In this document: one piece after another, positions 1-64,000 of the stretch
How the letters are laid out: each line of letters opens with the position of its first letter
Position numbering within the stretch: the first letter of the stretch is position 1
Assembly: GCA_025210295.1 (NCBI GenBank)
Contig: JAOASC010000031.1
Location: 44,350 to 108,349 of the forward strand
Direction: 5' to 3'
Source: Flavobacteriales bacterium
GTDB taxonomy: Bacteria > Bacteroidota > Bacteroidia > Flavobacteriales_D > Parvicellaceae
Length of the DNA stretch: 64,000 nt
Translations under genes and position numbers: made by a program
Notes under the pieces: model-generated
Told to the model about the DNA's origin: nothing
Databases searched by the model: none
What the model saw: only the letters and a program-made list of their open reading frames with translations

Positions 1-588
1 AATAACAAAACACCAACTAAACAAAACAACTTTTTTAACATCACTTTTAGTGGACAGTTAAGGGCTGAACAAGATTTATCTATTTTTATAAAGGGGCTAA
101 CACTAGCGCTCAAGCAGATGCCTGAATTAAGTTCGTTATTAAAAGTCAATTTTATTGGGACCCAGTTATCTCCTAAAGAGGTATTATCTCCTTTAACGAA
201 TAGTGGTTTGGAAGCAATACTTAACATTACTCCTTTTCTTCCTAAAAAAGAAGCGATGAGCTATTTAAAAACTGCTCAACTTTTACTTCAAATTAGTTTT
301 AAAACCAAAAAGGGAATTGTTTCGAGTAAACTCATTCAATATTTAGGAATTCACAAACCCATTGCCTTAATTTCCAACAATGACGACATTATGGAAAGAA
401 TAATTACAGAAACAAATGCTGGGTATATTTTCAAATCTTCTGAAGAATTCTCTGATTTTATTATTAAAAGTGTAGTTTTATGGAAAAAGAATCAACACAT
501 CCCTTTCTCACCTGTTGAAGAAAACGTGCAATTTTATTCCTTTAAAAGTCAGGTTTCTATTTTTGAGAAAATGTTAAAAACACTATGA
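1..588 (+). CDS. Glycosyltransferase, C-terminal fragment (5' end lies outside the window)
   Basis: The reading frame of the 118..588 ORF stays open back to nt 1 with no stop. The C-terminal region resembles the end of GT1/GT4-type glycosyltransferases (acidic E..E stretch, 'NAGYIF'). It sits in a cluster of glycosyltransferases. Confidence 0.45.
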   Translation, partial: NNKTPTKQNNFFNITFSGQLRAEQDLSIFIKGLTLALKQMPELSSLLKVNFIGTQLSPKEVLSPLTNSGLEAILNITPFLPKKEAMSYLKTAQLLLQISFKTKKGIVSSKLIQYLGIHKPIALISNNDDIMERIITETNAGYIFKSSEEFSDFIIKSVVLWKKNQHIPFSPVEENVQFYSFKSQVSIFEKMLKTL

Positions 589-1139
589 AAATAGTTAGGA
601 AAATATCAGAATTTAAAGCTTCTATTCTAAACATTTATAGAATCACTAAATTGAAGCTTAAATATAGCAACCTTAAAATTGACTATCGCTCGACCATTGG
701 TAAAAACTGCTCTATTCATTGCGACAACAATAGTAAAATTACCTTAACTAAGGTGGTTATAGGTCATGGTGTTGTTCTTCATGCGAAACATAGCGCTACG
801 ATTAACTTAAACGATTGTTATATTGGTCATAATTCTGTTATTGTCTCGATCAACTCCATTACAATAGAACCACATGTAGAGGTAGCGGAAATGGTCGTAA
901 TAAGAGACCAAGACCATCAACACAACAATACTTCTACTCCAATAGCACAACAAGGCTATAATAGTGCTCCAATTTTAATTAAAAGAAACTCATGGATAGC
1001 CGCAAAGGCAACCATTTTAAGAGGGGTAACGATTAACGAAAATGCTGTAGTTGGAGCCCACTCCTTAGTTAACAAAAGTGTACCCAAAAACATGCGTTAT
1101 GCTGGCATCCCAGCTAAACCTATAAATAAAAAAGTTTAA
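585..1139 (+). CDS. Hexapeptide-repeat (LbH) sugar O-acetyltransferase, WcaF/Maa-like
   Basis: Left-handed beta-helix hexapeptide repeats are visible ('IGHGVVLHAK', 'IGHNSVIVSI', 'IAAKATILRGVTINENAVVGAHSLV'). The C-terminus is of the 'PAKPI'-type. The 4-nt start/stop overlap with its neighbours suggests an operon. Confidence 0.8.
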   Translation: MKIVRKISEFKASILNIYRITKLKLKYSNLKIDYRSTIGKNCSIHCDNNSKITLTKVVIGHGVVLHAKHSATINLNDCYIGHNSVIVSINSITIEPHVEVAEMVVIRDQDHQHNNTSTPIAQQGYNSAPILIKRNSWIAAKATILRGVTINENAVVGAHSLVNKSVPKNMRYAGIPAKPINKKV

Positions 1140-1903
1140 TGTTAGAAAAATTAAAAACAATAGGTTGGTTTATTTCAAAACCTAAATATATTCCGCAAGT
1201 ATTTCAGGTTTTAAAAAGACGAAAAAACAAAGAGCTTGAAAACAGTTCTGCTGAAGCTTTGTCTTGGTGTAAAACGAATGCTATTAGCCAATCTGAAGCC
1301 TTAAAAAAACTAGGTATTAACTCTGAAATTATTGAATTAAACACGTTGTTCCCAGAGCTTATCAACAAAGCTCAAGAAACGGCAAAAAACTGTCCTGTGA
1401 AAATGGGAGGAGAAGGAGCGACCTCTTTTCTATACACTCTAATAAAAGCAAGTAACTCACAAAAAATAATAGAAACAGGTGTTGCTTATGGCTGGTCTAC
1501 TCTAGCGATCTTACTTGCGATAAAAGAGAATAAAAACGCTTTTTTAATTAGTAATGATATGCCGTATATCAAAATGAATAATGATGACTATGTAGGCTGT
1601 GTTGTTCCCCATCAATTAAAAGACCAATGGAAACTGCAACGTGAAGCCGATATCAAAGGGATTCCTATGGCCCTAAATCACTTTAACCAACAGATTGACG
1701 CTTGCCATTACGACAGTGATAAAAGCTATACAGGAAGAATGTGGGCAAGTCCATTACTTTGGAAAGCACTAAAGGATGGAGGGCTATTTATTTCTGACGA
1801 CATTAATGACAACTTAGGGTTTAAACACTTTTGTGATTCGATAGATCAAACGCCTATTATTATTGAGCATTTAGGAAAATATGTAGGTATACTAAGAAAA
1901 TAA
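1139..1903 (+). CDS. Class I SAM-dependent methyltransferase (TylF/MycF-like O-methyltransferase)
   Basis: A Gly-rich motif-I-like segment ('IIETGVAYGWSTLAI') and the overall size fit macrocin-O-methyltransferase-type sugar O-MTs. It lies in a polysaccharide cluster. Confidence 0.45.
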   Translation: MLEKLKTIGWFISKPKYIPQVFQVLKRRKNKELENSSAEALSWCKTNAISQSEALKKLGINSEIIELNTLFPELINKAQETAKNCPVKMGGEGATSFLYTLIKASNSQKIIETGVAYGWSTLAILLAIKENKNAFLISNDMPYIKMNNDDYVGCVVPHQLKDQWKLQREADIKGIPMALNHFNQQIDACHYDSDKSYTGRMWASPLLWKALKDGGLFISDDINDNLGFKHFCDSIDQTPIIIEHLGKYVGILRK

Positions 1904-1908
1904 GCACG

Positions 1909-3015
1909 TTGAAAACCAAAGTAACATATATCCTTTCTAATATCGACAAAGCTATTGCCTTTGAATGGATTGCTGAACACATCAATAACGCTCAGTTTGA
2001 GATTTCTTTTATTTTACTCCACCACCAAGAACCTTACCTGTATCGTTGGCTTACTGCTCAATCTATTGCTACTTTTTATGTTCCGCATAATGGCAAAAAG
2101 AGTTTTCCCAAATCGTTTCTAAAAGTATACCAACTTTTAAAAGCCATCCAACCTCAACGAGTTCACACCCATTTATTTGACGCTAACTTAATTGGACTTA
2201 CGGCGGCAAAAGCATTAGGTATCAAAAAAAGAATATATACTAGGCACCACTCTACTTTTCACCACAACAATTTTCCTAAGGCTGTTAAATACGACAAACT
2301 AAGCAATTGGTTAGCCTCAGATATTGTTGCAATCTCAGAAAATGTTAGAGACGTTCTTGAAAACAAAGAACAGGTTCCCCCTCAGAAGATTCACCTCATC
2401 CACCACGGGTTTGATTTAAAGAGTTTTCAAAATGTTTCTAAAGAAGAGGTCCAAACCTTAAAAAACAACTATAACATTAATAATTCTCCTGTAATAGGAG
2501 TCATTTCAAGATATATCAACTGGAAAGGCATTCAGTACATCATTAAGGGATTTAAAGCACTTTTACAAGAGTATCCTGATGCTATTTTGGTATTAGCCAA
2601 TGCAAACGGCCCAGATAAGCAGGAAATCAAAGAAGCTCTAAAAACTATTCCTAAGGAAAACTATAGAGAAATTGTTTTTGAACCTAACTTATTTGCATTA
2701 TATCAACTTTTTGATTTGTACATCCATACGCCTATAGACCATCAGATAGAGGCTTTTGGGCAAACCTACATTGAAGCACTTGCCGCTGGAAAACCGTCTA
2801 TCTTTACGCTTTCAGGAGTTGCCAATGAATTTATAATCGACCAAAAAAATGCGATTGTTATTCCCTATAAAGACGATCAAGCAATTGTAAAAGCGATTAA
2901 ACAGCTTTTAACCCATAAAGACCTTACTTCAACATTAGTTGAAAACGGGCTAAAATCAGTAGAGAAATATAATTTACTTACTTTTGTTCAAAAATTGGAA
3001 CGTCTTTATCAATGA
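1909..3015 (+). CDS. Glycosyltransferase family 4 (GT-B, retaining)
   Basis: The C-terminal GT1/GT4 signature is present ('EAFGQTYIEALAAGKPSIFT', E-x7-E). The start is TTG. Confidence 0.75.
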   Translation: MKTKVTYILSNIDKAIAFEWIAEHINNAQFEISFILLHHQEPYLYRWLTAQSIATFYVPHNGKKSFPKSFLKVYQLLKAIQPQRVHTHLFDANLIGLTAAKALGIKKRIYTRHHSTFHHNNFPKAVKYDKLSNWLASDIVAISENVRDVLENKEQVPPQKIHLIHHGFDLKSFQNVSKEEVQTLKNNYNINNSPVIGVISRYINWKGIQYIIKGFKALLQEYPDAILVLANANGPDKQEIKEALKTIPKENYREIVFEPNLFALYQLFDLYIHTPIDHQIEAFGQTYIEALAAGKPSIFTLSGVANEFIIDQKNAIVIPYKDDQAIVKAIKQLLTHKDLTSTLVENGLKSVEKYNLLTFVQKLERLYQ

Positions 3016-3887
3016 AATTTTCAATAATAATACCAACATATAACAGAGCCAATTTTATTGAAAAAACGATACTATCAGCCCTCAACCAAAGCTATACAGA
3101 CTTTGAAGTTGTAGTGGTAGATGATGGGAGTACAGATCATACAGAAACGATCATAAAAAAAATCAACTCCAATAAAGTAAAGTATTATTTTAAAGAAAAT
3201 GGTGAACGTGGAGCTGCCAGAAACTATGGTGTACAATACGCTATTGGAGATTACATCACATTTTTAGACTCTGATGATTTACTACGCCCAAATTATTTAG
3301 AAGAAGCCAGTCAATTTATTCAGCAAAACAACCCTAATGTTTTCTTTCAATTATTTGATATCAAGAACCATAAGGGAAAACTAATAAAAAAAGCGATTAC
3401 GCCTCCTAAAGAGGTAAGCTCTGCTCTAATTCATGAAGGAAATATCTTTGCTTGCCAAGGCGCTTTTATCAAAAAAGAGACATTCAACCATTATTTATTT
3501 CAAGAAGATCGAAAATTAGCTGGGTCTGAAGATTATGAGCTTTGGCTTCGTATGAATGTCAACGAATCCATTCTATGTAACCCCGTCACAACTTCTACTC
3601 TTATAGAACACGACGACAGAAGTGTTCTTAACTATGATATTGAGCGTATTATTCAACGAAAAGAATTAATGCTACACTACTTATTTGACGATCCAAGAAC
3701 AGCGGCATTCTATAGCCCTTTTAAAAAAGTGCTTTACGCCAACTCTTATGCTTATATTTCGATTCATTTAATTTTAAGCAAAGCCAAAAAAACTGGATTT
3801 AAATATTACTTTAAAGCATTAAAACAGCGACCTTTGCTCTTTTTTTCTAGAAAAAGTTTAGCTATATTAAAACATCTCATTTCTTAA
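3012..3887 (+). CDS. Glycosyltransferase family 2
   Basis: The N-terminal GT-A motif is present ('FSIIIPTYNRANFIEKTILSALNQSY..FEVVVVDDGSTD', DxD 'DSDD'). Confidence 0.8.
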   Translation: MKFSIIIPTYNRANFIEKTILSALNQSYTDFEVVVVDDGSTDHTETIIKKINSNKVKYYFKENGERGAARNYGVQYAIGDYITFLDSDDLLRPNYLEEASQFIQQNNPNVFFQLFDIKNHKGKLIKKAITPPKEVSSALIHEGNIFACQGAFIKKETFNHYLFQEDRKLAGSEDYELWLRMNVNESILCNPVTTSTLIEHDDRSVLNYDIERIIQRKELMLHYLFDDPRTAAFYSPFKKVLYANSYAYISIHLILSKAKKTGFKYYFKALKQRPLLFFSRKSLAILKHLIS

Positions 3888-3895
3888 ACAATCAC

Positions 3896-5131
3896 TTGGT
3901 GAATCAACATAAAAACATATTATACCTTTCTTATGACGGCATGACTGATCCTTTGGGACAGTCGCAAGTGCTACCCTACATTATTGGGCTAACTAAAGAG
4001 GGGTATCATTTTACTTTAATTTCTTGTGAAAAAAAGGAACGCTACCAACAAAACCAATTCATTATAGAAAATATTTGTACTCAAAATAATATCGACTGGC
4101 AACCTATTTTCTATACCAAAAAGCCTCCTATTTTATCCACGATCTGGGACATTTATCAAATCAATAAAAAGACAAAACAACTTCATCAACAACAAAATTT
4201 TTCTTTAATCCATTGCAGAAGTTACATCACAGCATTAATCGGATTAGGGTTTAAACAAAAGCATGGGGTTAAGTTCTTATTTGATATGCGAGGTTTTTGG
4301 GCGGACGAAAGAGTGGATGGAAAAATATGGGATATTTCAAAACCGCACTACAAGAAAGTTTACAACTTTTTTAAGAGAAAAGAGCGATCATTTTTATCTG
4401 ATGCAGATGCTGTAGTTAGCTTAACGAATAATGGAAAGCAAGAAATGTTAGGGTGGAACATCCCCCAACTTAACAGCGATAAAATTAGCGTTATTCCCTG
4501 TGTAGCAGACTATAATCACTTCACAATAATTGATGAAACAACAGCCACCAAATCAGCTTTAGGAATTGCCCCATCTACAAAAGTAATGAGCTATATTGGC
4601 TCTTTAGGCACTTGGTATTTAGCAGATGAAATGGTACTCTTCTACAAGGAATTTAAAACTCAATACCCAGACTCAGTTTTTCTAGTTTTAACTCCAGAAC
4701 CTCCTGAAATCATCCATAACCTTGCGAAAAAGCACCATTTAAAACCCAGCGACTTTGTCATTCGCTTTAGCACCAGAAAGGAGCTTCCACAACTGGCTTC
4801 AATTGCTGACTTTAGCATCTTTTTTATAAAGAATTCATATTCTAAAAAGTCGAGTTCTCCAACAAAAATGGGGGAACTTCTCGCCATGGGGATTCCTGTT
4901 ATTTGTAACAACATTGGAGATGTAAAAACCATTACAGAACAAACAAATACAGGTTTTTGCCTTGAAGAACTAAATGCAGAGTCGTTTCGAGAGGTGATTG
5001 CTAAAATTGACACGCTGTTCCATAAAACTAAAAAAGAAATCAGAGAAAACTCTCAAGATTATTTTCTATTAGAAAAAGGCTTAGCCTCTTATTCTAAAAT
5101 TTATAAAACGGTTCTCAACAATGAAAAATAA
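3896..5131 (+). CDS. Glycosyltransferase family 4
   Basis: The N-terminus ('ILYLSYDGMTDPLGQSQVLPY') is typical of GT4 sugar transferases. The C-terminal region is of the 'ELLAMGIPVI' type. The start is TTG or GTG. Confidence 0.75.
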   Translation: MVNQHKNILYLSYDGMTDPLGQSQVLPYIIGLTKEGYHFTLISCEKKERYQQNQFIIENICTQNNIDWQPIFYTKKPPILSTIWDIYQINKKTKQLHQQQNFSLIHCRSYITALIGLGFKQKHGVKFLFDMRGFWADERVDGKIWDISKPHYKKVYNFFKRKERSFLSDADAVVSLTNNGKQEMLGWNIPQLNSDKISVIPCVADYNHFTIIDETTATKSALGIAPSTKVMSYIGSLGTWYLADEMVLFYKEFKTQYPDSVFLVLTPEPPEIIHNLAKKHHLKPSDFVIRFSTRKELPQLASIADFSIFFIKNSYSKKSSSPTKMGELLAMGIPVICNNIGDVKTITEQTNTGFCLEELNAESFREVIAKIDTLFHKTKKEIRENSQDYFLLEKGLASYSKIYKTVLNNEK

Positions 5132-6206
5132 AAAAATTTTATTTTTAAGTCCGTACCCCCTTGATAAAGCACCTAGCCAACGGTTAAAATACGAGCAATA
5201 TTACCAGCATATTGAGCGTAATGGTTTTACCATTACAACCCAATCTTTTGTTTCCTTAAAGTTTTGGAATATCATCTATCAAAAAGGGTTTTTATTTCAA
5301 AAAATCTTCTATACAATAATAGGGTATTTTAGTCGCCTACTTACACTTTTCTCACTTAGGAAATATGACATTGTCTATGTCCATTTATGGGTAACTCCAT
5401 TTGGTTTTCCAATATTTGAGTGGCTAGTTAGACGCTTTGCAAAAAAAATAGTTTACGACATTGATGACATGGTTTTTTTAGGACATTCAAGCGAAGCCAA
5501 TCAACTCTTGAAAAATCTAAAAGGAAAAAACAAAATGATTTACCTAATGCGCGTAGCTGACCATGTGATCACTTGTACCCCTACTTTAGATAATTTTGTT
5601 CGACAATTCAATGAAAAAACAACGGATATCTCTTCCACTATTGATACCGACAAGTATCAACCTAAAAAACACCAAGAAAAAACGACTATTACATTAGGTT
5701 GGAGTGGAAGTCATAGCACTTCTAAATATGTTAAACTACTTGAAAGTGTATTGGAAACGTTGCTTGAAAAAAACTACGCCTTTGAAGTTTTAGTTATTGG
5801 CGATGCTCAATTTACTTTTAAAAACCCTGGCATTAAACTCAAAGCTATTCCTTGGAATTTGAGCTCCGAGGTGGAGGATTTAAAAAACATAGACATTGGC
5901 TTATACCCACTACCCAATGAACAATGGGTTCTGGGAAAAAGTGGACTTAAAGCACTACAATACATGGCCTTAGGAATCCCAACAATAGCTACCAACATTG
6001 GTGCTAACTCTCGAATAATTCAAAGTGGAGTCAATGGCTTTCTTGTTAACAATGATGAAGAATGGGTGAATGCCATAACCTCCATCATCGACAATGTTGA
6101 AAAGAGAAATAAAATGGGGGAAAGAGCCACTCAAACAGTTGTAGAAAAATTCTCAATCAAATCGAACACTAAAACCTATTTAGAAGTTTTAAATGGTGTT
6201 TTATAA
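5121..6206 (+). CDS. Glycosyltransferase family 1/4
   Basis: The C-terminal motif is present ('GKSGLKALQYMALGIPTIATNIGANSRIIQSGVNGFLV'). Confidence 0.75.
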   Translation: MKNKKILFLSPYPLDKAPSQRLKYEQYYQHIERNGFTITTQSFVSLKFWNIIYQKGFLFQKIFYTIIGYFSRLLTLFSLRKYDIVYVHLWVTPFGFPIFEWLVRRFAKKIVYDIDDMVFLGHSSEANQLLKNLKGKNKMIYLMRVADHVITCTPTLDNFVRQFNEKTTDISSTIDTDKYQPKKHQEKTTITLGWSGSHSTSKYVKLLESVLETLLEKNYAFEVLVIGDAQFTFKNPGIKLKAIPWNLSSEVEDLKNIDIGLYPLPNEQWVLGKSGLKALQYMALGIPTIATNIGANSRIIQSGVNGFLVNNDEEWVNAITSIIDNVEKRNKMGERATQTVVEKFSIKSNTKTYLEVLNGVL

Positions 6207-7495
6207 ATAATCACTAAAGCAATTAAATAAAACAGTTCAGAGGGAATTTTATACCTTGACAATGCTCCAAAATTATATGAGCTTAATCCAACAATAAAAG
6301 CAAAAGGTAAAGCAAACGAAAGCAAAAAGAGCACTTCTTTGTTTTTAAACACATAGGCAAAAATTGTTAATCTCCTCTTAACCAAAACGACCACTGTAAA
6401 CCCCATAAACAATAAAGCTTCAAAAGCACCTAATAATGTTGCGATGTTTCTAATCTCCCAAGGATAAGGCCTAAAAAAAGTAACATTAATTGCTGCCGGA
6501 ACTTTCGACAACACTCCTAAGATGGTATAATCCATTTCCCCTAAAGAATAACCAGACTGATCTCTGGTATCTGCTAAGTGTCCATGCCAAGAATGAAACC
6601 CTTGTAAAGTACTTTGCCAATTGTTTAAACTATATTTCCCCGCACTATTGGAGTAAGATGACAAAATAAAAACTAATGCTCCAATCATCGACAAAAAGAG
6701 CAAGGGTGCGATCATATTTCTTAAGAAAGCACTTTTAATCTTAGACTTTATACTCGATTGTACCCAAATAAAAAATGCTGGATATAATAAATAAATCAAG
6801 TAAGACTTTAACATAAAAATTAGAAAACTGCTAAAGAATATATGAAACAAACTTTTTAGTAATTTTTGGTTATAGATAAACAAATTGGCAAAACCATAAA
6901 TCAACCAACCTATAGCCCCAATTGTTACGGTATCTTTTAACAAACCAGAACTCCATAAAGTCATCGTCGGCACACAATAAATCACTAAAAAAAATGGATA
7001 AGCTAATTTAGGGTAAAGCCTACAAAAAGTTAAAAAGGCATACCACAGTCCCAAAAAAGAAAGAAAGGAAAACAAAATGGTTATCACAAAATAGGATCCA
7101 CCTGCTAAAAAGTAAAACACACTGGTCAACTTAACAATAAACAAAACATCTGTTCCATTCAGGATATAATTATAATCGGGAGAAAAGTTATACTCTGCAG
7201 GGTTAAAACCGCTAAAATAAGCTCCAAAAGTAGAGGGGTTTAACACAGAGATATAGTTCGCCAAATCTTTTGCGGCATTATAAAACACAAAAGTATCTCC
7301 TCCTTTATAAATATAAACATGGTACAAGGCATATACAATACCTCCTCCTATTTTTATGGTTAACGCTGATAAAAAGTAACGGTATAATGGTTGGTCCTTT
7401 TTTTTCTTTTGGACATAAAGAATTGCACCTAAATAAATTGCAAATAGGTAAATGATCATCAAACAACCATCATATAACTCTAATTGAGGAATCAT
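6176..7495 (-). CDS. Polytopic membrane protein of the polysaccharide cluster (Wzy polymerase- or Wzx-like)
   Basis: The protein is 439 aa with about 10-12 hydrophobic helices and no soluble domains. It is convergent with the GT genes. Confidence 0.35.
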   Translation of the reverse strand: MIPQLELYDGCLMIIYLFAIYLGAILYVQKKKKDQPLYRYFLSALTIKIGGGIVYALYHVYIYKGGDTFVFYNAAKDLANYISVLNPSTFGAYFSGFNPAEYNFSPDYNYILNGTDVLFIVKLTSVFYFLAGGSYFVITILFSFLSFLGLWYAFLTFCRLYPKLAYPFFLVIYCVPTMTLWSSGLLKDTVTIGAIGWLIYGFANLFIYNQKLLKSLFHIFFSSFLIFMLKSYLIYLLYPAFFIWVQSSIKSKIKSAFLRNMIAPLLFLSMIGALVFILSSYSNSAGKYSLNNWQSTLQGFHSWHGHLADTRDQSGYSLGEMDYTILGVLSKVPAAINVTFFRPYPWEIRNIATLLGAFEALLFMGFTVVVLVKRRLTIFAYVFKNKEVLFLLSFALPFAFIVGLSSYNFGALSRYKIPSELFYLIALVIIYKTPFKTSK

Positions 7496-7549
7496 TTAAC
7501 TTTGTATCTCTATAATTATTTACCTTTGTTTTTTTAATCCAAAAAGAAA

Positions 7550-8125
7550 ATGAAACTAGTTTTTGCAACCAACAACGAGAACAAAATAAAAGAAATTAAG
7601 TCAGCTTTAGGTAATAAATTCGAAATTTTATCACTCAAAGACATTAATTGTAATGAAGAACTCCCAGAAACTCAAGAGACATTAGAAGGAAATGCACTAC
7701 AAAAAGCTAGATATGTATCGGACAACTACAACGTTAATTGTTTTGCCGATGATACTGGACTAATTATCGCTGCTTTAAATGGAGAACCAGGAGTTTATAG
7801 TGCTAGATATGCTGGCGAGGATAGAGACCCTCAAAAAAACATTGAAAAAGTCCTTTCTAAACTGGGAAACAATACCGATAGAGCTGCGTATTTTGAAACT
7901 TCAATCGCGCTGATTATTGACAAAGAGGAATACTTATTCTCTGGTAAAGCAAAAGGCGTTATCACTAAAAAAATCACAGGAGCAAAAGGATTTGGCTACG
8001 ATCCAATATTTCAGCCAGAAAACCTTGACAGGACATTTGCTGAATTAAATATGGAGGAAAAAAATAAAATTAGTCACCGCGGTAAAGCTTTTGACAAAAT
8101 GTGTACATTTTTACTTCAAAAATAA
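7550..8125 (+). CDS. rdgB: Non-canonical purine NTP pyrophosphatase (RdgB/HAM1 family)
   Basis: The N-terminus ('LVFATNNENKIKEIK') and the motifs 'FADDTGL' and 'GFGYDPIF' are diagnostic of Ham1/RdgB. Confidence 0.9.
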   Translation: MKLVFATNNENKIKEIKSALGNKFEILSLKDINCNEELPETQETLEGNALQKARYVSDNYNVNCFADDTGLIIAALNGEPGVYSARYAGEDRDPQKNIEKVLSKLGNNTDRAAYFETSIALIIDKEEYLFSGKAKGVITKKITGAKGFGYDPIFQPENLDRTFAELNMEEKNKISHRGKAFDKMCTFLLQK

Positions 8126-8140
8126 TCGACCTCATAATAA

Positions 8141-8176
8141 AAAAAGCCTGCTTGAAATCAAGCAGGCTTTTTTTAA
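8141..8176. terminator. Bidirectional rho-independent terminator between convergent rdgB and sppA
   Basis: A perfect 11-bp stem (AGCCTGCTTGA / TCAAGCAGGCT) is flanked by an A-run on one side and a T-run on the other. Confidence 0.6.
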
Positions 8177-8195
8177 TTAAAGTGACCTAGAATTA

Positions 8196-9977
8196 TTATT
8201 CTATAGTTATTTCAAAAGGTAAACGAGCTTGTACGCCTTCTACCATTGTTGCTTTTTCTACTGCCTGTAGATAATCGGCTAACTTTTTAGTCGCTGGACT
8301 ATAGATAGAAGCACTTGCATCTACATCAAACTGTTCTAATAATTCATTCAATTTATTATCCTCTGCTTTTGGATAAACGTCAATTTTAACGTCTTTTATT
8401 TCGGCTTTTTCAGCTGCATAAGCTACAGCCTCATCAATTCCTCCTAATTCATCTACTAAGCCAATTTTAATGGCATCTGTTCCTGCCCAAACTCTTCCTT
8501 GCCCAATACTATCTACTCCAGCAACATCCAATCCTGGTCTTCCATCGGCAACTTTCTGTTTAAAGTCCATGTATATGTCGTCTACACCTTCTTGAACAAT
8601 AGCATACTCTTCGTCAGTTAAACCTCTAGTTATCGTCATCATTGAAGGACGGTTAGTATATGCTCTATCAACTGTAATTCCTAACTTTTCTTCTAATGGT
8701 TTAGAGATATTTGGTAATACTCCGAATACTCCAATAGAACCTGTAATGGTGTTCGGTTGAGCAAAAATTCTATCTGATTGACAAGAAATATAGTATCCTC
8801 CTGAAGCTGCTACATCTCCCATCGATACCACTACTGGCATTTTCTCTTTTGCTAACACCATTTCTCTCCAAATCACATCCGAAGCTAAAGCACTTCCCCC
8901 TGGAGAGTTTACTCTTAATACTAACGCTTTAATATTTTCATCATTACGAGCATCTCTGATCGCTTTTGCGATGGTTTCTGAACCAATTTTGGTTGCTCCT
9001 CCTTTTCCACTTTCTATTCCTCCAACAGCATATACCACAGCAATATTTTTGTCTTCTCCTTTTAAAGCTCTTTTTTGCTTTTTAGCTGCTTTTGTACAAT
9101 ACTTTTGAAAAGATACCAAACTTAATTCTTTATCTTCTTTTGTTCCTGATTTCTCTTCCAATTGCGCTAACAATTCATCTTCATAGATCAACGCATCAAC
9201 TAATTTATACTCTTTTGCTGTTTCAGCAGAACGAACGTAAACAGAATCAGCTATTTCATTTAATGTTGCTTTACTAATTCCTCTAGTATCAGTAATTCCT
9301 TTCAACATTTGATTCCATAATGCATTCAAATAGGTCATTGTTTGCTCTCTGTTAGCATCACTCATGTGATCGTACATAAATGGCTCAACAGCACTTTTAA
9401 ATTTATTGTTGCTTCCTCTTATGATTTGCACATCTAACCCTAATTTATCAATTGCATTCTTAAAGAACATATACTCTGTCCCTAAACCTTGGAACTCCAC
9501 CATTCCCTCTGGATATAAATAAACACTATCGGCAGCAGTAGCTAAATAATAAGCCTTTTGCGTATAAGCTTCTCCATAAGCAATCACAAATTTTCCTGAC
9601 TCTTTAAAATCGATAATCGCATTACGAATCTCTTCAGTTGTAGCCATTCCTGCTGGTAAAGTAGCCACATTTAGAAAGATTCCTTTTATTTTATCATCTT
9701 CCTTTGCTTTTTCAAGTCCTAACTTAATTTCTCTTAATCCAAGTGCTTGATTAAAATTTAATTCTTGTTTGTTAAACTCAGCAAAAGAAACTTCACTAAT
9801 TGGGTTCTTAAACTCAACGTGTAAGACACTGTTTTCTTCTACTTTAAATTCGTCTTTAGGTTCAAATGCTCCAGAAACTGCTGATGCAATACCTACAATA
9901 AACACAATCACCAAAAATCCTCCTATTACAATGAGCGCTAGTGACGATGCGAAAAATGATCTCCAAAATGGTTTCAT
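8196..9977 (-). CDS. sppA: Signal peptide peptidase SppA, 67K type (protease IV)
   Basis: The protein has an N-terminal TM segment and two ClpP/crotonase-like S49 domains. Strings such as 'VVSMGDVAASGGYYIS' are typical of SppA. Confidence 0.9.
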   Translation of the reverse strand: MKPFWRSFFASSLALIVIGGFLVIVFIVGIASAVSGAFEPKDEFKVEENSVLHVEFKNPISEVSFAEFNKQELNFNQALGLREIKLGLEKAKEDDKIKGIFLNVATLPAGMATTEEIRNAIIDFKESGKFVIAYGEAYTQKAYYLATAADSVYLYPEGMVEFQGLGTEYMFFKNAIDKLGLDVQIIRGSNNKFKSAVEPFMYDHMSDANREQTMTYLNALWNQMLKGITDTRGISKATLNEIADSVYVRSAETAKEYKLVDALIYEDELLAQLEEKSGTKEDKELSLVSFQKYCTKAAKKQKRALKGEDKNIAVVYAVGGIESGKGGATKIGSETIAKAIRDARNDENIKALVLRVNSPGGSALASDVIWREMVLAKEKMPVVVSMGDVAASGGYYISCQSDRIFAQPNTITGSIGVFGVLPNISKPLEEKLGITVDRAYTNRPSMMTITRGLTDEEYAIVQEGVDDIYMDFKQKVADGRPGLDVAGVDSIGQGRVWAGTDAIKIGLVDELGGIDEAVAYAAEKAEIKDVKIDVYPKAEDNKLNELLEQFDVDASASIYSPATKKLADYLQAVEKATMVEGVQARLPFEITIE

Positions 9978-10275
9978 AATTATTTGTTTTTATTCGTTAT
10001 TAATTCTCTACTTTATAAAGTAATACAACTTTACCCTACAAAGGTAGAGTAAAGCTTTTCCAATAATGTTGATTTTACATGAACGGTTTTTTGCATCTAT
10101 AAATGGTTTATTTGCCAGTATAATGTCAAACACCATCTATTTTCAAAATCACCAACAACAAGATGAACACAAAAGGATATACTGCTATAGAACAATTAAA
10201 AGGATTATTTTTTACTCAAAATATTAATCTCATTCTATGTTGGTTTAGCGATATGACTTACCTTTGCATACGGAA

Positions 10276-10773
10276 ATGAAAAGAGCAGTATTATTATTAG
10301 GAAGCAATTTAGGCAACAGAGCTTATTACATAAGCAATGCTATTCAATTACTTGCTGAAAACAGTATTAATATCGTTCAACAATCTTCGGTTTATGAAAG
10401 CCCTGCTGATGGTTACGAATCTAGCAACACTTATTATAACATTGCACTAGAAATCACAACAGATCTTTCTGATTTAGAGTTACTCCAACTTTGCTTAGAT
10501 ACAGAACAAACGCTTTCAAGAACAAGATCATTGACTCAACGATATACTGATCGGACAATTGACATTGATATCATTTTAATTGAAAACAAAAGCATTCAAA
10601 ATCAACGTTTAACTGTCCCACATCCTAGAATGCATGAACGTTTATTTTGCTTAATTCCTTTAAATGAAATTGTTCCTCATTGGAATGTCACAACTTTTCA
10701 AAAAACGGTAAAAGAACTACTCCAACAGTTAACCAATAATAACGAAATTAATCAAGTAAATGTTGAACTATAA
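10276..10773 (+). CDS. folK: 2-amino-4-hydroxy-6-hydroxymethyldihydropteridine pyrophosphokinase (HPPK)
   Basis: The motifs 'AVLLLGSNLGN', 'RTIDIDIIL' and 'LTVPHPRMHERLFCLIPLNEI' are classic HPPK. The track ORF starts at an upstream TTG (10264). The ATG at 10276 is the likelier start. Confidence 0.9.
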   Translation: MKRAVLLLGSNLGNRAYYISNAIQLLAENSINIVQQSSVYESPADGYESSNTYYNIALEITTDLSDLELLQLCLDTEQTLSRTRSLTQRYTDRTIDIDIILIENKSIQNQRLTVPHPRMHERLFCLIPLNEIVPHWNVTTFQKTVKELLQQLTNNNEINQVNVEL

Positions 10774-11386
10774 ACATATCGTAATTGAAGGGAATATTGG
10801 GGCTGGAAAAACAACTTTAGCCAATTTCATCGCTAAAGAATTTGACAGTTCTTTGTTGTTAGAAGAATTTGAAGAAAATGATTTTTTGAAAGAGTTTTAT
10901 AATAATGAAGATTTTGTTCTACATGCTGAAGTACAATTCATATTAGACAGGAGCAAACAATTATTTCAATTTCACAAACAAAAACACCAAGCTATTGTAA
11001 CTGACTATATTCCCTCTAAAAGTTTGATTTTTTCCAAAATGAACTTATCGAAAAACGACTTTAACCTTGTAGAAAATTTAGTACAATCGCTTTTCAAGAC
11101 CTTACCTCAACCTGATATTATGCTTTTTTTAGAACGCCCCGTTCAACAGCTCAAAGAAAACATCTTAAAAAGAGGACGTGAGTATGAAACAAACATCTCT
11201 AATGCCTACTTACAAAAAGTAGAAGATGCCTATACCCACTTTTTAAAACAACAACAAGAATTTCCTGTTCTTTTAATTAATGCTGATGAAATTGACTTGT
11301 CTAACCCAACTATTTTAAAAGAAAAAATTGCTAAGCTTTTACAAGCCAATTTTGAAAACAGAGTAAAGAAAGTTAGCTTACTATAA
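10760..11386 (+). CDS. Deoxynucleoside kinase (dNK family)
   Basis: A P-loop ('IVIEGNIGAGKTTL') and an ERS-type segment ('LFLERPVQQLKENILKRGREYE') are present. Confidence 0.85.
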   Translation: MLNYKHIVIEGNIGAGKTTLANFIAKEFDSSLLLEEFEENDFLKEFYNNEDFVLHAEVQFILDRSKQLFQFHKQKHQAIVTDYIPSKSLIFSKMNLSKNDFNLVENLVQSLFKTLPQPDIMLFLERPVQQLKENILKRGREYETNISNAYLQKVEDAYTHFLKQQQEFPVLLINADEIDLSNPTILKEKIAKLLQANFENRVKKVSLL

Positions 11387-11418
11387 AGCTCCTTGTCTGA
11401 TTATTTGACTTAAAACAA

Positions 11419-14298
11419 CTATTTTACCCAAACTCTCAAGACCTTACTAAAGTTAGCATTGCCAACTCTAATTAAATAATACCCTACTGCTTCTTGACTT
11501 AAATCTAGGTTCCATTTATTTTGAGCATCAAATTCAGCTGCTTCTATTTTTTGACCTATCGAATTATGAACTTCAAGCTTTACTTCTTCACCTTGTAAGT
11601 GCTTCACGGTGATCTCAAACTGATTATTTGTTTTACTAAGTGCTTCAACAGCAACGTTTTTATATTTTTCATCAATTCCGGTAAAAGGAATAATATTCAC
11701 AAAATAATCTTCTGTTTCCCCGTACGAAACATCTGAACATCCATCTATGACATCTGCTTTCCAATTGGTTCGTATTCGCATTAAGTGCTCACCTAAATTG
11801 GCATTAGCGGGAATAGCTAATGCAACACTATGAATAGAGGTTCCAAAATTTGTATTCGTAATTAATCGCTCAGAGGTTTCGAATTCAAAGTTATCATTAA
11901 AATCAATCCAAACAGTTCCTCTTTGATTTGAATAACCTGATTGTAACTTTAAGTTATAGCTGGCTCCATTTTCTAGGTTTACAGCTCCTAAATGTGTATA
12001 ATCTCCATATCCATTGCCCGAACAGGCTGTATTATTTTCCAATGTTTCTAATTCAACTTTAATTAACCCGTCTCCTGAAGAACAGTTAGCTTCTGGCATA
12101 CATATTTCATGTTCCACCAAATGGATTGTGGTATCATTCAACAAATCTAAATCTCCAGGCAATCCAGTATAGGATAAAATGGTATAACTTCCTAGTTGAC
12201 TTAAATTTGCTGTAGTTGTAAACGAATAAGTTGTTGTTGCACCAGGTGCTAGCGTCCCATTATATACCTCATTAACAACACTCCCTTGGTTAATTTGATA
12301 ATGAATAGGAAAATTGGACTGTGATGCTAAACCAAAGTTTTCAAGAGCAACAGTTACTGTTTCATTAGCTCCTAATGTTGGATCAGAAGCAGGCGATATA
12401 ATCGTTGTCACTCCCACATCATTTTGTCCTATATGTTCTAGTTGATAAGAAATTGTATCATTATGACGTGCCTGATCATTAACCAAATCGGTATAAGCCA
12501 CAATAGTGTATGCTCCTATATTAGAAAAGTCGCCTGTTGCATTAAAAGTATAAGAAGTACTGCTTCCTGCAGCTAAAGTACCTGCATAAGTTTCTGTAAT
12601 TAGACTCCCTCCGTCTATTTGATAGGAAACAGGAAAATTGGACTGAGGATTGAGCCCATAGTTATTAATCGTAACGGTAACTTGTTCACTTCCAGACAAT
12701 CCTCCACTAGACGGACTTGTTACGGCAGATATACCAATATCATCATCTGAATCATTGGCAATTTTAAAAGATGCTATTCTTGTTTTCCAACCATTTGAAA
12801 TGTATTCTCCAGTAAACCAAAAAGTAGCATCATCGGTAGGGTCAATTGTCATTTGCGCATAATCTCCAAAGCGATTAACCCCTGTTTGTGAAGAAGTCCC
12901 ATTAACGATAACTCCCTCATTTAATGTCATCTGTCCTAAAGGATCGGTTGCATACCTACCTGTATACCTTAATGACGGGAAAGTTGTTGCTCCAGATACA
13001 GCGTATGCCAAACCGATATTCCCTTGGTAATCCATTGCTATACTTCCCATCCATCTATTTTCTGTATCTGGACTAAAGGTACCCTCTTGATGAAGTGTCC
13101 AGGGGCCAGTTCCTGATTGCCTTAGTTCATACCAACGAATTCCTGCTAGGTTAGCTCCATTCACATCTACCGTATGGTTTAAGACAATCGCATTGTAATT
13201 ATTAAAAGATCGATAATGCCCCATATACATTAAAGCTCCAGGTACAGCATCTATTTTTGAACTTGTCCCGGGCTGAGTAATATCGTTCCAATTGGCATCA
13301 AATTCACTATCAAATGGAGTTACATTTAATACTTGAGGAGCGGAAATAGAAGAGTTAGTTGGTGTAGCCCAATCTACACTTACTTCCCATATTTTTAAAT
13401 TATCGGTCCCTCCTGCCCAAGCATCATCCTGAAAATAAAACAGATAATTAGGTGTTCCTACTGCTGGAAGTGTAGAGCTCGCCGTAGCAGGTAAAACACT
13501 AAAAAAACCAGGTGTAGATAAAGATGGGATTGTAAAACCTATTATTTGAGCTGAAGGATCTCCTAATAACATTTTATCCCGCTCCATCACAAAAGTATTT
13601 TCTCCAGATTTATTTGCTGTTAAATAATACCCGTCGGACCAAATTGAATACTTAGGATAATCTGGAAATGAACCTAAATCAAACTCATATAAATAATAAG
13701 CACCTAATGGATCTGCCGTTTGAGAAACTGCAACAAAAACTTCTCCCATAGGATAACCTTTAAACTGGCTTAAAAACCATCGATCAGCATATTTATCGTA
13801 CATCACAATAGGATCTCCAGCATTACCTCCACCAAGCAAAGACCCTAAAGTGGCTGGTGCTGATAACGCATTTCCATTTTTATCAAAAACGCGATACACG
13901 GCATTTACCATTTGAACATAATGGTCAGTTCCTACAGCTCCACTGGGATCTGGGGGAACAGCTCCTCCACTTTGCGCATTTCCGAGCCCTTCCCAATTCA
14001 TAATAGGAGCTTTATTGGGGTGAGATGATTTTTGATTACCAACTAGTGGGTCTCCTCCTTTGGGGAGTGCATGTTCTGAATTAGTAAACTTGTTTCTCCT
14101 CATTTTATTTCGAACCACATGTGTCTTACCGTCTTCATTTAATGGCAAGATCGGCTCATCAAAAACTGGGGTTACCACACTCATTTTCTTCGCTTTTATC
14201 ACAAAACTAAATGAGCTGTCTATTGCTTTATCATGCTGAGCACTCACAAAAGCACTCAATAAAATAAATAGAATTGCTAGGTTGTTTTTAACTTTCAT
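11419..14298 (-). CDS. T9SS-secreted large protein with two CARDB-like domains, a GEVED domain and a type-A Por C-terminal sorting domain
   Basis: A signal peptide is present. Two paralogous segments of about 80 aa ('VTVTINNYGLNPQSNFPVSYQIDGGS..' and 'VTVALENFGLASQSNFPIHYQINQGS..') look like CARDB domains. The GEVED motif ('CSDVSYGETEDYFVNI') is present. The C-terminus ('YYLIRVGNANFSKVLRVWVK') is a type-A CTD. Confidence 0.75.
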   Translation of the reverse strand: MKVKNNLAILFILLSAFVSAQHDKAIDSSFSFVIKAKKMSVVTPVFDEPILPLNEDGKTHVVRNKMRRNKFTNSEHALPKGGDPLVGNQKSSHPNKAPIMNWEGLGNAQSGGAVPPDPSGAVGTDHYVQMVNAVYRVFDKNGNALSAPATLGSLLGGGNAGDPIVMYDKYADRWFLSQFKGYPMGEVFVAVSQTADPLGAYYLYEFDLGSFPDYPKYSIWSDGYYLTANKSGENTFVMERDKMLLGDPSAQIIGFTIPSLSTPGFFSVLPATASSTLPAVGTPNYLFYFQDDAWAGGTDNLKIWEVSVDWATPTNSSISAPQVLNVTPFDSEFDANWNDITQPGTSSKIDAVPGALMYMGHYRSFNNYNAIVLNHTVDVNGANLAGIRWYELRQSGTGPWTLHQEGTFSPDTENRWMGSIAMDYQGNIGLAYAVSGATTFPSLRYTGRYATDPLGQMTLNEGVIVNGTSSQTGVNRFGDYAQMTIDPTDDATFWFTGEYISNGWKTRIASFKIANDSDDDIGISAVTSPSSGGLSGSEQVTVTINNYGLNPQSNFPVSYQIDGGSLITETYAGTLAAGSSTSYTFNATGDFSNIGAYTIVAYTDLVNDQARHNDTISYQLEHIGQNDVGVTTIISPASDPTLGANETVTVALENFGLASQSNFPIHYQINQGSVVNEVYNGTLAPGATTTYSFTTTANLSQLGSYTILSYTGLPGDLDLLNDTTIHLVEHEICMPEANCSSGDGLIKVELETLENNTACSGNGYGDYTHLGAVNLENGASYNLKLQSGYSNQRGTVWIDFNDNFEFETSERLITNTNFGTSIHSVALAIPANANLGEHLMRIRTNWKADVIDGCSDVSYGETEDYFVNIIPFTGIDEKYKNVAVEALSKTNNQFEITVKHLQGEEVKLEVHNSIGQKIEAAEFDAQNKWNLDLSQEAVGYYLIRVGNANFSKVLRVWVK

Positions 14299-14434
14299 TT
14301 TTTCGTCTTTTACTAGTCTTAACTTCAGTATTTATACTTAAAATTTATGTGAATATACAAAATACAGATTTTGGACATCGATTATAAAATAAGTATTATT
14401 GTAATCCTATATTATAATAATAGTTGCCTAACAA

Positions 14435-16369
14435 ATGAAGTTATTTTGTCTCATACTACTTGCAATATTAATCCCTACCTCTTACTTGGGGCAAAACTTA
14501 ATCCCTAAGCAAAAGAAAAAGAAGTGGGGGTTTGTTGACAAAAATGATGAGTGGGTAATCAAACCAAAATTTCATGAAGTCAAGAAATTTAGTGAGGGCT
14601 ATGCTTGTGTAAGAGTTAAAAACAAGTGGGGCTATATTGATCGCTATGGAAAAAAAATAACCCCACTCAAATATTCAGCAGCTATCCCTTTTGCAAATGG
14701 TTTAGCCGCAGTCAGATCTTCCGCTCCTCTTCCCGGCAATACAAGGGCCAACAACAATCAATACAAATGGGGCTATATTGATATTACGGGGACTATTGTA
14801 ATTCCTTTAAGCTTTAGATTTGCTCATTCATTCGACTCAAAAGGCAGAGCTTTAGTTGAATTGTTTAAATTAAAAAAAGGAGAAACTTTTTGGATTGATA
14901 AATCAGGGCAAGCAATATCACCTCCATTTATTGAAAAAATTAAAGTTGGTAAACATTATAAAATCATTAACCAACGAAATGGAAAAGAAAAAGTATACCG
15001 CTACATAAAAGAAACTGGAACACCGATTACTGAATGGTATTTAAATGACTTTGCCTTAACAGGTGATTTAATCAAAGTTTGGTTACCGTCTAATCCAGAA
15101 AATGACACCATTGAAACCAATGCTTTTAAGGGAAACAGTAAAAAGAAGTTATGCGCTTATATGGATCAAAACGGAACTATCTTGAGTGATTGGTATTCAG
15201 AAATTAAGTCGTTTAAGAATGGGTATGCTCCTGTGAGGCACCATCACCTTTATGGTTTTATTGATCGTTCGTTTAACTTAACTCAAAAACCTCTATATAG
15301 AGAAATTAGTTTAATTAACGACAGCACTTACAAAGCGCAAATTGAATATGGAAAATCGGTATTACTTAATATAAAAGGAGTAGAAAAAAGCCTCTACTGC
15401 CATGAGTTTGAACTATACGCTGATGATTTCTTCTTAGGGGTTCACCAATTAAAATCAAGCTATAGAAACGAAACGAAATATGCTGTTTTTTCGGCGTATG
15501 GAAAACAGATTACAGGATGGTACAATAAAGTTAACGATATACACAACAACATTATTCGAGTGGAAGATGATCGCCCTCAATACATTGATAATAAACTTAA
15601 ATACATTGCTAAATACAATTATGTGAGCCTCACTTCTGGAGAATTAATTTCTGACTGGAGACCAGCATCCCATATCAAATGGCAAAATAAGCCACCAAAA
15701 GATAGTCTGTTAAGCTACTTATTTATGACTAATCCTATCATTGAATTAGACCATCATTTCTTTGAAAAAATGTTTGTTAAGGAATTCGATCTCGATCACC
15801 GAGGCAAAAAAATCACATTTAGTGGAGGAGATTTCCATAACGGAATGGCATTGGTTGCGCTCACTACTGTTGAAAAAGAAACACAACATCACAAAATTAC
15901 CACTACCTCTAATTGTAGTAAATATGGTTATATAGATTGGAATGGTGATTTGATTATCCCATATAAGTATGAAGAAGCAGGAGCTTTTAGAGATGAATAT
16001 GCCGTTATTCGAAAAAATGGAAAATATGGAGCAATTAATAGTAAAGGGAAAAAAGTTATTCCTGAAAAATATAATCTATTGGGAGCTTATGGTAGTGGTT
16101 TATTTCCTTTTCTAGACAAAGAGGGAAAATGGGGCTATATTAACAGATCCAACAGAATTCAAATCAATCCAATATTTGATAATGCGCAGCCATTTTCTTA
16201 CGGATATGCCTCTGTAAAAAAAGGAAGATATTGGGGGTTGATTGATGTAATGGGTAAAGAAATTATGCCATTTAATTATCAAAAACCTATCGTAGTTATT
16301 TCTCCTAAAAAGGTAAAATACTTAGAGAGTGGAGTTGGGTATATTGAAAAAAACATTAATGAATTATAA
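14435..16369 (+). CDS. Secreted WG-repeat (KWG) protein
   Basis: A signal peptide is followed by more than 10 repeats of the 'KWGYIDxxGkxvIpxkY' type. Confidence 0.7.
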   Translation: MKLFCLILLAILIPTSYLGQNLIPKQKKKKWGFVDKNDEWVIKPKFHEVKKFSEGYACVRVKNKWGYIDRYGKKITPLKYSAAIPFANGLAAVRSSAPLPGNTRANNNQYKWGYIDITGTIVIPLSFRFAHSFDSKGRALVELFKLKKGETFWIDKSGQAISPPFIEKIKVGKHYKIINQRNGKEKVYRYIKETGTPITEWYLNDFALTGDLIKVWLPSNPENDTIETNAFKGNSKKKLCAYMDQNGTILSDWYSEIKSFKNGYAPVRHHHLYGFIDRSFNLTQKPLYREISLINDSTYKAQIEYGKSVLLNIKGVEKSLYCHEFELYADDFFLGVHQLKSSYRNETKYAVFSAYGKQITGWYNKVNDIHNNIIRVEDDRPQYIDNKLKYIAKYNYVSLTSGELISDWRPASHIKWQNKPPKDSLLSYLFMTNPIIELDHHFFEKMFVKEFDLDHRGKKITFSGGDFHNGMALVALTTVEKETQHHKITTTSNCSKYGYIDWNGDLIIPYKYEEAGAFRDEYAVIRKNGKYGAINSKGKKVIPEKYNLLGAYGSGLFPFLDKEGKWGYINRSNRIQINPIFDNAQPFSYGYASVKKGRYWGLIDVMGKEIMPFNYQKPIVVISPKKVKYLESGVGYIEKNINEL

Positions 16370-16373
16370 CGCA

Positions 16374-16412
16374 TAAAAAAAGCAGTATACAAGGTATACT
16401 GCTTTTTTATTT
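16374..16412. terminator. Bidirectional rho-independent terminator between the WG-repeat gene and nrdA(i)
   Basis: A perfect 10-bp stem (AGCAGTATAC / GTATACTGCT) has an A-run upstream and 'TTTTTTATTTT' downstream. Confidence 0.6.
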
Positions 16413-16427
16413 TCTTGTTGCTATTGG

Positions 16428-18188
16428 TTATCCCTCACAGCTTAGACACTCTTTCTTTTGTTTAAATTTTTGAGCGGCATTCATACTGTGTTGGTAATAC
16501 ATTGATTTTAACCCTAATTTCCAAGCAGTCACATAAATACTATTTACTTCTTTAATTGGCATATCAGGATGAACCATAATGTTAACTGATTGTCCTTGAT
16601 CAATAAACTCTTGTCTACTAGAAGCTTGATATACGATCACTTTTTGATCTATTTCAGAATACGTTTTAAAAACATTTCTCTCATGCTCAGACAAGAAAGT
16701 TAAATGACTAACAGACCCATCGTTATCACGAATACTCTTCCATACATCATCTGTATTTCTTCCTTTTTCTTCAAGAAGTGTTACCAAAAATGGATTCTTA
16801 ATTGTTGTCTTTATTTTAGCAATATCTTTCACATAATTATTCGACCAAATTGGTTCAATTCCTTGTGAAACTTGCCCTAAAATAAAAGCAGAAGATGTTG
16901 TAGGAGCAATTGCATTCAATGTTGCGTTACGTCTTCCATAACCTTTCATCACCTTTGGCTCTCCATAAAGTTTTGCCAATTCTTCAGATGCCTTATAAGA
17001 CTTCTCTTTGATTGTTTTAAAAATCTCATTGTTTAAATAGTAAGCCTCTTGATCATCAAAAGCGATCATTTTAGATTGCAATAAAGAGTGCCATCCTAAT
17101 GCTCCTAAACCTAATGCTCTATTGTCTTTAGCAAAGTTATAGGCTTTTTCCATAAACCTGAATGTTAACTGATCATCCTTATCACTAGAATCTCTGAAAA
17201 CCTCTAACTTTTGGATAAACTCTTCCATTACCGCATCCAAAAAGTAAGTCAATGTTTCTACTGCATCTGTATCTTTCCATTTATCGTAATGCAATAAGTT
17301 AATTGATGAAAGACAGCAAACAAAAGACCATTCCTCATTAGTTGGTAACATGATTTCAGTACATAAGTTACTTCCGTAAATCTCTAAATTTTTATCTTTA
17401 TAGACATCAACAGTTCCATTATTAGCATGATCTTTAAAGAAGATATATGGATATCCTATCTCTCCTCTTCTTTGTAAAACTTTTGCCCAGATATTTCTCT
17501 TCTCAGCATCTCCATCAATCATTTCTTGCATCCACTGATCACCTACAGTAACACCATGTGTCAACTCTTGAATAGGGTTTCCTTCTGTTCCGATTTCTAA
17601 GAACTCTTCGATATCCTCATGATCGATCGGTAAATACGGAGCAAAACGTCCTCTTCTTACAGAACCTTGACTAACTACATCAACCATCTTTTCAAACAGT
17701 TGCATAATATGAACTGATCCAGAAGAAACACCATTATTTTTTACTTCAGCTCCTCTTGGTCTCAATTTTCCAAAGTAACCAGATGTTCCTCCTCCTAATT
17801 TAGACATCATTCCTACTTCTGACTGACTATAAAGGATATCTCCCATATCATCAGCAACATGAGATCCAAAACAACTAATTGGTAACCCTCTCTTTTTTCC
17901 AAAGTTAGACCAAACTGGAGATGCTAAAGAATAATACCCCTCTTCCATGTAATGGTAAAATTTCTTCGCAAAACCATCTATCTTCAAAATGTTTTCTGCA
18001 TTTTGAGCGATCTCCATGATTCTTTCTTCAGGTGAAACCCCTTCAGTTAAATAACCAGAACTCAAAAACTTACGGCTGTTCTCTGTCAACCAAGCTATAT
18101 TCTTTAATTCGCTATTATTACTTATACCTTCTTTTCTTGCCTGAACTAATTGCTCATAGCTAGATGTCTTCGTCGTTTCGTTGTTCAT
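16428..18188 (-). CDS. nrdA: Ribonucleoside-diphosphate reductase alpha subunit, short form lacking the ATP-cone (NrdAi-like)
   Basis: The catalytic motif 'GSNLCTEIMLP' and a C-terminal 'CLSCEG' are present. At 586 aa there is no N-terminal ATP-cone. The gene lies immediately downstream of a beta-subunit gene that carries one. Confidence 0.85.
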   Translation of the reverse strand: MNNETTKTSSYEQLVQARKEGISNNSELKNIAWLTENSRKFLSSGYLTEGVSPEERIMEIAQNAENILKIDGFAKKFYHYMEEGYYSLASPVWSNFGKKRGLPISCFGSHVADDMGDILYSQSEVGMMSKLGGGTSGYFGKLRPRGAEVKNNGVSSGSVHIMQLFEKMVDVVSQGSVRRGRFAPYLPIDHEDIEEFLEIGTEGNPIQELTHGVTVGDQWMQEMIDGDAEKRNIWAKVLQRRGEIGYPYIFFKDHANNGTVDVYKDKNLEIYGSNLCTEIMLPTNEEWSFVCCLSSINLLHYDKWKDTDAVETLTYFLDAVMEEFIQKLEVFRDSSDKDDQLTFRFMEKAYNFAKDNRALGLGALGWHSLLQSKMIAFDDQEAYYLNNEIFKTIKEKSYKASEELAKLYGEPKVMKGYGRRNATLNAIAPTTSSAFILGQVSQGIEPIWSNNYVKDIAKIKTTIKNPFLVTLLEEKGRNTDDVWKSIRDNDGSVSHLTFLSEHERNVFKTYSEIDQKVIVYQASSRQEFIDQGQSVNIMVHPDMPIKEVNSIYVTAWKLGLKSMYYQHSMNAAQKFKQKKECLSCEG

Positions 18189-18191
18189 ATA

Positions 18192-19466
18192 TTAAAATAA
18201 ATCGTCTCCAGTTATACTTTTTGTTCTTTTACTATAGTTAATTGACCTTTTCACAAAAAAGTCCCCATGTTTAGTTGCAATGATTTCGTCATCAAACCAC
18301 TCTGTCTCTGCAACAAGGTCTTTATCTACCTCAAATATTTTTTCAATTCCTATACTCTCTAATGAATTATTAAACCTGTTTTTAATAAACTCATTAATCA
18401 CATTTTTAGGTAAGAAATCTAACTCTCCTTTCTCAAAAATCCAATCCACAATCTTACTTTCAGATTCAAAAGCTTCTTTACACATCTCTTGAACCATTTG
18501 GCTGTGTTGCTCATCAAACCAAGATGGATTTTCCCTCTTTATAATATTGATGATATCAATTCCAAAGTCTCCATGTATTTGTTCCTCTTTTGATGTTGCT
18601 TCTACAACATTTGAAATCCCTTTAAATAAGTTTCTATGCTTATTAAAAGACATGATTATCAAAAACTGCGAGAATAAAGAAACATGTTCGATAAACAATG
18701 AGAATAGCAAAATAGATTCAGCATATTCCTTGTTATCATCACTCTTAGCGTTTTTCAATGCACTTTCTAAGTACTGTACCCGTTTCATAATAACGGGCTT
18801 TTTCTTTAAGTTTTTAAACTCATTATTCAACCCTAATATCTCTAACAAGTGAGAATAAGCGTCCTGATGTCTAACTTCACTTTCTGCAAAAGTTGCTCCC
18901 ACTGAACCAATTTCAGGCTTTGGCATTTTCTGGTAAATATCTCCCCAGAATGTTTTAACCGCTACTTCTATTTGTGAGATTGCCAACATGGTGTTTTTCA
19001 ACGCATTTTTTTCAGTCTCTGTTAATGCTGTTTTATAATCTTGAATATCACTAGTAAAGTTAAACTCTGTATGAATCCAGTAAGAATGTCTTATTGCATC
19101 AACATACTCATTCAGTTCTGGGTATTCGTAAGGTTTAAGGTTAATACGCTTCTCAAAAATATTAGACTGACGGTTTCTTGCCTGTTCTACACGATATAGA
19201 ATATAAGCCTTAGCAACATTATGAAATGGGCTATCCATTAACTTATCCTCAACAATATCCTGTATTTGTTCTACCGTTGGTGTATACGAGTTATCGCTTA
19301 ATTTTCTTTCAAGCAATACGCCTAATACAATTTGAGCAATCCCCTCGGCATCTTCTCTTGACCCCTCTCCGACAGATTGCATCGCTTTATCGATAGCTTC
19401 TGTTATATTGGCAATTGAGAATGGTACAATCTCGTTATCTCTCTTTATTATCTGTGTAATTTGCAT
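18192..19466 (-). CDS. nrdB: Ribonucleotide reductase beta subunit (ferritin-like R2) with an N-terminal ATP-cone fusion (NrdBi-like)
   Basis: The first 95 aa or so ('IIKRDNEIVPFSIANITEAIDKA...') match the ATP-cone pattern. The remainder is R2-like, with metal ligands of the 'FAESEVRHQDAY' and 'LFSLFIEHVSLFSQF' type. Confidence 0.8.
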   Translation of the reverse strand: MQITQIIKRDNEIVPFSIANITEAIDKAMQSVGEGSREDAEGIAQIVLGVLLERKLSDNSYTPTVEQIQDIVEDKLMDSPFHNVAKAYILYRVEQARNRQSNIFEKRINLKPYEYPELNEYVDAIRHSYWIHTEFNFTSDIQDYKTALTETEKNALKNTMLAISQIEVAVKTFWGDIYQKMPKPEIGSVGATFAESEVRHQDAYSHLLEILGLNNEFKNLKKKPVIMKRVQYLESALKNAKSDDNKEYAESILLFSLFIEHVSLFSQFLIIMSFNKHRNLFKGISNVVEATSKEEQIHGDFGIDIINIIKRENPSWFDEQHSQMVQEMCKEAFESESKIVDWIFEKGELDFLPKNVINEFIKNRFNNSLESIGIEKIFEVDKDLVAETEWFDDEIIATKHGDFFVKRSINYSKRTKSITGDDLF

Positions 19467-20331
19467 AGTAGGTAGATACTAATATTATATAAAATCCTTG
19501 TGAAAAATCGTGAATACAAATTAAGAGAATTTCAACCTAAAAGTAAAGGGTGATTCATAAAAGATATGAGAATGTTTTTAACAATTTGTTGGTTAGAAAA
19601 AAGAACATTTAACAAAGCCTTAAAAAATATTTCACACGGTCTTAACAAGTGATAAAATAGCTAAAAGCGTCCTTGATCAAGTATCAATGTTAACAAAAGG
19701 CACAAACAAAACAAAAAACAACACAACGCATTGATAGACAGTATTTTAAACCAGCAAAAAACATACTATTAACAAAGAAAAAATTACTTCAACATTGCTG
19801 TTAATAACTAATTATTGGTATAACTTTTTTTTCTCTTGTCATATTCCTTATTTTTTACTAAACAGTCCTAATATAAAAGCCTAAAAAACGATTACATCAC
19901 TTCCTCTAAACATTCATTTTAAGTATTTTATTTTTAGGTATTAAAAACAACAAAATATTATTTTATTTTTTAGTTACAATTCAAAAAAATCATCTTAAAA
20001 AAACTTGATTTTCGGAAAAAAAATTACTGGTTTAATTTTTATCTACATTTTGGTGTGAAAAAACAAAATAGCCAGCGATAACAATCATCATTTTTCTTTC
20101 TTAAATTTATTAACGCAAAGATAATCAACTCCTTAACAAGAACGCTCTAAACAACCTGTCTTAGAAGAAAAGAAAGCTGAACACTCTTGTTAATAACATA
20201 AAAATAATGTGAACTCTTTTGCCTTGACTTATGGAAGTTTTTTTTGAATTTTTGTAGCCCTTAAATGACGAAAAACACCCCATCTATTAAACGAGACAGA
20301 ATTAATAAACAAATATTAAAGACGATAAAAT
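19467..20331. promoter_or_regulatory. 865-bp AT-rich divergent control region between the two RNR operons
   Basis: No ORF is present. The region is A-rich with TTAACAAG-like repeats (19641, 20133), an inverted copy TCTTGTTAA near 20185, and TTGTTAATAAC motifs. Its function was not determined. Confidence 0.3.
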
Positions 20332-21381
20332 ATGGACAATCCAACAACAAAGCCAACGGAAAAATTAGAGAACATTAATCTAGATAACATTTTACCAGAA
20401 AACACTGTTATTGAAGAACCCATATTAAAAGATAATCCTGAACGATTTGTTTTATTCCCAATCCAACACGATGACATCTGGCAAATGTACAAAACACAAC
20501 AAGCCATGATTTGGACAGCTGAAGAGCTAGATTTAGCTTCTGATTTGGTTGATTGGAATGAAAAACTCAACGATAATGAACGTTATTTTATCAAGCATGT
20601 TCTTGCGTTCTTTGCTGCATCTGATGGTATTGTAAATGAAAATTTAGCAGAAAACTTTTTAAGTGAAGTACAATATACTGAGGCTAAATTTTTCTACGGT
20701 TTCCAAGTTATGATGGAAAATGTTCACTCAGAGACGTATTCGTTATTAATCGACACTTACATCAAGGATGCTAAGGAAAAAGATTATCTATTCAACGCAA
20801 TTGAGACTTTCCCTCCTGTAAAAACAAAAGCTGAGTGGGCATTAAGATGGATTGATAATGGATCTTTTGCAGAGCGATTAATTGCCTTTGCTGCTGTTGA
20901 GGGAATCTTCTTTTCAGGGTCATTTTGCGCCATATTCTGGTTAAAGAAAAGAGGATTAATGCCAGGATTAACTTTCTCAAATGAGTTAATTTCAAGAGAT
21001 GAAGGTTTACATTGTGATTTCGCTTGTTTATTATACAATAACCACTTAAAAAATCAATTACCAAAAGCACAAGTAAAAGAAATTATTACTTCTGCAGTAG
21101 AAATTGAAAAAGAGTTTGTTACAGAATCATTACCTGTTCGTTTAATAGGAATGAATGCAGACTTAATGAACCAATATATAGAATTTGTTGCGGACCGTTT
21201 ATTAGTAGAATTGGAATGTGAAAAAGTATACAATGCTACTAATCCTTTTGACTTTATGGATATGATTAACCTACAAGGAAAAACTAATTTCTTTGAGAAA
21301 AGAGTGGGTGAGTACCAAAAAGCAGGAGTTAAAAATGGAGCAGGAGAAAACAATGCATTTAGTTTAGATGCAGACTTTTAA
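20332..21381 (+). CDS. nrdB: Ribonucleoside-diphosphate reductase beta subunit, canonical class Ia, eukaryote-like
   Basis: A ferritin-like R2 fold is indicated ('[13 protein letters not shown]', '[10 protein letters not shown]', '[17 protein letters not shown]', C-terminal tail 'FSLDADF'). Confidence 0.9.
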
Positions 21382-21409
21382 TTATTTATTTTTTTAAACC
21401 CAGAACTAG

Positions 21410-23767
21410 ATGTACGTATTAAAAAGAGATGGACGAAAAGAAGTTGTAAAATTTGATAAAATTACAGCTCGAATAAAAAAGATGTGCTACGGCCTTAACC
21501 CATTAGTAGTTCCTGAAAAAGTAGCGATGAGAGTCATTGAAGGCCTGTATGATGGTGTTTCGACAAGTGAACTAGACAATTTAGCTGCCGAAGTCGCTGC
21601 AACGAATACAATTACGCATCCTGATTACGCATTGCTTGCATCGCGAATTGCAGTATCTAACTTGCATAAAAACACCCATAAATCATTCTCTGCAACCATA
21701 GATGACTTATACAATTATATAGACCCTAAAACTGGAGAAAACGCTTCTTTAATTGCTGAAGATGTCTATCAAATTATTCAAGAAAACAAAGAAATTTTAG
21801 ACTCCACAATTATTTACGACAGAGACTTTAGATATGACTTCTTTGGGTTTAAAACATTAGAACGCTCTTACTTACTAAAAATAAATGGTAAAGTTGTTGA
21901 ACGTCCTCAACAAATGCTAATGCGTGTTTCTGTAGGGATTCACAAAAATGATATTGATGCGGTTATAGAAACCTACAACTACTTAAGTGAAGGATGGTTT
22001 ACGCATGCAACGCCAACATTATTTAATTCTGGGACACCCAAACCTCAAATGTCTTCTTGCTTTTTATTAAAAACAAAAGATGACAGTATTGAAGGTATTT
22101 ATGACACACTAAAACAAACTGCTCAAATTTCTCAATCTGCAGGTGGAATTGGTATTTCAATTCACGATATTAGAGCAACAGGCTCTTACATCAAAGGAAC
22201 GAATGGAACTTCCAATGGAATTGTCCCAATGTTAAGAGTATTTAACGATACAGCAAGATATGTAGATCAAGGAGGCGGAAAAAGAAAAGGTTCTTTTGCA
22301 GTATACCTTGAGCCTTGGCATGCTGATGTTTTTGACTTTCTAGATTTAAAGAAAAACACAGGTAAAGAAGAAGCTAGAGCAAGAGATCTATTTTATGCAC
22401 TATGGATCCCAGACTTATTCATGAAACGTGTTGAAGCAAACGAAGACTGGACCTTAATGTGCCCACATGAATGTCCTGGACTTTCTGATGTTCATAGTGA
22501 AGAATTTGAAGCGCTATACACCAAATACGAACAAGAAGGAAAAGGTCGTAAAACAATCAAAGCACAAGATCTATGGTTTAAGATTTGTGAATCGCAAATC
22601 GAAACAGGAACACCTTATATGCTCTATAAGGACGCTGCCAACTCAAAATCCAATCAGAAAAACCTTGGTACGATTAAGTCCTCAAACCTATGTACTGAAA
22701 TTATTGAATATACTGACAAAGATGAAGTTGCTGTATGTAACTTAGCTTCGATAGCTTTACCAAAGTTTGTAAAAGACGGTACATTTGATTTTGAAAAATT
22801 GTTTGAAGTTTCTTATAGAGCGGCTAAAAATCTTGATAAAGTTATCGATGAAAATTTCTACCCTGTACCTGAGGCGAGAAACTCAAACATGCGTCACAGA
22901 CCTATTGGACTAGGTGTCCAAGGATTAGCTGATGCCTTTATCTTAATGCGTTTTCCTTTTGACTCTGCAGAAGCTAAACAATTGAACAAAGACATTTTTG
23001 AGACCATTTATTACGCAGCCGTAACTGCTTCAAAAGATTTAGCAAAAGAAAATGGTCCTTATCAAACATTTAAAGGCTCTCCTATTTCTGAAGGTATTTT
23101 CCAGTTCGACATGTGGGGAGTAACCCCTTCTAATAGATGGGAATGGGATATTTTAAGAGAAGAAGTAAAAGAGCATGGTGTTAGAAACTCTTTATTATTA
23201 GCACCTATGCCTACAGCTTCAACAGCTCAAATCTTAGGGAATAATGAATGTTTTGAACCTTACACTTCGAATGTATATACTAGACGAGTACTTTCTGGAG
23301 AGTTTATTATCGTAAACAAACATTTATTAAGAGACTTAGTAAAACTGGGATTATGGAACGATAGTTTGAAGAATAAATTAATGGCTGCTAATGGCTCTGT
23401 TCAAAACATTGACGAAATTCCTCAAAACATAAAAGATTTATATAAAACAACTTGGGAAATTTCTCAAAAAGTATTGATCGACATGGCTGCTGATAGAGGA
23501 GCGTACATTGACCAATCACAATCGTTAAACATCTTTATGGAAAATGCTAATTTTGCTAAATTAACATCAATGCACTTCTATGGTTGGAAAGCAGGTTTAA
23601 AAACTGGTATGTACTACTTAAGAACAAAAGCTGCAACTGATGCAATTAAATTTACACTAGATAAGTCAGCTATAGAGGCTCCAAAAGCAAAAACAGAAGA
23701 GGAAAGACAAGCTGAAATCGCTTGTTCATTAGATGATCCAGATAACTGCGAAATGTGTAGTGGATGA
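21410..23767 (+). CDS. nrdA: Ribonucleoside-diphosphate reductase alpha subunit, class Ia, with an N-terminal ATP-cone
   Basis: The ATP-cone is present ('[20 protein letters not shown]'). The active site 'SSNLCTEI' and a C-terminal redox Cys pair ('CEMCSG') are present. Confidence 0.9.
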
Positions 23768-23794
23768 TCAAACAAACTTAACCAATCAACACAA

Positions 23795-23828
23795 GGCATA
23801 GTATTTAAATACTGTGCCTTTTTTTTGC
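23795..23828 (+). terminator. Rho-independent terminator after nrdA
   Basis: The stem GGCATAGTATTT/AAATACTGTGCC has one mismatch and is followed by T8. The track ORF 23814 begins with a GTG inside this hairpin and is therefore spurious at its 5' end. Confidence 0.6.
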
Positions 23829-23861
23829 TTGCATGGCACAATTCTTGAATTGTCTCTCCTC

Positions 23862-25370
23862 ATGGAAAAAACTTTACTTTTAAACATCATTTTACTCATT
23901 AGTTTTAGCGGTTTTACTCAAAACAACCGTTTTCTAAATTCAATAGATAATCTAAAGTTTAGCCCTAAGGAAGTTGTCGTTAGAAATACGAATACAACCT
24001 TAGTGAAACTCAATTATCAACTAAAAATGTATGAAGGAAAACCAAAGAGTCTTAACCTTTCAAAAATGTTGAACTTCCATGCAAATGGCGCTGCACAGGA
24101 GGTTACTGCTTCTAGAAAACAACTCTTAATCAAAGTAAAACAGAACACTAAAATCAAAGACACCATTATTCTAAAGTATGCTTTTAAAAAAAGAGATGAT
24201 ATTCAATTTACAGATACCATTATCACTTTGAATTTTGATAAAATCCGTCAAAAAACATTAAATGAAATTGTAGTGGTAGAACCTATAATCAATGAGAACA
24301 AAGTTTCGATAATTAACTACCAAAAAATAGATTTTCTGTTAACTTTTAAAAATGGAAAACAAAGTTATCTATCTGAATATAGCGACATTTTATACCGTTC
24401 AGACTTCGATATCAGAGCAGATGGTCCTATAGAATACGCTTCTGGTTCTGTAAAAGGCAAATACCATGCTTTTATTGAAGGAGATGGTTACATCACGGTT
24501 TCTCTAAAAAACAACCCTGCGATTCAAACTACTAAAGCAGTAAAAATTAATCATAACGTGAAATACGTTTTAGACTTTGATAAAAGCTATATAGGTAGAA
24601 GAGGTAGGAGTGGCGATGATGGAACTGATGGACGAAATGGAAACACCTATAAAGAAGTCGTGAGCGAAAACTACAATATCTACAACAACATTTCTCATAA
24701 TTCTATCGATGGGGAAAGTGGGAGAACAGGAGAAAATGGCAGAAGAGGTGCCCAAGGAGCTAATGCCTCTGAAGTCAATGTTTTTGTCAACATCGTGACT
24801 AACACAGAGGACCAACAAGCCTTACAAGTGAAAACCCAAAAAGGGAGCAGTTATTACACTAGATACCTTCCATTAAACAGCGACTTCTCAAGGCTTAAAA
24901 TATACAACAGAGGTGGTGATGGAGGTCGCGGTGGTCATGGTGGTGACGGCGGCGATGGTGGTGACGGAAAAGCATTTACAATCATTGTAGAAAAAGAGAA
25001 GGAAGATCCTAATGACCGAAATAAAACAGTTGTAGAAAAGTCTTTTTACTATTACGAAGGAAATGGTGGTAATGGTGGCCACGGTGGTAATGGAGGTAAC
25101 GGCGGAGACGGTGGCGATGGAGGTAATGTAAATATCTATTATGACCAAGCTTCTTCTGCTTATCTAGACCGCATTACAATTATTAACACTGGAGGCGATG
25201 GAGGTAGTCCTGGTTACGCAGGTGATGGAGGTGATGGAGGATGTAGAAAACGTCTATATGGCGAGGAAGTGATGAATAAAGGTAGAGATGGAAGAGATGG
25301 TGAAGATGGGGAGAGAGGTTATTCAGGAAGTAGAGGAAGAAAAGGAAATGTTAATTATATTCTACAATAG
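23862..25370 (+). CDS. Secreted protein with short collagen-like Gly-X-Y and Gly-Gly-X triplet runs
   Basis: A signal peptide ('MEKTLLLNIILLISFSGFTQ') is present. The C-terminal half contains 'GRRGRSGDDGTDGRNGN', 'GESGRTGENGRRGAQGAN', 'GGDGGRGGHGGDGGDGGDG', 'GGNGGNGGHGGNGGNGGDGGDGG' and 'GRDGRDGEDGERGYSGSRGRKGN'. There is no T9SS CTD. Confidence 0.6.
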   Translation: MEKTLLLNIILLISFSGFTQNNRFLNSIDNLKFSPKEVVVRNTNTTLVKLNYQLKMYEGKPKSLNLSKMLNFHANGAAQEVTASRKQLLIKVKQNTKIKDTIILKYAFKKRDDIQFTDTIITLNFDKIRQKTLNEIVVVEPIINENKVSIINYQKIDFLLTFKNGKQSYLSEYSDILYRSDFDIRADGPIEYASGSVKGKYHAFIEGDGYITVSLKNNPAIQTTKAVKINHNVKYVLDFDKSYIGRRGRSGDDGTDGRNGNTYKEVVSENYNIYNNISHNSIDGESGRTGENGRRGAQGANASEVNVFVNIVTNTEDQQALQVKTQKGSSYYTRYLPLNSDFSRLKIYNRGGDGGRGGHGGDGGDGGDGKAFTIIVEKEKEDPNDRNKTVVEKSFYYYEGNGGNGGHGGNGGNGGDGGDGGNVNIYYDQASSAYLDRITIINTGGDGGSPGYAGDGGDGGCRKRLYGEEVMNKGRDGRDGEDGERGYSGSRGRKGNVNYILQ

Positions 25371-25439
25371 AAATGTATTTCTTTTCTTTGTGTAACAAAA
25401 AGACATTAATCTCGTTATAGTTACAACACACCAAACGAT

Positions 25440-25592
25440 ATGAAACGATACCTTATACCTATTCTTATTTGCTTGTTTGTAATTAGCCTTTCTTCTTGTA
25501 GGTTATTTAAAGGTAAAAACAAATGTGGCACATGCCCTTCATGGAAAGCGGATGTTCAACAAATTGATACACCTCAACAAGCTAAGGTTTAG
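25440..25592 (+). CDS. Small putative lipoprotein (50 aa) with a CxxC pair, not in the ORF track
   Basis: The ATG opens 'MKRYLIPILICLFVISLSSC', a signal peptide with lipobox LSSC. Then follows 'RLFKGKNKCGTCPSWKADVQQIDTPQQAKV'. This is my own translation. It lies in a gap between annotated ORFs. Confidence 0.35.
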   Translation: MKRYLIPILICLFVISLSSCRLFKGKNKCGTCPSWKADVQQIDTPQQAKV

Positions 25593-25607
25593 TTTACAGA
25601 CTACTAA

Positions 25608-26204
25608 ATGAATAAAAACCTTGAAATCATTGAGCAGTTTCTTCCTGCAAATACAGGTAACTATGTTTTAGATTTACTCAAAAAATATCCTGTAAAATTT
25701 AAGATTGTTAAACCACGTAAAAGTAAATTAGGAGATTTTAAAGCATCTCCACAAACTGGTAATTGCCAAATAACAATCAACAATAACCTTGAACCTCTCA
25801 ATTTTCTGATTACAACATTGCATGAAATTGCTCACCTGTATAACTGGAAAGAATATGGTAGAAATATCGCCCCACACGGAAAAGAATGGAAACAACAATA
25901 CATTGCGCTATTTCAACCTATTTTAAATAATCAAATATTTTCTGAACAAGAATTAAGTATTTTAAGACAGCACCTCTCTAACCCTAAAGCTTCGAGTAGT
26001 GCCGATAAATCTTTGTCTAATCATTTTAAAAAACCCAATACCAAACACGTTAACGATTTACAGGCTAATCAGCTTTTTGAACTTAATGGAAAAATCTTTA
26101 GAATTGAGAAAAAACTGAGAACTCGCTACCTCTGTACTGAATTAAACAGCCAGAGAAAGTACTATGTTAACGGCCTAGCAATTGTTCAATTAATTAAACA
26201 ATAA
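25608..26204 (+). CDS. SprT-like zinc-metallopeptidase domain protein
   Basis: The HExxH motif is in SprT context ('ITTLHEIAHLYNWKEYGRNIAPHGKEWK'). Confidence 0.7.
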   Translation: MNKNLEIIEQFLPANTGNYVLDLLKKYPVKFKIVKPRKSKLGDFKASPQTGNCQITINNNLEPLNFLITTLHEIAHLYNWKEYGRNIAPHGKEWKQQYIALFQPILNNQIFSEQELSILRQHLSNPKASSSADKSLSNHFKKPNTKHVNDLQANQLFELNGKIFRIEKKLRTRYLCTELNSQRKYYVNGLAIVQLIKQ

Positions 26205-26296
26205 AGCAACTAACTTTCCGATTTAACGTTACTCTTTTACTATAAAAACGCTAAATTTGCATAATTTAACGTCAAACGAAGAGATTAAAAGATAAC

Positions 26297-28717
26297 ATGA
26301 GGAATCGATTACTGGGCATATTTCTTATTAGTATGATTAATTTTTCAGCATGGGCTTGTAGTCCTTATGCTGTTCCTACGCTGACCAATCAACAAATTGT
26401 TGGAACAGATTTAGTTCTAAATTGGACCAGTAACATTCCTTGGTCGTGTACCTATAAAATTACTACCGAAATTTCTTGTTTAAGCGGAACTCGATTATTG
26501 CCTTTACAAATCTCAGCCCCTATTTTTAAATCATCTGCCGCTCCTCAGGCCTACCCACAAGCACAAGTTATCGATATTAGCTCACTATGCAAAGGAGAGG
26601 TTTACCGTTTCCGAGCAAAAGATGGCGGAAGTGGCTGGACTCAATTTTATGAATTTACCATTGGCGATGCTTTTGAGGTCAATGTAACACCGGTAGATCC
26701 TATACTTTGTATTGGAGATTGTATTGATTTAACAGCTACGACACCAGACGCATGTAACCAAGTCTTTTATACTTGGAGTAACGGCTTAGGCTCAAGCTCA
26801 ACAATATCTGTTTGCCCTACAACTACTACTACCTATTCGGTAACTGCATTAACCAATGGACTTTGTGGTCCTATTACAAGCACTGTTGATGTGACTGTAG
26901 AAGTTGTTGAATACCCTATTGGAGGTACAGCAAGCTCTTTTCCTGAGCACGTATGCGAAGGTGATCCATCCAGAATTAATTTAGTAGACTATCACGGTGA
27001 CATCCAATGGCAAAGTGCACTTTCCAGCACAGGTCCTTGGACTGATCTTGTAGGAGAAACAGCCGACATTCACATTCCCTCCTCCACTATGGTTGACATA
27101 TATTACAGAGCAGAACTTACCAACTACTGTGGATTAGAATACTCAACTGTGGCTGTTGTATATGCAGAACCCTACCCACAAATGCAATTCAACATACAAG
27201 ATGGTTGTATTTATGACCCTGTTCAATTCCAGAATCAAACCACAATAGCCACAGGAAACATTATCAATTGGGTATGGGATTTTGGAGACTTTTCTTCTGG
27301 ATTTTCCGAACATGAATCGCATTTATATGACCGTCCAGGAACCTATGACATCAAACTCACAGCAACATCCGACTATGATTGCATAAGCGAAACTACAGGA
27401 CAAGTTACAGTAAACCCAAGTCCAATTGCTAACTTTGCGACGAGTAATGATTGCCAATATAATGAGATTAATTTTATTGATCAGTCTTATGTCGATAACC
27501 CAGATGATATTGTGACAACTATTTACGACTTTGGTGATCAATCAGCTTATGTTTCTGAAAACAACCCTGCTCACCTATATAACCAGCCTGGGAATTATAA
27601 CATTACCATGATTGTAACGACCAACAATGGTTGTACAGATAACATCACTTTACCGGTGGAGATTTATCCTATCCCAATTGCTTCTTTTTCTGCTGATCAA
27701 CAATGTGAAAATGAAGCGCCAACAAGCTTCACCAACCTTTCCTCAATAAGCTCCGGACAAATTGCTTTATACGATTGGAACTTTGCAGATGGAAACACTT
27801 CTACTTTCCCCAACCCGACCAACAATTACAGTTCAGATGGAATATACAATACTCAACTCATTGTACACTCTAATCACAACTGTACAGATACCATAGAAAT
27901 CCCTGTAACTGTACTTAAAAAGCCTACCACCTATTTAATGGCCGATATTCCTGAAAGTTGCTCTCCTTTATGCGTAAACTTCACTGATTTTTCGCTACCT
28001 AATGCAACCAATATAGTCAATAGACATTGGACATTTGGAAACGGAGAAGAGTCGTTTGATCAAAACCCTAGTAGCTGTTTTTACAACGAAAGTAACACTG
28101 ATGACATTACCTTTGATGTACAACTGATTACACGGAACGATTTAGGATGCTCAGATACTTTATTACTAACAGATTATCTTGAGGTCTTTCATAATCCTAT
28201 AGCTCAATTTAAACCTGATCCTGAAGAAAAAAACATGTATCACCCAGAAATAGAATTTTTGAATTATTCTACAGGAGCAATCAATTATATTTGGGACTTT
28301 GGAGATGGAAACACTTCATTCGATTACGAACCAGTAAACAGCTATCCTGATACGGGACTTTACACCATAGAACTAGTTGCCTTAACCAACAGAAATTGCA
28401 AGGATACAACGTATGAAAACATTAGAATTTTACCTACTGTAAACCTTTATATGCCAAGTGCTTTTACCCCAAATGGCGACGGCGTAAATGATTTCGCAAT
28501 CTTAAAAAGCTATGGAATTGTGGACCAAGGATACAACTACTATGTTTTCGATAGATGGGGAACTCTAATTTTTTACACCAACGACATCACCAAAGGTTGG
28601 GACGGGACCTACAAAGGTGAAGTAGCCCAGCAAGACGCCTATTTATACCGAATTGAATGTATAGATATTTTTGGAGAATCCCATTCTAAAAGAGGGCACA
28701 TTAACCTATTAAAATAG
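26297..28717 (+). CDS. T9SS cargo with PKD-like domains and a gliding-motility-associated (type-B) C-terminal domain
   Basis: A signal peptide is present. PKD-type repeats are repeated ('WDFGDFSSG', 'YDFGDQSAY', 'WNFADGNTS', 'WDFGDGNTS'). The C-terminus ('LYMPSAFTPNGDGVNDFAIL...KGWDGTYKGEVAQQDAYLYRIECIDIFG') matches the T9SS type-B CTD. Confidence 0.8.
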   Translation: MRNRLLGIFLISMINFSAWACSPYAVPTLTNQQIVGTDLVLNWTSNIPWSCTYKITTEISCLSGTRLLPLQISAPIFKSSAAPQAYPQAQVIDISSLCKGEVYRFRAKDGGSGWTQFYEFTIGDAFEVNVTPVDPILCIGDCIDLTATTPDACNQVFYTWSNGLGSSSTISVCPTTTTTYSVTALTNGLCGPITSTVDVTVEVVEYPIGGTASSFPEHVCEGDPSRINLVDYHGDIQWQSALSSTGPWTDLVGETADIHIPSSTMVDIYYRAELTNYCGLEYSTVAVVYAEPYPQMQFNIQDGCIYDPVQFQNQTTIATGNIINWVWDFGDFSSGFSEHESHLYDRPGTYDIKLTATSDYDCISETTGQVTVNPSPIANFATSNDCQYNEINFIDQSYVDNPDDIVTTIYDFGDQSAYVSENNPAHLYNQPGNYNITMIVTTNNGCTDNITLPVEIYPIPIASFSADQQCENEAPTSFTNLSSISSGQIALYDWNFADGNTSTFPNPTNNYSSDGIYNTQLIVHSNHNCTDTIEIPVTVLKKPTTYLMADIPESCSPLCVNFTDFSLPNATNIVNRHWTFGNGEESFDQNPSSCFYNESNTDDITFDVQLITRNDLGCSDTLLLTDYLEVFHNPIAQFKPDPEEKNMYHPEIEFLNYSTGAINYIWDFGDGNTSFDYEPVNSYPDTGLYTIELVALTNRNCKDTTYENIRILPTVNLYMPSAFTPNGDGVNDFAILKSYGIVDQGYNYYVFDRWGTLIFYTNDITKGWDGTYKGEVAQQDAYLYRIECIDIFGESHSKRGHINLLK

Positions 28718-28722
28718 AATTG

Positions 28723-31083
28723 ATGCGATTATTATATTTACTATTTGGATTATTTTGGTTTCAGGCAATCATTGGCCAATGCCCACAAACTGCTATTGCC
28801 AATGTGACCGAACCTACATGCGCAGGAAATAACGGAAGCATAGAAGTTATAGCAACAGGAGGTACTGCTCCCTATGAATACAATATTGACGGAGGGCCAA
28901 ATCAAACCTCTAATCTATTCAGTAATTTAGGTTTTGGAGGGTACACCATCCAGGTAATTGATGCCTCTGGTTGTGTTTACACGCTACAATCTGTAGTAAA
29001 CTATAAGCCTGTTTCAATACAAACATTAACCTTATCTCCCACCTGTAAAGATTACTTAGCTGGATCAGTAAACATTATGGCGCAAGATGGAGACCACACC
29101 TATGAATACAGTATAGATGGCGGAACTACATGGCAAAGCTCCACTCCTGTTCAAGGCTTGGATTCTGGTTATTATAATTTAGTTATCAGAGATGGAGTAG
29201 GATGTATGGACGACTCTGTGATTCATATAGGTTACTCCTCTATCGATCCGATCATTACAACTACCAATGAATTATGTGATGGAACTATGGGAACCATTAA
29301 TGTTAGTTTTCCAAACGCAGGAAGCTACGACTACACCATAGATGGAGGTTTAACCACTCAAACCACAGCCACCAATACCTATACCGTAACTGGAGGTTCC
29401 TACTCTTTTCAGGTAACCAACGCCGTAGGATGTTTAGAAACTGTTCCTGTTTTTGTCGATGCAGATTCTATTCACGGCTCTATTACTAATCATACCAACG
29501 AAACTTGCAACTATATGAATGGAGCTTTCAATGTCGCCATCACTGACGCTATTCCTCCTGTTGAATACAGTATTGATAATGGAGCTACTTTTGGAGCATT
29601 GAATACGTTTTCCGACTTAGACAATGACTTGTATTTTGTTGTAGCTCGTGACAGTAGAGGGTGCCTTTATGAAAACCCTGTAGAAATCATTAATAATGGA
29701 GGTGTAGAACTAAGCTTATCCAACGATACTGCTGCAATCTGTTTAGGAGAGGTAGCTACTATTTTATCATCAACGTCTGCACCTAATTGCACCTATCAAT
29801 GGAGCAACGGGCAAGGAACTGATACCTTAATTCAGGTTTCTCCTCCTCAAAACTCCAACTATGAATTGGTTGTTACTGATCCTACCGGCTGTACGGACAC
29901 CGCTAATGTAGCCATTATTGTTCATCCTATTCCTACCGTTAACCTCTCTTTACCCTCCATCGATTTATGCCCATACGACTCCATCCTTCTAACGGCTTCT
30001 GGAGCTACCAACTATGTATGGAACACTGGAGATACCACAGCAAATCTTTATGTAAAACAACCGGTAACTGGTGCTTATATTAAAGTAATAGGCTCTTCTT
30101 TTGGATGCAGTAACACCGACTCTACCCTCGTCAATATTGGGGGAGTAAACGCCTCAATATCACAAAATCAAAACATCTGTCTGGGAGACAATATCAATCT
30201 TTTTGTTAATGCCACTGGAACCAACCTTACCTATCAATGGAGCGCTGGATCTAGCAATACATTCTATCAAAACGTTTCGCCTACATCTACAACCAACTAC
30301 CAAGTCATTGTTACAGACTATCTTGGCTGTAAGGACACTGTTAGTTCAACTGTTTTTGTTGACCTTACAACCAATTTAGAAGCTATACCAAGTACGATCA
30401 ATGGCTGTACTGGTGACGAAGTCACTTTATCTGCCAATGGAGCCAATAATTACATCTGGAACAATGAAGATTCAACGACTTCAATTACATTCAACTTAGC
30501 GCAAAGCACAACTGTTGAACTTGTTGGTTATAACGGTGCATGTAGTGAGGTTATTTCTATCCCTGTAATTGTAAGACCTACACCTAGCGTTATGGCCTCT
30601 TCTAACACTACGAGTATTAATACTGGGGATCAAATTACTTTTGATAACACTGGTTCTAATGCTACTTACACCGAATGGAATTTTGGAGATGGTTCTACTT
30701 CTATTCTTGACCACCCAGTACATACCTTTAACTTTCCTGGAGCATATCATGTTATACTAACTGGATTTATTGGTGAATGTACAGCAACTGATACTTTATT
30801 GGTTTATGTTGGCTTTGCTGGCGTGGAAGAATTAGCCTATAAAATTCAAATGGGACCTAACCCAACCAACGGTCTTTTTAATGCTTCTATCTTTTTACAA
30901 CAAAATGCATCGTTAACAGTCGACATTTATTCTATCACAGGAGAAAAAATCTTTTCAGAGAACATTCAAGACGCTCATGAAATGACCATTTCTCATGATT
31001 TTAGCGGTTACTCAAAAGGTATTTACATTTTAGATTTTGGAATTGATGGGACACATCTTATTAAAAAATTAATTGTCAATTAA
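28723..31083 (+). CDS. T9SS cargo with tandem SprB-type repeats and a type-A Por C-terminal sorting domain
   Basis: A signal peptide is present. Repeats of the form 'C..G.I.V.A.GG..PYEY.IDGG...Q....F..L..G.Y...V.D..GC' recur. The C-terminal roughly 80 aa ('MGPNPTNGLF...IYILDFGIDGTHLIKKLIVN') form the T9SS CTD. The track start is TTG at 28720. The ATG is at 28723. Confidence 0.8.
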   Translation: MRLLYLLFGLFWFQAIIGQCPQTAIANVTEPTCAGNNGSIEVIATGGTAPYEYNIDGGPNQTSNLFSNLGFGGYTIQVIDASGCVYTLQSVVNYKPVSIQTLTLSPTCKDYLAGSVNIMAQDGDHTYEYSIDGGTTWQSSTPVQGLDSGYYNLVIRDGVGCMDDSVIHIGYSSIDPIITTTNELCDGTMGTINVSFPNAGSYDYTIDGGLTTQTTATNTYTVTGGSYSFQVTNAVGCLETVPVFVDADSIHGSITNHTNETCNYMNGAFNVAITDAIPPVEYSIDNGATFGALNTFSDLDNDLYFVVARDSRGCLYENPVEIINNGGVELSLSNDTAAICLGEVATILSSTSAPNCTYQWSNGQGTDTLIQVSPPQNSNYELVVTDPTGCTDTANVAIIVHPIPTVNLSLPSIDLCPYDSILLTASGATNYVWNTGDTTANLYVKQPVTGAYIKVIGSSFGCSNTDSTLVNIGGVNASISQNQNICLGDNINLFVNATGTNLTYQWSAGSSNTFYQNVSPTSTTNYQVIVTDYLGCKDTVSSTVFVDLTTNLEAIPSTINGCTGDEVTLSANGANNYIWNNEDSTTSITFNLAQSTTVELVGYNGACSEVISIPVIVRPTPSVMASSNTTSINTGDQITFDNTGSNATYTEWNFGDGSTSILDHPVHTFNFPGAYHVILTGFIGECTATDTLLVYVGFAGVEELAYKIQMGPNPTNGLFNASIFLQQNASLTVDIYSITGEKIFSENIQDAHEMTISHDFSGYSKGIYILDFGIDGTHLIKKLIVN

Positions 31084-34000
31084 TGCCTATACTTAAAAGC
31101 ATCGTTTTTTGTTTTTTGTTACTCTTCTTTTTGAAGAGTAATCATGCCCAAAACGCTTTTTTTATCCCTAATCAAGGGCAGGTCACTAATCAAAATAACA
31201 GCCCAGTTGACGATGTATTATACACATTGGTCACCCCACATTACAATGTTAATTTTTACATTAACCATTTCGCTTACGAAATCTTTTCTCCACACCAAAA
31301 TGGAGTTCAAATTAATAGAGTGGAGATTTGGCCTCAAACCCTTTCTTCAAACCTTTCAATCTTACCTTCTAAAGCCACAAATAGAACGCATAATTTTTAC
31401 CAAGCCAATAAGCATACAGAAACAATAAAAGAGTTTGAAAAATTGACTTATAAAAACGTTTGGAATGGTATAGATATTGAATTTTTTATCGCAGATCAGC
31501 AACTAAAATATAATTACATTGTAGCTCCTCAGGCCCCCAACACTATTACACTCGAAGTAAAAGGAGCACAACCCAACACCCTTAATCAAGAAATCTCTTA
31601 TTTAAACCAAGGAAAAACACTATTAAATGAACGTTTTCCCACTTGTTATTGGGAGGGTGAAAATGACAACTTATTAGCAGATCTTAACATCATTAGTCAA
31701 AACACCAAGATACAACTGCGCTACCCTGCTCAAAGAACCAAAACCTTAATCATAGACCCAATAGCATACAGTGAACAAACCACTTCATATTACGGTGGTA
31801 TTCACCAAGATTTTGCTGAGGATATTGTATTAAATCACCATCATGAAATCTTATTGACTGGATACACACTAAGTCTAAACAACATTGCTACAACTGGTGC
31901 GCATCAACAGTTTATTGATAATGTAGACAGTTATATCGCAAAGTTTGACTCTTCTGGAAATCGTTTGTGGGCAACTTACTTCGGAGGAAATGACTTTGAA
32001 CGCTCATACGCCCTAGCAATTGACGACAATGATAATATTATTTTATCTGGCAACACCATGAGCATTAATGGTATTGCTACCCCTGGTGCTTACCAAAACT
32101 CCCTGCAAAGCGTAGATGATAATTTCATCGCTAAATTTACGACTAATGGTACGTTAAGCTGGGCCACTTATTTTGGCGGTAACAATCATGATTTTATTAG
32201 CGCTATTGCCACTGACCATCAAAACAACATTTATTTTACAGGCCATACAGCAAGCAACAATTACCCCCTAACACCTGATGCTCATTACGCTACTTTTTCG
32301 AACACTGAAGTCGCTTATTTTACGAAAATATCTGGTACTGGACAGTTGCTACACAGTTCTTTTCTTGGAAATGGAGAAGGAAAAGGAAATGCAATAGAAA
32401 TCTATAATAACGTCATTTATATTGCTGGTGCTACAAGAGCTCTCACCAACATCAGCTTTTTGAACAGTCATCAAAACACCATAGGTGGCGATTGGGATGG
32501 TTTTCTAATGAAACTTAGTGCTTCCAATTACCAACCTTTGTTTGGAACTTATTACGGAGGAATCTCAGAAGATAAATTCAACGGCATGGCTATTTCTGAA
32601 GGAAATATTTACCTAGCGGGATACACCAACAGTTCAGCTGGAATTGCCAACAATAATGCTTACCAAGCTTTAAAAGCAAGTTATGAAGACGGTATGCTTG
32701 TTGCTTTCGATACGCTTGGTAACCATTTATGGGGCAGTTATTACGGTGGAAATGGAACCGACTACCTCAACGATTTAAGCATTGAAAACGACAATATTTG
32801 GGTTGTTGGAGCTTCTACAAGCAATAACTTATCTGTTGATTCTTCTTCTTTTCAACAACAAACCAATGGTGGTTACGATATTTTATTAACCAACTTTACA
32901 ACCAATGGAACGCATCAATGGACTTCCTATAAAGGTGGAAGTTCGGATGACTATGCAAACGCTATTGCTATCAATTCCTCTTCAAGTTTCTTCTATTGTG
33001 GAAATACAGGAAGTAACAACAATTTTACGACAACAAATGCTCACCAAGTTTATTATGGAGGAAATGCTTTTGATGGTTTTTTATCTAAAATTTGCCAACC
33101 TCAATATCCCACTTATTTATCTGAATTAAATGACACCATTAGCTTTTGTATGGGTGATTCTGTTACCATTAATAGCATTAACAGTTTTTCCAATTATTTA
33201 TGGAGCAACGGCAATACTCAAGCTAACATCACCATTAAAAGCCCTGGTGATTATTTTTTACAAACAGTTGATAATTATGGTTGTCCTGGCCGTTCAGACA
33301 CCTTAACTGTTATTGTGTTTTCTGACACAGTTACTATCCAAAACAGCTCTGAATTTCTGTGTGAAAATGATTCTGTATTATTGGCTCTTCCTATAGGTTA
33401 CTCTGGTCATTATTGGAACAACAGTTCCAACTTAGACAGTCTATATATTCAGCAAACGGGGGACTATTGGGCAACTGTTGTGGACAATAACGGCTGTGAA
33501 TTTATATCTGATACTGTGACTATTGGTTCATCTGTTCAAGCTTATTCTATCAACATATTGGGAAGTCCAATTATTTGCTCTGGTAATGAAGTTATTTTAT
33601 ACATTAACTCCTCTGGATTAGCCAATTACAGCTGGAGCAACAATGCACAAACGCCTTCTGTTAACATCAATACTCCGGGTGATTACTGGCTAACGGGAAC
33701 CAATATCGAAGGCTGCCCTATTTATTCCGATTCGGTAACAGTTGTTGTCTCTAATTTTCAAAATCAAAACGTGAGTCTTAACCTTTCTGACTCTGTAGAA
33801 ATTTGTGAGGGTAATGGAGTGCAAATTAATGTCAACGAGCCTTTTGTTAGTTACGAATGGCAAAACGGCTCTACAAATAGTCTTTTTAATGCCACTCAAG
33901 AAGGATTGGTTTATGTTTCTGTTGTTGACACGAATGGCTGTACTTCAAGATCAGACACTGTAACTATAAGTTATTTTGACACTCAAGAAATTCATGTAAA

Positions 34001-34871
34001 TTATCATGAGCCGCTCACCATTTGTGAAGGTGATAGCCTTTATGTATCTACCAACGATAGCCTTTCTCAAATTGAATGGTACAATGGCTCTTCAACACAA
34101 GGGAATTGGGTGGATGACAGCTTAGTTTATTATACAGCTTATGACCTCAATAATTGCCTACTCTACTCCGATACCGTTTCAATTTCTACCCACGCTCGTT
34201 TTACTCCTTCGATAAGTGTTTTGGAAAATCCTTATTTCTGCAATAATGCACCAGTACTTCTTCTTGCAGCTTCTGATTCGAGTACTTGGAACACCAACAC
34301 AATGAATGATTCTATCTTCATCTCTAACGATGGGGCTTATTTTTACACGTTATTAGACACAACTGGTTGTATTTGGAACTCTGATACACTAACCATTGAT
34401 TTTATCGCTCCAAAACCATCAAACATTGTTTTAGACCAGCAAGAGCTTTGCATTGGAAACTCTGTTATACTGCAACAAGCTAACAATGGTGATTTTATTA
34501 CTTTTTATTGGAATGATTCTATCTATTCAGAATCTTTTAGTTTGGTTTTAGATTCTGCTCAAACAATATATGTCTCACTGGAAGATCTTCATTATTGTCA
34601 TGTTGAAGACAGCATTGATGTAATAGCTGAAAAATGCTATAGTAACACTTTAATCTATCCTAATCCTGCTAAGGACTTTCTTAAGATAGAAAGTCCTAAT
34701 AAAATTCAACACTATACACTATACAATAGTTTAGGAAGCTTGGTTGATAAGCAAAACATCAACCTCAATACTTTTTCGATTGCTCTTCACACATTCGAAA
34801 CAGGAATTTATTTTATTGAACTGCATTCCTCTATAGGTCGAGAAACGTATAAGTTTGAAGTGATTCGATAA
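31083..34871 (+). CDS. T9SS cargo (1262 aa) with SBBP beta-propeller repeats, Ig-like repeats and a type-A CTD
   Basis: SBBP-like segments are present ('SGNRLWATYFGGNDFERSYALAIDDNDNIILSGNT', 'WATYFGGNNHDFISAIATDHQNNIYFTGHT', 'GNHLWGSYYGG'). About 8 repeated beta-rich modules follow. The C-terminus is 'LIYPNPAKDFLKIE...GIYFIELHS'. The start ATG overlaps the upstream stop (TAATG). Confidence 0.75.
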   Translation: MPILKSIVFCFLLLFFLKSNHAQNAFFIPNQGQVTNQNNSPVDDVLYTLVTPHYNVNFYINHFAYEIFSPHQNGVQINRVEIWPQTLSSNLSILPSKATNRTHNFYQANKHTETIKEFEKLTYKNVWNGIDIEFFIADQQLKYNYIVAPQAPNTITLEVKGAQPNTLNQEISYLNQGKTLLNERFPTCYWEGENDNLLADLNIISQNTKIQLRYPAQRTKTLIIDPIAYSEQTTSYYGGIHQDFAEDIVLNHHHEILLTGYTLSLNNIATTGAHQQFIDNVDSYIAKFDSSGNRLWATYFGGNDFERSYALAIDDNDNIILSGNTMSINGIATPGAYQNSLQSVDDNFIAKFTTNGTLSWATYFGGNNHDFISAIATDHQNNIYFTGHTASNNYPLTPDAHYATFSNTEVAYFTKISGTGQLLHSSFLGNGEGKGNAIEIYNNVIYIAGATRALTNISFLNSHQNTIGGDWDGFLMKLSASNYQPLFGTYYGGISEDKFNGMAISEGNIYLAGYTNSSAGIANNNAYQALKASYEDGMLVAFDTLGNHLWGSYYGGNGTDYLNDLSIENDNIWVVGASTSNNLSVDSSSFQQQTNGGYDILLTNFTTNGTHQWTSYKGGSSDDYANAIAINSSSSFFYCGNTGSNNNFTTTNAHQVYYGGNAFDGFLSKICQPQYPTYLSELNDTISFCMGDSVTINSINSFSNYLWSNGNTQANITIKSPGDYFLQTVDNYGCPGRSDTLTVIVFSDTVTIQNSSEFLCENDSVLLALPIGYSGHYWNNSSNLDSLYIQQTGDYWATVVDNNGCEFISDTVTIGSSVQAYSINILGSPIICSGNEVILYINSSGLANYSWSNNAQTPSVNINTPGDYWLTGTNIEGCPIYSDSVTVVVSNFQNQNVSLNLSDSVEICEGNGVQINVNEPFVSYEWQNGSTNSLFNATQEGLVYVSVVDTNGCTSRSDTVTISYFDTQEIHVNYHEPLTICEGDSLYVSTNDSLSQIEWYNGSSTQGNWVDDSLVYYTAYDLNNCLLYSDTVSISTHARFTPSISVLENPYFCNNAPVLLLAASDSSTWNTNTMNDSIFISNDGAYFYTLLDTTGCIWNSDTLTIDFIAPKPSNIVLDQQELCIGNSVILQQANNGDFITFYWNDSIYSESFSLVLDSAQTIYVSLEDLHYCHVEDSIDVIAEKCYSNTLIYPNPAKDFLKIESPNKIQHYTLYNSLGSLVDKQNINLNTFSIALHTFETGIYFIELHSSIGRETYKFEVIR

Positions 34872-34909
34872 GGTTTTCTAAAGCCTTTTAGTTAGACGGC
34901 AGCTATTAG

Positions 34910-35473
34910 CTAAACATTAATTGTTTTTTCCCGCTTCTTTTTAATCTGCGCTCTTCTTTTTAAAGCTTTTTGTTGTGCCTCTCTTACAAAGTCTTTTAAT
35001 TCAATAGATGCGTTATTCTGAGCTATTACCTTCAAGACTTCTATACCTTTGCTATAATTCTGAATATAATATTTTGGCATCTTGTTGTAGGCTGTAGAAT
35101 AAAAATTGAAACAATAGGTATGTCTTGTCCAACTTCCTCCAGACCTACTAGCTATACCTCCTCCCATTTGAGCAACTGAACTTAATGTTATTTTGTTTAT
35201 TGTATCCAACGGGTATTTTCTCCATATTTTTAAGACGATAAATTGAGACAGAATTTGAAGTTCGCCATCCTTTATGCGAATTGCACTCTGATGTACGAAT
35301 AGTCCTATTGAAACCAATAAAACAATACTTCCTAGGTATAAATTTAGAGCAGCCAATCCAAAAGAGGAAAAAAAAAGAAGAACAGCCCACCCTATATATG
35401 CTTTTGTATAGCGCTTATACACTTTTTCTAAGTTATTTATGCTTTTACTTTCTATATTTTGCTGGTATTTCAT
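34910..35473 (-). CDS. Hypothetical 2-TM membrane protein, last gene of the flotillin/AAA+ module
   Basis: Two hydrophobic helices ('AVLLFFSSFGLAALNLYLGSIVLLVSIGLFV') precede a soluble domain with a basic tail. The track ORF starts at a TTG (35542) that overlaps the upstream gene. The ATG at 35473 is the likelier start. Confidence 0.4.
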   Translation of the reverse strand: MKYQQNIESKSINNLEKVYKRYTKAYIGWAVLLFFSSFGLAALNLYLGSIVLLVSIGLFVHQSAIRIKDGELQILSQFIVLKIWRKYPLDTINKITLSSVAQMGGGIASRSGGSWTRHTYCFNFYSTAYNKMPKYYIQNYSKGIEVLKVIAQNNASIELKDFVREAQQKALKRRAQIKKKREKTINV

Positions 35474-36056
35474 CTTCCATAAAGTCCGGAACAAAAAAAG
35501 GTGGAGCTGGCGGACCTTTATGAGGTCGCTGTATTTCTTCAAATCTGAAATTGGACATTACACGATAAAACCATTTTCTTAATTCACCAGGGGTCGTCAT
35601 CAATTTAGGACGCTTTAAACTCACGGAGTTATCATCAGGATTTAATTCCAATTCTCCTGTAAAAACAAAATAATACTTAGCAAGATTATTAGGATTGGGA
35701 TCTTCTTGAAACATTGAAAAACCACAATTAAAACTAAACTTATAAGCGGTTGCAGTATATCTTATTTTTTGGAGTGCCAGGTAAGGAAAAAATTTGGGAT
35801 ACAAATTTGCATGTTGTGTCATTCTATTTACCCACTCTTTTCTTTCATCTTTTGACATGCTAGCAGTGTCTATGTCTATAAATGAAAAATCATTTTGTTG
35901 AAGTAGTTGAAACAAGCTATCGGCATAATTTAATACTAAACTTTTCTGCGATGGATTTAAAACTATGGCTTCATTTGAAGTTTCACTTTGTTGAGCGACT
36001 AGCATTAAACTCCATAAATTCAAGAGCAACGTCAGTCTTAAAATCTTTTTTCTCAT
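35445..36056 (-). CDS. Secreted or periplasmic hypothetical protein
   Basis: The signal peptide is clear ('MRKKILRLTLLLNLWSLMLVAQQ'). No recognisable domain is present. The gene is 27 nt downstream of the giant ATPase gene. Confidence 0.5.
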   Translation of the reverse strand: MRKKILRLTLLLNLWSLMLVAQQSETSNEAIVLNPSQKSLVLNYADSLFQLLQQNDFSFIDIDTASMSKDERKEWVNRMTQHANLYPKFFPYLALQKIRYTATAYKFSFNCGFSMFQEDPNPNNLAKYYFVFTGELELNPDDNSVSLKRPKLMTTPGELRKWFYRVMSNFRFEEIQRPHKGPPAPPFFVPDFMEDEIPAKYRK

Positions 36057-36083
36057 CTATAACTCTTTTTCAACCTACGCAAC

Positions 36084-39000
36084 TCAACTGCTTGCTTTCC
36101 CAATCACATTTGCGATTACTCCAAGCCCCTTGGTAATTTCTTCCATTTGCAACAAAACTTGAGCGGTTTGATTATCTTCTCCTAGACCACTCATCTTTTG
36201 GGACTTTTGATATACCTCTTTTATTACTTGCCAACGTTGAGCTTCCTCTGGAGAAAGCATCCCTTGCAATTCTTTAAATTTTAGCATATTTGCCTCTGCT
36301 CCAGTTGTTAACGTCTGGGATTCATTTTCATAATGCGATAAAATAACGGTCTGCAATTCTTTATCGTTCATGATAGGAACTAGTTTTTCTACAATTTTAT
36401 TCATATCTCTATACGAACCTTGTAGTTTAAACGGAGGCTCTGTTCTGTATTTATCTTCCTGACCTGCCGAAGCAATGTATTGCGCATTGACTTTTGTAAG
36501 TGTATCTCTTACCTGAATTACTTTTTCTAATAAGGCTGTATACTCTTTTATTTCTTGTCCCGAATGATTCCCCTCAAACGCGATCCCTTCTTGCGATCCT
36601 GTTTCTACTACTTTCAAAAAGGCGTAAACATCTTTAAAACTTTTGGCTACCAATCGTTGTAACACAGGATTAGATGTTAAACTATTTTCTATATAACTTA
36701 AATTAAACACGGCTGCTTTTCCTCCTGTAATATCTCCCAAGTTGTATATATCAGCACGATTGGAAAGCATATCGGGAATTTGAAATTTATCGCCACTTTC
36801 TGTATAAGGATTTCCAGCCATAACAATGGCTACTTTTTTCCCTCTTAAGTCATAGGTTTTACTCTTTCCTTTGTAAACTCCCTCTATTTTACGCTGCGCA
36901 TCACATAAAGAAATAAACTTTTGTAAAAACTCTGGATTACAATGCTGAATATCATCTAAATAGATCATAACATTGTCTCCCATTTCGAATGCTAAATTGA
37001 GTTTTTCGATCTCTTCTTTTGCACTTGCGTTAGGCGCCTCAGCTGGATCTAAAGAAGTAACTTGATGTCCGATAGTTGGCCCATTAATTTTCATAAACAC
37101 TAAACCTAAACGATTGGCGATATACTCCATTAATGTTGTTTTCCCGTAACCAGGAGGAGAAATTAACAATAACATCCCCATAAGGTCTGTTCGTTTATTC
37201 TCTCCAGCCGCTCCCATTTGCTTCGCAAGGTTATCTCCTATTAATGGGAAATACACTTCATCTATCAGTTTATTACGGACAAACGACGTCATTACTTTGG
37301 CCTTAAATTCATGTAAACGAAGCTCGTCTTTAAATGCGTGAATGATCTCTTTTTTTAGGGTTTGGTATTGCTCAAACTTTGGAACACTTACCGTTTTAAA
37401 ATCATACATTTTTGCATAAAAGCGATTGTAGTCAAAATCATAATCTGCATCAACGACAGTATGATTTCCTTGAAAACCGGTTAATTTCTGCCCTGTTTTT
37501 ACTTTAATCACCTTTGGCTTATCTTGATCTGAAGATATTACTGAAATTGCAACCTCTTCTACATAAGCTTTTAAGTGCATATTCTTTGGAGTCGCTTCTA
37601 AATATGCATTTAACCAATTTTGCATTAACAAAATCTGACTGACTGCAGATGCATCAACAGAATTTAAAGATTGATTGAATATTTTCTTTGCATTTACTTT
37701 AGTTAAATAGAGGTTAAACTGATCGTACAGTTCTAGCGCTTCCTGACTCAGGATAAATTGATCTCCTCGACACACTTCTTCAAACAGATAATTTGCAGCA
37801 TCAGTTATATTTGCCGCTGTATAGAGGTTGGTTTCCATCACAAAAGACTCCATCAGTTGAACCAGAGTTGTTTTTAGCTGTTTAAATTCATTGGTTTCGG
37901 GGAAAACTTCTATGACAACTCCTGCTGCTTTTAATCGAGCATTTAGCGCTTCTTTTTGTGGTACATCAATATATTTTTCCCAGAAAAACTTTGCGCAAGC
38001 TCTTTCATAACTGCTATACACCAATAAATCAGCATGTTTAGCTATAGTTAACGCTGTTTTAAGAATCAAATGAGCATCTACATCATGAATTCCTTTGGCA
38101 TAGCCTTCCTCATATTTACTAGCCATTAGCTGCTGCACAATAGCCAATTGCTCTTTTTCTTCAAGCATTAAAAATTCAGTTTCAGAAACGGGCTCCTTGA
38201 TGGCTAGTTTCTGTAGAATTTGATAGGCTAAATACTCCGCTCTATATACCTGTTTATTTTCTGAAATATAAGCTTGATCCCAAACGGATTCTGTTGCTAA
38301 AAACTCTGGATTAGTTACAGGCTCAAAATAATTCGTTCCTGTTAAATGAAAACACATTTCCCCATTTTTTAAAACAATGGTTAAATCCAACGGTTGGGTA
38401 TTGACCGAAAATTGATGCTTCCCCATCTGAATAATATCTTTCCCATCAACAAACAGCTCAGTTTTATCTTTTAGCTGTCGGAGCGCATCTTCTTTTACGG
38501 TTTTAAACTGACTTTGTACATCATCGGCCTTAACAGCATCTTTTAATTCGATTAATTGCGCTATAATATCACGGATTTTTCCAACCATGATATCAGAAGC
38601 AAAATAGCCATTTATTTCGACTGGTGTTTTAAAATTGGCTACCCTATTTTTAATCCCTTTTAGTATTCTCTCCGCCGATTGTTGTAGTGTAGTAGCGCGT
38701 TTATTACGACTTTCAATTAAAGCAATTTTTCGCGATTCAAAGGCGTTGTATACTTCTTCACGTTTCTCTCCTACCAGGGTAATAAACTCATCAAACTCCG
38801 AAAACTTACCCTCTAGCTCTTCGAGTTGCACCATGAGTTTGGTTAAATACTCATCACATTTTTCAGGAGTTTCAGAAATATCCAAAAAGTTAACCACACT
38901 TTGACTAATTAACTTAATTTGACTATTGAACTCTGCCTTTCCTTCTCGTCCTAATAATACTTTACGTTTTTTCTTAAGTGCTGCATTGATTTGGTTAAAC

Positions 39001-40967
39001 TGTGCATAAATATCAGAAATAGCGTCGATAATCTTAGTTGTTTGCGTAGCATCCTCAATTTTTAAATTACTAACAATCTCTATCAACAATTCCAACTCAG
39101 CAGAAACCGCTAAAACTTTATTTTCTAATTCATTAGCATCTACAACTTTCTCTAATTGACCAATTGTTGTTTTTAAACCGTCTACCTTAACTAAATAGGG
39201 AGCAAGCGATTTCTCGTCTAACAAAAACTGAACACAACGCTGTGATATATCTTCTTGATGTTGGGCTATTTGCTGATCTAATTCCTCTACTAAATCAACT
39301 TCAACATAACGTAATTCTTTTAATTGTATAATACTTCCTCTAACGCCTCTTATCTCTCCCAAAACCTCAACAAAATGATCAATTAAATCGAAGTTTTTAA
39401 TTTTAATCGCACGCAATAAGTTTGCTACAATTTCTTGTGTTCTTTGTGTTTCTTCTAGTGTATGTTGTTTTACTTTTACAACTTTATCAAACTCATCAAT
39501 AGCTGAGGAAGCTGATTCTTTAATCGCTACTAAAGGCTCATGAATATCGGCTACTGTTATGCTATCAATCCAATGATAAGTATCCAAGACATCGTTGGCT
39601 CCCTTTACAATATCTAGGTATAAATTGGCGTAAGAATCTTCTTTGTAAATCAAACGAATCACCTCATTACATTCTGACATTGCTTTAACAATATCTTTAT
39701 TTCCTATCTTTTGTAATTCAGAATCGTTTTTTTCTGCTGGAACGAAACTATGATCTAAAAATGGTGTTTGCCAAATTTGAACCGCGTGATGCTTTTTTTG
39801 TTCATCATCATTCTTAAAGAAACACATTTCTCCATTGTCAAAAATAGAATAACCGTGGCAAATAATAGGGGTTTCTACTTTCTGTTCAATAATGTTGTAA
39901 CTTAACAAGATATATACTCCTGACACTTCATTGTAAAACACATAAAGAAAATCCTCACCATTGGGTGATGCAATTCTTTTTTCGAAAATCATATTTTCTA
40001 ATTGATTTTCGAACAGTTTATATTCCCCTGATTGCAGGTAGTAACCTTTAGAAAAAATCAGTCCATGGTCGTCTGGTAGTAACACTCCTGATTTTTCTAA
40101 TGCATCTATCCGTGTAACCGTTTTGATTTTATTGTTAAAAACCAAATAGCGGAACTCTTTTTCTTGATAGGGTTGTATTTTTAAAACAACTAGATTTCCA
40201 ACTACAGCGTAGTAAACTAAAGCATCGTCTAAGGTTTGGTCTTTATTCGCTACTGGCTCTGTATAAATGCCTTTTCCTGAAGCGGTATTGTCTTCAATTT
40301 TTATTGTTAAATCCCCTCCTACTGTTTCAACAAAAACAAGATCTTCGATAGAAATATGTGGATGTTCTCCGCTTACATGCTGGTCTCTTGTTGTTTTGAT
40401 CCATTGAAACTCATGTTGTTCAGGATATGCAAGTTCGTATTCAGAACGGTTATCAACATAAATTAATTGTTGGCCTTTAACATTCCATTTAAATGCCTTA
40501 ACATCGTTTACAGAATTTCCTACTTGAAAGACAAAATACAGGAAAGGACCTTGTTCTACAAACTTTAAAAACTCTGCATTTTTATAATACTTATAAAGAT
40601 TATGAAAATCTGTTTGAAACGCTTCGTCGTTAATTAAATCATACGCAATTGGAGTAAAGTTATGATCGGCATACGCATACAGACTAAAAACATCACTGAT
40701 CTTAATTTCAGTTCGAAGGCCTATATGTACATTGTACCCAAAAATAAAGGCGTCTCCAACTGGAACCATATCACGAGGTAAACAATTGTTTTCTGTAGTA
40801 ATTCGCTCAGTAGAGACTAATGCTGTTTCTATGGCTCCAAAAACATTTTTACGTTCAACATTTAACGCGTGTAATTGCTCTTGTAATTGCTTTCCATGTT
40901 TAGATAAACGATCCCTAATGATTTCGTAAGTACCGCCCTCCAATTGTATTTCTTCGTTACGCTCCAT
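36084..40967 (-). CDS. Giant (1627 aa) protein with an N-terminal beta-rich region, a long central coiled-coil or helical region and a C-terminal MoxR/AAA_5-like AAA+ ATPase domain
   Basis: Walker A 'LISPPGYGKTTL' (around nt 37117-37151), Walker B 'VMIYLDDIQH' and a sensor-1 region 'VAIVMAGNPYTESGDKFQIPDMLSNRADIY' resemble the MoxR/dynein-related AAA_5 clade. The central 400 aa or so are heptad-rich. Confidence 0.7.
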   Translation of the reverse strand: MERNEEIQLEGGTYEIIRDRLSKHGKQLQEQLHALNVERKNVFGAIETALVSTERITTENNCLPRDMVPVGDAFIFGYNVHIGLRTEIKISDVFSLYAYADHNFTPIAYDLINDEAFQTDFHNLYKYYKNAEFLKFVEQGPFLYFVFQVGNSVNDVKAFKWNVKGQQLIYVDNRSEYELAYPEQHEFQWIKTTRDQHVSGEHPHISIEDLVFVETVGGDLTIKIEDNTASGKGIYTEPVANKDQTLDDALVYYAVVGNLVVLKIQPYQEKEFRYLVFNNKIKTVTRIDALEKSGVLLPDDHGLIFSKGYYLQSGEYKLFENQLENMIFEKRIASPNGEDFLYVFYNEVSGVYILLSYNIIEQKVETPIICHGYSIFDNGEMCFFKNDDEQKKHHAVQIWQTPFLDHSFVPAEKNDSELQKIGNKDIVKAMSECNEVIRLIYKEDSYANLYLDIVKGANDVLDTYHWIDSITVADIHEPLVAIKESASSAIDEFDKVVKVKQHTLEETQRTQEIVANLLRAIKIKNFDLIDHFVEVLGEIRGVRGSIIQLKELRYVEVDLVEELDQQIAQHQEDISQRCVQFLLDEKSLAPYLVKVDGLKTTIGQLEKVVDANELENKVLAVSAELELLIEIVSNLKIEDATQTTKIIDAISDIYAQFNQINAALKKKRKVLLGREGKAEFNSQIKLISQSVVNFLDISETPEKCDEYLTKLMVQLEELEGKFSEFDEFITLVGEKREEVYNAFESRKIALIESRNKRATTLQQSAERILKGIKNRVANFKTPVEINGYFASDIMVGKIRDIIAQLIELKDAVKADDVQSQFKTVKEDALRQLKDKTELFVDGKDIIQMGKHQFSVNTQPLDLTIVLKNGEMCFHLTGTNYFEPVTNPEFLATESVWDQAYISENKQVYRAEYLAYQILQKLAIKEPVSETEFLMLEEKEQLAIVQQLMASKYEEGYAKGIHDVDAHLILKTALTIAKHADLLVYSSYERACAKFFWEKYIDVPQKEALNARLKAAGVVIEVFPETNEFKQLKTTLVQLMESFVMETNLYTAANITDAANYLFEEVCRGDQFILSQEALELYDQFNLYLTKVNAKKIFNQSLNSVDASAVSQILLMQNWLNAYLEATPKNMHLKAYVEEVAISVISSDQDKPKVIKVKTGQKLTGFQGNHTVVDADYDFDYNRFYAKMYDFKTVSVPKFEQYQTLKKEIIHAFKDELRLHEFKAKVMTSFVRNKLIDEVYFPLIGDNLAKQMGAAGENKRTDLMGMLLLISPPGYGKTTLMEYIANRLGLVFMKINGPTIGHQVTSLDPAEAPNASAKEEIEKLNLAFEMGDNVMIYLDDIQHCNPEFLQKFISLCDAQRKIEGVYKGKSKTYDLRGKKVAIVMAGNPYTESGDKFQIPDMLSNRADIYNLGDITGGKAAVFNLSYIENSLTSNPVLQRLVAKSFKDVYAFLKVVETGSQEGIAFEGNHSGQEIKEYTALLEKVIQVRDTLTKVNAQYIASAGQEDKYRTEPPFKLQGSYRDMNKIVEKLVPIMNDKELQTVILSHYENESQTLTTGAEANMLKFKELQGMLSPEEAQRWQVIKEVYQKSQKMSGLGEDNQTAQVLLQMEEITKGLGVIANVIGKASS

Positions 40968-41109
40968 GGCTTTATCTTGCTTGGTCTGCTCCTCTTTAGT
41001 CCAGTTAAGTATTCAGGAACAGTTCCTATTTTCTTTCTCCTGTTTATTAACACACGATGAACTCCATTAAAAACATAGAAAAAGGTATTGATTTTCTCTT
41101 GATGAATAA

Positions 41110-41131
41110 CCCAGCAGTATCAACTGCTGGG
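41110..41131 (-). terminator. Perfect 8-bp hairpin (CCCAGCAG-tatcaa-CTGCTGGG) between the flotillin stop and the giant ATPase gene. It may be an attenuator or a partial terminator
   Basis: It lies 24 nt downstream of the flotillin stop on the transcribed strand, in a 187-bp gap. The following U-tract is weak. Confidence 0.3.
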
Positions 41132-41154
41132 CTGAATAAATTATTTGATGATTT

Positions 41155-43299
41155 TTACATCAAATCCTTGGCATTGGTATCTCCTAAACCTGTTTTAGCA
41201 ACAAATTCAATTAACTGTGATAACAATCCTTTATCTTTTGACGATTGTGAGTCGTTCATTAACTTAAACAATAAAGAAGAAACGGTAAAGTTTTTAATAT
41301 CCTCTGATCCTAATCCAGATTGAGCAATTAATCCTTTTATCTTATCTACAACAGTACTCCCATCTTCTGTATTCATCAATTGATTTTTTACCTCATTAAT
41401 GACAGTACTTTTATCTGAGTATTGATCGATAGCTTTGGCATTTGAAATCGCTCCCATAATCTTATCAAAGAATACTGGCTCTCCACCAACGATATCGATA
41501 TTTGCTGATTTTAAAGCACTTGACAACACTTCTGCTTGAGCAGCTGCAATATCTTTTTGGATATTAATTTGTGCTAATTCTATTTCTTTTTCTTTAGCTA
41601 ATTTCAACTTAAACTCTTCATGCTCTTTACCTACACCATCAAGTTTTTTCATAGCTGCAGCTTTCTCCTCAATTCCTTTTGCTTCTGCTTCAAACTTTTT
41701 AGTCATTACATTCGCTTCTGTTAAGCCTTTTTCTTCCTGCGCTTTAGCTTTAGCTTTGATAACGTCAGCCTCTGCAACACCGATATTTGTATTCGCTTTG
41801 GCTTGAGCCATTGACTTCATCTCAATTCCTTTCGCTTCTGCTTCTGCTGTTGCTTCAATCACAGCTGCCTGCGCATTTCCTTGTTCTTCGGTTCCTTCTG
41901 CTTTAGCTTTCATCACTTTAGCTTCCGACAATCCAATTGCTGCTTTTTGAGTAGCTTCGGCATCTGCTAAAATTTTAATTGCTTCTGCTTCTTGATTAGC
42001 TGCTTGCATTTTAGCTTCTGCATCTATAATACGTTTCTTTGCTTCATATTCGGCTGCTTGTTGTGATGCTTCGGCTGCTTTTATTTGTTGAACTAATTGC
42101 TCTTGAGCTAATTTTTCAGCATTGGTAATTGCAACCGATTTTAAACGATCTGCTTCTGCAAATGCTTTGGTATCTTTTATTTTTTCTTCTTCATCAACAA
42201 CTGTCTTTTCAATTGCAACACGTTCTCTAATCGTTTCTTGAATGTTTTTACGTTCTACCTCTATTGCTTTTTCTTTTTCAATTTGAGCTAAGGTCACAAT
42301 ACGTTCTCTTTCGTTCATTTCAAGCGCTCTATCTTTTTCTACACGCTCGGCCTCCACAGCCATTGTTCGCTCTTTATTCTTTTCTGCTACAACAATTTGT
42401 CTGTTTTTATTCTCCTCTGCAACTTGAACTTCTTCGTCGGTAGCTATTCTAGCTTTTTCAGCTTTAAGACGCTCTTCTTGATTAACCTTTTCTATTTCAG
42501 CTGATTCTCTAGCTTTGATATTGGCAATTTCACGTGCTTGCTTCTCTTCTTTTTCAGCCAATTGACGTTCCATTTCCAAAATAGCTTCTCGTGTTTCTAC
42601 ATTTTGCTGTGTGATGATTTTTTCCTCATCTCTTTGGATTTGATTAGCTAAAATCTTTTGTTTAGCTGTTAACTCTGTAATTTTCTTAATCCCTTCAGAA
42701 TCTAAAATATTATTTGGACTTAGTGCATTGATATTTGTTTGCTCTAAATAATCAATTGCTGCATCATCTAATCGGTAACCGTTTAAATCTGTTCCAATAA
42801 TATCGATAATGGCTAATTTAAATTTTTCACGTTCGTTGTATAAATCAACAAAATCGATCTGCTTTCCTACGGTTTTTAAAGCTTCAGAAAACTTTGCTTC
42901 AAACAGTTCTATTATTGCTTGTTTTGATGCTGCTCTAGCACATCCAACTGATTGTGCAACCTTTATCACATCTTCTATTGATTTATTTACGCGAACAAAA
43001 AAAGCTACTTTAATATCAGCACGCATATTATCGGCACAAATTAAACCATCCGAACCACTACGTTCAATGACAATGTTCTTTAAGGAAATATCCATGATCT
43101 CTAATTTGTGTAAAACGGGGATCACTAAAATACCTCCAAACGAAACCTTGGTTCCGCCAACACCTGTTCGCACTAAAGCTTGCCCTTGTGCAGCTTTTTT
43201 ATAAAACCTAGAAATAATTGCAAAAGTCCCTAATAAGACTACTGCGATAACAATTGTAACAACTACAAAAACGTTTCCAAATAACTCTGATGTATCCAT
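41155..43299 (-). CDS. Flotillin-family protein (SPFH/band-7 domain plus long Ala/Glu-rich flotillin repeats), YqiK/FloT-like
   Basis: An N-terminal TM segment and an SPFH domain ('VRTGVGGTKVSFGGILVIPVLHKLEIMDISL') are followed by about 350 aa of EA-rich coiled coil ('AEAKGIE...'). Confidence 0.85.
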   Translation of the reverse strand: MDTSELFGNVFVVVTIVIAVVLLGTFAIISRFYKKAAQGQALVRTGVGGTKVSFGGILVIPVLHKLEIMDISLKNIVIERSGSDGLICADNMRADIKVAFFVRVNKSIEDVIKVAQSVGCARAASKQAIIELFEAKFSEALKTVGKQIDFVDLYNEREKFKLAIIDIIGTDLNGYRLDDAAIDYLEQTNINALSPNNILDSEGIKKITELTAKQKILANQIQRDEEKIITQQNVETREAILEMERQLAEKEEKQAREIANIKARESAEIEKVNQEERLKAEKARIATDEEVQVAEENKNRQIVVAEKNKERTMAVEAERVEKDRALEMNERERIVTLAQIEKEKAIEVERKNIQETIRERVAIEKTVVDEEEKIKDTKAFAEADRLKSVAITNAEKLAQEQLVQQIKAAEASQQAAEYEAKKRIIDAEAKMQAANQEAEAIKILADAEATQKAAIGLSEAKVMKAKAEGTEEQGNAQAAVIEATAEAEAKGIEMKSMAQAKANTNIGVAEADVIKAKAKAQEEKGLTEANVMTKKFEAEAKGIEEKAAAMKKLDGVGKEHEEFKLKLAKEKEIELAQINIQKDIAAAQAEVLSSALKSANIDIVGGEPVFFDKIMGAISNAKAIDQYSDKSTVINEVKNQLMNTEDGSTVVDKIKGLIAQSGLGSEDIKNFTVSSLLFKLMNDSQSSKDKGLLSQLIEFVAKTGLGDTNAKDLM

Positions 43300-43322
43300 G
43301 TTTTTTATCTATTTATTTTTTA

Positions 43323-43976
43323 TTAATGATTATACTTTTCTACGAGGAAATAATCCTCTTCTTTAATGTGGTCTAAGACCAAAACTTTATCTCCTTTTTT
43401 TACAGACGCTGCACTTTCGTGTGTTTTAATAAAAATGGTAAAGAATGACTCTCCAACCATTACATCTGCTTGTCCTTTTTGAGTTGAACTAGCCCCTAAT
43501 CGAACCTCTCCAATAGCGCCAATAAGATCATCTTCATCACTTTCTTTTTCTAATACTGCAAATAGTTTTACAAAAGGTGTTGTAAAGATTTTTGCAACAA
43601 ATAAACTCACAATAAAGATGGGAACTAACAAGGCTAAACTGAGGAGGAATGAAGTATTTCCTAAAATGTGATTAGACATTACCGACAACACCCACATTGG
43701 TATAGCCAAAAAAGTTAAAAACACCATAAAAGGAATTTTACCCAAATTAAAAAAGGCTAATATTTTATTTAAGGCAAATAAATTTGAGGCTGAATTCCCT
43801 TCTACTTCAATATCTGCATCCACATCTATGTCAGCGTCTATCTCTACATCAAAGTCTAAAAAATCGGTATCAACTGCTCCGATCAAGACAATCAACCAAT
43901 AGAACAGTACCAACACAAAAAGGGTTGTCGGGATAAAATTTACTCCCGAAAAAACAATATTTATTAATTCGTTCAT
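43323..43976 (-). CDS. YqiJ/NfeD-like membrane protein (DUF1449-type) paired with flotillin
   Basis: The protein has an N-terminal TM segment, an Asp-rich acidic loop ('DTDFLDFDVEIDADIDVDADIEVEG'), further TM helices and a C-terminal soluble beta domain. It lies directly upstream of the flotillin gene, as in yqiJ-yqiK. Confidence 0.6.
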   Translation of the reverse strand: MNELINIVFSGVNFIPTTLFVLVLFYWLIVLIGAVDTDFLDFDVEIDADIDVDADIEVEGNSASNLFALNKILAFFNLGKIPFMVFLTFLAIPMWVLSVMSNHILGNTSFLLSLALLVPIFIVSLFVAKIFTTPFVKLFAVLEKESDEDDLIGAIGEVRLGASSTQKGQADVMVGESFFTIFIKTHESAASVKKGDKVLVLDHIKEEDYFLVEKYNH

Positions 43977-43984
43977 TGTTCTTT

Positions 43985-44380
43985 TTATTGATGTGAGAAA
44001 TTAATCAAATCAGAAGCGTGCTCTGACAATAACAGACTCAAAGAATTTATACTTCCTTCAAGTTCGTTAAGATCTAAATTCTCCAATTGCAAGGTATCTC
44101 TAAAAATAACTTTGGTTCCTGTTTCATCTAATGTAAACGCTCCATGAATAATTGTTCTATTTTTTTCTAATAAAAACTTCAATGCCTCGATATTTGAAGC
44201 ATCTATTTCAAATAAAAATTGTTCTAAAATCAATATGGGGTTGGCACATCCAATCACTAAATTTTGCAATCCAAACTCTGGTTGATTGATTACAAAAACT
44301 TCGTCATCTGCATTTTCAAAGGTAATGTTATGCTCCAACTCTATTAAGTAGTTTTTTATCTTTTCGAAATGTGTCTTCAT
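43985..44380 (-). CDS. YbjN-domain protein (131 aa), paralog A
   Basis: Size and motifs ('PILILEQFLFE', 'RDTLQLENLDLNELEGSINSLSLL') fit YbjN. It is clearly paralogous to 50097..50492. Confidence 0.6.
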   Translation of the reverse strand: MKTHFEKIKNYLIELEHNITFENADDEVFVINQPEFGLQNLVIGCANPILILEQFLFEIDASNIEALKFLLEKNRTIIHGAFTLDETGTKVIFRDTLQLENLDLNELEGSINSLSLLLSEHASDLINFSHQ

Positions 44381-44521
44381 TGGTTTATTTTTATCTTTTT
44401 TCTTGTTTATAAATGTAATCTTTTTTTGTTTTGTTTTAGCTTTTTTTCATCATTTCTACTCTGCGGTTTGATTTTATTAATTTTTGTGCTTTTTCTCATT
44501 TTTTTCATCCCCCGACATCAA

Positions 44522-46117
44522 TCAATAAATTTTCCAATTTCCTTTTTTGTAGTAGGTATACAACACTGGGTTAAACAAGGTATTGACTGCTGTATTTGTA
44601 GTATCCACCATCGGCTTCCCAAACAATGTTATTGCTTTTGAAGCATCATTATTCAACCATTCTAAATCAAGTTTATCATAATCAAAATTAATCATCTTTT
44701 GTTTTAGCGCTGTTGAAGAATACTGTTTACTTCCCATAATCCAACCCCACTCTCCCATGGTTAAAATTTGACTATGCAATGGCAATGTATTAAACCCACC
44801 TGCTCGCATGCTTTTTTCAACACAATAAAATGCTTTACTAGCATAATAAGGGCTCCCCGCCTGAGTTATTATCGCTCCACTTTTTGTTAATCGTTGACTA
44901 CATAAGAAGTAAAATTCTCTGGTATATAATTTATTCAAATCTACATTGTTAGGATCTGGTAAATCAATAATAATAACATCATACAATATTTTATTATGTT
45001 CTAAAAACTGAAAAGCATCTTCGTGTTTAATCGTTACTTTTTGATGGTTTAAAGCTCCCTTATTCATCTCAAGAAACAACTCATTTTCCTTAGCCAGCTC
45101 TGTCATTTTCGGGTCTAAATCAACTAACGTTATCTCTTCTATGTCTTTATAGTTTAACAATTCTCGCACTGCACATCCATCTCCTCCTCCTAATACTAAT
45201 ACTCTTTTTTTGTTTTCTACAACATTAACTACTGGATGCACCAAAGGCTCATGATACATATATTCATCAAAAGAGGATAATTGTAAATTTCCATTAATAA
45301 ACAACGAGTAATTATCCTGCCATTGAGTCATGACTATTTTTTGATATTGTGTTTCTGTTTGGAACACTATTTTATCTCGATATTTTTTTTGATCTCCATA
45401 CAACACTATTGGTTTAGCAAAATACAATCCTACAAAAATTACAACTCCAACAACCATAAACCAAACCGTTAATATTTTTCTATATTTTTCACTGATTACT
45501 TTTCTTAGGTATAAAAAAGTAAACAATGCTACTGTAAAATTTAACAGTCCTAAGACAAAAGGAGTATATGTTAATCCTAAAAAAGGCATACCTACAAAAG
45601 CAAAAAACAATCCACCGACTAAGCTCCCATAATAATCTTTTTCTAAAACTGAAGCTACATTTACTTTTAGCTCTTCAAACTCCTCATTTAATCTTGTTAC
45701 TAAAGGAATTTCTAAGCCTATTAATAACCCCACAACAATAGACAAGGCGTAAATAAATACTGGAGAATATCTCCCATAGGTAATGTATACAGCTAACGCA
45801 CAAAAAGAAACTAAAAAGGAAAGAATCAGTTCTAAGTAAATAAACTTAACCAACAACTCTTTTTCTATCAACTTGCTTAACCGACTTCCAAATCCCATTG
45901 CAAAAAGCATGGTGGACACAATTAAAGCAAATTGAACTACAGCATTCCCAATAAAATAAGAAGCTAACGTTGATAAGACATATTCTGCTACAATACCACT
46001 TATTCCTGTAGCAAACAATGCTATTTTAAGAACTGCCGACTTTCGTTTATTTGTTTGATCTACTACGCTCAATTTATTTTCTTTTTTTAAAGCGTCCAAT
46101 CCAATAATATAGAGCAT
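44522..46117 (-). CDS. speE: Polyamine aminopropyltransferase (spermidine synthase family) fused to an N-terminal polytopic membrane domain
   Basis: About 220 aa of TM helices are followed by the spermidine synthase core ('VLVLGGGDGCAVRELL', 'ITLVDLDPKM', 'DVIIIDLPDP'). Confidence 0.85.
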   Translation of the reverse strand: MLYIIGLDALKKENKLSVVDQTNKRKSAVLKIALFATGISGIVAEYVLSTLASYFIGNAVVQFALIVSTMLFAMGFGSRLSKLIEKELLVKFIYLELILSFLVSFCALAVYITYGRYSPVFIYALSIVVGLLIGLEIPLVTRLNEEFEELKVNVASVLEKDYYGSLVGGLFFAFVGMPFLGLTYTPFVLGLLNFTVALFTFLYLRKVISEKYRKILTVWFMVVGVVIFVGLYFAKPIVLYGDQKKYRDKIVFQTETQYQKIVMTQWQDNYSLFINGNLQLSSFDEYMYHEPLVHPVVNVVENKKRVLVLGGGDGCAVRELLNYKDIEEITLVDLDPKMTELAKENELFLEMNKGALNHQKVTIKHEDAFQFLEHNKILYDVIIIDLPDPNNVDLNKLYTREFYFLCSQRLTKSGAIITQAGSPYYASKAFYCVEKSMRAGGFNTLPLHSQILTMGEWGWIMGSKQYSSTALKQKMINFDYDKLDLEWLNNDASKAITLFGKPMVDTTNTAVNTLFNPVLYTYYKKGNWKIY

Positions 46118-46965
46118 CCTACATAAGCAAACGCTTCTACTAATCCTGCTCCAACATTAGGCTTCTCCTGATTCACCAATTCATCTGTTAGTTTTTGCCC
46201 TGGCAACAGCAACTTATCTGCCACCACCCTTACAACTGGTAAAATGGCTAATGCAATAACAGAGTTATACAAAATAGAATAAGCCGAAACCTCCCAAGAA
46301 ATAAAATCTCCTTGAATCCCATGTCTTATCAAATTTGCGATCGATATAATTACCCCAGAATAGGCTATTCCAACAGCAAAGTTATTTTTCTTAATCTCAT
46401 CTAATAGGCTAAAATTTAATATTGCATTATATACAAAAGTTGAAAGTACAAACATTAGCATTCCTACTCCCCAAAAAATTATTGTACTTAAAAACCCATT
46501 GATCACATCATGGTGACTATCTCCCGATACTGCACCATATATAATTAATCCAGTAGCAACAGAAATTGCAGCCTCTAAAACTCCTACCCCAACATTCTGA
46601 TCTTCAACTAATTCATGCTTTAGATTCATCCTTCTAAGAATCAAGAAGTCATTCAATACAATACTCAAGTTAAGTAATATAATACTAATCAAAGCATACA
46701 AAGAAAAATCAGTTAGATCGTCTACCAAATTACCTGTTGTTCCTCCAGTAAGTGCACCTCCCAACGCGATCACAATACCCGACAAGTACCCAACATTGGC
46801 AAAAGCAAAAGCAAAATTATCTTGTTCTACCAATTCATGGTTCATATCAATTTCTTTATGCAATAATTGATAAACTTTCCTGCTAACAACTAAAAAAAAT
46901 AAACTTAAAATTGTATAAGCAAATGTTGCAAAATAACTATCGGGATTTGTAAAAAATTCGTTCAT
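46087..46965 (-). CDS. Membrane protein with two DUF350-like repeats
   Basis: Two hydrophobic modules of about 130 aa each contain 'NVGYLSGIVIALGGALTG' / 'AVGIAYSGVIISIANLI' and 'HELVEQDN' / 'HELVEDQN'. The gene overlaps the speE start by 31 nt. Confidence 0.6.
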   Translation of the reverse strand: MNEFFTNPDSYFATFAYTILSLFFLVVSRKVYQLLHKEIDMNHELVEQDNFAFAFANVGYLSGIVIALGGALTGGTTGNLVDDLTDFSLYALISIILLNLSIVLNDFLILRRMNLKHELVEDQNVGVGVLEAAISVATGLIIYGAVSGDSHHDVINGFLSTIIFWGVGMLMFVLSTFVYNAILNFSLLDEIKKNNFAVGIAYSGVIISIANLIRHGIQGDFISWEVSAYSILYNSVIALAILPVVRVVADKLLLPGQKLTDELVNQEKPNVGAGLVEAFAYVGCSILLDWTL

Positions 46966-46967
46966 AA

Positions 46968-47480
46968 TTAATTTCCTGGTAATAATTTATCTATTGCAAA
47001 TGGGTTGATCTTTTTTCCTAAATGCGCTTCAAACTCAAATTTACTCCATCGTTCAATACATATAAACTCGTCTTTTTCATTCCAATACATCCAAGAAGTT
47101 AATTCTGACCAGCCTTCTGCCCCTTCTTTTTGATACTCTCCAAAAGCTTCCTCATCTAATTTATACACCTCGCTGTTATAGATTAAGTTTTCAGGAACGG
47201 AGGCATAAGTTAAAACTTCATCTTTAAAACGAGGTGCCACCTTAAGGATTTCAGCTGGCACTGTCATATACAATACACCATCATCAGCCACCTCTAAAAA
47301 AAGCACCGAACTACCATCGCTGAGTTTATACTCTCTAGATTTAAAATTGTTTTCCCATAGGTAGTGGTAAACCTCTTGTACTACCCAGTTTTTCATATCA
47401 TACTCCAAAGTAGCCCCAATAGTTAAATTATGAAGTGTTGCCTCAACCGGCTCCTCTTTTTTCTTAAAAAATCCAAACAT
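46968..47480 (-). CDS. DUF4178-like soluble protein
   Basis: The N-terminal 'L.IGATLEYDMKNWVVQEVYHY.WENNFKSREYKL' is paralogous to the N-terminus of the next gene. Confidence 0.5.
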   Translation of the reverse strand: MFGFFKKKEEPVEATLHNLTIGATLEYDMKNWVVQEVYHYLWENNFKSREYKLSDGSSVLFLEVADDGVLYMTVPAEILKVAPRFKDEVLTYASVPENLIYNSEVYKLDEEAFGEYQKEGAEGWSELTSWMYWNEKDEFICIERWSKFEFEAHLGKKINPFAIDKLLPGN

Positions 47481-47523
47481 TTTAATTTTATTTTTTGTTC
47501 AAACAAGCTCTTTTCAATGACTT

Positions 47524-48276
47524 TTACTTTCCAAAGCCACCACCTCCACCGCGGAATCCACCGCCGCCACCTCCAGACCAGCCACCTCCACCAACATGAT
47601 GGTATCTACCAGAGTTTCCTGTATGAATATATGTTCCATTACAACCTCTAGACATGATGACGATGAAAACAACCAAAATAATCATAAAAAGGATAATCTT
47701 AACAGGTGTTGGATTATCATCCCCTCCTCCTTTGTAGGTCGAATTGTAACCGTGTTTACGTTGTAATTTTCTTTCTCTAGCTCTATTCGGATCTCCCGGT
47801 GTAACGTTGCTTATTTCTAACTCTTGTACCTTATGACCATGACAAGCTTCTATATCTCCATCCCAATTTTCTACTGAAATAAATTCTTCTCCTTGACTAT
47901 CGTAATAATCCCATAAATAAAATGACTCCCAATAATTATCTTCATCATTTCTCGCTTCGGAATTAAATTTTTCATTAAAGGAATATGTTTTGCCTTGATA
48001 TCCAATTGTTGGTATAGGATCTGCATAAGGTATAAAATCAGATGATTTCAGCGGTATATCAATCTCTTTACTAAAAAGTATTTTTAATACACCATCATCC
48101 TCTACCTCTAAATACCCTTCTTCATCTCCAGCATATATTTTATATTCTTTGCTGGTAAAATTATTCCCCCATTTGTAATGATATACCTCTTCTACAATCC
48201 ATGTTTTTAGATTGTAATCAAACGTATAGCCTACTTTAAGCTCTGTTAATTTTGGTTCGAAAGATGAATCACTCAT
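47524..48276 (-). CDS. DUF4178-like domain protein with a TM anchor and a C-terminal poly-Gly tail
   Basis: The segment 'LKVGYTFDYNLKTWIVEEVYHYKWGNNFTSKEYKI' is paralogous to the preceding gene. It is followed by a TM helix ('IILFMIILVVFIVIM') and the tail 'GGGGWSGGGGGGFRGGGGGFGK'. Confidence 0.5.
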   Translation of the reverse strand: MSDSSFEPKLTELKVGYTFDYNLKTWIVEEVYHYKWGNNFTSKEYKIYAGDEEGYLEVEDDGVLKILFSKEIDIPLKSSDFIPYADPIPTIGYQGKTYSFNEKFNSEARNDEDNYWESFYLWDYYDSQGEEFISVENWDGDIEACHGHKVQELEISNVTPGDPNRARERKLQRKHGYNSTYKGGGDDNPTPVKIILFMIILVVFIVIMSRGCNGTYIHTGNSGRYHHVGGGGWSGGGGGGFRGGGGGFGK

Positions 48277-48277
48277 A

Positions 48278-48652
48278 TTATTTGTTAAAACTTGGGGTTA
48301 ATTGATTAATTGTTCCTCTTTTTACTTCTTTTAACTCCATTATCTCTGCTTCAAATATCGTTTTAATATACGCTAATGCCTCTGTTAATTCATAAGATTC
48401 ATTACATGTAAAAAAATCTAATGCTACATACTTGTATTCTGGCCAAGTATGAATGGCTATATGACTTTCTTTAATCACAATAACCCCACTTACCCCAATT
48501 GGGTTAAAATGATGTATTGTTGTATTCACAACAGATAAACTGGCGATTTTCGCAGCTTCTAATAACGTTTTTTCTACAAGAGCTGTGTCATTGATTTTTT
48601 TAGCATCACAACCATGTAATTCAATTAATGTATGAAAACCAAGCGTCTGCAT
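48278..48652 (-). CDS. speD: S-adenosylmethionine decarboxylase proenzyme (pyruvoyl-dependent, SpeH/SpeD class 1)
   Basis: The processing and active-site motif 'VIKESHIAIHTWPE' is present, with self-cleavage at the E-S bond. The 124-aa size fits the family. Confidence 0.8.
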   Translation of the reverse strand: MQTLGFHTLIELHGCDAKKINDTALVEKTLLEAAKIASLSVVNTTIHHFNPIGVSGVIVIKESHIAIHTWPEYKYVALDFFTCNESYELTEALAYIKTIFEAEIMELKEVKRGTINQLTPSFNK

Positions 48653-49186
48653 TTATCTTCTCTTTGAAATTCGTTGGGGAGAATATTTCACTAAAGGTTT
48701 CCCAGTATATTTTGCCACCACTTTACCTAATTCTAAAGCTTCTTCGTAGTCATCAAACTGACTTATTAATAACCTTCCTAAATGTTTTGGAGTTAGAAAA
48801 ACAAGATCGTGTTTATAGATATAATCTCCTCCTGTTTCGTAATAACTTTCGGTGTTATCATCATAACTGTCATCATAACTATACCTTTTAGAAATGATAC
48901 TTATATCCCTGTATTTCACCAAATCATTCTCCTTAGTATATGTTACACCAAAGACATTTAATTGATTTTTAAACGTTTTCTCTTTATAGTTAATTATTAT
49001 CATTTCTTTTGCAAACAGCATTATTGAACCTGCTACAAATAAAAAAGTTCCAAAGAGAAGAGAGACCCAATTACCTCCACCAAAAAAACTTAAAACTACT
49101 GCAAAACCACCAGTAACTAAAAAAGCTGCACCTGTTACCCTATGAGAAATACCAAAACTATATCCTTTATCTATTTTTTTTATCAT
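48653..49186 (-). CDS. Hypothetical membrane protein (2 N-terminal TM helices plus a cytoplasmic domain) between pspA and speD
   Basis: The hydrophobic N-terminus is 'GAAFLVTGGFAVVLSFFGGGNWVSLLFGTFLFVAGSIMLFA'. There is no known motif. The track start at 49189 is TTG. The ATG is at 49186. Confidence 0.4.
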   Translation of the reverse strand: MIKKIDKGYSFGISHRVTGAAFLVTGGFAVVLSFFGGGNWVSLLFGTFLFVAGSIMLFAKEMIIINYKEKTFKNQLNVFGVTYTKENDLVKYRDISIISKRYSYDDSYDDNTESYYETGGDYIYKHDLVFLTPKHLGRLLISQFDDYEEALELGKVVAKYTGKPLVKYSPQRISKRR

Positions 49187-49369
49187 CAACCTTTAAGTAA
49201 CTCCAAATGCTTTTAACAATTCGGCTCATCATTTTAAAAAACGGAAAAATAATTTTATCGAAAAAAAATCCGGAAAAAGATGAACAACAATATCTAAAAA
49301 CAGCTCCAGCAACATTTTATAAAAAGTCTAACAAACCATAGCGTTTGTTAGACTTCTAGTTATTAGAAA

Positions 49370-50068
49370 TTACATTCCCATTTTTTTCTTCAACTCTGCT
49401 AATGCATCAGCAGAATCTGCATCAACATTATCTAGAGCGGCATCAATTTCTTCATCTACGCTTTTAGATTGCTCAGCAATATCTCCATAAGCTTCTGCTA
49501 ACGCTTCTTCTTCGGCAACTTTGTCTTTCATTTTTTCTAACATTGCTATTGTTCCTGTAGAATCTACTTGAGACAATTGCTTGTTGATCTTCTTCGTTGC
49601 TTTACTTACTTTCATACGAGCTTTTAATGTTTTCAACTCATTCTCGTATTTACTAATATTTGATTTTACTTTGTTGATATTCGCTTCTAATTGCGCTATT
49701 GATTGATCAAACTTTTGAACTTCTGCTTGCGCTCTAGCTCCATTTTCTTTTGCTTGTTGCACTCTTTTTAACGCTTCAGTAGCCAAACGATCTGCTTCAG
49801 CAGCATCCATTTTCCCTTCTTTTGCATTATTTAAAAGCGTCATCGCTTTTTTCTCAAAATCCTCAACTTGAAATTTAGATTTATTCAAATCAGCATTTGA
49901 ACGAATTCTTAACGCTTTAACTTCAGCTAAAGCTTTTAGAGAAGCATCTAAATCTTTCTTTAGATCTCTAATTCCTTGTTCTGTTAATTTTATTGGGTCC
50001 TCTAACTTATCTACCAAGTTATGTGCCTCTGATTGTCCTATTTTAAAAAGTCTTCTAAATATACTCAT
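49370..50068 (-). CDS. pspA: PspA/IM30 (phage shock protein A / Vipp1 / YjfJ) family protein
   Basis: The N-terminus 'MSIFRRLFKIGQSEAHNLVDKLEDPIKLTEQGIRDLKKDL' is typical of PspA/IM30. The rest is coiled-coil over 232 aa. Confidence 0.85.
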   Translation of the reverse strand: MSIFRRLFKIGQSEAHNLVDKLEDPIKLTEQGIRDLKKDLDASLKALAEVKALRIRSNADLNKSKFQVEDFEKKAMTLLNNAKEGKMDAAEADRLATEALKRVQQAKENGARAQAEVQKFDQSIAQLEANINKVKSNISKYENELKTLKARMKVSKATKKINKQLSQVDSTGTIAMLEKMKDKVAEEEALAEAYGDIAEQSKSVDEEIDAALDNVDADSADALAELKKKMGM

Positions 50069-50096
50069 GATTGTCTTTTTTTACGTATTCAAATTA

Positions 50097-50492
50097 TTAC
50101 TTCGAGAACTCTATCAATTCTCTATTATATTCTGTCATCAATAAACTCAATGAGTTGATTGATCCCTCTATTTCATTTCGATCTAAATTTTCGATTTGTA
50201 AGGTATCTCTAAACGAAACTTTGTTCTCGTGCAAAACAAAAGCCCCGTGTACAATATCTCTATTCTTTGTCAACAAACTTTTGTATAACTCAGGTGTTTC
50301 ATTCTTTACCTCAAAAAGAAATTGCTCCATAATTAATATTGGATCTTCACAGTCTAATACTAAATTAAAAATACCTTCTTCCTCTCTTTCTATTACAAAT
50401 AGTCCATTTTCTTCGTCTTCCACTTTTATTACATAGTTTAAATCAACTAAATAAGCTTTAATTTTTTGGAAGTGATTTTGTTGTGTTTCCAT
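50097..50492 (-). CDS. YbjN-domain protein (131 aa), paralog B, first gene of the pspA operon
   Basis: It is the same length as 43985..44380, with shared blocks ('PILIMEQFLFE', 'RDTLQIENLDRNEIEGSINSLSLL'). Confidence 0.6.
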   Translation of the reverse strand: METQQNHFQKIKAYLVDLNYVIKVEDEENGLFVIEREEEGIFNLVLDCEDPILIMEQFLFEVKNETPELYKSLLTKNRDIVHGAFVLHENKVSFRDTLQIENLDRNEIEGSINSLSLLMTEYNRELIEFSK

Positions 50493-50606
50493 AAGTCGTA
50501 ATTAAATTTTTTATAAATCTACAAACAACTAATTAATTTAGCAAGAAAAAACTAATATTTTTTGCATTTATTTTGTTTGACCACATTTTTTACTAACTTT
50601 GTTGGC

Positions 50607-51344
50607 ATGTCGACAATAGGAATTAACATCAAAAAAATAAGAAGTGTCAAAGGACTTAATCAAACTGCTTTTGCCAACCTTTTTGGATTAACACGTGCCA
50701 ACATTGGTTCTTATGAAGAATTAAGGGCTGAACCAAAAATTGATACAATCATCAAGATAGCCACACATTATAAAATACCTATTGATAAATTAGTTAGAAA
50801 AGAGTTAACGGTTAACGAAATTTCAAATTTTGATATCTTTTCTAAAGTTCCATCATATCATACAGAAAAACAACCCAAAGGAATCAAACTGGTCAACCAA
50901 AATGATTTAAAAGACTATCCTAAACTAAAAAAAGACACTAAATACCTAAGTAACCTTCAATCGATAAACCTACCTATTCAACATATAAAAGCTAAAAATA
51001 TTATCATTTTTAATGAGGGGAACACTTTATTCTCAGGAAAAGACAGTTTCTATCACGGTGATTTTCTTTATCTTGAGGCTATAGAAAACAAAACCTCAAG
51101 CTTTTTGGGAGTTATCGTTGATGCTGAACAATTTCACAAAGGGCTCATTACTATTCACAAAAATAAAATCTCTATACAACCTTTAAACAACAATAACGAT
51201 AAAAGGGAAATTTTATATACCGATCAACTTGAGATTTGGGAAATAAAAGGAAAGTTTACTACAGAAATTTCGCACGAAAATACACTTGTTACACAATTGA
51301 AAAATATCGAAGAGCGATTAAGAAAAATCGAACAAGAAAAATAA
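50607..51344 (+). CDS. XRE-family helix-turn-helix transcriptional regulator, divergent from the pspA operon
   Basis: The N-terminal HTH is 'IKKIRSVKGLNQTAFANLFGLTRANIGSYE'. The C-terminal roughly 170 aa are an unknown domain. The track start at 50562 is an upstream TTG. The ATG is at 50607. Confidence 0.65.
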   Translation: MSTIGINIKKIRSVKGLNQTAFANLFGLTRANIGSYEELRAEPKIDTIIKIATHYKIPIDKLVRKELTVNEISNFDIFSKVPSYHTEKQPKGIKLVNQNDLKDYPKLKKDTKYLSNLQSINLPIQHIKAKNIIIFNEGNTLFSGKDSFYHGDFLYLEAIENKTSSFLGVIVDAEQFHKGLITIHKNKISIQPLNNNNDKREILYTDQLEIWEIKGKFTTEISHENTLVTQLKNIEERLRKIEQEK

Positions 51345-51471
51345 CAACTATAATCCCTTTATAAAGCCCTCAATCTTAAAAGCTAATTTTATTAGCATAC
51401 ATTCGTTTTTTTTAATTATTCATAGAAATTCGAATCTTCTTTTATATATTTAGCTAAGAAAAAATAAGTTT

Positions 51472-52275
51472 ATGGGATTTTATATTGGCGGTATAATACT
51501 GTTAGTTGTAGCAGTAATATTTTTCATCATCCAAAAGAAAAGAAGCGGCAAACTTCATCATATAGAGTACAATGATACAACAAGCATTAATCAAATTGTA
51601 GAAAATCACAACGAAATGTCTGGCTCTTTTGGCCCTGGATCATTTAGTCTTTATAGTGAGGTAAAAGGGATTGCTACAGCAAACACCCCTATAAAAACTG
51701 AGTTCTCACATCAAGAATGTGTATATTACAAATCTACTGTGACCCGAGAATATGAAGTATTAGAAAAAACAAAAGATGCCAGTGGCAAATCCTCAAAAAG
51801 ATGGGTAAGAAAGTCTGAAGTTGTTGCTAACAATGAAAATAAGTCTCATGATTTTATGATTAGAGATAATTCTGGGGAAATACTACTCAATACTGAAGGC
51901 TCGGAATTACATGCAAAAAAGACGTTTTCAAAATTTGAAGAGGGAGACGACGCTCCTAAGGGAGGATTAAACATTTCAATTGGTAGTTTTTCAATTTCCT
52001 CTGGTTCTAATTATAGAACAATTGGTTATAAATATGAAGAGTACGCTATACCAACAAAAACCCCACTTTATGTAATAGGTGATGCCAACGATCGATCAGG
52101 TCGATTGCAAATATCAAAACCGACAGATAAGAGACCTTTTATCGTTTCCACCAAATCTGAAGATGAAATAACAAAACAGCTAAGCTCATCAGCCAAATGG
52201 ATGTTTTACGGAGCTATAGGATGCGCTGTTGCGGCAGGCACATTAATTGTTATTGGAGTGATTAAAAGCTTTTAA
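51472..52275 (+). CDS. Membrane protein with N- and C-terminal TM anchors, possibly a GIDE-domain family member
   Basis: An N-terminal TM segment plus a 'KKR' stop-transfer is followed by a beta-rich middle with 'ECVYYKS' and a C-terminal TM segment 'MFYGAIGCAVAAGTLIVIGVI'. Confidence 0.35.
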   Translation: MGFYIGGIILLVVAVIFFIIQKKRSGKLHHIEYNDTTSINQIVENHNEMSGSFGPGSFSLYSEVKGIATANTPIKTEFSHQECVYYKSTVTREYEVLEKTKDASGKSSKRWVRKSEVVANNENKSHDFMIRDNSGEILLNTEGSELHAKKTFSKFEEGDDAPKGGLNISIGSFSISSGSNYRTIGYKYEEYAIPTKTPLYVIGDANDRSGRLQISKPTDKRPFIVSTKSEDEITKQLSSSAKWMFYGAIGCAVAAGTLIVIGVIKSF

Positions 52276-52276
52276 A

Positions 52277-53089
52277 TTACTCTGACAAAACCACAATAGG
52301 TACAGGAGAATGCATTGTTAACTTTCTCGAAATGCTTTTGTGGAACAATCTTTCAAAAAAGTTTCTTTTACGAGAGACAACTACTAAGAGATTGATATTG
52401 TTCGCCACAATATAATCCAAGATTTCTGCTTCATAGTCAGTATTTTCCAGAAACTTAAAGGTATGTTCAAAACCAGTAAATATATCATCTACATCAGCGG
52501 CATGCTCTACAAATTTAGTTGGATCAACTTTAGATAAATCTTCCGAGACATTGATTAAATGAAATGCTCCATTTAGCAACCTTGCAAGTTCTTTGACCGA
52601 CTCAAAAACCCCTATGTTTTTTAAATTTTGTAAGTCTGTAGAAACCGCTATCTTTAACTTATCTTCAAAACGACAATCATATGGTATAGCAATTAACGGA
52701 ATGTTTATTTCTTGAATTAATGTCGCGGTATTACTTCCAACAAAAGTCTCTTTTAGCCCAGAAGCTCCTGTTGTCCCCATAATCACTAAATCAACATTAT
52801 AATTTTTTGAACAGTGACTAACTGAAGCTGTTAAATCTCCATTATAGTCAACAGTTTCAATTTTAGCTGCTGGAAACTTTTCTAAGGCCTCGGCTTTTAC
52901 TTTCTCCAATCCACTTACACTATCTTCTCTCAATACATCTGTCAAGTCGATCATCACAGATGAGTTTGGCACAGCATAAGCATTCAACAGAATAATTTCT
53001 GCTTCAAGCTTTTCTGAAAGATTTATAGCATATTCTAACGCATTAAATGCTGCTTTAGAAAAATCAGTTGGAACAAGAATTTTTTTCAT
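52277..53089 (-). CDS. Universal stress protein, tandem UspA domains
   Basis: The N-terminus 'MKKILVPTDFSKAAFNALEYAI' and the repeated 'DLVIMGTTGASG' / 'LLVVVSRKRN' with C-terminal 'HSPVPIVVL' fit a tandem Usp protein. Confidence 0.8.
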   Translation of the reverse strand: MKKILVPTDFSKAAFNALEYAINLSEKLEAEIILLNAYAVPNSSVMIDLTDVLREDSVSGLEKVKAEALEKFPAAKIETVDYNGDLTASVSHCSKNYNVDLVIMGTTGASGLKETFVGSNTATLIQEINIPLIAIPYDCRFEDKLKIAVSTDLQNLKNIGVFESVKELARLLNGAFHLINVSEDLSKVDPTKFVEHAADVDDIFTGFEHTFKFLENTDYEAEILDYIVANNINLLVVVSRKRNFFERLFHKSISRKLTMHSPVPIVVLSE

Positions 53090-53248
53090 TTATTATTAAT
53101 TTTAATAAAATGTTGTATGTATTTTTGTTTTGAAGAATCAATATCTTACTTGAACTATAACACAGTAAACAAAGATAACAACATAGATAGCAAAAATAAT
53201 TTGAGAAGCGACAGAGATTTATATGACTTTTGTCAGTATTAAAAAAAT

Positions 53249-53947
53249 ATGGAACATCCATCAGACATATTTTCGTCTTTAAGACCTGATAATACTTTAC
53301 ATTGGCTTTCTTTTGTAATTTTTTTATCGGTTGCTATTCTCGCCTATTCAAAACAAAGAAATAACTCCATTCAAATAGCATTAAAAAGCTTTTTTAACAT
53401 TCGTTTTTTCAAGCAATCCTTAAGAGAAGAAACAAATTCTAGCATTTACTCAGGAAGAGTTCTACTGGTTAACGCTTTCATTACCATCAGTATCACTTTG
53501 TTTTATTTCTTATCAGATTTTTCTTCCTTTTCTGGAACAACCTATTTCTTTTTTCTCTTTTTATTTCTATTAACACTACTCTGGTATATCATTAACACAA
53601 TGATTAAATATGTTATCTCTAAAATAAGTGGACTTAAAGTAATAGAAAATGAGTCCATTCGGTACAATCAATACTTCTTTCAGGTATTGGGTATCTTTTT
53701 ATTACCAGGTATAATTGGTTTATATTTTTTTCCTCATCAGCTGATGGGTTACAACTTTCAAGATATAGCTGAAAAATATATCATTGTTGCTACTTTGCTA
53801 TTGCTAGCAAATAAGTTAATACAAAGTATATTTCAAAGCTTTGAAATAAAAATTTCATGGTTTTATATTTTTTTGTACATTTGCACCCTTGAAATTTTGC
53901 CGTTATGTATTGGTTTTCAACTCATAATTAATCAAAACCCTATATAA
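53249..53947 (+). CDS. DUF4271-like polytopic membrane protein (the conserved Bacteroidota partner of hemD)
   Basis: There are about 6 TM helices. It lies directly upstream of uroporphyrinogen-III synthase, as is typical in Flavobacteriia. Confidence 0.5.
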   Translation: MEHPSDIFSSLRPDNTLHWLSFVIFLSVAILAYSKQRNNSIQIALKSFFNIRFFKQSLREETNSSIYSGRVLLVNAFITISITLFYFLSDFSSFSGTTYFFFLFLFLLTLLWYIINTMIKYVISKISGLKVIENESIRYNQYFFQVLGIFLLPGIIGLYFFPHQLMGYNFQDIAEKYIIVATLLLLANKLIQSIFQSFEIKISWFYIFLYICTLEILPLCIGFQLIINQNPI

Positions 53948-53984
53948 CTACAACTTTTCAGGGAAGAATAAAACAGAAATTACT

Positions 53985-54728
53985 ATGCCAATAAAATCTA
54001 TTTTAGTCTCTCAGCCTCAACCGAAAGCAGGTAAGAACCCTTTTGAAAGTTTAGCTCAAAAAAACAACTTGAAAGTTGATTTTAGATCTTTTATTCACGT
54101 AGAGGGAGTTGAAGAACAAGAGTTTAGGAAATCGAGAATTTCTTTGAGTGATTACACTGCTGTTATATTAACTTCAAGAAATGCCGTTGATCATTATTTT
54201 AGAATGGCTAAAGAGACAAGGTTTAATGTGCCTGACGATATGAAATACTTTTGTATTTCTGAAGCAGTAGCCTATTACCTTCAGAACTACATTGTATACA
54301 GAAAAAGAAAAATCTTTGTTGGAAAACAACGAATTACTGACCTTATTGATGTTTTGAAAAAACAGAAAAAGGAGAAGTTTATCGTTCCATGTTCTGATAT
54401 TCAACGTTCAATTATTCCAGAACAGTTAGAAAAAGCTGGGTTAGATTTCCAAAACGCTGTATTGTTTAAAACCGTATGTAGCGATTTATCTGACTTAGAA
54501 GATGTTAAATACGACATGTTAGTCTTCTACAGTCCATCAGGAATTGAGTCTTTATTTAAAAACTTTCCTGATTTTGTTCAAAATGATACTAAAATAGCTG
54601 TTTTTGGTCCAACAACACAAAAAGCTGTTGAAGCCGCTGGACTTCGAATAGATGTAAGTGCTCCTCAACCTGGTACTCCATCGATGACAATGGCCATTGA
54701 AAAATACATTAAAGAACAAGGGAAATAG
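53985..54728 (+). CDS. hemD: Uroporphyrinogen-III synthase
   Basis: The N-terminus ('ILVSQPQPKAGKNPFESLAQKNNLKVDFRSFI') and the two-lobed HemD size fit this family. Confidence 0.7.
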   Translation: MPIKSILVSQPQPKAGKNPFESLAQKNNLKVDFRSFIHVEGVEEQEFRKSRISLSDYTAVILTSRNAVDHYFRMAKETRFNVPDDMKYFCISEAVAYYLQNYIVYRKRKIFVGKQRITDLIDVLKKQKKEKFIVPCSDIQRSIIPEQLEKAGLDFQNAVLFKTVCSDLSDLEDVKYDMLVFYSPSGIESLFKNFPDFVQNDTKIAVFGPTTQKAVEAAGLRIDVSAPQPGTPSMTMAIEKYIKEQGK

Positions 54729-54794
54729 ACTATTTATTACTAAATAAACAAAACAAAAGGTCGATTTTAATATCGGCCTTTTTACTTTTGTAGT

Positions 54795-55181
54795 ATGAAG
54801 CAAGGTTTAAGTAGAGCGCATAGTCTTAAAAACAAATTAACCATCACTCGTATTTTTAGCAAAAAAGATGGTTTTATCACCTATCCTATCCGGATAAGCT
54901 ATACAGAAACAAATTCAGCTCTTCCAGTACAGGTTTTATTTTCAGTTCCTAAAAGGAAATTTAAAAAAGCTACTGACAGGAACCGTATTAAACGTTTAAT
55001 GCGTGAGGCTTATCGATTAAACCAATCCGAGTTTTTAGAGGGCCTACAATCAAAAAATAAAACGATAGCTTTGTATATTGGTTATGTTGGAAAGGAAATA
55101 CCTAGTTATTCTGTGATTGAAAAAAAAATAAAACTATCTTTAGTTCGTTTATTAAAGGAACTAGAAACCAAAGAGCAATGA
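54795..55181 (+). CDS. rnpA: Ribonuclease P protein component
   Basis: The motif 'ATDRNRIKRLMREAYR' is the RnpA signature, in a 128-aa protein. Confidence 0.85.
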   Translation: MKQGLSRAHSLKNKLTITRIFSKKDGFITYPIRISYTETNSALPVQVLFSVPKRKFKKATDRNRIKRLMREAYRLNQSEFLEGLQSKNKTIALYIGYVGKEIPSYSVIEKKIKLSLVRLLKELETKEQ

Positions 55182-56851
55182 AACTCAAACATCTACTTAT
55201 TTTATTAACGGTCGGTATTGTATTGTCAAGTGGTACAACCTATACGTTATCCTATTATTTTGACGATAAAGATGATGACAATTATTTCGAGATCACAAAA
55301 AATCTCAGAACAATGTCTGCTGTATATAATGTTATCAATACTTATTACGTTGATGAACCACAACCAGGAAAAATGATGAAAACAGGTATAGATGCGATGT
55401 TAAAATCATTGGACCCATACACTGTTTATATCCCTGAAAGTCAGATAGAAGATTACCGTTATATGACCACTGGTCAATACGGAGGAATTGGCTCATTAAT
55501 CCAAAAACAAGGAGATCATATTGTTATTTCAGAACCTTACGAAGGCTTTCCTGCTCAAAAAGGAGGCTTAAAAGCTGGTGACATTCTTATTGAGGTAGAC
55601 GGAGTTTCTGTTGAGGGAAAAGAAACCAGTGATATGAGTAAAATTTTAAAAGGAGGGGCTGGAACAGCATTAACCATCAAATTTAAAAGAGGAGAGGAAA
55701 CCAAAGAAATTACTCTAAAAAGAGAAGAAGTAAAAATTGCTGAAGTTCCTTACTTTGGAATGATAGATGACGAAGTGGGGTATGTAAAACTAACATCATT
55801 TACCAATACAGCGAGTAAAAATATAGGAAAAGCATTAAGAACGCTTAAGGATAGTTTAGGGATGAAAAAAGTAATCCTCGATTTAAGAGGAAATGGTGGA
55901 GGTTTATTGCATGAAGCTGTTAATATCGTAAATTTTTGGGTACCCAAAGGCCAATTAGTTGTCGAAACCAAAGGGAGGTTAGAGACCATGAATCGTTCTT
56001 ATAAAACTCAAAACAATGCTTTTGATGAAAATATGCCAATTGCTGTACTAATTAACGATCGTTCTGCCTCTGCCAGTGAAATTGTTTCTGGTAGTATTCA
56101 AGATTTAGATCGAGGAATTGTAATTGGAGAACGCAGCTATGGAAAAGGACTAGTACAACAAACAAAAGACATCAATTTCGGTAGCAAAGTTAAGGTTACT
56201 ATAGCTAAATACTACACCCCTAGCGGTAGATGCATACAAAAACTAGATTACTCCCACAGAGATGGAAAAGGTAAGGTTCACGAAGTTTCGGATAGTTTAA
56301 TTCATTCTTTTAAAACGAAGAATGGGCGAACAGTAAAAGATGGTAGAGGTATAGACCCTGATGTTGTTATTGAAGAAGAAATATACAATAAACTAACAGC
56401 TGTTTTGGTCACCAAAAATATGCTTTTTGAATATGCTACTCAATATGAACGCGCTCATCCTTCTATAGCTTCGAGCAAAAAATTTGAATTAACAGCTGAT
56501 GAATATCAAGACTTTATAGCATTCATTAAAAACCAAGAAGACATCAGTTATACCACAGATTCACAGGAGTTATTAGAGCAGCTAAAAGAGGTTGCCAAAG
56601 ACGAGAAATATTTCAATGAATCTGAAAGTGAATTTAAGCTGTTGTTAGAAAAGTTAACACCGAATTTAGAAAACGATTTAATACGCTATCAGGAAGAAAT
56701 TAAAGAGTTGTTAGAAAATGAAATTGTATCTCGTTATTACTTTCAAAAAGGAAGGGTAGAGGCTTCTTTAAAGCATGACACATACATTGACAAAGCTTTA
56801 GATATTTTGAATAACAACGAAAGGTATGAGCAAATACTTACCGTTCAATAG
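55178..56851 (+). CDS. S41 carboxyl-terminal processing protease with a PDZ domain
   Basis: The PDZ segment is 'GLKAGDILIEVDGVSV'. The S41 catalytic region is 'INDRSASASEIVSGSIQDLDRGIVIGERSYGKGLVQ' with the Ser-Lys dyad context. Confidence 0.85.
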   Translation: MKLKHLLILLTVGIVLSSGTTYTLSYYFDDKDDDNYFEITKNLRTMSAVYNVINTYYVDEPQPGKMMKTGIDAMLKSLDPYTVYIPESQIEDYRYMTTGQYGGIGSLIQKQGDHIVISEPYEGFPAQKGGLKAGDILIEVDGVSVEGKETSDMSKILKGGAGTALTIKFKRGEETKEITLKREEVKIAEVPYFGMIDDEVGYVKLTSFTNTASKNIGKALRTLKDSLGMKKVILDLRGNGGGLLHEAVNIVNFWVPKGQLVVETKGRLETMNRSYKTQNNAFDENMPIAVLINDRSASASEIVSGSIQDLDRGIVIGERSYGKGLVQQTKDINFGSKVKVTIAKYYTPSGRCIQKLDYSHRDGKGKVHEVSDSLIHSFKTKNGRTVKDGRGIDPDVVIEEEIYNKLTAVLVTKNMLFEYATQYERAHPSIASSKKFELTADEYQDFIAFIKNQEDISYTTDSQELLEQLKEVAKDEKYFNESESEFKLLLEKLTPNLENDLIRYQEEIKELLENEIVSRYYFQKGRVEASLKHDTYIDKALDILNNNERYEQILTVQ

Positions 56852-56869
56852 AGGCAACCTCTAAGTTCC

Positions 56870-58465
56870 ATGGGATTTAAACAAAGTCAAATTTTAACGC
56901 TTTTTAAGCTTTACCAAAAAAACTTTTTCCACTATAATTACACGTTTTTTTGTATTGCTTTAGTTGTTGGACTTTCAACTAGTGAAATCATTATGAGTGT
57001 GGCTAGTATAAGCCTTGCTATTAATTGGTTGTTAGAAGGACAGTTTAAAAAGAAGTATGCACTTGTAAAACAACGCAAACAACTTCCTAGTCTTTTGATT
57101 ATTGGTTATTTTTCTTTAACCATCTGGCTCATTAATACTTCCAATTTTGAATATGCGTTTAACGACTTAAAAGTGAAACTTCCTTTGCTCGTTTTCCCTT
57201 TGGTTTTAGGCTCTATAACGCTTTCTTTTCAACAAATTCAAGCTATTTTTAAGTTTTTTGTTTTAGGTCTTTTATTTAGTACACTCATTAGTTTTCTGGT
57301 TTATCTTGAAATAATTCCTATAAAAAAAGACCTTTCTGACATTAGAAATATCTCCATTTTTATCTCACACATTAGGTTAAGCTTGTTGATTTGTCTTGCT
57401 ATTGTACTCCTTATTAAACCTACTAAAGGAAACTACATATTCCCACCCATACTAACTATCGGATTTTCATTATGGTTCATTCTATTTTTGTTTATTCTAC
57501 AAGCCTTTACAGGGTTATTTATATTAGGGGTTCTTTCCATCGTTTTTTTGGCTTACTTAATTTTTAAATCGAAAAACAAACTATTAAAATTATTTGTAAC
57601 CATCTCTTTTATTGGGATAGGAGCTTTCTTTACGCATAAAGTTTATACGATATACAACAATAACTTTGTAGCTCCCCCAATCATTGTTTCACAACTAGAT
57701 TACGCTTCTAAAACTGGAGAAGTATATCAATATAAAGTAGAAGATGATTGGCTTGAAAATGGAAATCGAGTCTGGTTATACATTGCCCCAAAAGAGTTAG
57801 CAAAAGCGTGGAATGCCAGAAGCACTATTCCTTTTGACTCAACAGATCATAAAGGACAACCAATGTGGGGGACACTCTATCGCTATTTAACTTCAAAAAA
57901 CCTTAGAAAAGATCAGGAAGGCTTAGAAAAGTTAAGTCATGACGAAATCAGAGCTATTGAGCAAGGAACTACAAACTGTTGTGAAAAACTGAATGGTTTT
58001 GATAAAAAGATTAAAGATGTAATTTTTGAATTTGAGAGGTATAGAAATGGACAAAACCCTAATGGGCACTCATTTATTCAAAGAATTATTTATTTAAGAG
58101 CTAGCGTTGAGCTTTTTAAACATAATTTCTGGTTTGGAGTTGGCTTAGGAGATGTTCATGATGAATTCTTAACCTATTATGAGGAAAACAATTCTTTATT
58201 GAAAGGAAAAAACAGAAAAAGAGTCCATAATCAATACATGAGTTTTGCTGTAGGCTTGGGGGTTTTTGGACTAATTATTTGGTTATTTATCTTGTATTTT
58301 CCAATTGTAAAGAAACCTAGAAATAAAAACATTTATTTACTATTCATACTCATCATTTCTTTAAGCTTTCTTACCGACAACACATTAGAGCGACAAGCAG
58401 GGGTGATGTTTTTTGCTTTTTTTAATAGTTTATTCCTTTTTCAACCTTTCAAATCTCAAGCATAA
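56870..58465 (+). CDS. O-antigen ligase / Wzy_C-family polytopic membrane protein
   Basis: The protein has more than 10 TM helices and a large loop with 'RAS.ELFKHNFWFGVGLGD', consistent with O-antigen-ligase-like proteins. Confidence 0.5.
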   Translation: MGFKQSQILTLFKLYQKNFFHYNYTFFCIALVVGLSTSEIIMSVASISLAINWLLEGQFKKKYALVKQRKQLPSLLIIGYFSLTIWLINTSNFEYAFNDLKVKLPLLVFPLVLGSITLSFQQIQAIFKFFVLGLLFSTLISFLVYLEIIPIKKDLSDIRNISIFISHIRLSLLICLAIVLLIKPTKGNYIFPPILTIGFSLWFILFLFILQAFTGLFILGVLSIVFLAYLIFKSKNKLLKLFVTISFIGIGAFFTHKVYTIYNNNFVAPPIIVSQLDYASKTGEVYQYKVEDDWLENGNRVWLYIAPKELAKAWNARSTIPFDSTDHKGQPMWGTLYRYLTSKNLRKDQEGLEKLSHDEIRAIEQGTTNCCEKLNGFDKKIKDVIFEFERYRNGQNPNGHSFIQRIIYLRASVELFKHNFWFGVGLGDVHDEFLTYYEENNSLLKGKNRKRVHNQYMSFAVGLGVFGLIIWLFILYFPIVKKPRNKNIYLLFILIISLSFLTDNTLERQAGVMFFAFFNSLFLFQPFKSQA

Positions 58466-58520
58466 AAACTTGTTTTTTAGCACTTTAATTGTATATTGCA
58501 TACTCTAAAATTTTGATTGA

Positions 58521-60110
58521 ATGAAACAGCTTTACTTTTTGACTTTATTGATATCCCTATCATTTACAGGAACTGCTCAGGTAACTTGGAGTGATGATGT
58601 AGCAGAAATAATCTATAATAATTGTGCTGTTTGCCATAATCCTACAGGGATTGCTCCATTTAGTTTAGTTAATTATCAAGATGCTTTTAATTATCGACTC
58701 GCGATTTCCCCAGCTGTTGCCAATGGAGAGATGCCTCCATGGACTGCCGACACAAGCTACCAACGTTATGCACATGAACGTATTTTAACTACGGCTGAAC
58801 GTACAACAATATTAGATTGGATTGCTCAAGGTGCTCCCGAGGGTAATGCGGCCAATACTCCTCCTCCCCCGGTATTTAGCAATGAGGGATTCTTGACGCA
58901 AAATCCAGATTTAGAACTGCAAATACCAACCTATACCAGCAAAGCTACATTTGTTCACGATGATTACGTCTGTTTTTCTATTCCAACAGGACTTACAGCT
59001 GATAAAAAAATAAAAGCTTTTGAAATCATCCCTGGAAACCCATCGATTGTTCATCATACACTGATTTACATTGACAACGATGGCACTTATCCTACTGATA
59101 CAACTAGTGGTTTTTGTAATGGCCCAGATCCAGATCCACAAGCTTCAAACTCTAGTCTACTTGGAGGCTATACACCAGGTTCATTACCAACTGTTTTTCC
59201 TGGTCAAGGAAACACTAATTTTGGTTATACAATACCTGCTGGTTCTAACATTGTATTTGCAATGCATTATCCAGCTGGTTCTGCTGGAATGCAAGATAGC
59301 ACCAAAATAAAAATTTATTTTTATGATGATAATGTTAGTATCAGGGAGGTTACAAGTTTACCAGCAATTGCTAATACTAATTTTACTATTCAAGCCAATT
59401 CAATAGATACTGTTACTTCAGATTCAGACCCCAACGATTTGCCTATAGACATTTCGGTATTAAGTGTATTCCCACACATGCACTTATTAGGAAAAAGTAT
59501 TGAAGCTTTTGCTACCACTCCCAACAACGACACTGTAAAGTTTGCACGTATCAATGAATGGGATTTTGATTGGCAAGAGTTCTTGTTTTTCGAATACATC
59601 AAAAAAGTACCTGCCAACTCTTCTTTGCATGGAAGAGGGACCTACGATAATACTACCAACAATCATCACAACCCCAATAATCCACCTATAGATGTTAGCT
59701 ATGGACTTAATACTTCTGATGAGATGTTTTTAGTTTATTTTCATTTTACATTTTATTATCCTGGAGATGAAAACTTAAACCTAGATAGTCTAACATACGA
59801 CTTTTACTCTGTTGATATCCAAGAACATAACAAGACCTCAAACGTTAAAGTTTACCCTAATCCATCTAATGCTATTACCTCCATAGAGCTTGATAATCAT
59901 AAAGCTTCAACAACTAGCCTATACATTTATGACATGAGAGGTCAACTGGTTTCGAAACTATTGGATAAAGCAATTCTTCCTAGTGGAAAAAATACAATAA
60001 CATGGAATGGAGAAGATACTTCGAAAAAGCTGGTAACTCCGGGTATATACTTTTATTCCCTAATCAACAATGGAGAATTAAGTTCTGGTAAAATAATTCG
60101 AGTAAAGTAA
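58521..60110 (+). CDS. T9SS-exported fusion of a cytochrome c domain, a copper type-II ascorbate-dependent (PHM/DBM-like) monooxygenase fold and a type-A CTD
   Basis: A signal peptide is present. The haem-binding motif is 'NNCAVCHNP' (CxxCH). Candidate CuH ligands are 'VHHTLIY' and candidate CuM ligands are 'FPHMHLLGKS' together with 'DEMFLVYFHF'. The C-terminus is 'VKVYPNPSNAITSIELD...GIYFYSLINNG'. Confidence 0.55.
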   Translation: MKQLYFLTLLISLSFTGTAQVTWSDDVAEIIYNNCAVCHNPTGIAPFSLVNYQDAFNYRLAISPAVANGEMPPWTADTSYQRYAHERILTTAERTTILDWIAQGAPEGNAANTPPPPVFSNEGFLTQNPDLELQIPTYTSKATFVHDDYVCFSIPTGLTADKKIKAFEIIPGNPSIVHHTLIYIDNDGTYPTDTTSGFCNGPDPDPQASNSSLLGGYTPGSLPTVFPGQGNTNFGYTIPAGSNIVFAMHYPAGSAGMQDSTKIKIYFYDDNVSIREVTSLPAIANTNFTIQANSIDTVTSDSDPNDLPIDISVLSVFPHMHLLGKSIEAFATTPNNDTVKFARINEWDFDWQEFLFFEYIKKVPANSSLHGRGTYDNTTNNHHNPNNPPIDVSYGLNTSDEMFLVYFHFTFYYPGDENLNLDSLTYDFYSVDIQEHNKTSNVKVYPNPSNAITSIELDNHKASTTSLYIYDMRGQLVSKLLDKAILPSGKNTITWNGEDTSKKLVTPGIYFYSLINNGELSSGKIIRVK

Positions 60111-60168
60111 CTCTATTTTTGGCATTAAATTTGTTTTTTGATTTCATAGAAACTAAAAAACTATTGCT

Positions 60169-60984
60169 ATGAAACTTTTAACAACCTTTGCTATATCACT
60201 ACTAACATTAGGTAGTATTAGCGCTTCGGATGGTGTTTATAACCAACAATTAGAAGCTTCTGCCTTTAAATACAGAACTATTAAAAACACAGCCTTTCAA
60301 GCTGGTGAAAAGCTAACATACCGCTTACACTATGGAGTGATTGATGCTGCACAAGCAACTTTAGAAGTCAAGAAAGTGGACCGTAAGATTAGTGGAAGAA
60401 GTCTATATCGAGTAATTGGTAAAGGAAAAAGTATTGGTTCTTTTAATTGGTTTTTTAAAGTGGACGACCGCTATGAAAGTTATATTGATGAACAAGGAAT
60501 TTTCCCTTGGGTATTTATTAGAAGAGTAAATGAAGGGGGGTACAAAATCAACCAAGATTATACTTTTATTCAAAGTAAGGGTAAAGTAAAAGAAGGAGAA
60601 AAAGAGTATAAAGCTCCTACAAACGTTCAAGATATGATTTCTTCTTATTACTATGCTAGAACACTAGATTTTTCTAACGCAAAAAAAGGAGACATCTTTG
60701 AATTTGATTCATTTGTTGATGGTGAAGTATATCCGCTAAAAATCAAATTCTTAGGTCGTGAAAAAGTAAAAATTAGAAAGGGAAAATATAACGCTTTAAA
60801 ATTCTCTCCTGTTGTACAAGTTGATCGTATCTTTAAAAATGAAGATGACTTGCAAGTCTGGATTTCTGATGATGCAAACAAAATACCATTACTTGCAAAA
60901 GCAAAGATTTTATTTGGATCTATAAAAATGGAATTAACGGCTTATGAAGGTCTTAAAAATGAGCTTTCGAAGATCGAAAAATAA
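60169..60984 (+). CDS. DUF3108-like secreted protein
   Basis: A signal peptide and the 'GEKLTYRLHYGVIDAAQATLEV' beta-rich fold are typical of DUF3108. Confidence 0.5.
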   Translation: MKLLTTFAISLLTLGSISASDGVYNQQLEASAFKYRTIKNTAFQAGEKLTYRLHYGVIDAAQATLEVKKVDRKISGRSLYRVIGKGKSIGSFNWFFKVDDRYESYIDEQGIFPWVFIRRVNEGGYKINQDYTFIQSKGKVKEGEKEYKAPTNVQDMISSYYYARTLDFSNAKKGDIFEFDSFVDGEVYPLKIKFLGREKVKIRKGKYNALKFSPVVQVDRIFKNEDDLQVWISDDANKIPLLAKAKILFGSIKMELTAYEGLKNELSKIEK

Positions 60985-61014
60985 AAAAAGCTCCTTTAAA
61001 AGGAGCTTTTTTGT
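60983..61014. terminator. Bidirectional terminator between the DUF3108 gene and the dihaem cytochrome gene
   Basis: The sequence is 'AAAAAAAGCTCCTTTTAAAAGGAGCTTTTTT', a perfect palindromic stem with A-run and T-run flanks. Confidence 0.55.
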
Positions 61015-61959
61015 TTACTTATCAAATTGAATACTCCATATTCCTCTAATCTGATTTGCCTCATAACCAATTGCTTCATCATTAGGGTATAAAGATTTTA
61101 TTCGATTATAGGTCGAATGTTTTAAATCTTGCCCTTGCTCTCCGTGGCATTGTAAACACATTGCATTCGTTTTAATTGGAAAATAGAAATTTACCTTTTC
61201 TCCATTTTCTTCAACTATGGGTTTAAACTCCTCTTGGTTGGCTAACATTTTCTTAAAAGAAACGATATGTGCTAATTCTTTAGTATTTGCTTTATTATTA
61301 GGGTTTCTTGCTTTATCAGACACTCGTTTAATCGTTGCATTATTGACAATGGCCATACTGTCTGTAATTGAAATTGCTCTCGTATTACAAAACGAAACAG
61401 CGCCCTCTGTTCCTTTTGACTGAATAGCTCCCATTAGATTTTTACCCAACTGAGACTTTGTAGAAAATGCATATTTCATCCCTATTTCTGCATAGGTAAG
61501 TGGTTGCTGTTCTTTGCCCTCTTTATCTCCATCATGATGCTTCTTATAATGTTCATCAAACCATTCAGGTTTTTCAATTTCATGGGAATATAGATAATCT
61601 GCTATGTGAAGAATTGTTTCTTTAGGATAATCGACTTTGGCCATTATTCCAAACTTTTTAATTGCTCCAGGCATTTTAGAATGTTCCTCAACAGGATTAT
61701 TAATCCATTTTAAAATAGCTGTTTGAAAATCTTCTTTAGCCATCCCCTCTTGCAAATAATGCTTCTTTACGGCTATCATTGGTGGCGCAATTCTCGCATT
61801 TTCTCCTGCAGTTGGACTGTGACATGCATTACAATTTAATGCCATTAACTCTTTCCCTGGATGTTCTTCTTGCTTCACATTGGTGATTTGCTCATTGGGT
61901 TCAGCTCCACAACTACTCAACAAGAGTATTGAAGAAATGCTATATAAATACTTTCTCAT
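61015..61959 (-). CDS. Dihaem c-type cytochrome lipoprotein
   Basis: A lipoprotein signal ('LLLSSCG') is present. Two CxxCH motifs are present ('CNACHSP', 'CLQCHGE'). Confidence 0.6.
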   Translation of the reverse strand: MRKYLYSISSILLLSSCGAEPNEQITNVKQEEHPGKELMALNCNACHSPTAGENARIAPPMIAVKKHYLQEGMAKEDFQTAILKWINNPVEEHSKMPGAIKKFGIMAKVDYPKETILHIADYLYSHEIEKPEWFDEHYKKHHDGDKEGKEQQPLTYAEIGMKYAFSTKSQLGKNLMGAIQSKGTEGAVSFCNTRAISITDSMAIVNNATIKRVSDKARNPNNKANTKELAHIVSFKKMLANQEEFKPIVEENGEKVNFYFPIKTNAMCLQCHGEQGQDLKHSTYNRIKSLYPNDEAIGYEANQIRGIWSIQFDK

Positions 61960-62109
61960 CTTTTTTATTTTCTAGTACCACCGTGTCCAGCAGCAACAAC
62001 AATTAATATTTTAATGTTTAAATAAAAGAACTTAAACAATTGAATCAACGGATTATGCATCATAAAACGTTGAAAACTAGTGATTTTTCTTGCCATAATC
62101 TTTACTTTT

Positions 62110-63564
62110 TTATTCTGGAATAAGCCACCAAAAAGGCTTCATTTTAGCTTTATATAAAAACGCATAATGTAAAGAAAGTTTTACCCAGTGTCCAGCTAAT
62201 CCTAAATCTCCGATTGTTTTAGAAATTTGTCTCCCTGTCTCTGGGTATTTATTGTAATCGGGAACAATAGGGTTGGTGGTAATGGTAACCCCTCTACCTT
62301 TTAACATTCCATATCCAGTTGAAGCAATACAAGCAGCTCCCATATTTCCCATTGAACCCAAGTGGTGTATATGCTCTGTTCCTGTTTTCACCATCTCTAC
62401 AATATTATCTGCTACTAACTTTGCCGTAATACCCGAAGGCATACCTGTTCTTGGTGGTGCCGGAAATATTGGTGTTCCATTCTTACTCTTTCTTGGTTTA
62501 GAAATAGTATGCGGAGGCGCAAAAGCAATCCCAGGTGCAAAAATATTTTTATAAGAAGGGTTTTGGTATGTTTCTGGCCAATCTTGAACCGACCAATCTT
62601 CATAAGGCTTGGGAGTATAATCAGCATCTACTAACATAAAACCATTGAATAGTTTACTTGTGATGTCCTCTCCTTTCTTATCAAAAGCTTTGAACCCATG
62701 ACCAGAAAATGCAGGAATAAGCATGGCTAAATCATAAGATTCGGACTTAAACTCTCCGTCTAATGTTTCGTAATAAGCAACACCATCCTCTATCTTATTC
62801 ACTCCTGCTTGAGTAATCCATTGAATACCTCTATCCTCAAAAACCATTTCTATCAGCTCTTTGGAAGGCATTAACTTTCCTCCCATTTTTACTGTAACCC
62901 CATCTATCCCAAAATCTCCTAACTCATATTCATTCGATATCCAAGTGATTTCCGCTTGATCTCTTACTTGATGCCTTTTTAACTCTTGCTCTACATTCAT
63001 GATATACTCAAATGCAGCTCCTTGACAAGTTGATTTGGCATGCCCAGTACCTATTAATATTTTTGCTTTTTGGCCTTTTTTCATTTTTTGAATCAATGCT
63101 TCTAATTCTTTCCAAGCGTGCAAAGCATGATCATAAGTACAAACAGACACTGTTTTATTTTTCCCTGGAAGTAATCCTTCTGTGGCTTCAAAATTTAATT
63201 TAGGTCCTGTGGCATTAATTAAATAATCATAATCGACTTTAACTTGCTCTCCTTTGCGTTCTCCAGCAACATATTCTGCCAAAACATAACCTTTTTCTAC
63301 TTCTGGGTCTCCTTCTGGGTGAAAGGTTATTGCTTTTGCTTGAATATAATTAATTCCTTTTTTTTGGTACAATGGCGCCAATGGAAAGATGGTCTGTTTT
63401 TCTGTCATACGACCTATTCCAATCCAAATATTGGACGGAACCCACTGATAGTTACTATTCGGGGAAACCATAACGACCTCATGTTCTTTCCCCAAATCTT
63501 TCCTTAAATAAGATACTGCTGTATGCCCTGAAATACCTGCACCAACTACAACTATTTTTGCCAT
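62110..63564 (-). CDS. FAD/NAD(P)-dependent disulfide-oxidoreductase-family flavoprotein, sulfide:quinone oxidoreductase or flavocytochrome-c sulfide dehydrogenase-like
   Basis: A Rossmann dinucleotide motif 'KIVVVGAGISGHTA' sits at the ATG start. The track start 63609 is an upstream TTG. The second nucleotide-binding region is 'KILIGTGHAKSTCQGAAFE'. It lies adjacent to the dihaem cytochrome c. Confidence 0.55.
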   Translation of the reverse strand: MAKIVVVGAGISGHTAVSYLRKDLGKEHEVVMVSPNSNYQWVPSNIWIGIGRMTEKQTIFPLAPLYQKKGINYIQAKAITFHPEGDPEVEKGYVLAEYVAGERKGEQVKVDYDYLINATGPKLNFEATEGLLPGKNKTVSVCTYDHALHAWKELEALIQKMKKGQKAKILIGTGHAKSTCQGAAFEYIMNVEQELKRHQVRDQAEITWISNEYELGDFGIDGVTVKMGGKLMPSKELIEMVFEDRGIQWITQAGVNKIEDGVAYYETLDGEFKSESYDLAMLIPAFSGHGFKAFDKKGEDITSKLFNGFMLVDADYTPKPYEDWSVQDWPETYQNPSYKNIFAPGIAFAPPHTISKPRKSKNGTPIFPAPPRTGMPSGITAKLVADNIVEMVKTGTEHIHHLGSMGNMGAACIASTGYGMLKGRGVTITTNPIVPDYNKYPETGRQISKTIGDLGLAGHWVKLSLHYAFLYKAKMKPFWWLIPE

Positions 63565-63765
63565 AATCTTTGTTTTTAAATCATTGAATGCTACGTTACA
63601 AAATGACAATTTTTTGACTCAATAATCAGTAACATTTGTTTCTTAAGCTTTTTTGTAAGACAAAAAAATGCATGTTCGGTTTGAACCAATGTAGGAAAGG
63701 AGTGTATAAGTCATCAGATTTTAAAAAATTCTTATTAACTTTACATTTATCAAATACACGAAAAG

Positions 63766-64000
63766 TATGGAACCAAAGAAAAGCAGCAAAGCTAATATGG
63801 AAGGATTCCTTACAAAGATGGGATATACCGCTTTGGGAGGAGTAATTGCTATGGCTGTTGTACTATGTACAATTGAATATCGTCGTGCTGAAGCTGAAAT
63901 GAAAAAACTAGATTCAGCCAAGCTTTTAGAAGATGAGGAGATTGAGGTGATTGACCTAAGTAATGCACCACCTCCGCCACCGCCACCTCCGCCACCACCA
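63766..64000 (+). CDS. TonB-like energy transducer, N-terminal fragment running off the window end
   Basis: My own translation is 'MEPKKSSKANMEGFLTKMGYTALGGVIAMAVVLCTIEYRRAEAEMKKL...SNAPPPPPPPPPPP'. This is a TM anchor followed by a poly-Pro spacer. There is no stop before nt 64000. Confidence 0.4.

Follow-up and report, generated by a model that had tools for sequence, protein, structure and literature searches.

A class Id ribonucleotide reductase operon variably present beside a eukaryote-like class Ia operon in marine Flavobacteriales, and an upstream motif common to both

Why should a bacterium keep two aerobic class I ribonucleotide reductases (RNRs) back to back, one of them with its ATP-cone on NrdB instead of NrdA? 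The question is raised by a locus within a 64-kb window (the whole stretch of DNA that was analysed) of a 577-kb contig from a marine Flavobacteriales genome. Probably, two complete aerobic class I RNRs are encoded here, with a class Id cassette gained or lost beside a resident class Ia operon. Both kinds of enzyme have already been described and neither is new; the new details, which are modest, are that the two stand side by side, that the class Id operon has been gained and lost, and that one upstream motif is common to both.

The initial annotation of this DNA, which had described two divergent class I operons with an ATP-cone on the minus-strand NrdB, was right in all particulars, and an ORF check of the window returned its four reading frames with exactly the same coordinates and lengths. 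The encoded proteins stand in NCBI, identical, as MCT4581720-23. In the minus-strand operon, nrdAi starts 3 bp past the nrdBi stop; head to head with this pair, and across a spacer of 865 bp (19467-20331), the plus-strand operon consists of nrdBe followed by nrdAe. The coding features are as follows.

16428-18188, minus strand: nrdAi, class Id catalytic subunit, 586 aa (Pfam; full-length NCBIfam TIGR02510; PDB 6DQX and 6DQW)
18192-19466, minus strand: nrdBi, class Id radical-generating subunit, 424 aa (phmmer against 5OLK; residue mapping)
19182-19454, minus strand: ATP-cone of NrdBi, residues 5-95 (PF03477, 79 bits; 52% identity to the cone of Leeuwenhoekiella blandensis)
20332-21381, plus strand: nrdBe, eukaryote-like class Ia small subunit, 349 aa (match to mouse R2, 1H0N)
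21410-23767, plus strand: nrdAe, eukaryote-like class Ia large subunit, 785 aa (human RRM1, 3HNC; Pfam)
21410-21670, plus strand: ATP-cone of NrdAe, residues 1-87 (Pfam)

The cone previously noticed on the 424-aa NrdB is recovered by Pfam (E 4.1e-22, against a cutoff of 25.8 bits) and is followed by Ribonuc_red_sm at residues 107-381. In a phmmer search, NrdBi matches the L. blandensis protein (5OLK) with an E of 1.3e-213 over 423 aa without gaps, cone included, at 74% identity overall and 81% in the core; every one of its best PDB matches is a class Id beta chain (5OLK at 713 bits and 6SF4 at 613 bits, together with 8DQ3 and 6CWO), with scores under 100 bits for the next class. Its metal ligands (E167, E197, H200, E260, E295, and H298) comprise four Glu and two His, the first being Glu and not Asp, and helix-B K171 and W174 are also kept, as are Y204 and its hydrogen-bond partner T291. 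These residues correspond to the L. blandensis metal ligands Glu170/200/263/298 and His203/301 and to Lys174, Trp177, Tyr207, and Thr294 (PMC5794259; PMC6754362). Whether the tyrosine at the radical position was present had been put forward as a check: it is present, as Y204, within a ligand pattern of class Id, but it does not decide the type of cofactor, since the class Id tyrosine is not a radical carrier. As reported, the 586-aa NrdAi has no cone (Ribonuc_red_lgN and lgC only in Pfam), nor could a lost one have been accommodated, because the gene begins only 3 bp after nrdBi. It matches TIGR02510 (‘NrdE-prime’) over profile positions 9-560 of 560 (761 bits, cutoff 602) and two class Id alpha chains, the 574-aa 6DQX (E 1.6e-221) and the 585-aa 6DQW (E 3e-179); the active-site cysteines are Cys106, Cys276 (in NLCTEI), and Cys291/292, with a C-terminal CxxC at C581 and C584.

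Judged by sequence, the NrdBi/NrdAi pair and the L. blandensis class Id enzyme are direct orthologues, in line with what the initial annotation had supposed. The domain order is the same (PDB 5OLK, 6SF4/6SF5; eLife 2018; JBIC 2019; Front Mol Biosci 2021), as is the nrdB-nrdA gene order with a cone-less NrdA directly downstream; however, class Id is paired with a class II RNR in L. blandensis, whereas in the window its head-to-head neighbour is a class Ia operon of eukaryote-like type. The class Id enzymes of Flavobacterium johnsoniae (beta 6CWO/6CWP/6CWQ, E 1.8e-103; alpha 6DQW) and Actinobacillus ureae (alpha 6DQX) belong to the same subclass, although the beta chains matched there start at the core (query position ~97-102), those structures having no ATP-cone. 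The class Id Grx-ATP-cone-NrdB of Facklamia ignava likewise places a cone on the radical subunit of a Mn2(IV,III) enzyme, but bears a glutaredoxin domain that NrdBi does not have.

The plus-strand pair is of the eukaryote-like class Ia, as annotated. NrdBe matches mouse R2 (1H0N) at 502 bits (E 7.5e-150), with canonical ligands (D98, E129, H132, E190, E224, and H227) and a radical Tyr136, while NrdAe matches human RRM1 (3HNC) end to end, over residues 1-784, at 1269 bits. The domains of NrdAe are its own cone, lgN, and lgC, and its cysteines are C217, C428, and C443, with a C-terminal CEMC (C780/C783). Recognition between R1 and R2 runs through the C-terminal tail of beta; as the NrdBe terminus (...FSLDADF) differs from that of NrdBi (...NYSKRTKSITGDDLF), each beta should bind its own alpha. 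From its sequence relationships, the nrdBe/nrdAe pair is a eukaryote-derived class Ia enzyme of the kind already reported in marine Bacteroidetes, to which class Ia passed from eukaryotes (PMC3019208). Next to the marine Bacteroidetes class Ia operons described there (Lundin et al., 2010), it is a typical member, with thousands of close relatives in marine Flavobacteriales metagenomes, and only its neighbour is unusual.

Both operons are furnished with noncoding elements, which were delimited by a terminator scan and by comparison among related lineages (numbered here with the prefix L).

16376-16408, no strand assigned: perfect 15-bp-stem hairpin with A and T runs on either side, likely a bidirectional terminator (terminator scan)
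19564-19588, minus strand: conserved promoter-proximal block of nrdBi (four-lineage conservation)
19644-19812, plus strand: tentative degenerate upstream copy of the nrdBe regulatory module (four-lineage alignment, repeat D3)
20039-20062, plus strand: inverted pair of DnaA-box-like 9-mers, TTATCTACA-N6-TGTGAAAAA (four-lineage alignment)
20185-20258, plus strand: nrdBe promoter block (79-90% identity in L081, L163, L164, and L165)
23793-23820, plus strand: hairpin and T-run, likely terminator of the class Ia operon (terminator scan)

The first hairpin sits between a convergent WG-repeat gene (stop at 16369) and nrdAi (stop at 16428). The nrdBi block is unchanged in four lineages although synonymous sites are near saturation, and it contains Box A (TTGTTAAAAAC, 19574-19584) in the nrdBi sense, 108 bp upstream of the ATG; in the nrdBi loci, the 400 bp preceding nrdBi contain this 11-mer 51 times in all, compared with 6 occurrences in 1.1 Mb of other sequence. 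An exact 11-mer at 40132 lies inside a 1627-aa ORF and was taken as chance. In the nrdBe block, Box A (TGTTAATAAC, 20188-20197) and TGTGAAC (20208-20214) are spaced 20 bp start to start, and TTGACT (20224-20229) and a candidate -7 element (AATTTTTG, 20247-20254) lie downstream; these we take to be -33 and -7 elements of Bacteroidota type, following the published Bacteroidetes promoter consensus. The intergenic DNA flanking this block cannot be aligned among L081, L163, L164, and L165. In the putative degenerate copy, TAACAAGTGATAAAATAGCTA (19644-19663) is accompanied by a Box A on the plus strand (TGTTAATAAC, 19803-19812) and by a DnaA-like pair that has decayed; the assignment of this copy is based also on L163 and L165, in which the regulatory module is tandemly duplicated. 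Five minus-strand TTGTTAA copies (19578-19775) were considered as an nrdBi operator array and rejected: four-lineage footprinting shows only the copy at 19578 to be conserved as such, the remainder being specific to the window or part of the degenerate plus-strand module copy.

Beyond the window, TGTTRAWAAC is found upstream of both operon types across Flavobacteriales, with TGTGRA 19-21 bp downstream in a subset; TGTGNAWAA is enriched 7- to 9-fold upstream of both, and the sites are arrayed in one orientation with a phase of 11 or 21 bp. In E. coli, nrdAB is controlled by DnaA via DnaA boxes upstream of the promoter (PMC8203912). By comparison, the RNR promoters of the window are preceded by 9-mers related to TGTGNAWAA: TTATCTACAT is unchanged across four lineages, and the second 9-mer position is occupied in relatives by TGTGAATAA, TGTGTATAA, or a perfect TGTGGATAA, with L163 and L081 having a perfect DnaA box at the homologous position. 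The sites are nevertheless only candidate DnaA boxes, as the dominant TGTTRAWAAC departs from the DnaA consensus (TTWTNCACA) at a conserved G, and the best match in the window, TTATCTACA at 20039, agrees with TTATCCACA at 8 of 9 positions, a score not above shuffles. Like NrdR boxes, the element is specific to RNR operons and common to different RNR classes; unlike them, it is not a pair of 16-bp palindromes separated by 15-16 bp.

At this site the class Id operon is variable. Both nrdAi and nrdBi are present in L001, L164, L165, and L166; L081 and L163 have the same flanks without either gene, and the alignments to these two stop at ~16384 and ~16349, respectively, at the left edge of the cassette. 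The corresponding 1.1-kb gap of L163, a lineage represented by one metagenome contig, was searched for coding remains of the cassette, and none was found. The adjacency of the two operons recurs in 1 of 70 informative nrdBi genome loci and in 0 of 49 informative nrdBe metagenome loci; it is limited to one narrow clade of Flavobacteriales, within which class Ia is constant and one and the same site either has the cassette or lacks it. The tree places L163 as ((L164,L165),L163) with 99-100% bootstrap. The direction of the event may be read either way, one gain with a loss in L163 and two gains being equally parsimonious. Between the window and L001, dS is 0.84-1.35 and dN/dS 0.007-0.013 in all four genes, all of which are under strong purifying selection. 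The absence of the cassette from L081 and from L163, which is nested among cassette-bearing lineages, would suit a class Id operon that is a recent, redundant passenger with no special role and is now being lost, and so would its having the same upstream motif as the class Ia operon. This explanation is nonetheless unlikely, as the class Id operon has kept a dN/dS of 0.013 over a divergence of dS above 1, at least three distinct lineages still have the cassette, and the class Id proteins have diverged in step with those of class Ia (89-91% versus 91-94%).

The cones themselves bear on whether the class Id enzyme is still regulated. The interface residues D70, E73/D74, M77, K86, I89, L90, and R92 of the NrdBi cone are kept relative to L. 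blandensis D73, D76, M80, K89, I92, I93, and R95 (PMC5794259), one change, Ile to Leu at L90, being conservative. That the cone has degenerated and lost its regulatory role might be suspected from its conservation, which is far lower than that of the core (52% versus 81%), but this is improbable given its score on the Pfam ATP-cone model, the retention of the KRD motif and of the helix alpha3/alpha4 interface residues, and the dN/dS of ~0.013 for the whole gene with the cone included (window versus L001). Nevertheless, nucleotide affinities and oligomer type could differ from those of L. blandensis because the cones are only 52% identical. The initial annotation had further described the cone as moved from NrdA to NrdB, which holds at the level of the enzyme family (eLife 2018) but not between the two genes of the window: BLASTP detected no similarity between the NrdBi and NrdAe cones, so that the former was not taken from its neighbour.

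The occurrence of the cassette at one precise site, together with the fact that plasmids and prophages are known to carry RNR genes (PMC3019208), could also indicate delivery by a phage or other mobile element. We consider this very improbable, as no integrase, transposase, tRNA, or flanking repeat was found at the cassette edges, the inserted segment consists of two nrd genes with a promoter and a terminator and nothing else, its GC content equals that of the surroundings, and its proteins find their closest relatives among chromosomal genes of Flavobacteriales. Lastly, an assembly or frameshift artefact, whether a cone misjoined to nrdB or one lost from nrdA, may be dismissed despite the short NrdA, for which truncation had been raised at the outset and is ruled out by the full-length TIGR02510 match and by the same size in ~70 other species: the architecture of 424 aa plus ~586 aa recurs in 80 of the 80 best species-level loci, the 5OLK match is ungapped, and identical proteins are deposited in NCBI.

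The preferred account, of a class Id cassette gained or lost beside a resident class Ia operon, can be extended to function by orthology. The class Ia operon would be the constant resident RNR of the clade, with an Fe2-tyrosyl radical and the cone on alpha, while the class Id operon appears to be a self-contained cassette of ~3.2 kb that has a terminator and a promoter region of its own and is flanked by the WG-repeat gene on one side and by the regulatory region of class Ia on the other. NrdBi would hold a Mn2(IV,III) oxidant formed from superoxide or H2O2, as in the L. blandensis orthologue (PMC6754362), without a stable tyrosyl radical. Both enzymes are predicted to be switched off by dATP, through different subunits; in NrdBi, ATP bound to the cone would favour an active beta2, and dATP, predicted to bind at two molecules per cone, would favour beta4 tetramers joined by cone-cone contacts only, which would trap alpha2 as an inactive alpha4beta4, in keeping with the dATP-induced beta4 (PMC5794259) and the steric block in alpha4beta4 (PMC8350387) of the orthologue.

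As to regulation, the motif common to both operons points to shared, not differential, transcriptional input. A single NrdR-box consensus (used without a profile) had no match with up to three mismatches in 19467-20331, and its window-wide count was below the shuffle mean; the best scores for Fur, PerR, and MntR were not above shuffles with E. coli and B. subtilis consensus sequences, from which the Bacteroidota versions may differ. A sigma-70 promoter scan gave fewer matches than shuffles and was uninformative, as expected for Bacteroidota, and a whole-window Rfam search at gathering thresholds returned no RNA family and hence no riboswitch in the 865-bp spacer. A search of the 80 loci for a regulator gene kept beside nrdBi found no DNA-binding protein. 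The neighbours conserved there encode DUF3109, MarC, a short Pyr_redox_2 protein, a dCMP deaminase, and an HD phosphohydrolase. Condition-specific expression is thus unsupported here, because both operons share the motif and there is no Fur, PerR, or MntR consensus match. We tentatively propose, as one possibility, that both operons are governed by one undescribed cis module, in which same-strand TGTKRAWAA(C) arrays with a phase of 11 or 21 bp, upstream of a Bacteroidota-type promoter, would stand in for NrdR boxes in this lineage; the reader might be DnaA (on a low-affinity DnaA-ATP array) or another regulator, and the class Id cassette might be an accessory enzyme gained and lost on the same circuit. 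A division of labour between the two enzymes, which the initial annotation had raised as a question and did not assert, is plausible, and would lie in Fe/O2 versus Mn/superoxide chemistry rather than in transcriptional control.

The ATP-cone on NrdB is common in Flavobacteriales, with full-length copies in at least 80 species-representative genomes, and the locus offers a worked example in which an NrdB cone and the adjacent NrdA cone are unrelated copies of the domain. The sharply defined motif on both operons provides a handle on the control of RNR transcription in the phylum. Finally, closely related lineages that differ in a Mn/superoxide-dependent cassette beside a constant Fe-dependent operon constitute a natural system for asking why two aerobic RNRs are kept, a question that is open to comparative genomics and to metatranscriptomics of Fe-poor surface seawater.

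ORF calling recovers four genes at the positions proposed in the initial annotation, arranged as two divergent ribonucleotide reductase (RNR) operons whose start codons lie either side of an 865-bp AT-rich spacer:

18192..19466, minus strand, nrdB of the class Id operon (nrdBi), 424 aa
16428..18188, minus strand, nrdA of the class Id operon (nrdAi), 586 aa, 3 bp after the nrdBi stop
20332..21381, plus strand, nrdB of the eukaryote-like class Ia operon (nrdBe), 349 aa
21410..23767, plus strand, nrdA of the class Ia operon (nrdAe), 785 aa, 28 bp after nrdBe

The ATP-cone that had been assigned to the minus-strand NrdB is recognized by Pfam at residues 5-95 (79 bits, E 4e-22), N-terminal to the small-chain domain; the 785-aa protein carries a cone as well (residues 1-87), and the 586-aa protein has no Pfam ATP-cone match. 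Truncation of this short NrdA is ruled out by its coverage of NCBIfam profile TIGR02510 (profile positions 9-560 of 560, with a score exceeding the curated cutoff), by its matches to solved class Id alpha chains of 574 aa and 585 aa, and by the same length of NrdAi in approximately 70 other species. Neither of the two refuting outcomes named in the initial annotation occurred. The observation is thus confirmed, and its interpretation as a Leeuwenhoekiella-type class Id pair (minus strand) beside a eukaryote-like class Ia pair (plus strand) is supported. The exact proteins are deposited at NCBI as MCT4581720-23 from a Flavobacteriales MAG with routine annotation, the genes flanking the RNR region encode type-IX-secretion cargo proteins typical of Bacteroidota, and no tRNA, Rfam family, or additional RNR catalytic subunit was found within the 64-kb window.

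NrdBi aligns without gaps to the crystallized NrdB of Leeuwenhoekiella blandensis (5OLK; E 1e-213), with 74% identity across the alignment as a whole, lower in the cone (52%) and higher in the core (81%). The metal ligands of the L. blandensis protein (Glu170, Glu200, His203, Glu263, Glu298, and His301), as well as its helix-B Lys174, Trp177, non-radical Tyr207, and the tyrosine's partner Thr294 (PMC5794259; PMC6754362), all have identical counterparts in NrdBi (E167, E197, H200, E260, E295, H298, K171, W174, Y204, and T291, respectively); the question raised earlier of whether a tyrosine occupies the radical site is thereby answered in the affirmative, with an unaltered ligand pattern. In this subclass, however, the tyrosine is 6-7.6 Å away from the metal site: in L. 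blandensis its hydroxyl lies approximately 6 Å from Glu170 in 5OLK (PMC5794259), and the Mn-loaded structure gives a distance of 7.6 Å to Mn1. The class Id oxidant is a Mn2(IV,III) pair that superoxide or H2O2 generates (PMC6754362). NrdBi retains the residues through which the cones contact one another in the beta4 tetramer induced by dATP, apart from a single Ile-to-Leu change. NrdAi, which among solved structures is most closely related to Actinobacillus ureae class Id alpha (6DQX), contains the three active-site cysteines and a C-terminal CxxC. As ATP favors active beta2 and dATP favors beta4 in L. blandensis (PMC5794259), where beta4 traps alpha2 as an inactive alpha4beta4 complex (PMC8350387), the same ATP- and dATP-driven switching would be expected of NrdBi/NrdAi by orthology.

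The plus-strand pair is the eukaryote-derived class Ia enzyme described from marine Bacteroidetes by Lundin et al. 2010 (PMC3019208). Human RRM1 aligns with NrdAe over the full length (1269 bits), mouse R2 aligns with NrdBe (502 bits), and the pair is canonical in its iron ligands, Tyr136, catalytic cysteines, and alpha-borne cone. Marine metagenomes contain abundant relatives with 80-90% identity, the few that are named being assigned to Parvicella, Crocinitomicaceae, or Flavobacteriales.

The two ATP-cones of the window (NrdBi versus NrdAe) share no BLASTP similarity, and the NrdBi cone was therefore not derived from the neighboring NrdAe. The C-terminal tails of NrdBi and NrdBe also differ; from what is established about R1-R2 recognition, each beta would accordingly be expected to bind its own alpha. 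The dATP-sensing subunit differs between the two enzymes, and by orthology their cofactor chemistry should as well (Fe2 and O2 in class Ia versus Mn2 and superoxide or H2O2 in class Id).

Genomic comparisons indicate that the juxtaposition is rare. Cone-bearing NrdBi is common: when each species was represented by a single genome, at least 541 relatives were confirmed, and the best 80, which were taken as loci, all cover residues 1-424. At least 2.5 kb of upstream sequence is available for 70 of these 80 loci, and the eukaryote-like pair lies upstream in only one, L001, which shares the window's lineage (96-99% protein identity). In the reverse direction, NrdBe retrieved 80 metagenome loci, 49 of which have upstream flanks sufficient to tell, and nrdBi lies alongside in none of the 80. 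The cluster of NrdBe sequences at ≥90% identity is mixed. L164, L165, and L166 show the divergent arrangement of the window. In two further relatives, L163 and L081, the flanks are kept (GEVED/T9SS gene, WG-repeat gene, nrdBe-nrdAe, SprT-like gene) and nrdAi and nrdBi are absent, which delimits the variable segment as follows:

approximately 16385 to 19620, class Id cassette consisting of a terminator hairpin, nrdAi, nrdBi, and a promoter region of about 150 bp, with nothing else

The WG-repeat gene and nrdAi converge on the hairpin at 16376-16408, whose perfect 15-bp stem is bordered by an A-run and, on the opposite side, by a T-run, giving it the appearance of a bidirectional terminator; L081 lacks this hairpin. 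In a neighbor-joining tree built from NrdBe and residues 1-210 of NrdAe, the window clusters with L001 (100% bootstrap) and cassette-less L163 clusters with cassette-bearing L164 and L165 (99-100%). Because L163 nests in this manner, the distribution points either to a single gain followed by loss in L163 or to two gains at an identical site; coding remnants of the cassette were not found in L163. Between the window and L001, all four nrd genes are under strong purifying selection (dS 0.84-1.35, dN/dS 0.007-0.013). We read class Ia as the clade's resident enzyme and class Id as a maintained but dispensable accessory.

The two operon types have an upstream motif in common. The 11-mer TTGTTAAAAAC occurs in 51 sense-orientation copies within 400 bp upstream of the nrdBi start in the nrdBi loci, versus six copies on both strands of the remaining 1.1 Mb. 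A looser form, TGTTRAWAAC, is present in 66/79 nrdBi loci and 36/76 nrdBe loci, almost always on the sense strand and at 130-175 times its density elsewhere, and in 21/79 nrdBi and 19/46 nrdBe instances a TGTGRA site begins 19-21 bp downstream of the motif start. Arrays of such sites on one strand, with 11- or 21-bp phasing, are frequent; upstream of nrdBi, neighboring sense TGTKRA elements are spaced by 11 bp (41), 12 bp (16), 21 bp (21), or 20 bp (4), a pattern that the antisense control lacks. The corresponding elements of the window are:

19574-19584, minus strand, nrdBi motif copy, within a block invariant in four lineages
approximately 19644-19812, putative decayed upstream copy of the nrdBe regulatory module
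20039-20062, inverted pair TTATCTACA-N6-TGTGAAAAA, further upstream of nrdBe
20188-20197, plus strand, nrdBe motif copy, with TGTGAAC at 20208-20214

The 74-bp promoter block holding the nrdBe copy is also kept in L081, L082, and L163, and counterparts of the inverted pair in relatives include perfect DnaA boxes, TGTGGATAA. The nrdBe module (DnaA-like box pair, motif, and promoter) is tandemly duplicated in L163 (L163:6881-8000), with two near-complete copies, and in L165 (L165:2597-3540), with a second promoter block.

The motif 9-mers resemble the DnaA box (TGTGNAWAA) yet differ at a conserved G, and their 11-bp same-orientation phasing is reminiscent of the low-affinity DnaA arrays at oriC. 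DnaA control is established for E. coli nrdAB (PMC8203912). On these grounds DnaA is the leading candidate regulator, the alternative being a different factor. Consensus scans of the 865-bp spacer for NrdR-box, Fur, PerR, and MntR sites revealed nothing that stands out.

Directly 3' of nrdAe, a 518-aa ORF (23814-25370, plus strand) with long Gly-rich GGDGG/GNGG repeats and no Pfam match is shared by the window and L001 (88% identity) but missing at the same position in L081, L164, and L165, and so represents a second recent indel. Since the GTG annotated as its start and the terminator hairpin of nrdAe overlap, translation probably begins at the internal Met of 'MEKTLLL...'. Recurrent neighbors of the Flavobacteriaceae class Id operon (flanks of L001-L080) encode DUF3109 (PF11307, 38 loci), MarC (35), a short Pyr_redox_2 protein (31), dCMP deaminase (18), and an HD-domain dGTPase-like protein (14), none of which occurs in the window; a DUF3109 gene also lies just upstream of nrdBe in L082 (L082:8870-9451), and DUF3109 or the short oxidoreductase could possibly link to RNR redox supply. 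In L163 and L164, a deoxynucleoside kinase/thymidylate-kinase-fold gene is located two genes from the RNR region (L163:1297-1932; L164:1-123), and its DNA aligns to window positions 11000-11309 (in the region of about 10.7-11.3 kb); genes for dNTP salvage and de novo synthesis thus form a loose cluster.

Novelty is limited insofar as both enzyme kinds, class Id with a cone on NrdB and eukaryote-like class Ia, are already described. According to the authors of the L. blandensis work, all species with a cone-bearing NrdB encode another RNR too, such that a second RNR is expected, and what is particular to the window is just which RNR this is and where it lies: class Id is paired with a class II RNR in L. 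blandensis, whereas it stands beside class Ia in the window. What is new is this rare, lineage-restricted juxtaposition, the evidence of a class Id operon behaving as a gain-and-loss cassette next to a constant class Ia operon, and an apparently RNR-specific upstream motif common to both operon types in Flavobacteriales (the literature check for an earlier description was not exhaustive). Since the motif is common to both and no operator responsive to metals or peroxide is apparent, the simplest reading is that both operons would receive a common, replication-linked transcriptional input, and that the two enzymes may specialize through metal and oxidant supply.

What the first reader, a model, noticed from the sequence alone, without database searches (positions are those of the whole stretch)
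34910..44380. Operon joining YbjN-like, YqiJ/NfeD-like and flotillin genes to a 1627-aa MoxR/AAA_5-type ATPase giant and two small envelope proteins
The order on the minus strand is: YbjN-like (131 aa), YqiJ/NfeD-like membrane protein with an Asp-rich loop, a 714-aa flotillin, a perfect 8-bp hairpin, a 1627-aa protein, a signal-peptide protein and a 2-TM protein. The first three match the known yqiJ-yqiK / NfeD-flotillin pairing. The hairpin-to-2-TM gene spacing is 27 nt and a 29-nt overlap. The 1627-aa protein has a single C-terminal AAA+ module with a Walker A 'SPPGYGKTT', Walker B 'IYLDDIQ' and an 'AGNP...SNRAD' sensor region typical of the MoxR/McrB/dynein-related AAA_5 clade. That module is preceded by about 400 aa of coiled coil and a large N-terminal beta-rich region. 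I know of no characterised flotillin/NfeD system that includes such a giant single-AAA+ protein. By position it looks like a dedicated mechano-enzyme for a flotillin/NfeD membrane microdomain. This is a candidate undescribed membrane-remodelling, defence or stress system.
Basis: partly seen in the sequence, partly recalled or inferred. Interest (0 to 1): 0.85.

Follow-up and report, generated by a model that had tools for sequence, protein, structure and literature searches.

The report
Known flotillin–NfeD–giant AAA+ ATPase operon
The genes are real and the giant ATPase is tightly linked to flotillin and NfeD genes across at least seven bacterial phyla, but this operon type was already described by comparative genomics in 2020/2024 as part of the phage-shock (PspA) envelope-stress repertoire, and it has never been tested experimentally.

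Summary
The region is the downstream half of a roughly 16-kb minus-strand array: a divergent HTH regulator, then CesT/Tir-PspA, a polyamine module, a second CesT/Tir, YqiJ/NfeD, flotillin and the 1627-aa ATPase. The giant belongs to a defined family (Pfam DUF3686 + DUF7902 + AAA+), with more than 5,000 homologues.

Linkage holds in both directions:
- 57 of 60 giant-anchored genome loci carry flotillin just upstream.
- 62 of 64 flotillin-anchored metagenome loci carry the giant just downstream.

This neighbourhood is already published (Ravi et al., mSystems 2024, with Dokdonia donghaensis as the example). No experimental study was found.

- **Catalytic motifs:** invariant across phyla, with an unusual Asp-Asp Walker B.
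- **AAA+ clade:** MoxR/AAA_5 versus classical AAA could not be settled.
- **Two small downstream genes:** not a conserved part of the system.
- **Defence:** nothing supports this reading.

The most likely role, by inference, is a cytoplasmic ATP-driven remodeller of flotillin/NfeD (and PspA) membrane assemblies. I rate it a new member of a known, uncharacterised kind, of moderate interest.

The parts
50562..51344 (+). Divergently transcribed HTH_3 (XRE-type) regulator
   Evidence: Pfam HTH_3 at 2.8e-7. A homologous divergent gene occurs in 21 Bacteroidota loci (cluster 4). The supplement of Ravi et al. calls it 'cHTH+Protease'.
50097..50492 (-). CesT/Tir-like small chaperone, paralogue 1 (heads the PspA dyad)
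   Evidence: Pfam CesT_Tir_1 at 3.9e-50. It is 56% identical to the copy at 43985-44380.
49370..50068 (-). PspA/IM30 (bacterial ESCRT-III-like protein)
   Evidence: Pfam PspA_IM30 at 4e-43.
49324..49355 (-). 13-bp perfect hairpin followed by TTTTATAAAA, just after the PspA stop. It looks like an intrinsic terminator or attenuator.
   Evidence: Terminator scan and direct reading of the sequence.
48653..49189 (-). 2-TM protein with no family assignment
   Evidence: ORF. Two hydrophobic segments. No Pfam match. No homologue in related loci.
48278..48652 (-). S-adenosylmethionine decarboxylase
   Evidence: Pfam AdoMet_dc at 7.6e-38.
47524..48276 (-). DUF4178 protein with a C-terminal TM segment
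   Evidence: Pfam DUF4178 at 7.6e-20. Hydropathy scan.
46968..47480 (-). DUF4178 protein, second copy
   Evidence: Pfam DUF4178 at 4.1e-19.
46087..46965 (-). DUF350 (YjfL family) polytopic membrane protein
   Evidence: Pfam DUF350 at 7.7e-53. Seven hydrophobic segments.
44522..46117 (-). 7-TM domain fused to a spermidine/spermine synthase (polyamine aminopropyltransferase)
   Evidence: Pfam Spermine_synth at 6.8e-37. NCBIfam PRK03612 at 3.9e-167, above its cut-off. Seven N-terminal hydrophobic segments.
43985..44380 (-).
   Evidence: Pfam CesT_Tir_1 at 1.7e-51 and YbjN at 7e-5.
43323..43976 (-). YqiJ/YuaF-type short NfeD membrane protein (3 TM, acidic loop, soluble C-terminal domain)
   Evidence: BLASTP against E. 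coli YqiJ gives E 2e-6. Three hydrophobic segments. Homologues lie directly upstream of flotillin in 53 of 60 loci.
41155..43299 (-). Flotillin (N-terminal TM, SPFH/Band-7 domain, long Ala/Glu-rich coiled coil, C-terminal tail)
   Evidence: 32% identity to E. coli YqiK, E 3e-50. Band_7 at 1.8e-8 on the N-terminal 240 aa. Majority-residue conservation is about 0.7 across phyla.
41110..41131 (-). 8-bp perfect hairpin (11 bp as RNA) in the 187-nt flotillin-giant spacer. No U-tract follows.
   Evidence: Sequence. RNA fold, z = -3.2. Other loci carry variable inserted genes in this spacer.
36084..40967 (-). 1627-aa cytoplasmic ATPase with DUF3686, DUF7902 and a single C-terminal AAA+ module
   Evidence: Pfam DUF3686 at 4.6e-191, DUF7902 at 2.3e-25, AAA and AAA_5. 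No TM segment. More than 5,335 homologues. Full-length representatives are mostly about 1500-2040 aa, with the DUF3686 domain at the N-terminus in nearly all of them.
39573..40886 (-). DUF3686 domain (aa 28-465), predicted beta-propeller-like
   Evidence: The AF2 model has about 26 strands in aa 64-370 at pLDDT roughly 60-80. The best Foldseek matches are 7-bladed propellers: Sec12 at E 1.9e-4, prolyl oligopeptidase and the clathrin terminal domain.
38463..39719 (-). Helical rod (aa 417-835, includes DUF7902 at 587-669)
36723..37295 (-). AAA+ core (aa 1225-1415): Walker A K1276, Walker B D1338-D1339, sensor-1 N1386, R1404
   Evidence: These residues are invariant in 34 sequences drawn from the phyla sampled. 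It is the most conserved part of the protein, 0.85.
35445..36056 (-). 203-aa signal-peptide protein, specific to this organism and not part of the conserved system
   Evidence: ORF. No family. The only homologue is in L086, the same organism.
34910..35473 (-). 187-aa 2-TM protein, lineage-specific
   Evidence: Two hydrophobic segments. One 52%-identical homologue lies directly downstream of the giant in the close relative L085. Absent from the other loci.

Best explanation
The region is the distal half of a PspA-type envelope-stress gene array. Its conserved core is the triad short NfeD (YqiJ/YuaF type), flotillin and giant DUF3686-AAA+ ATPase. In Bacteroidota this triad is preceded by a CesT/Tir-PspA dyad and a divergent HTH regulator.

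Shown:
- The identities of the genes.
- The fixed architecture of the giant: N-terminal helix, propeller-like domain, helical rod, second helical domain and one AAA+ module, with no membrane segment.
- Invariance of its nucleotide-binding residues.
- Near-obligate cis-linkage to this flotillin subfamily in both directions.

Inferred:
- Flotillin and NfeD build a membrane-anchored cage or microdomain on the cytoplasmic face, as solved for other SPFH and SPFH-NfeD complexes.
- The giant oligomerises through its AAA+ module, probably as a hexamer.
- It docks on the cage, and in Bacteroidota also on PspA polymers, through its propeller and rod.
- It spends ATP to assemble, open or disassemble these structures, or to release clients held in them. 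That would be the ATP-dependent step that flotillin/NfeD holdase activity and bacterial PspA otherwise lack.
- The CesT/Tir proteins act as small chaperones or adaptors.

In this window a polyamine module is inserted between the PspA dyad and a duplicated CesT/Tir gene. This merges two published operon classes into one array that probably holds several transcription units.
For: - Gene identities.
- Giant-anchored survey of 80 genome loci spanning Bacteroidota, Planctomycetota, Verrucomicrobiota, Desulfobacterota, Clostridia, Omnitrophota and Kiritimatiellota: of 60 loci with at least 3.2 kb upstream, 57 have flotillin and 53 also have NfeD, on the same strand and in the same order.
- Flotillin-anchored survey of 80 metagenome loci: 62 of 64 with at least 1.5 kb downstream carry the giant.
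- CesT and PspA lie upstream only in Bacteroidota loci: 21 and 22 of 58.
- The giant has no TM segment.
- Full-length family members are mostly about 1500-2040 aa, with DUF3686 at the N-terminus in nearly all of them.
- K1276, D1338-D1339, N1386, R1404 and R1520 are invariant, and the AAA core is the most conserved region.
- The N-terminus is propeller-like and the middle is a spectrin-like rod.
- The same neighbourhood, with a membrane-dynamics reading, is published (PMC11237479).
- From papers: SPFH and SPFH-NfeD proteins form cytoplasm-facing cages, and S. aureus FloA-NfeD stabilises unfolded proteins without ATP (PMC13086221 and PMC11222466). A 2025 review states that a Vps4-like ATPase for PspA appears absent in bacteria (PMC7619361).
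Against: - No experiment bears on any step of the mechanism.
- The linkage is not absolute. Three close relatives (89, 85 and 78% identical giants) carry the gene alone among unrelated genes. The closest metagenomic flotillin (about 81-82% identity) stands alone too. Three of 60 genome loci lack flotillin upstream.
- Walker B is Asp-Asp rather than Asp-Glu. By general knowledge of AAA+ enzymes, this may mean slow hydrolysis, or switching rather than motor action.
- I saw no canonical aromatic pore loop after strand 2 (my own reading), which weakens a threading or unfoldase model.
- The AAA+ model was poor (pLDDT 60), so oligomeric state and clade are not established.
- The primary partner could be PspA, NfeD or a membrane client rather than flotillin itself.
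Confidence: 0.55

Rival explanations
1. The giant is a MoxR-like chaperone ATPase. It helps insert, mature or activate a membrane complex, for example by loading clients into the flotillin/NfeD cage, rather than disassembling polymers.
For: Pfam AAA_5 covers Walker A through sensor 1 (2-125 of 139, E 3.5e-7, above its cut-off). The stretch DDIQHCNPEFLQKF...RKIEGVYKG..KTYDL...VMAGNPYTESG.KF.IPDMLxNRAD has the spacing typical of MoxR and dynein-type modules (my own reading). The model predicts a beta-hairpin before the sensor-1 strand. Some sources label homologues 'MoxR-like ATPase'.
Against: hhalign against E. coli RavA gives only 20% probability and covers only Walker A to Walker B. PDB profile hits are p97, Rix7 and RuvB over the Walker A stretch only. 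No VWA partner gene, the usual MoxR companion, is present in the window or recurrent in the loci. The structural search was uninformative.
Confidence: 0.2
2. The array is an anti-phage or abortive-infection defence system. The giant ATPase senses infection and the flotillin/PspA components execute or buffer membrane damage.
For: The gene is a large single NTPase with a repeat-type sensor-like domain. The family is fairly rare, with 743 representatives at 50% identity. Linkage has broken down in close relatives. The flotillin-giant spacer collects variable small genes, including DUF559-type endonuclease-like ORFs.
Against: PADLOC gives only marginal P-loop matches (E 0.0016 and 0.0033) and nothing for the other five proteins. 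No nuclease, protease, TIR, Sir2 or pore effector is present. Sequence conservation is unusually high for a defence gene: 45-58% identity over 1,600 aa across phyla, with fixed gene order. The neighbours are polyamine, PspA and Usp stress genes, not a defence island.
Confidence: 0.07
3. The protein is a DNA repair ATPase, as NCBI and Pfam names say, and its position next to flotillin has no functional meaning.
For: The Pfam description of PF12458 is 'ATPase involved in DNA repair'. Many sources name homologues 'DNA repair ATPase'. There are weak RuvB_N and RuvB P-loop matches.
Against: The RuvB matches cover about 45 residues around Walker A, far below the family cut-offs (23 bits against 282). 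No DNA-binding or nuclease domain was found. No recurrent DNA-repair neighbour appears in 160 loci, whereas the flotillin/NfeD linkage is 57/60 and 62/64. No paper in the library mentions DUF3686 or PF12458.
Confidence: 0.03
4. The giant mainly serves PspA, as a Vps4-like disassemblase for the ESCRT-III-like polymer, and flotillin/NfeD only provide the membrane platform.
For: PspA and CesT/Tir precede the triad in 21-22 of 58 genome loci. In the flotillin-anchored set, 41 of 58 loci have PspA upstream. The window holds PspA in the same array. Reviews note that no Vps4 equivalent is known in bacteria.
Against: Outside Bacteroidota the triad occurs without PspA nearby, so the universal partner is flotillin/NfeD. 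In the window, PspA is separated from the triad by seven genes and a terminator-like hairpin. No MIT-like domain was detected.
Confidence: 0.15

Closest known systems
CesT/Tir-PspA + YqiJ/YuaF + Band-7/flotillin + 'beta-propeller + coiled-coil + AAA-ATPase' operon class of Ravi, Anantharaman, Aravind, Gennaro et al. (mSystems 2024, PMC11237479; example Dokdonia donghaensis ANH61663.1)
   Same: The gene families are the same and in the same order, with the same divergent HTH regulator (and for my own loci). The paper also notes PspA-free abbreviated versions, which matches what I see outside Bacteroidota.
   Different: In the window the PspA dyad is separated from the triad by a polyamine module, and the CesT/Tir gene is duplicated (56% identity). 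None of the other 160 loci showed this layout. In four genome loci the polyamine genes lie downstream of the giant instead, as in three metagenome loci. The published description is a neighbourhood prediction only.
Second operon class in the same paper: CesT/Tir-PspA with 7TM-spermine synthase, DUF350 (YjfL), DUF4178 and a lipoprotein
   Same: 7TM-SpeE, DUF350 and two DUF4178 genes follow CesT/Tir-PspA in the window.
   Different: I did not detect the Ctha_1186-type lipoprotein. An AdoMet decarboxylase and a 2-TM protein are present. The module is fused to the flotillin class in one array.
E. coli yqiJ-yqiK and B. subtilis yuaF-floT (short NfeD + flotillin operons)
   Same: Homologous pair in the same order: YqiK 32% identity, YqiJ 23% identity.
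   Different: E. coli has no third gene. sibD/ibsD follow yqiK. The window's flotillin is 714 aa against 553 aa and belongs to a subfamily that is almost always followed by the giant.
HflK/C-FtsH and prohibitin-m-AAA protease (SPFH cage working with an AAA+ machine)
   Same: An SPFH-family scaffold is functionally coupled to an AAA+ ATPase (literature seen).
   Different: FtsH is membrane-anchored, carries a protease domain and is a classical-clade AAA. The giant is soluble, has no protease domain and has a different N-terminal architecture. A physical coupling has not been shown here.
ESCRT-III with Vps4 (MIT domain + AAA ATPase)
   Same: A polymer-forming membrane protein (PspA is ESCRT-III-like) is encoded with an ATPase that has an N-terminal recognition domain and a C-terminal AAA+ ring module. 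Ravi et al. draw this analogy for other PspA-AAA+ pairs.
   Different: There is no MIT domain, no homology beyond the generic AAA+ fold, the protein is four times larger, and it is linked primarily to flotillin/NfeD rather than to PspA.
MoxR-family AAA+ (RavA-ViaA, CbbQ, NorQ) and the Pfam AAA_5 class
   Same: The motif spacing from Walker B to sensor 1 and the AAA_5 profile match. NorQ, CbbQ and Mdn1 are among the weak structural hits.
   Different: No VWA partner. hhalign to RavA gives 20%. Walker B is DD rather than DE. Membership is unresolved.

Membership tests
Ravi et al. 2024 flotillin class of PspA operons | CesT/Tir-PspA dyad | tested here: met
   CesT_Tir_1 at 50097-50492 (3.9e-50) is directly followed by PspA_IM30 at 49370-50068 (4e-43).
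Ravi et al. 2024 flotillin class of PspA operons | [quoted passage not shown] | tested here: met
   N-terminal TM segment. Band_7 at 1.8e-8. YqiK at 3e-50.
Ravi et al. 2024 flotillin class of PspA operons | 3-TM YqiJ/YuaF-type protein | tested here: met
   Three hydrophobic segments. YqiJ BLASTP E 2e-6. The Pfam YqiJ_N match is below its cut-off.
Ravi et al. 2024 flotillin class of PspA operons | AAA+ ATPase with N-terminal beta-propeller and coiled coil | tested here: met
   DUF3686 + DUF7902 + AAA. Propeller-like and spectrin-like matches, from a model of moderate confidence. The supplement gives the same architecture for Dokdonia.
Pfam PF12458 (DUF3686) / PF25472 (DUF7902) giant ATPase family | Profile match above the gathering score, and a full-length architecture of roughly 1500-2040 aa | tested here: met
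   635.6 bits against a cut-off of 25, and 89.1 bits against 26. Full-length representatives are mostly about 1500-2040 aa, with the domain at the N-terminus in nearly all.
AAA+ superfamily (functional ATPase) | Walker A GxxGxGK[ST], Walker B hhhhD[DE], sensor-1 polar residue, Arg finger, sensor-2 Arg | tested here: met
   PPGYGKTT, (I/V)DDIQH, MAGN, NRAD and QGSYR are invariant in 34 sequences from the phyla sampled. Walker B is D-D, not D-E. Assigning R1404 as the finger and R1520 as sensor 2 is by position only.
MoxR / AAA_5 (helix-2-insert, pre-sensor-1 hairpin clades) | Pre-sensor-1 beta-hairpin and helix-2 insert | tested here: inconclusive
   A hairpin at model residues 171-184 precedes the sensor-1 strand, but pLDDT there is below 50. 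The Foldseek hits mix all AAA+ clades at TM about 0.2.
MoxR / AAA_5 (helix-2-insert, pre-sensor-1 hairpin clades) | Profile similarity to MoxR-type modules | tested here: inconclusive
   AAA_5 scores 30.7 bits (cut-off 22) over 2-125 of 139. However, hhalign to RavA gives 20% probability, and there is no PDB sequence match to the Walker B-to-sensor region.
MoxR / AAA_5 (helix-2-insert, pre-sensor-1 hairpin clades) | Adjacent VWA-domain partner gene | tested here: not met
   No VWA family among the window's operon genes, and none among the recurrent neighbour clusters.
Classical AAA clade (p97, FtsH, Vps4) | Second region of homology with paired arginines, and a full PF00004 match | tested here: not met
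   PF00004 aligns only positions 1-72 of 131. PDB hits stop about 40 residues after Walker A. Only one Arg lies in the NRAD segment.
Known anti-phage defence systems (PADLOC-DB v2) | Significant match of any component to a defence-system model | tested here: not met
   There are only P-loop-level matches of the giant (mad8 at 0.0016, IetA at 0.0033). The other five proteins match nothing.
   No such Pfam family matches at E <= 0.01. The NTPase is AAA+.
Short NfeD (YuaF/YqiJ) family | C-terminal OB-fold soluble domain | not tested
   Only sequence similarity to the C-terminal part of YqiJ was seen. No structure was predicted for this protein.

The most novel reading that the evidence does not exclude
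The DUF3686-AAA+ giant is the missing energy-consuming partner of bacterial flotillin/NfeD cages, and in Bacteroidota of PspA polymers. It would be a roughly 1.1-MDa hexamer whose propeller-tipped, spectrin-like arms grasp the cage and whose unusual Asp-Asp Walker B ring opens or recycles it. That would make it a bacterial counterpart, in role but not in ancestry, of Vps4 for ESCRT-III or of FtsH inside HflK/C. My evidence does not exclude this. It rests on linkage and architecture only.
Probability: 0.3. Interest if true: 0.8.

Novelty: new member of a known kind. Interest (0 to 1): 0.4.

Why it matters
How bacterial flotillin microdomains and PspA/ESCRT-III-like polymers are assembled, opened and recycled is an open question. 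A 2025 review states that no Vps4-like ATPase is known for bacterial PspA. S. aureus flotillin-NfeD is reported to act without ATP.

A soluble AAA+ protein that is almost always encoded directly after one flotillin subfamily, across at least seven phyla, is the obvious candidate for an ATP-dependent step. It can be tested in cultivable Flavobacteriia.

The candidate was already pointed out in print, so this window adds three things rather than a discovery:
- an instance of the operon with an unusual merged layout;
- quantified two-way linkage;
- the observation that the 'DNA repair ATPase' name in databases has no support.

Tried and rejected
- **AlphaFold2 on aa 1190-1627** with an 8-row alignment gave pLDDT 60, with the AAA core at 40-60. 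The Foldseek search that followed returned only weak, mixed AAA+ hits. I draw no clade conclusion from it.
- **Profile of 34 C-terminal modules against PDB sequences** matched only the Walker A stretch. A profile limited to Walker B through the Arg finger matched nothing meaningful.
- **hhalign to E. coli RavA** was weak. I did not go on to other single-sequence templates, because one-sequence profiles are too insensitive.
- **PADLOC** returned nothing usable.
- **NCBIfam** had no model for the giant, flotillin, NfeD or CesT proteins.
- **Rfam and tRNA scans of the window** were empty.
- **Literature searches** for DUF3686 and PF12458 gave zero papers. Searches combining flotillin, NfeD, AAA+, PspA and ESCRT-III found no experimental study of this ATPase.
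- **Sigma-70 promoter scan** found fewer sites than shuffled controls (49 against 66). It is not suited to Bacteroidota promoters, so I did not use it.
- **The two small downstream genes as system components** were considered and rejected, because they are absent from related loci.
- **SMC-like or dynamin-like identity** was considered and rejected.

Full report
**1. What is in the sequence**

- The 131-aa product (43985-44380) matches Pfam CesT_Tir_1 over its whole length (E 1.7e-51). It matches YbjN only weakly (7e-5).
- The 217-aa product (43323-43976) has three hydrophobic segments and an acidic loop. Its Pfam YqiJ_N match is below the cut-off. It aligns with E. coli YqiJ at 23% identity over 148 aa, E 2e-6.
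- The 714-aa product (41155-43299) gives no Pfam match when scanned whole. Its first 240 residues match Band_7 (1.8e-8). The whole protein is 32% identical to E. coli YqiK over 444 residues, E 3e-50.
- The hairpin CCCAGCAG-ttgata-CTGCTGGG lies at 41110-41131, starting 23 nt after the flotillin stop. As RNA it extends to 11 pairs, and the 190-nt spacer folds better than shuffles (z = -3.2). No U-run follows it.
- The 27-nt gap and the 29-nt overlap at the distal end are as stated, provided the last gene starts at the ATG at 35473.

**2. The array is longer than the finding**

Upstream on the same strand lie the following genes:

- a 7TM-spermidine synthase fusion (44522-46117; NCBIfam PRK03612, 3.9e-167);
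- DUF350 (46087-46965);
- two DUF4178 genes (46968-47480 and 47524-48276);
- AdoMet decarboxylase (48278-48652);
- a 2-TM protein (48653-49189);
- PspA (49370-50068; 4e-43);
- a second CesT_Tir_1 gene (50097-50492; 3.9e-50).

An HTH_3 regulator is transcribed divergently (50562-51344). The two CesT/Tir paralogues are 56% identical.

A 13-bp perfect hairpin followed by TTTTATAAAA sits just after the PspA stop. Gaps of 141 nt and 187 nt precede the second CesT/Tir gene and the giant. The array probably holds several transcription units. That is an inference from sequence alone.

**3. The giant protein**

- **Family matches.** It matches Pfam DUF3686 (aa 28-465, E 4.6e-191), DUF7902 (587-669, 2.3e-25) and AAA+ profiles near 1266-1389. 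It has no hydrophobic segment.
- **Homologues.** A word-indexed search found more than 5,335. The best 120 are all about 1620-1850 aa and 54-100% identical over the full length. Sources name them 'DNA repair ATPase', 'AAA family ATPase' or 'MoxR-like ATPase'.
- **N-terminal domain.** An exhaustive search with aa 1-480 found only 743 representatives at 50% identity. Full-length members are mostly about 1500-2040 aa, with the domain at the N-terminus in nearly all. The architecture is therefore essentially fixed, and the domain is essentially confined to this family.
- **Model of aa 1-1195** (mean pLDDT 67.6), in order along the chain:
  - a helix at 11-52;
  - about 26 strands between 64 and 370;
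  - long helices at 417-835;
  - a small beta unit;
  - a second helical domain at 905-1145.

**4. The AAA+ module**

I aligned 34 C-terminal modules drawn from the phyla sampled. The following are invariant (the same residues are flagged):

- Walker A SPPGYGKTT (K1276);
- Walker B (I/V)DDIQH (D1338-D1339);
- MAGN (N1386);
- NRAD (R1404);
- QGSYR (R1520).

Walker B is Asp-Asp rather than the usual Asp-Glu. That this is unusual rests on my general knowledge of AAA+ enzymes. The AAA core is the most conserved part of the protein: majority-residue frequency 0.85, against 0.65 for the propeller and 0.44 for the second helical domain.

The clade could not be settled.

- Pfam AAA_5 aligns across 124 of its 139 positions (3.5e-7). 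Classical AAA aligns only to its first 72 of 131.
- Against PDB sequences, both the single protein and the 34-sequence profile match only about 40 residues around Walker A of p97, Cdc48, Rix7 and RuvB.
- A profile restricted to Walker B through the Arg finger matches nothing.
- hhalign to E. coli RavA gives 20% probability.
- The model of aa 1190-1627 was poor (pLDDT 60), and its Foldseek hits mix all clades at TM about 0.2.

By eye, the spacing DDIQHCNPEFLQKF...KIEGVYKG..KTYDL...VMAGNPYTESG.KF.IPDMLxNRAD resembles MoxR and dynein-type modules. That is a lead, not a test. No VWA partner gene is present.

**5. Linkage**

I scanned one genome per species with conserved peptides of the family. 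This gave at least 585 confirmed loci, and the best 80 were kept. They come from Bacteroidota, Planctomycetota, Verrucomicrobiota, Desulfobacterota, Clostridia, Omnitrophota and Kiritimatiellota, at 45-85% identity over the whole protein. I searched their ORFs iteratively with the window's proteins.

| Survey | Eligible loci | Result |
|---|---|---|
| Giant-anchored genome loci, at least 3.2 kb upstream | 60 | 57 have flotillin directly upstream on the same strand; 53 also have the NfeD gene before it |
| Giant-anchored genome loci, at least 7 kb upstream | 58 | 21 have CesT/Tir and 22 have PspA, all from Bacteroidota |
| Flotillin-anchored metagenome loci (52-81% identical flotillins), at least 1.5 kb downstream | 64 | 62 carry the giant on the same strand |

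Among the Bacteroidota loci with CesT/Tir or PspA, 21 also have a divergent HTH regulator homologous to the window's.

There are exceptions. Three genome loci lack flotillin upstream. More telling are the giants closest to the window's (89, 85 and 78% identical). They stand alone between unrelated genes: pheT-acyltransferase ... PAS/GerE, or DUF6962 | giant-HisKA. The closest metagenomic flotillin (about 81-82% identity) also stands alone, between a TPR-SpoIIE gene and T9SS cargo genes. So the genes can work from separate loci.

The flotillin-giant spacer often holds variable, unrelated small ORFs, in 23 loci.

**6. The two small downstream genes**

- The 203-aa signal-peptide protein has no homologue in any of the 160 loci. 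It appears only in the 17.9-kb ENA contig that is essentially the same organism.
- The 2-TM protein has one 52%-identical homologue, directly after the solitary giant of a close relative (L085), and none elsewhere.

They are lineage-specific additions, not parts of the conserved system.

**7. Comparison with what is known**

Ravi, Anantharaman, Aravind, Gennaro and colleagues published this in mSystems in 2024 (PMC11237479; bioRxiv DOI dated 2020). They describe a conserved operon that combines CesT/Tir-PspA with three further genes:

[quoted passage not shown] - a 3-TM YqiJ/YuaF protein.

They add that abbreviated versions without PspA are more widespread. Their supplementary table gives the Dokdonia donghaensis context, with the same order and the divergent 'cHTH+Protease' gene. 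They describe a second class with 7TM-spermine synthase, DUF350 and DUF4178.

The window joins both classes in one array, with a duplicated CesT/Tir gene. I did not see this layout in any other locus. In four genome loci the polyamine genes lie after the giant instead, as in three metagenome loci.

I found no experimental work on the ATPase. No paper mentions DUF3686 or PF12458, and broader searches returned nothing on it.

It is met only in a weak sense: the family is named and its neighbourhood is published, but it is not characterised.

**8. How it most likely works**

Shown: the gene identities, the fixed architecture, the invariant nucleotide-binding residues, a soluble protein, and two-way linkage to one flotillin subfamily.

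From the literature:
- SPFH proteins, alone or with NfeD, form cages that protrude into the cytoplasm. HflK/C works with the AAA+ protease FtsH.
- S. aureus FloA-NfeD stabilises unfolded proteins without ATP.
- A Vps4-like ATPase for bacterial PspA has not been identified.

Inferred: the giant oligomerises through its AAA+ module. It uses the propeller and rod to reach flotillin/NfeD cages, and in Bacteroidota also PspA polymers. It spends ATP to open, recycle or load them. I give this general role about 0.55. I place specific variants lower:

| Reading | Confidence |
|---|---|
| MoxR-like maturation chaperone | 0.2 |
| PspA-centred disassemblase | 0.15 |
| Defence | 0.07 |
| DNA repair | 0.03 |

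The Asp-Asp Walker B and the lack of an obvious aromatic pore loop argue for caution about a threading mechanism.

**9. Verdict**

It is wrong about novelty and about the two small genes, and unproven about the MoxR clade and defence. This is a new member, with an unusual merged layout, of a published but experimentally untouched operon type. Interest is moderate (0.4).

Noticed in passing
window 44522-50492 (minus strand): A second CesT_Tir_1 paralogue (50097-50492, 56% identical to the one in the finding) heads PspA and a polyamine module: a 2-TM protein, AdoMet decarboxylase, two DUF4178 genes, DUF350 and 7TM-spermidine synthase. The window therefore fuses two published PspA operon classes into one array. 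None of the 160 related loci showed this layout.
   Followed up: yes
window 49324-49355: A 13-bp perfect hairpin followed by TTTTATAAAA lies directly after the PspA stop codon. It looks like an intrinsic terminator or attenuator that would separate the CesT/Tir-PspA dyad from the rest of the array.
   Followed up: partly
L083, L084, L085 (giants 85, 78 and 89% identical) and L087 (flotillin about 81-82% identical): In the closest relatives the operon has come apart. The giant sits alone among housekeeping genes, and the closest metagenomic flotillin sits alone between a TPR-SpoIIE phosphatase gene and T9SS cargo genes. A different 85% relative (L001) still has the flotillin C-terminus upstream, with a DUF559-like ORF inserted in the spacer.
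   Followed up: partly
giant protein aa 1338-1339 (window 36951-36956): Walker B is Asp-Asp, not Asp-Glu, in all 34 sequences aligned across phyla. It is an invariant departure from the usual catalytic glutamate of AAA+ enzymes.
   Followed up: partly
flotillin-giant spacer in L005, L006, L008, L012, L017-L019, L023, L028, L029, L032, L033, L035, L041, L043, L046, L049, L053, L059, L063, L064, L075 and L078: In 23 of the genome loci the spacer between flotillin and the giant is 0.5-2.4 kb long. It holds unrelated, mostly singleton small ORFs, mostly on the same strand, including DUF559 endonuclease-like genes. The spacer looks like an insertion hotspot.
   Followed up: partly
window 41155-43299: The full-length flotillin gets no Pfam hit at all, even at E <= 10. 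Its N-terminal 240 aa alone match Band_7 at 1.8e-8. The long Ala/Glu-rich coiled coil apparently triggers HMMER's bias filter, so automated annotation could miss this gene.
   Followed up: yes
homologues of window 36084-40967 in public databases: The widespread name 'DNA repair ATPase' (NCBI; the Pfam PF12458 description) has no support in domain content or gene neighbourhood. The only DNA-related signal is a sub-threshold RuvB P-loop match of about 45 residues.
   Followed up: yes
window 51472-53089: Next to the divergent regulator lie a membrane protein with a GIDE domain (PF12483, 8.7e-34) and a tandem universal stress protein (Usp, 6.5e-32). These are further stress-related neighbours of unknown relation to the array.
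   Followed up: no
window 26297-34871 (plus strand): Three large type IX secretion cargo proteins converge on the end of the array: PKD repeats with CHU_C; SprB repeat with PKD and Por_Secre_tail; and a 1262-aa DUF7948 ... Por_Secre_tail protein. They confirm a Bacteroidota (Flavobacteriales-like) origin.
   Followed up: no
L086 15276-15840 compared with window 34910-35473: In the near-identical ENA contig (3x coverage) the 2-TM gene is split into two ORFs by a frameshift relative to the window. This is either an assembly error or a sign of weak constraint on the gene.
   Followed up: no
L005, L009, L038, L041 (also L088, L100, L119): In several Bacteroidota loci the polyamine module (DUF4178, a low-complexity lipoprotein-like gene, DUF350, 7TM-SpeE and sometimes AdoMetDC) lies immediately downstream of the giant rather than upstream of the triad. 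The two modules associate repeatedly but in different orders.
   Followed up: partly

Follow-up and report, generated by a model that had tools for sequence, protein, structure and literature searches.

Why should one gene cluster carry two genes for the same kind of small protein, each standing first in a different string of genes? The question is raised by a marine Flavobacteriales genome, of which a stretch of 64,000 nucleotides (the window) was analysed. The cluster is formed by 12 co-directional genes on the minus strand (36084..50492). The equal-length ORFs pointed out in the earlier note, 43985..44380 and 50097..50492, are both present and encode 131 aa each, but on the minus strand; translation of the plus strand runs into 12 stop codons. 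They are referred to here as CesA and CesB, respectively, and the features of the region are, from high to low coordinates:

50607..51344, plus strand: XRE-type HTH_3 regulator, divergent (PF01381 HTH_3, E 2.8e-7)
50510..50521, minus strand: promoter-like -7 box TAGATTTATAAA, 5' of CesB, conserved in four related loci
50097..50492, minus strand: CesB, CesT_Tir_1 / YbjN-like, 131 aa (PF22550, E 3.9e-50; PF10722, E 1.6e-7)
49370..50068, minus strand: PspA/IM30 family protein (PF04012, E 4e-43)
49324..49355, minus strand: terminator-like hairpin, directly 3' of the pspA stop codon (fold energy, z)
48653..49189, minus strand: predicted membrane protein, 178 aa, no family match (Pfam/NCBIfam)
48278..48652, minus strand: S-adenosylmethionine decarboxylase, small prokaryotic type (PF02675, E 7.6e-38)
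47524..48276, minus strand: DUF4178 protein with C-terminal TM segment and Gly-rich tail (PF13785, E 7.6e-20)
46968..47480, minus strand: second DUF4178 protein, tandem paralogue (PF13785, E 4.1e-19)
46087..46965, minus strand: DUF350 (YjfL-like) polytopic membrane protein, two repeats (PF03994, E 7.7e-53)
44522..46117, minus strand: membrane-anchored polyamine aminopropyltransferase, SpeE (NF002956; PF01564, E 6.8e-37)
44406..44417, minus strand: promoter-like -7 box TACATTTATAAA, 5' of CesA, core kept in relatives
43985..44380, minus strand: CesA, CesT_Tir_1 / YbjN-like, 131 aa (PF22550, E 1.7e-51; PF10722, E 7.1e-5)
43323..43976, minus strand: YqiJ/YuaF (NfeD-like) type membrane protein (weak PF21001 match and position)
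41155..43299, minus strand: flotillin-like protein, 714 aa (names of homologues)
41110..41132, minus strand: terminator-like hairpin, 3' of the flotillin-like gene (fold energy, z)
36084..40967, minus strand: AAA+ ATPase, 1627 aa, with N-terminal DUF3686 and DUF7902 (PF12458, E 4.6e-191; PF25472, E 2.3e-25; PF00004, E 1.5e-8)

The mechanical ORF of the regulator begins at TTG 50562, the ATG at 50607 being the likelier start. CesB is separated from pspA by 28 bp and CesA from the YqiJ-like gene by 8 bp. The two DUF4178 paralogues are 34.6% identical (tblastn), and the SpeE protein, composed of an N-terminal TM region and a SpeE domain, scored 557 bits with NCBIfam NF002956 (cut-off 472). The 178-aa membrane protein gave no significant Pfam or NCBIfam match and is 49-50% identical in close relatives, its neighbour genes there reaching 78-98%; a ~560-aa membrane protein located between DUF350 and SpeE in all close relatives is absent from the window. 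The YqiJ-like protein matched PF21001 YqiJ_N weakly and under the cut-off (E 0.0057), shows 24-54% identity to the same-position gene of flotillin-type loci, and its gene fits the operon description in PMC11237479; the AAA+ ATPase has the same position in most of those loci. The flotillin-like protein presents an N-terminal TM helix, a conserved region of ~170 aa and then a long coiled coil. It had no Pfam, NCBIfam or PDB match and its AlphaFold model was poor (pLDDT 57), with helices at 202-600. Its homologues are labelled "flotillin family protein" or "YqiK" by NCBI and JGI, and the name is putative, coming from source annotations and the literature rather than from a profile or fold match.

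By BLASTP, CesA and CesB align over 72/128 identities (56%) and 73% positives, with E 5e-47 and a single 2-residue gap; compared with the family, CesB lacks two residues of a loop. The shared blocks are genuine, PILI[LM]EQFLFE and RDTLQ[LI]ENLD[LR]NE[LI]EGSINSLSLL. Across 15 diverse members, F93-L117 and E53/Q54/F57 do not vary; the blocks are the invariant core of the whole family, so what they attest is membership in it rather than any particular closeness between the two proteins. Nearly all family-conserved columns, and the conserved family surface, are retained by both. The YbjN-like, T3SS-chaperone-like assignment of the earlier note was right: PF22550 CesT_Tir_1 scored 170-174 bits for both copies, PF10722 YbjN matched weakly, just over the cut-off, and the AlphaFold model of CesA (pLDDT 90) retrieved SicP, PA14_16140/BacA, YbjN and SycN-YscB with Foldseek at TM about 0.7, with AmyR, CesT and ExsC-ExsE also among the matches. 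No third CesT copy was detected within the 64-kb window.

The equal ORF length and the long identical peptide blocks might be taken to mean that one of the genes duplicated recently or is decaying (a pseudo-duplicate), or that recent gene conversion made the two alike. This reading, whose probability is close to nil, is already refuted: the genes share 61.5% nucleotide identity, the codon is the same at only 37 of the 74 identical residues, and the identical blocks are invariant family-wide. Both copies are intact in several diverged relatives, with dN/dS against orthologues of 0.011-0.118 for CesA and 0.011-0.048 for CesB, a range that omits some pairs too saturated to compute. Synonymous sites are near saturation, and the 56% identity of CesA to CesB is about that of each to any Bacteroidota homologue (56-59%). 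In NJ trees of the 131-aa protein, CesA and CesB were sister groups in 0/200 bootstraps, and the CesB (head) clade was recovered in 199/200. The two genes are old paralogues which evolve separately, with strong purifying selection on both. The suggestion that the two modules were born by duplicating one another fails on the same ground, as the copies are never sisters, and also because the modules have no homologous genes in common except CesT. CesA changes about twice as fast as CesB (identity of the L091 proteins to the window copies, 69% vs 87%), which could mean relaxed or changed function. It may be the remnant of a flotillin-type dyad or a recruited copy.

This gene setting has been published before. 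In the operons reported by Ravi et al. 2024 (mSystems, PMC11237479), a CesT/Tir-PspA dyad stands at the head of one of two gene sets, YqiJ/flotillin/AAA+ or DUF4178/DUF350/membrane-SpeE. The flotillin type combines a band-7/flotillin protein with a 3TM protein like YqiJ/YuaF and a novel AAA+ ATPase (example ANH61662.1/ANH61663.1). The polyamine type contains a 7TM-fused spermine/spermidine synthase, DUF350 (YjfL), DUF4178 and a lipoprotein (example AAN56746.1), and the paper credits Li et al. 2019 with observing a linkage to AdoMetDC. The recurrent unit elsewhere is this dyad, and not CesT alone as the common adaptor that the earlier note had proposed. The window joins both operon types on one strand. 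For synteny, 80 Bacteroidota loci were sampled: 42 flotillin-type, 23 polyamine-type and 17 dyad-only, 3 of the last lying too near a contig end for certainty. PspA directly follows CesT in the three types and lies between CesT and YqiJ in all 42 flotillin-type loci of other Bacteroidota. In the window and its close relatives CesA abuts YqiJ with no PspA between, and tblastn detected no second PspA in the 64-kb window. This flotillin-side copy without an adjoining PspA is the sole unusual point of the locus, and one that the earlier note had missed. The PspA of the window groups with those of mostly polyamine-type operons (NJ tree).

Does CesA lead the flotillin module? In position, as previously stated, CesA and CesB are each the first gene of a string, and each lies behind the same conserved promoter-like box. 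The CesB box TAGATTTATAAA ends about 17 nt before the ATG, with TTG about 20 nt upstream. The CesA box TACATTTATAAA ends 25 nt before the ATG, and its core TTACATTTA (TATATTTA in L087) is kept in the window, L089, L081/82, L084, L087 and L093, and persists where the spacer measures only some 45 nt. The pattern TASATTTATMAA, a motif defined after the fact from two of its 3 sites, was counted 3 times in the window, where 0.23 would be expected. The -7 boxes may be variant TAnnTTTG boxes of the Bacteroidetes type and are putative promoters. The tie of CesA to the flotillin module did not hold. The order CesB-PspA-...-SpeE-CesA-YqiJ-Flot is found in L089, L081/82 and L093, but in L084, L087 and L091/92 CesA is retained after SpeE, at a short spacer, with no YqiJ or flotillin genes, and a convergent luciferase-like gene or an FtsW/RodA gene lies 3' of it. 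CesA is thus not strictly a flotillin leader. Its nearest solo relatives adjoin ABC-ATPase/TsaB-like genes, which further weakens a flotillin-specific role and shows that members of the family can function with no PspA next to them.

With a probability of roughly 0.6, we read 36084..50492 as one PSP-type membrane-stress cluster that joins both published CesT/Tir-PspA classes, with CesA and CesB as putative PspA-binding proteins sharing one PspA. CesB and PspA are the canonical dyad behind the divergent HTH_3 regulator, followed by the terminator-like hairpin and the polyamine-type genes; CesA occupies the place of the flotillin-type dyad, minus PspA, with its own conserved promoter-like box. 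As small dimeric proteins of the T3SS-chaperone fold, both would bind PspA or a PspA regulator, so that the single PspA would serve the polyamine and the flotillin/AAA+ gene sets and CesA would act as a second, non-redundant adaptor. Such binding might keep PspA soluble, or control its delivery and the expression of the cluster. PspA is a plausible common partner, and the two are likely chaperones or regulators of this kind. Promoter activity and the transcript units are likewise inferred.

It is possible, if doubtful, that CesA is instead the last gene of a polyamine-type operon with a CesT at each end, the YqiJ/flotillin/AAA+ genes being a secondary, dispensable neighbour. The SpeE-CesA pair kept without flotillin genes agrees with this, and so does the distribution of hairpins. 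The SpeE-CesA spacer (141 bp, A-rich, unstructured) contains no terminator-like structure (z +0.8), and strong hairpins follow pspA (-21.5 kcal/mol, z -4.4, then UUUUUAU) and the flotillin-like gene (-19.3 kcal/mol, z -4.4, then UUAUUCAU). In L089 the stem after pspA is preserved, a G-C pair having replaced A-U in a compensatory change; the corresponding site of L082 carries a different hairpin. Against it, the box just 5' of CesA is conserved, CesA and YqiJ are 0-8 bp apart or overlap by 1 base in every locus with both, a TPR/SpoIIE gene inserted in L081 splits SpeE from CesA, which remains with YqiJ-Flot, and solo CesA-clade members are far from polyamine genes.

That the CesT-like proteins are mainly partner-switch regulators, like ExsC and the proposed role of BacA, linking PspA status to the HTH_3 regulator and cluster expression rather than acting as assembly chaperones, seems rather improbable, and it is compatible with the chaperone model rather than exclusive of it. 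The leading fold matches include ExsC-ExsE, YbjN, AmyR and PA14_16140 (BacA), and loss of bacA leads to accumulation of the Bac operon proteins (PMC10948618). The position of the regulator is conserved in L082, L087, L089 and L091, and an HTH_3 homologue lies 5' of the dyad in 33/41 flotillin-type loci, but in only 10/21 polyamine-type and 4/13 dyad-only loci, many of which thus have no detectable HTH_3 neighbour. We regard as unlikely a putative CesA-CesB heterodimeric chaperone acting on the single PspA, as SycN-YscB does for YopN. It would explain why both genes are kept with or without flotillin genes. In its favour, the two stand together in 7/7 related contigs that span both positions, there is one PspA for two CesT genes, and SycN-YscB (1xkp) ranks high among the structural matches. 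However, a lone CesT adjoins PspA in most Bacteroidota loci, so that the family needs no more than a homodimer, and solo CesA-clade members have no nearby CesB-type gene.

By comparison with known systems, CesA shares its fold with the YbjN family (E. coli YbjN 6vu7, Erwinia AmyR 5fr7) and with class I T3SS chaperones (SicP, CesT, SycE, SycN-YscB, ExsC), with Foldseek E of 2e-5 to 1e-3 and TM of 0.6-0.73, but at only 10-20% sequence identity; no type III secretion genes were found among the neighbours examined, which are PSP-type membrane-stress genes. The second-best structural match, which also offers a functional analogy in favour of the shared-PspA reading, is P. aeruginosa BacA (PDB 8q8o, TM 0.69-0.71, only 12-13% identity in the structural alignment), a YjfI-type CesT/Tir partner of the PspA-like BacB, their interaction being cited as unpublished (PMC10948618). 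In BacA/BacB (PA3732/PA3731) and E. coli YjfI/YjfJ, as with CesB, a small gene of this fold lies directly 5' of the PspA homologue. BacA and YjfI belong, however, to the DUF2170 branch (PF09938) and CesA/CesB to PF22550, and the BacA/BacB system is proteobacterial, has a sigma-54 promoter (PMC10948618) and has no reported paired second copy, in contrast to the two CesT genes of the window. With the polyamine-type operons of Ravi et al. 2024 the window shares CesB-PspA followed by two DUF4178, DUF350 and membrane-SpeE, with AdoMetDC present, and differs by the extra 178-aa membrane protein and the second CesT gene after SpeE. With the flotillin-type operons it shares the CesT-like, YqiJ-like, flotillin-like and large AAA+ genes in the same order, which 42 of the Bacteroidota loci show; those operons have PspA between CesT and YqiJ, which the window lineage lacks (8-bp spacer in the window), and the flotillin string of the window, unlike the published type, is joined 3' of a polyamine-type operon carrying the sole PspA.

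The earlier note had placed two open reading frames of equal length at 43985..44380 and 50097..50492, here called CesA and CesB. Both are real, encoding 131 aa each on the minus strand; the plus-strand reading of these intervals was rejected, as its translation contained 12 stops. Aligned with BLASTP, the two proteins were 56% identical along 128 residues, with a single gap of 2 residues (E 5e-47), and the peptide blocks quoted in that note were found in both. The same blocks are invariant throughout the protein family and form its core, so they mark family membership and not a special closeness of CesA to CesB; the conserved surface reads FRDTLQxENLDxNExEGSxNSL. At the DNA level the genes were 61.5% identical, and only 37 of the 74 identical residues used the same codon.

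The Pfam family CesT_Tir_1 (PF22550, cut-off 27 bits) matched CesA with 174 bits over residues 1-130 of 131 and CesB with 169.6 bits over residues 5-131; this family counts at least 2955 clusters at 90% identity. YbjN (PF10722, cut-off 22 bits) matched CesB with 32.1 bits and CesA marginally, with 23.5 bits; NCBI names both proteins of this Flavobacteriales MAG (MCT4581734.1 and MCT4581742.1) 'YbjN domain-containing protein'. The AlphaFold model of CesA (pLDDT 90.3, pTM 0.80) showed the elements H-E-E-E-E-H-E-E-H-H. When it was compared with the PDB by Foldseek, 28 matches were obtained at E<=1e-3, all of them chaperones or YbjN-like proteins. The best were SicP, PA14_16140 (BacA), YbjN, VecA, SycN-YscB, AmyR, CesT, and ExsC, with TM about 0.6-0.73 and 10-20% identity to CesA. 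The fold evidence comes from the CesA model, and CesB is linked to it by the 56% identity. Considering the Pfam and fold matches together, the label proposed from the sequence, YbjN-like with a T3SS-chaperone fold, is correct.

The genes of the cluster are listed below.

Genes of the cluster along the minus strand, with the distance to the next gene, followed by the genes upstream of CesB
50097..50492 (-): CesB, CesT_Tir_1/YbjN-like; 28 bp to PspA
(-): PspA (PF04012, E 4e-43); 180 bp with a hairpin to the 178-aa membrane protein
48653-49189 (-): 178-aa membrane protein; 0 bp to AdoMet decarboxylase
(-): AdoMet decarboxylase; 1 bp to the first DUF4178
47524-48276 (-): DUF4178, upstream copy (PF13785); 43 bp to the second DUF4178
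46968-47480 (-): DUF4178, second copy (PF13785); 2 bp to DUF350
(-): DUF350 (PF03994); 31-bp overlap with SpeE
(-): membrane-fused aminopropyltransferase, SpeE (PF01564, NF002956); 141 bp to CesA
43985..44380 (-): CesA, CesT_Tir_1/YbjN-like; 8 bp to YqiJ-like
(-): YqiJ-like protein; 23 bp to flotillin-like
(-): 714-aa flotillin-like protein; 187 bp with a hairpin to AAA+
(-): 1627-aa AAA+ protein (DUF3686, E 4.6e-191; DUF7902; AAA); cluster end
50607-51344 (+): HTH_3, divergent from CesB
51472-52275 (+): GIDE
52277-53089 (-): tandem-Usp

Ravi et al. 2024 (PMC11237479) defined a new CesT/Tir-superfamily protein, encoded upstream of yjfJ-type PspA, as its partner. The dyad, a CesT/Tir-like gene directly before PspA, is reported there in three settings: it stands alone, it heads a YqiJ/flotillin/AAA+ operon, or it heads a string in which 7TM-SpeE is joined by DUF350, DUF4178, and a lipoprotein, and for which links to AdoMetDC are mentioned. 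The dyad arrangement so described is true of CesB, which is co-directional with PspA and 28 bp upstream of it, but not of CesA, whose next gene, 8 bp on, is the YqiJ-like one, with no PspA or PspA remnant there. A second PspA was not found in the 64-kb window, where a single PspA gene accompanies two CesT genes; this PspA has an N-terminal helix and an acidic C-terminal tail that ends in ALAELKKKMGM. After the dyad come the membrane-fused aminopropyltransferase, DUF350, and two DUF4178 genes of the polyamine type; the large ATPase with an N-terminal non-ATPase region, as in the flotillin type, lies farther downstream.

The tandem DUF4178 pair is a second internal duplication in the cluster (about 35% identical) and is kept in all relatives; its upstream copy contains a TM segment and ends in a Gly-rich tail (GGGGWSGGGGGGFRGGGGGFGK). 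The 178-aa membrane protein, unassigned to any family, is only 49-50% identical in relatives in which the neighbouring genes reach 78-98%. In loci L087, L091, and L093 its gene is either missing or has other genes beside it or in its place, among them one for an Ion_trans channel in L087 and L093. The operon slot after pspA is fast-evolving and variable. Rfam gave no match in the window.

The 714-aa protein had no match in Pfam, NCBIfam, PDB phmmer, or PDB profile searches. Its hhalign comparison with a Band_7 protein was not significant (probability 1.3%), and its AlphaFold model (pLDDT 57, unreliable N-terminal region) was too poor for a fold search. Homologues are named flotillin or YqiK by NCBI and JGI; the putative flotillin label rests on these names and on Ravi et al. 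(PMC11237479).

A scan of genome contigs yielded at least 80 Bacteroidota loci, which were typed by tblastn with the window proteins. Among the matches listed, 42 were flotillin-type, 23 polyamine-type, and 17 dyad-only, 3 of the latter being too near a contig end for certainty. In all loci of the three types among these matches, CesT was directly followed by PspA; PspA occupied the position equivalent to that of CesA in 42/42 flotillin-type loci from other Bacteroidota, the large AAA+ gene held the same position in most of them, and a few CesT genes were solo. A CesT gene directly followed by YqiJ was not found among the matches listed outside the window's lineage. No member of this lineage was among those matches, and the relatives below were found by exact-protein look-ups.

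Loci of the window's lineage, with identity to CesA and gene arrangement
L089: 96%; HTH_3 <-> CesB-PspA-...-SpeE-CesA-YqiJ-Flot-AAA+
L081/82: 89%; as L089, without AAA+ after
L084: 78%; ...-SpeE-CesA, without YqiJ/Flot, then a convergent luciferase-like gene
L087: 74%; ...-SpeE-CesA, without YqiJ/Flot, then a convergent luciferase-like gene
L093: 70%; ...-SpeE-CesA-YqiJ-Flot; the contig begins inside PspA and ends just past Flot
L091/92: 69%; ...-SpeE-CesA, without YqiJ/Flot, then an FtsW/RodA gene

Beyond these loci, the nearest relatives of CesA were solo genes (L085/86 and L094/95, 68-69% identity). An ABC-type ATPase and a TsaB/TsaD-like gene lie 7-10 bp after the solo gene in L085 (10001-11848) and L094 (5672-7525), and no PSP-type genes were found near it in these two loci, which belong to other Flavobacteriales MAGs. 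In L049 and L064 a further solo CesT gene stands before one for a BrkB/YihY-type membrane protein.

Several further arrangements were observed. L020 and L074 have one dyad each, with the polyamine genes diverging from it. L036 and L037 (about 3700-11700, Flavobacteriaceae) independently carry a pair of CesT genes at the locus, with polyamine operon, dyad, and HTH_3 on one strand and a divergent second CesT, then an OmpA-domain gene, on the other. A DUF4178 gene directly follows the AAA+ gene in L076 and in the Croceimicrobium loci L001, L008, and L016. A polytopic membrane protein of ~557-572 aa without Pfam family lies between DUF350 and SpeE in L081/82, L084 (two copies), L087, L089 (6619-8292), L091, and L093; the window is without this gene, and its DUF350 and SpeE overlap by 31 bp (46087-46117). 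The idea that the ~560-aa gene is a SpeE paralogue fused by recombination was rejected, as it has no similarity to SpeE; the window SpeE is a plain orthologue (85%).

The age of the two copies was approached with NJ trees (200 bootstrap replicates). The CesB clade was recovered in 199/200 and the clade of CesA plus solo genes in 183/200, and CesA and CesB were sisters in 0/200. Compared with any other Bacteroidota CesT, either clade had a mean identity of 56-59%, the same as between the two clades. Against orthologues, dN/dS was 0.011-0.118 (CesA) and 0.011-0.048 (CesB), and even pairs with 96-98% protein identity were nearly saturated at synonymous sites; CesA evolved at about twice the rate of CesB. 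Among dyad CesTs, 48 columns reach >=85% conservation, and at these the CesA clade differed consistently only at I38L and Y121H, with K73 variable; the CesB clade differs from dyad CesTs by a 2-residue loop deletion. Taking into account the bootstraps, the low dN/dS, and the conserved columns, the possibility that either copy is a pseudogene or a recent duplicate was rejected, and both copies probably keep the core molecular function of the family.

In NJ trees of CesT and PspA the flotillin-type and polyamine-type dyads were not cleanly separated, so CesA may be either what is left of a flotillin-type dyad or a copy that was recruited. In Croceimicrobium (L001, L008, and L016 vs L011), CesT and PspA cluster within the genus and not by operon type, a hint that the dyad was repeatedly duplicated or homogenised within lineages.

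A box TA[CG]ATTTATAAA lies ahead of both CesT genes, a few tens of nt before the ATG (44406-44417 for CesA, 50510-50521 for CesB). This relaxed TAsATTTAT box was the only promoter-like pattern common to both, and it may be a variant form of TAnnTTTG, the -7 element of Bacteroidetes. The TACATTTAT box occurs a third time at 63742-63769 (+), 17 nt before the ATG of a gene running off the window end (MEPKKSSKANMEGFL...), which fits a general promoter element in this organism. The strict pattern TTTG-N17-22-TAnnTTTG gave 4 matches vs 5.3 expected, and no match lay ahead of a CesT gene in the correct orientation; the sigma-70 consensus scan (41 sites vs 63 expected) was uninformative, the organism being Bacteroidota-like. 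Terminator-like hairpins (z about -4.4) follow pspA at 49324-49355 (-), where L089 retains the stem via a compensatory change, and the flotillin-like gene at 41110-41132 (-); the SpeE-CesA spacer is unstructured. The hairpins suggest that CesB and PspA form a highly expressed unit from which read-through is attenuated, and that the AAA+ gene has a transcript of its own.

The two-paralog observation of the earlier note stands, and its interpretation, in which two modules arose by duplication or recruitment around a common adaptor, holds in part only. CesT proteins would act as small dimeric chaperones or adaptors binding PspA or a PspA regulator; both the binding to PspA and the dimeric state we infer by analogy. 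In our main and most economical reading, the CesB-PspA dyad would supply PspA for the whole cluster and CesA would be a second, non-redundant adaptor, the flotillin-side PspA having perhaps been lost as redundant or never come along. In a more speculative reading, to which we give a probability of roughly 0.2, the PspA-less CesA clade would be a functionally distinct subfamily freed from an adjacent PspA. Acting with CesB, whether as a second adaptor or in a heterodimer like SycN/YscB, it would direct a single ESCRT-III-like PspA polymer to two effector sets, for polyamine-based membrane modification and for flotillin/AAA+ remodelling. Genes of the clade were found at the tail of the polyamine operon, at the head of the YqiJ/flotillin string, and beside ABC-ATPase/TsaB-like genes.

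Three other readings, not mutually exclusive, have to be weighed. That CesA is the tail gene of the polyamine operon is a tentative possibility. In its favour, CesA follows SpeE also in the relatives without YqiJ/Flot; against it, in L081 a TPR/SpoIIE gene stands between SpeE and CesA and CesA remains with YqiJ-Flot, and the box of CesA is kept in six related loci, even with the spacer down to about 45 nt. That the conserved HTH_3 protein takes part in a regulatory partner switch seems doubtful. This protein (50607-51344) is XRE-type with a C-terminal domain of about 170 aa without family, and the HTH_3, GIDE, and tandem-Usp genes upstream of the dyad are kept in the window's lineage. Among the Bacteroidota matches listed, the dyad has an HTH_3 homologue on its upstream side in 33/41 loci of the flotillin type, 10/21 of the polyamine type, and 4/13 with the dyad only; in the portion of Ravi et al. 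(PMC11237479) considered here no mention of such a partner was found. A CesA-CesB heterodimer is unlikely; in its favour, its model, SycN-YscB, is among the fold matches of CesA, and against it, other members of the CesA clade are solo genes.

Solubility, regulation, and targeting of PspA/IM30, the bacterial ESCRT-III-like protein, are poorly understood outside Proteobacteria and Firmicutes, and its CesT/Tir-like partners have so far been proposed from gene neighbourhoods alone. This lineage is a natural experiment, with one PspA, two diverged and strongly conserved CesT-like proteins, and two effector gene sets, and some relatives lost the flotillin set and kept both CesT genes. Its value is that of a compact test case for CesT/Tir-like proteins working with PspA, in which the adaptor or chaperone idea is testable by a few binding and deletion experiments. 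If true, the reading of the CesA clade as a distinct subfamily would offer a concrete case, open to testing, in which adaptors direct where a bacterial ESCRT-III homologue acts.

T3SS class I chaperones, as a functional family, are encoded with a type III secretion effector and act on it, unlike CesA and CesB: within 36-58 kb the neighbours are PspA, polyamine, flotillin-like, AAA+, HTH, GIDE, and Usp genes, with no T3SS component among them. The only experimental analogue found is BacA of P. aeruginosa, the YjfI-type partner of the PspA-like BacB, whose structure 8q8o is the second-best fold match of CesA. Loss of BacA raises Bac protein levels, and for BacA-BacB binding that paper cites unpublished work (PMC10948618). 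Operon classes and family assignment are both in the literature already, and the cluster is no new kind of system. Both dyad operon classes described by Ravi et al. (PMC11237479) stand back to back in the window, and the PspA-less second CesT in this fused two-module cluster is a lineage-specific variant.
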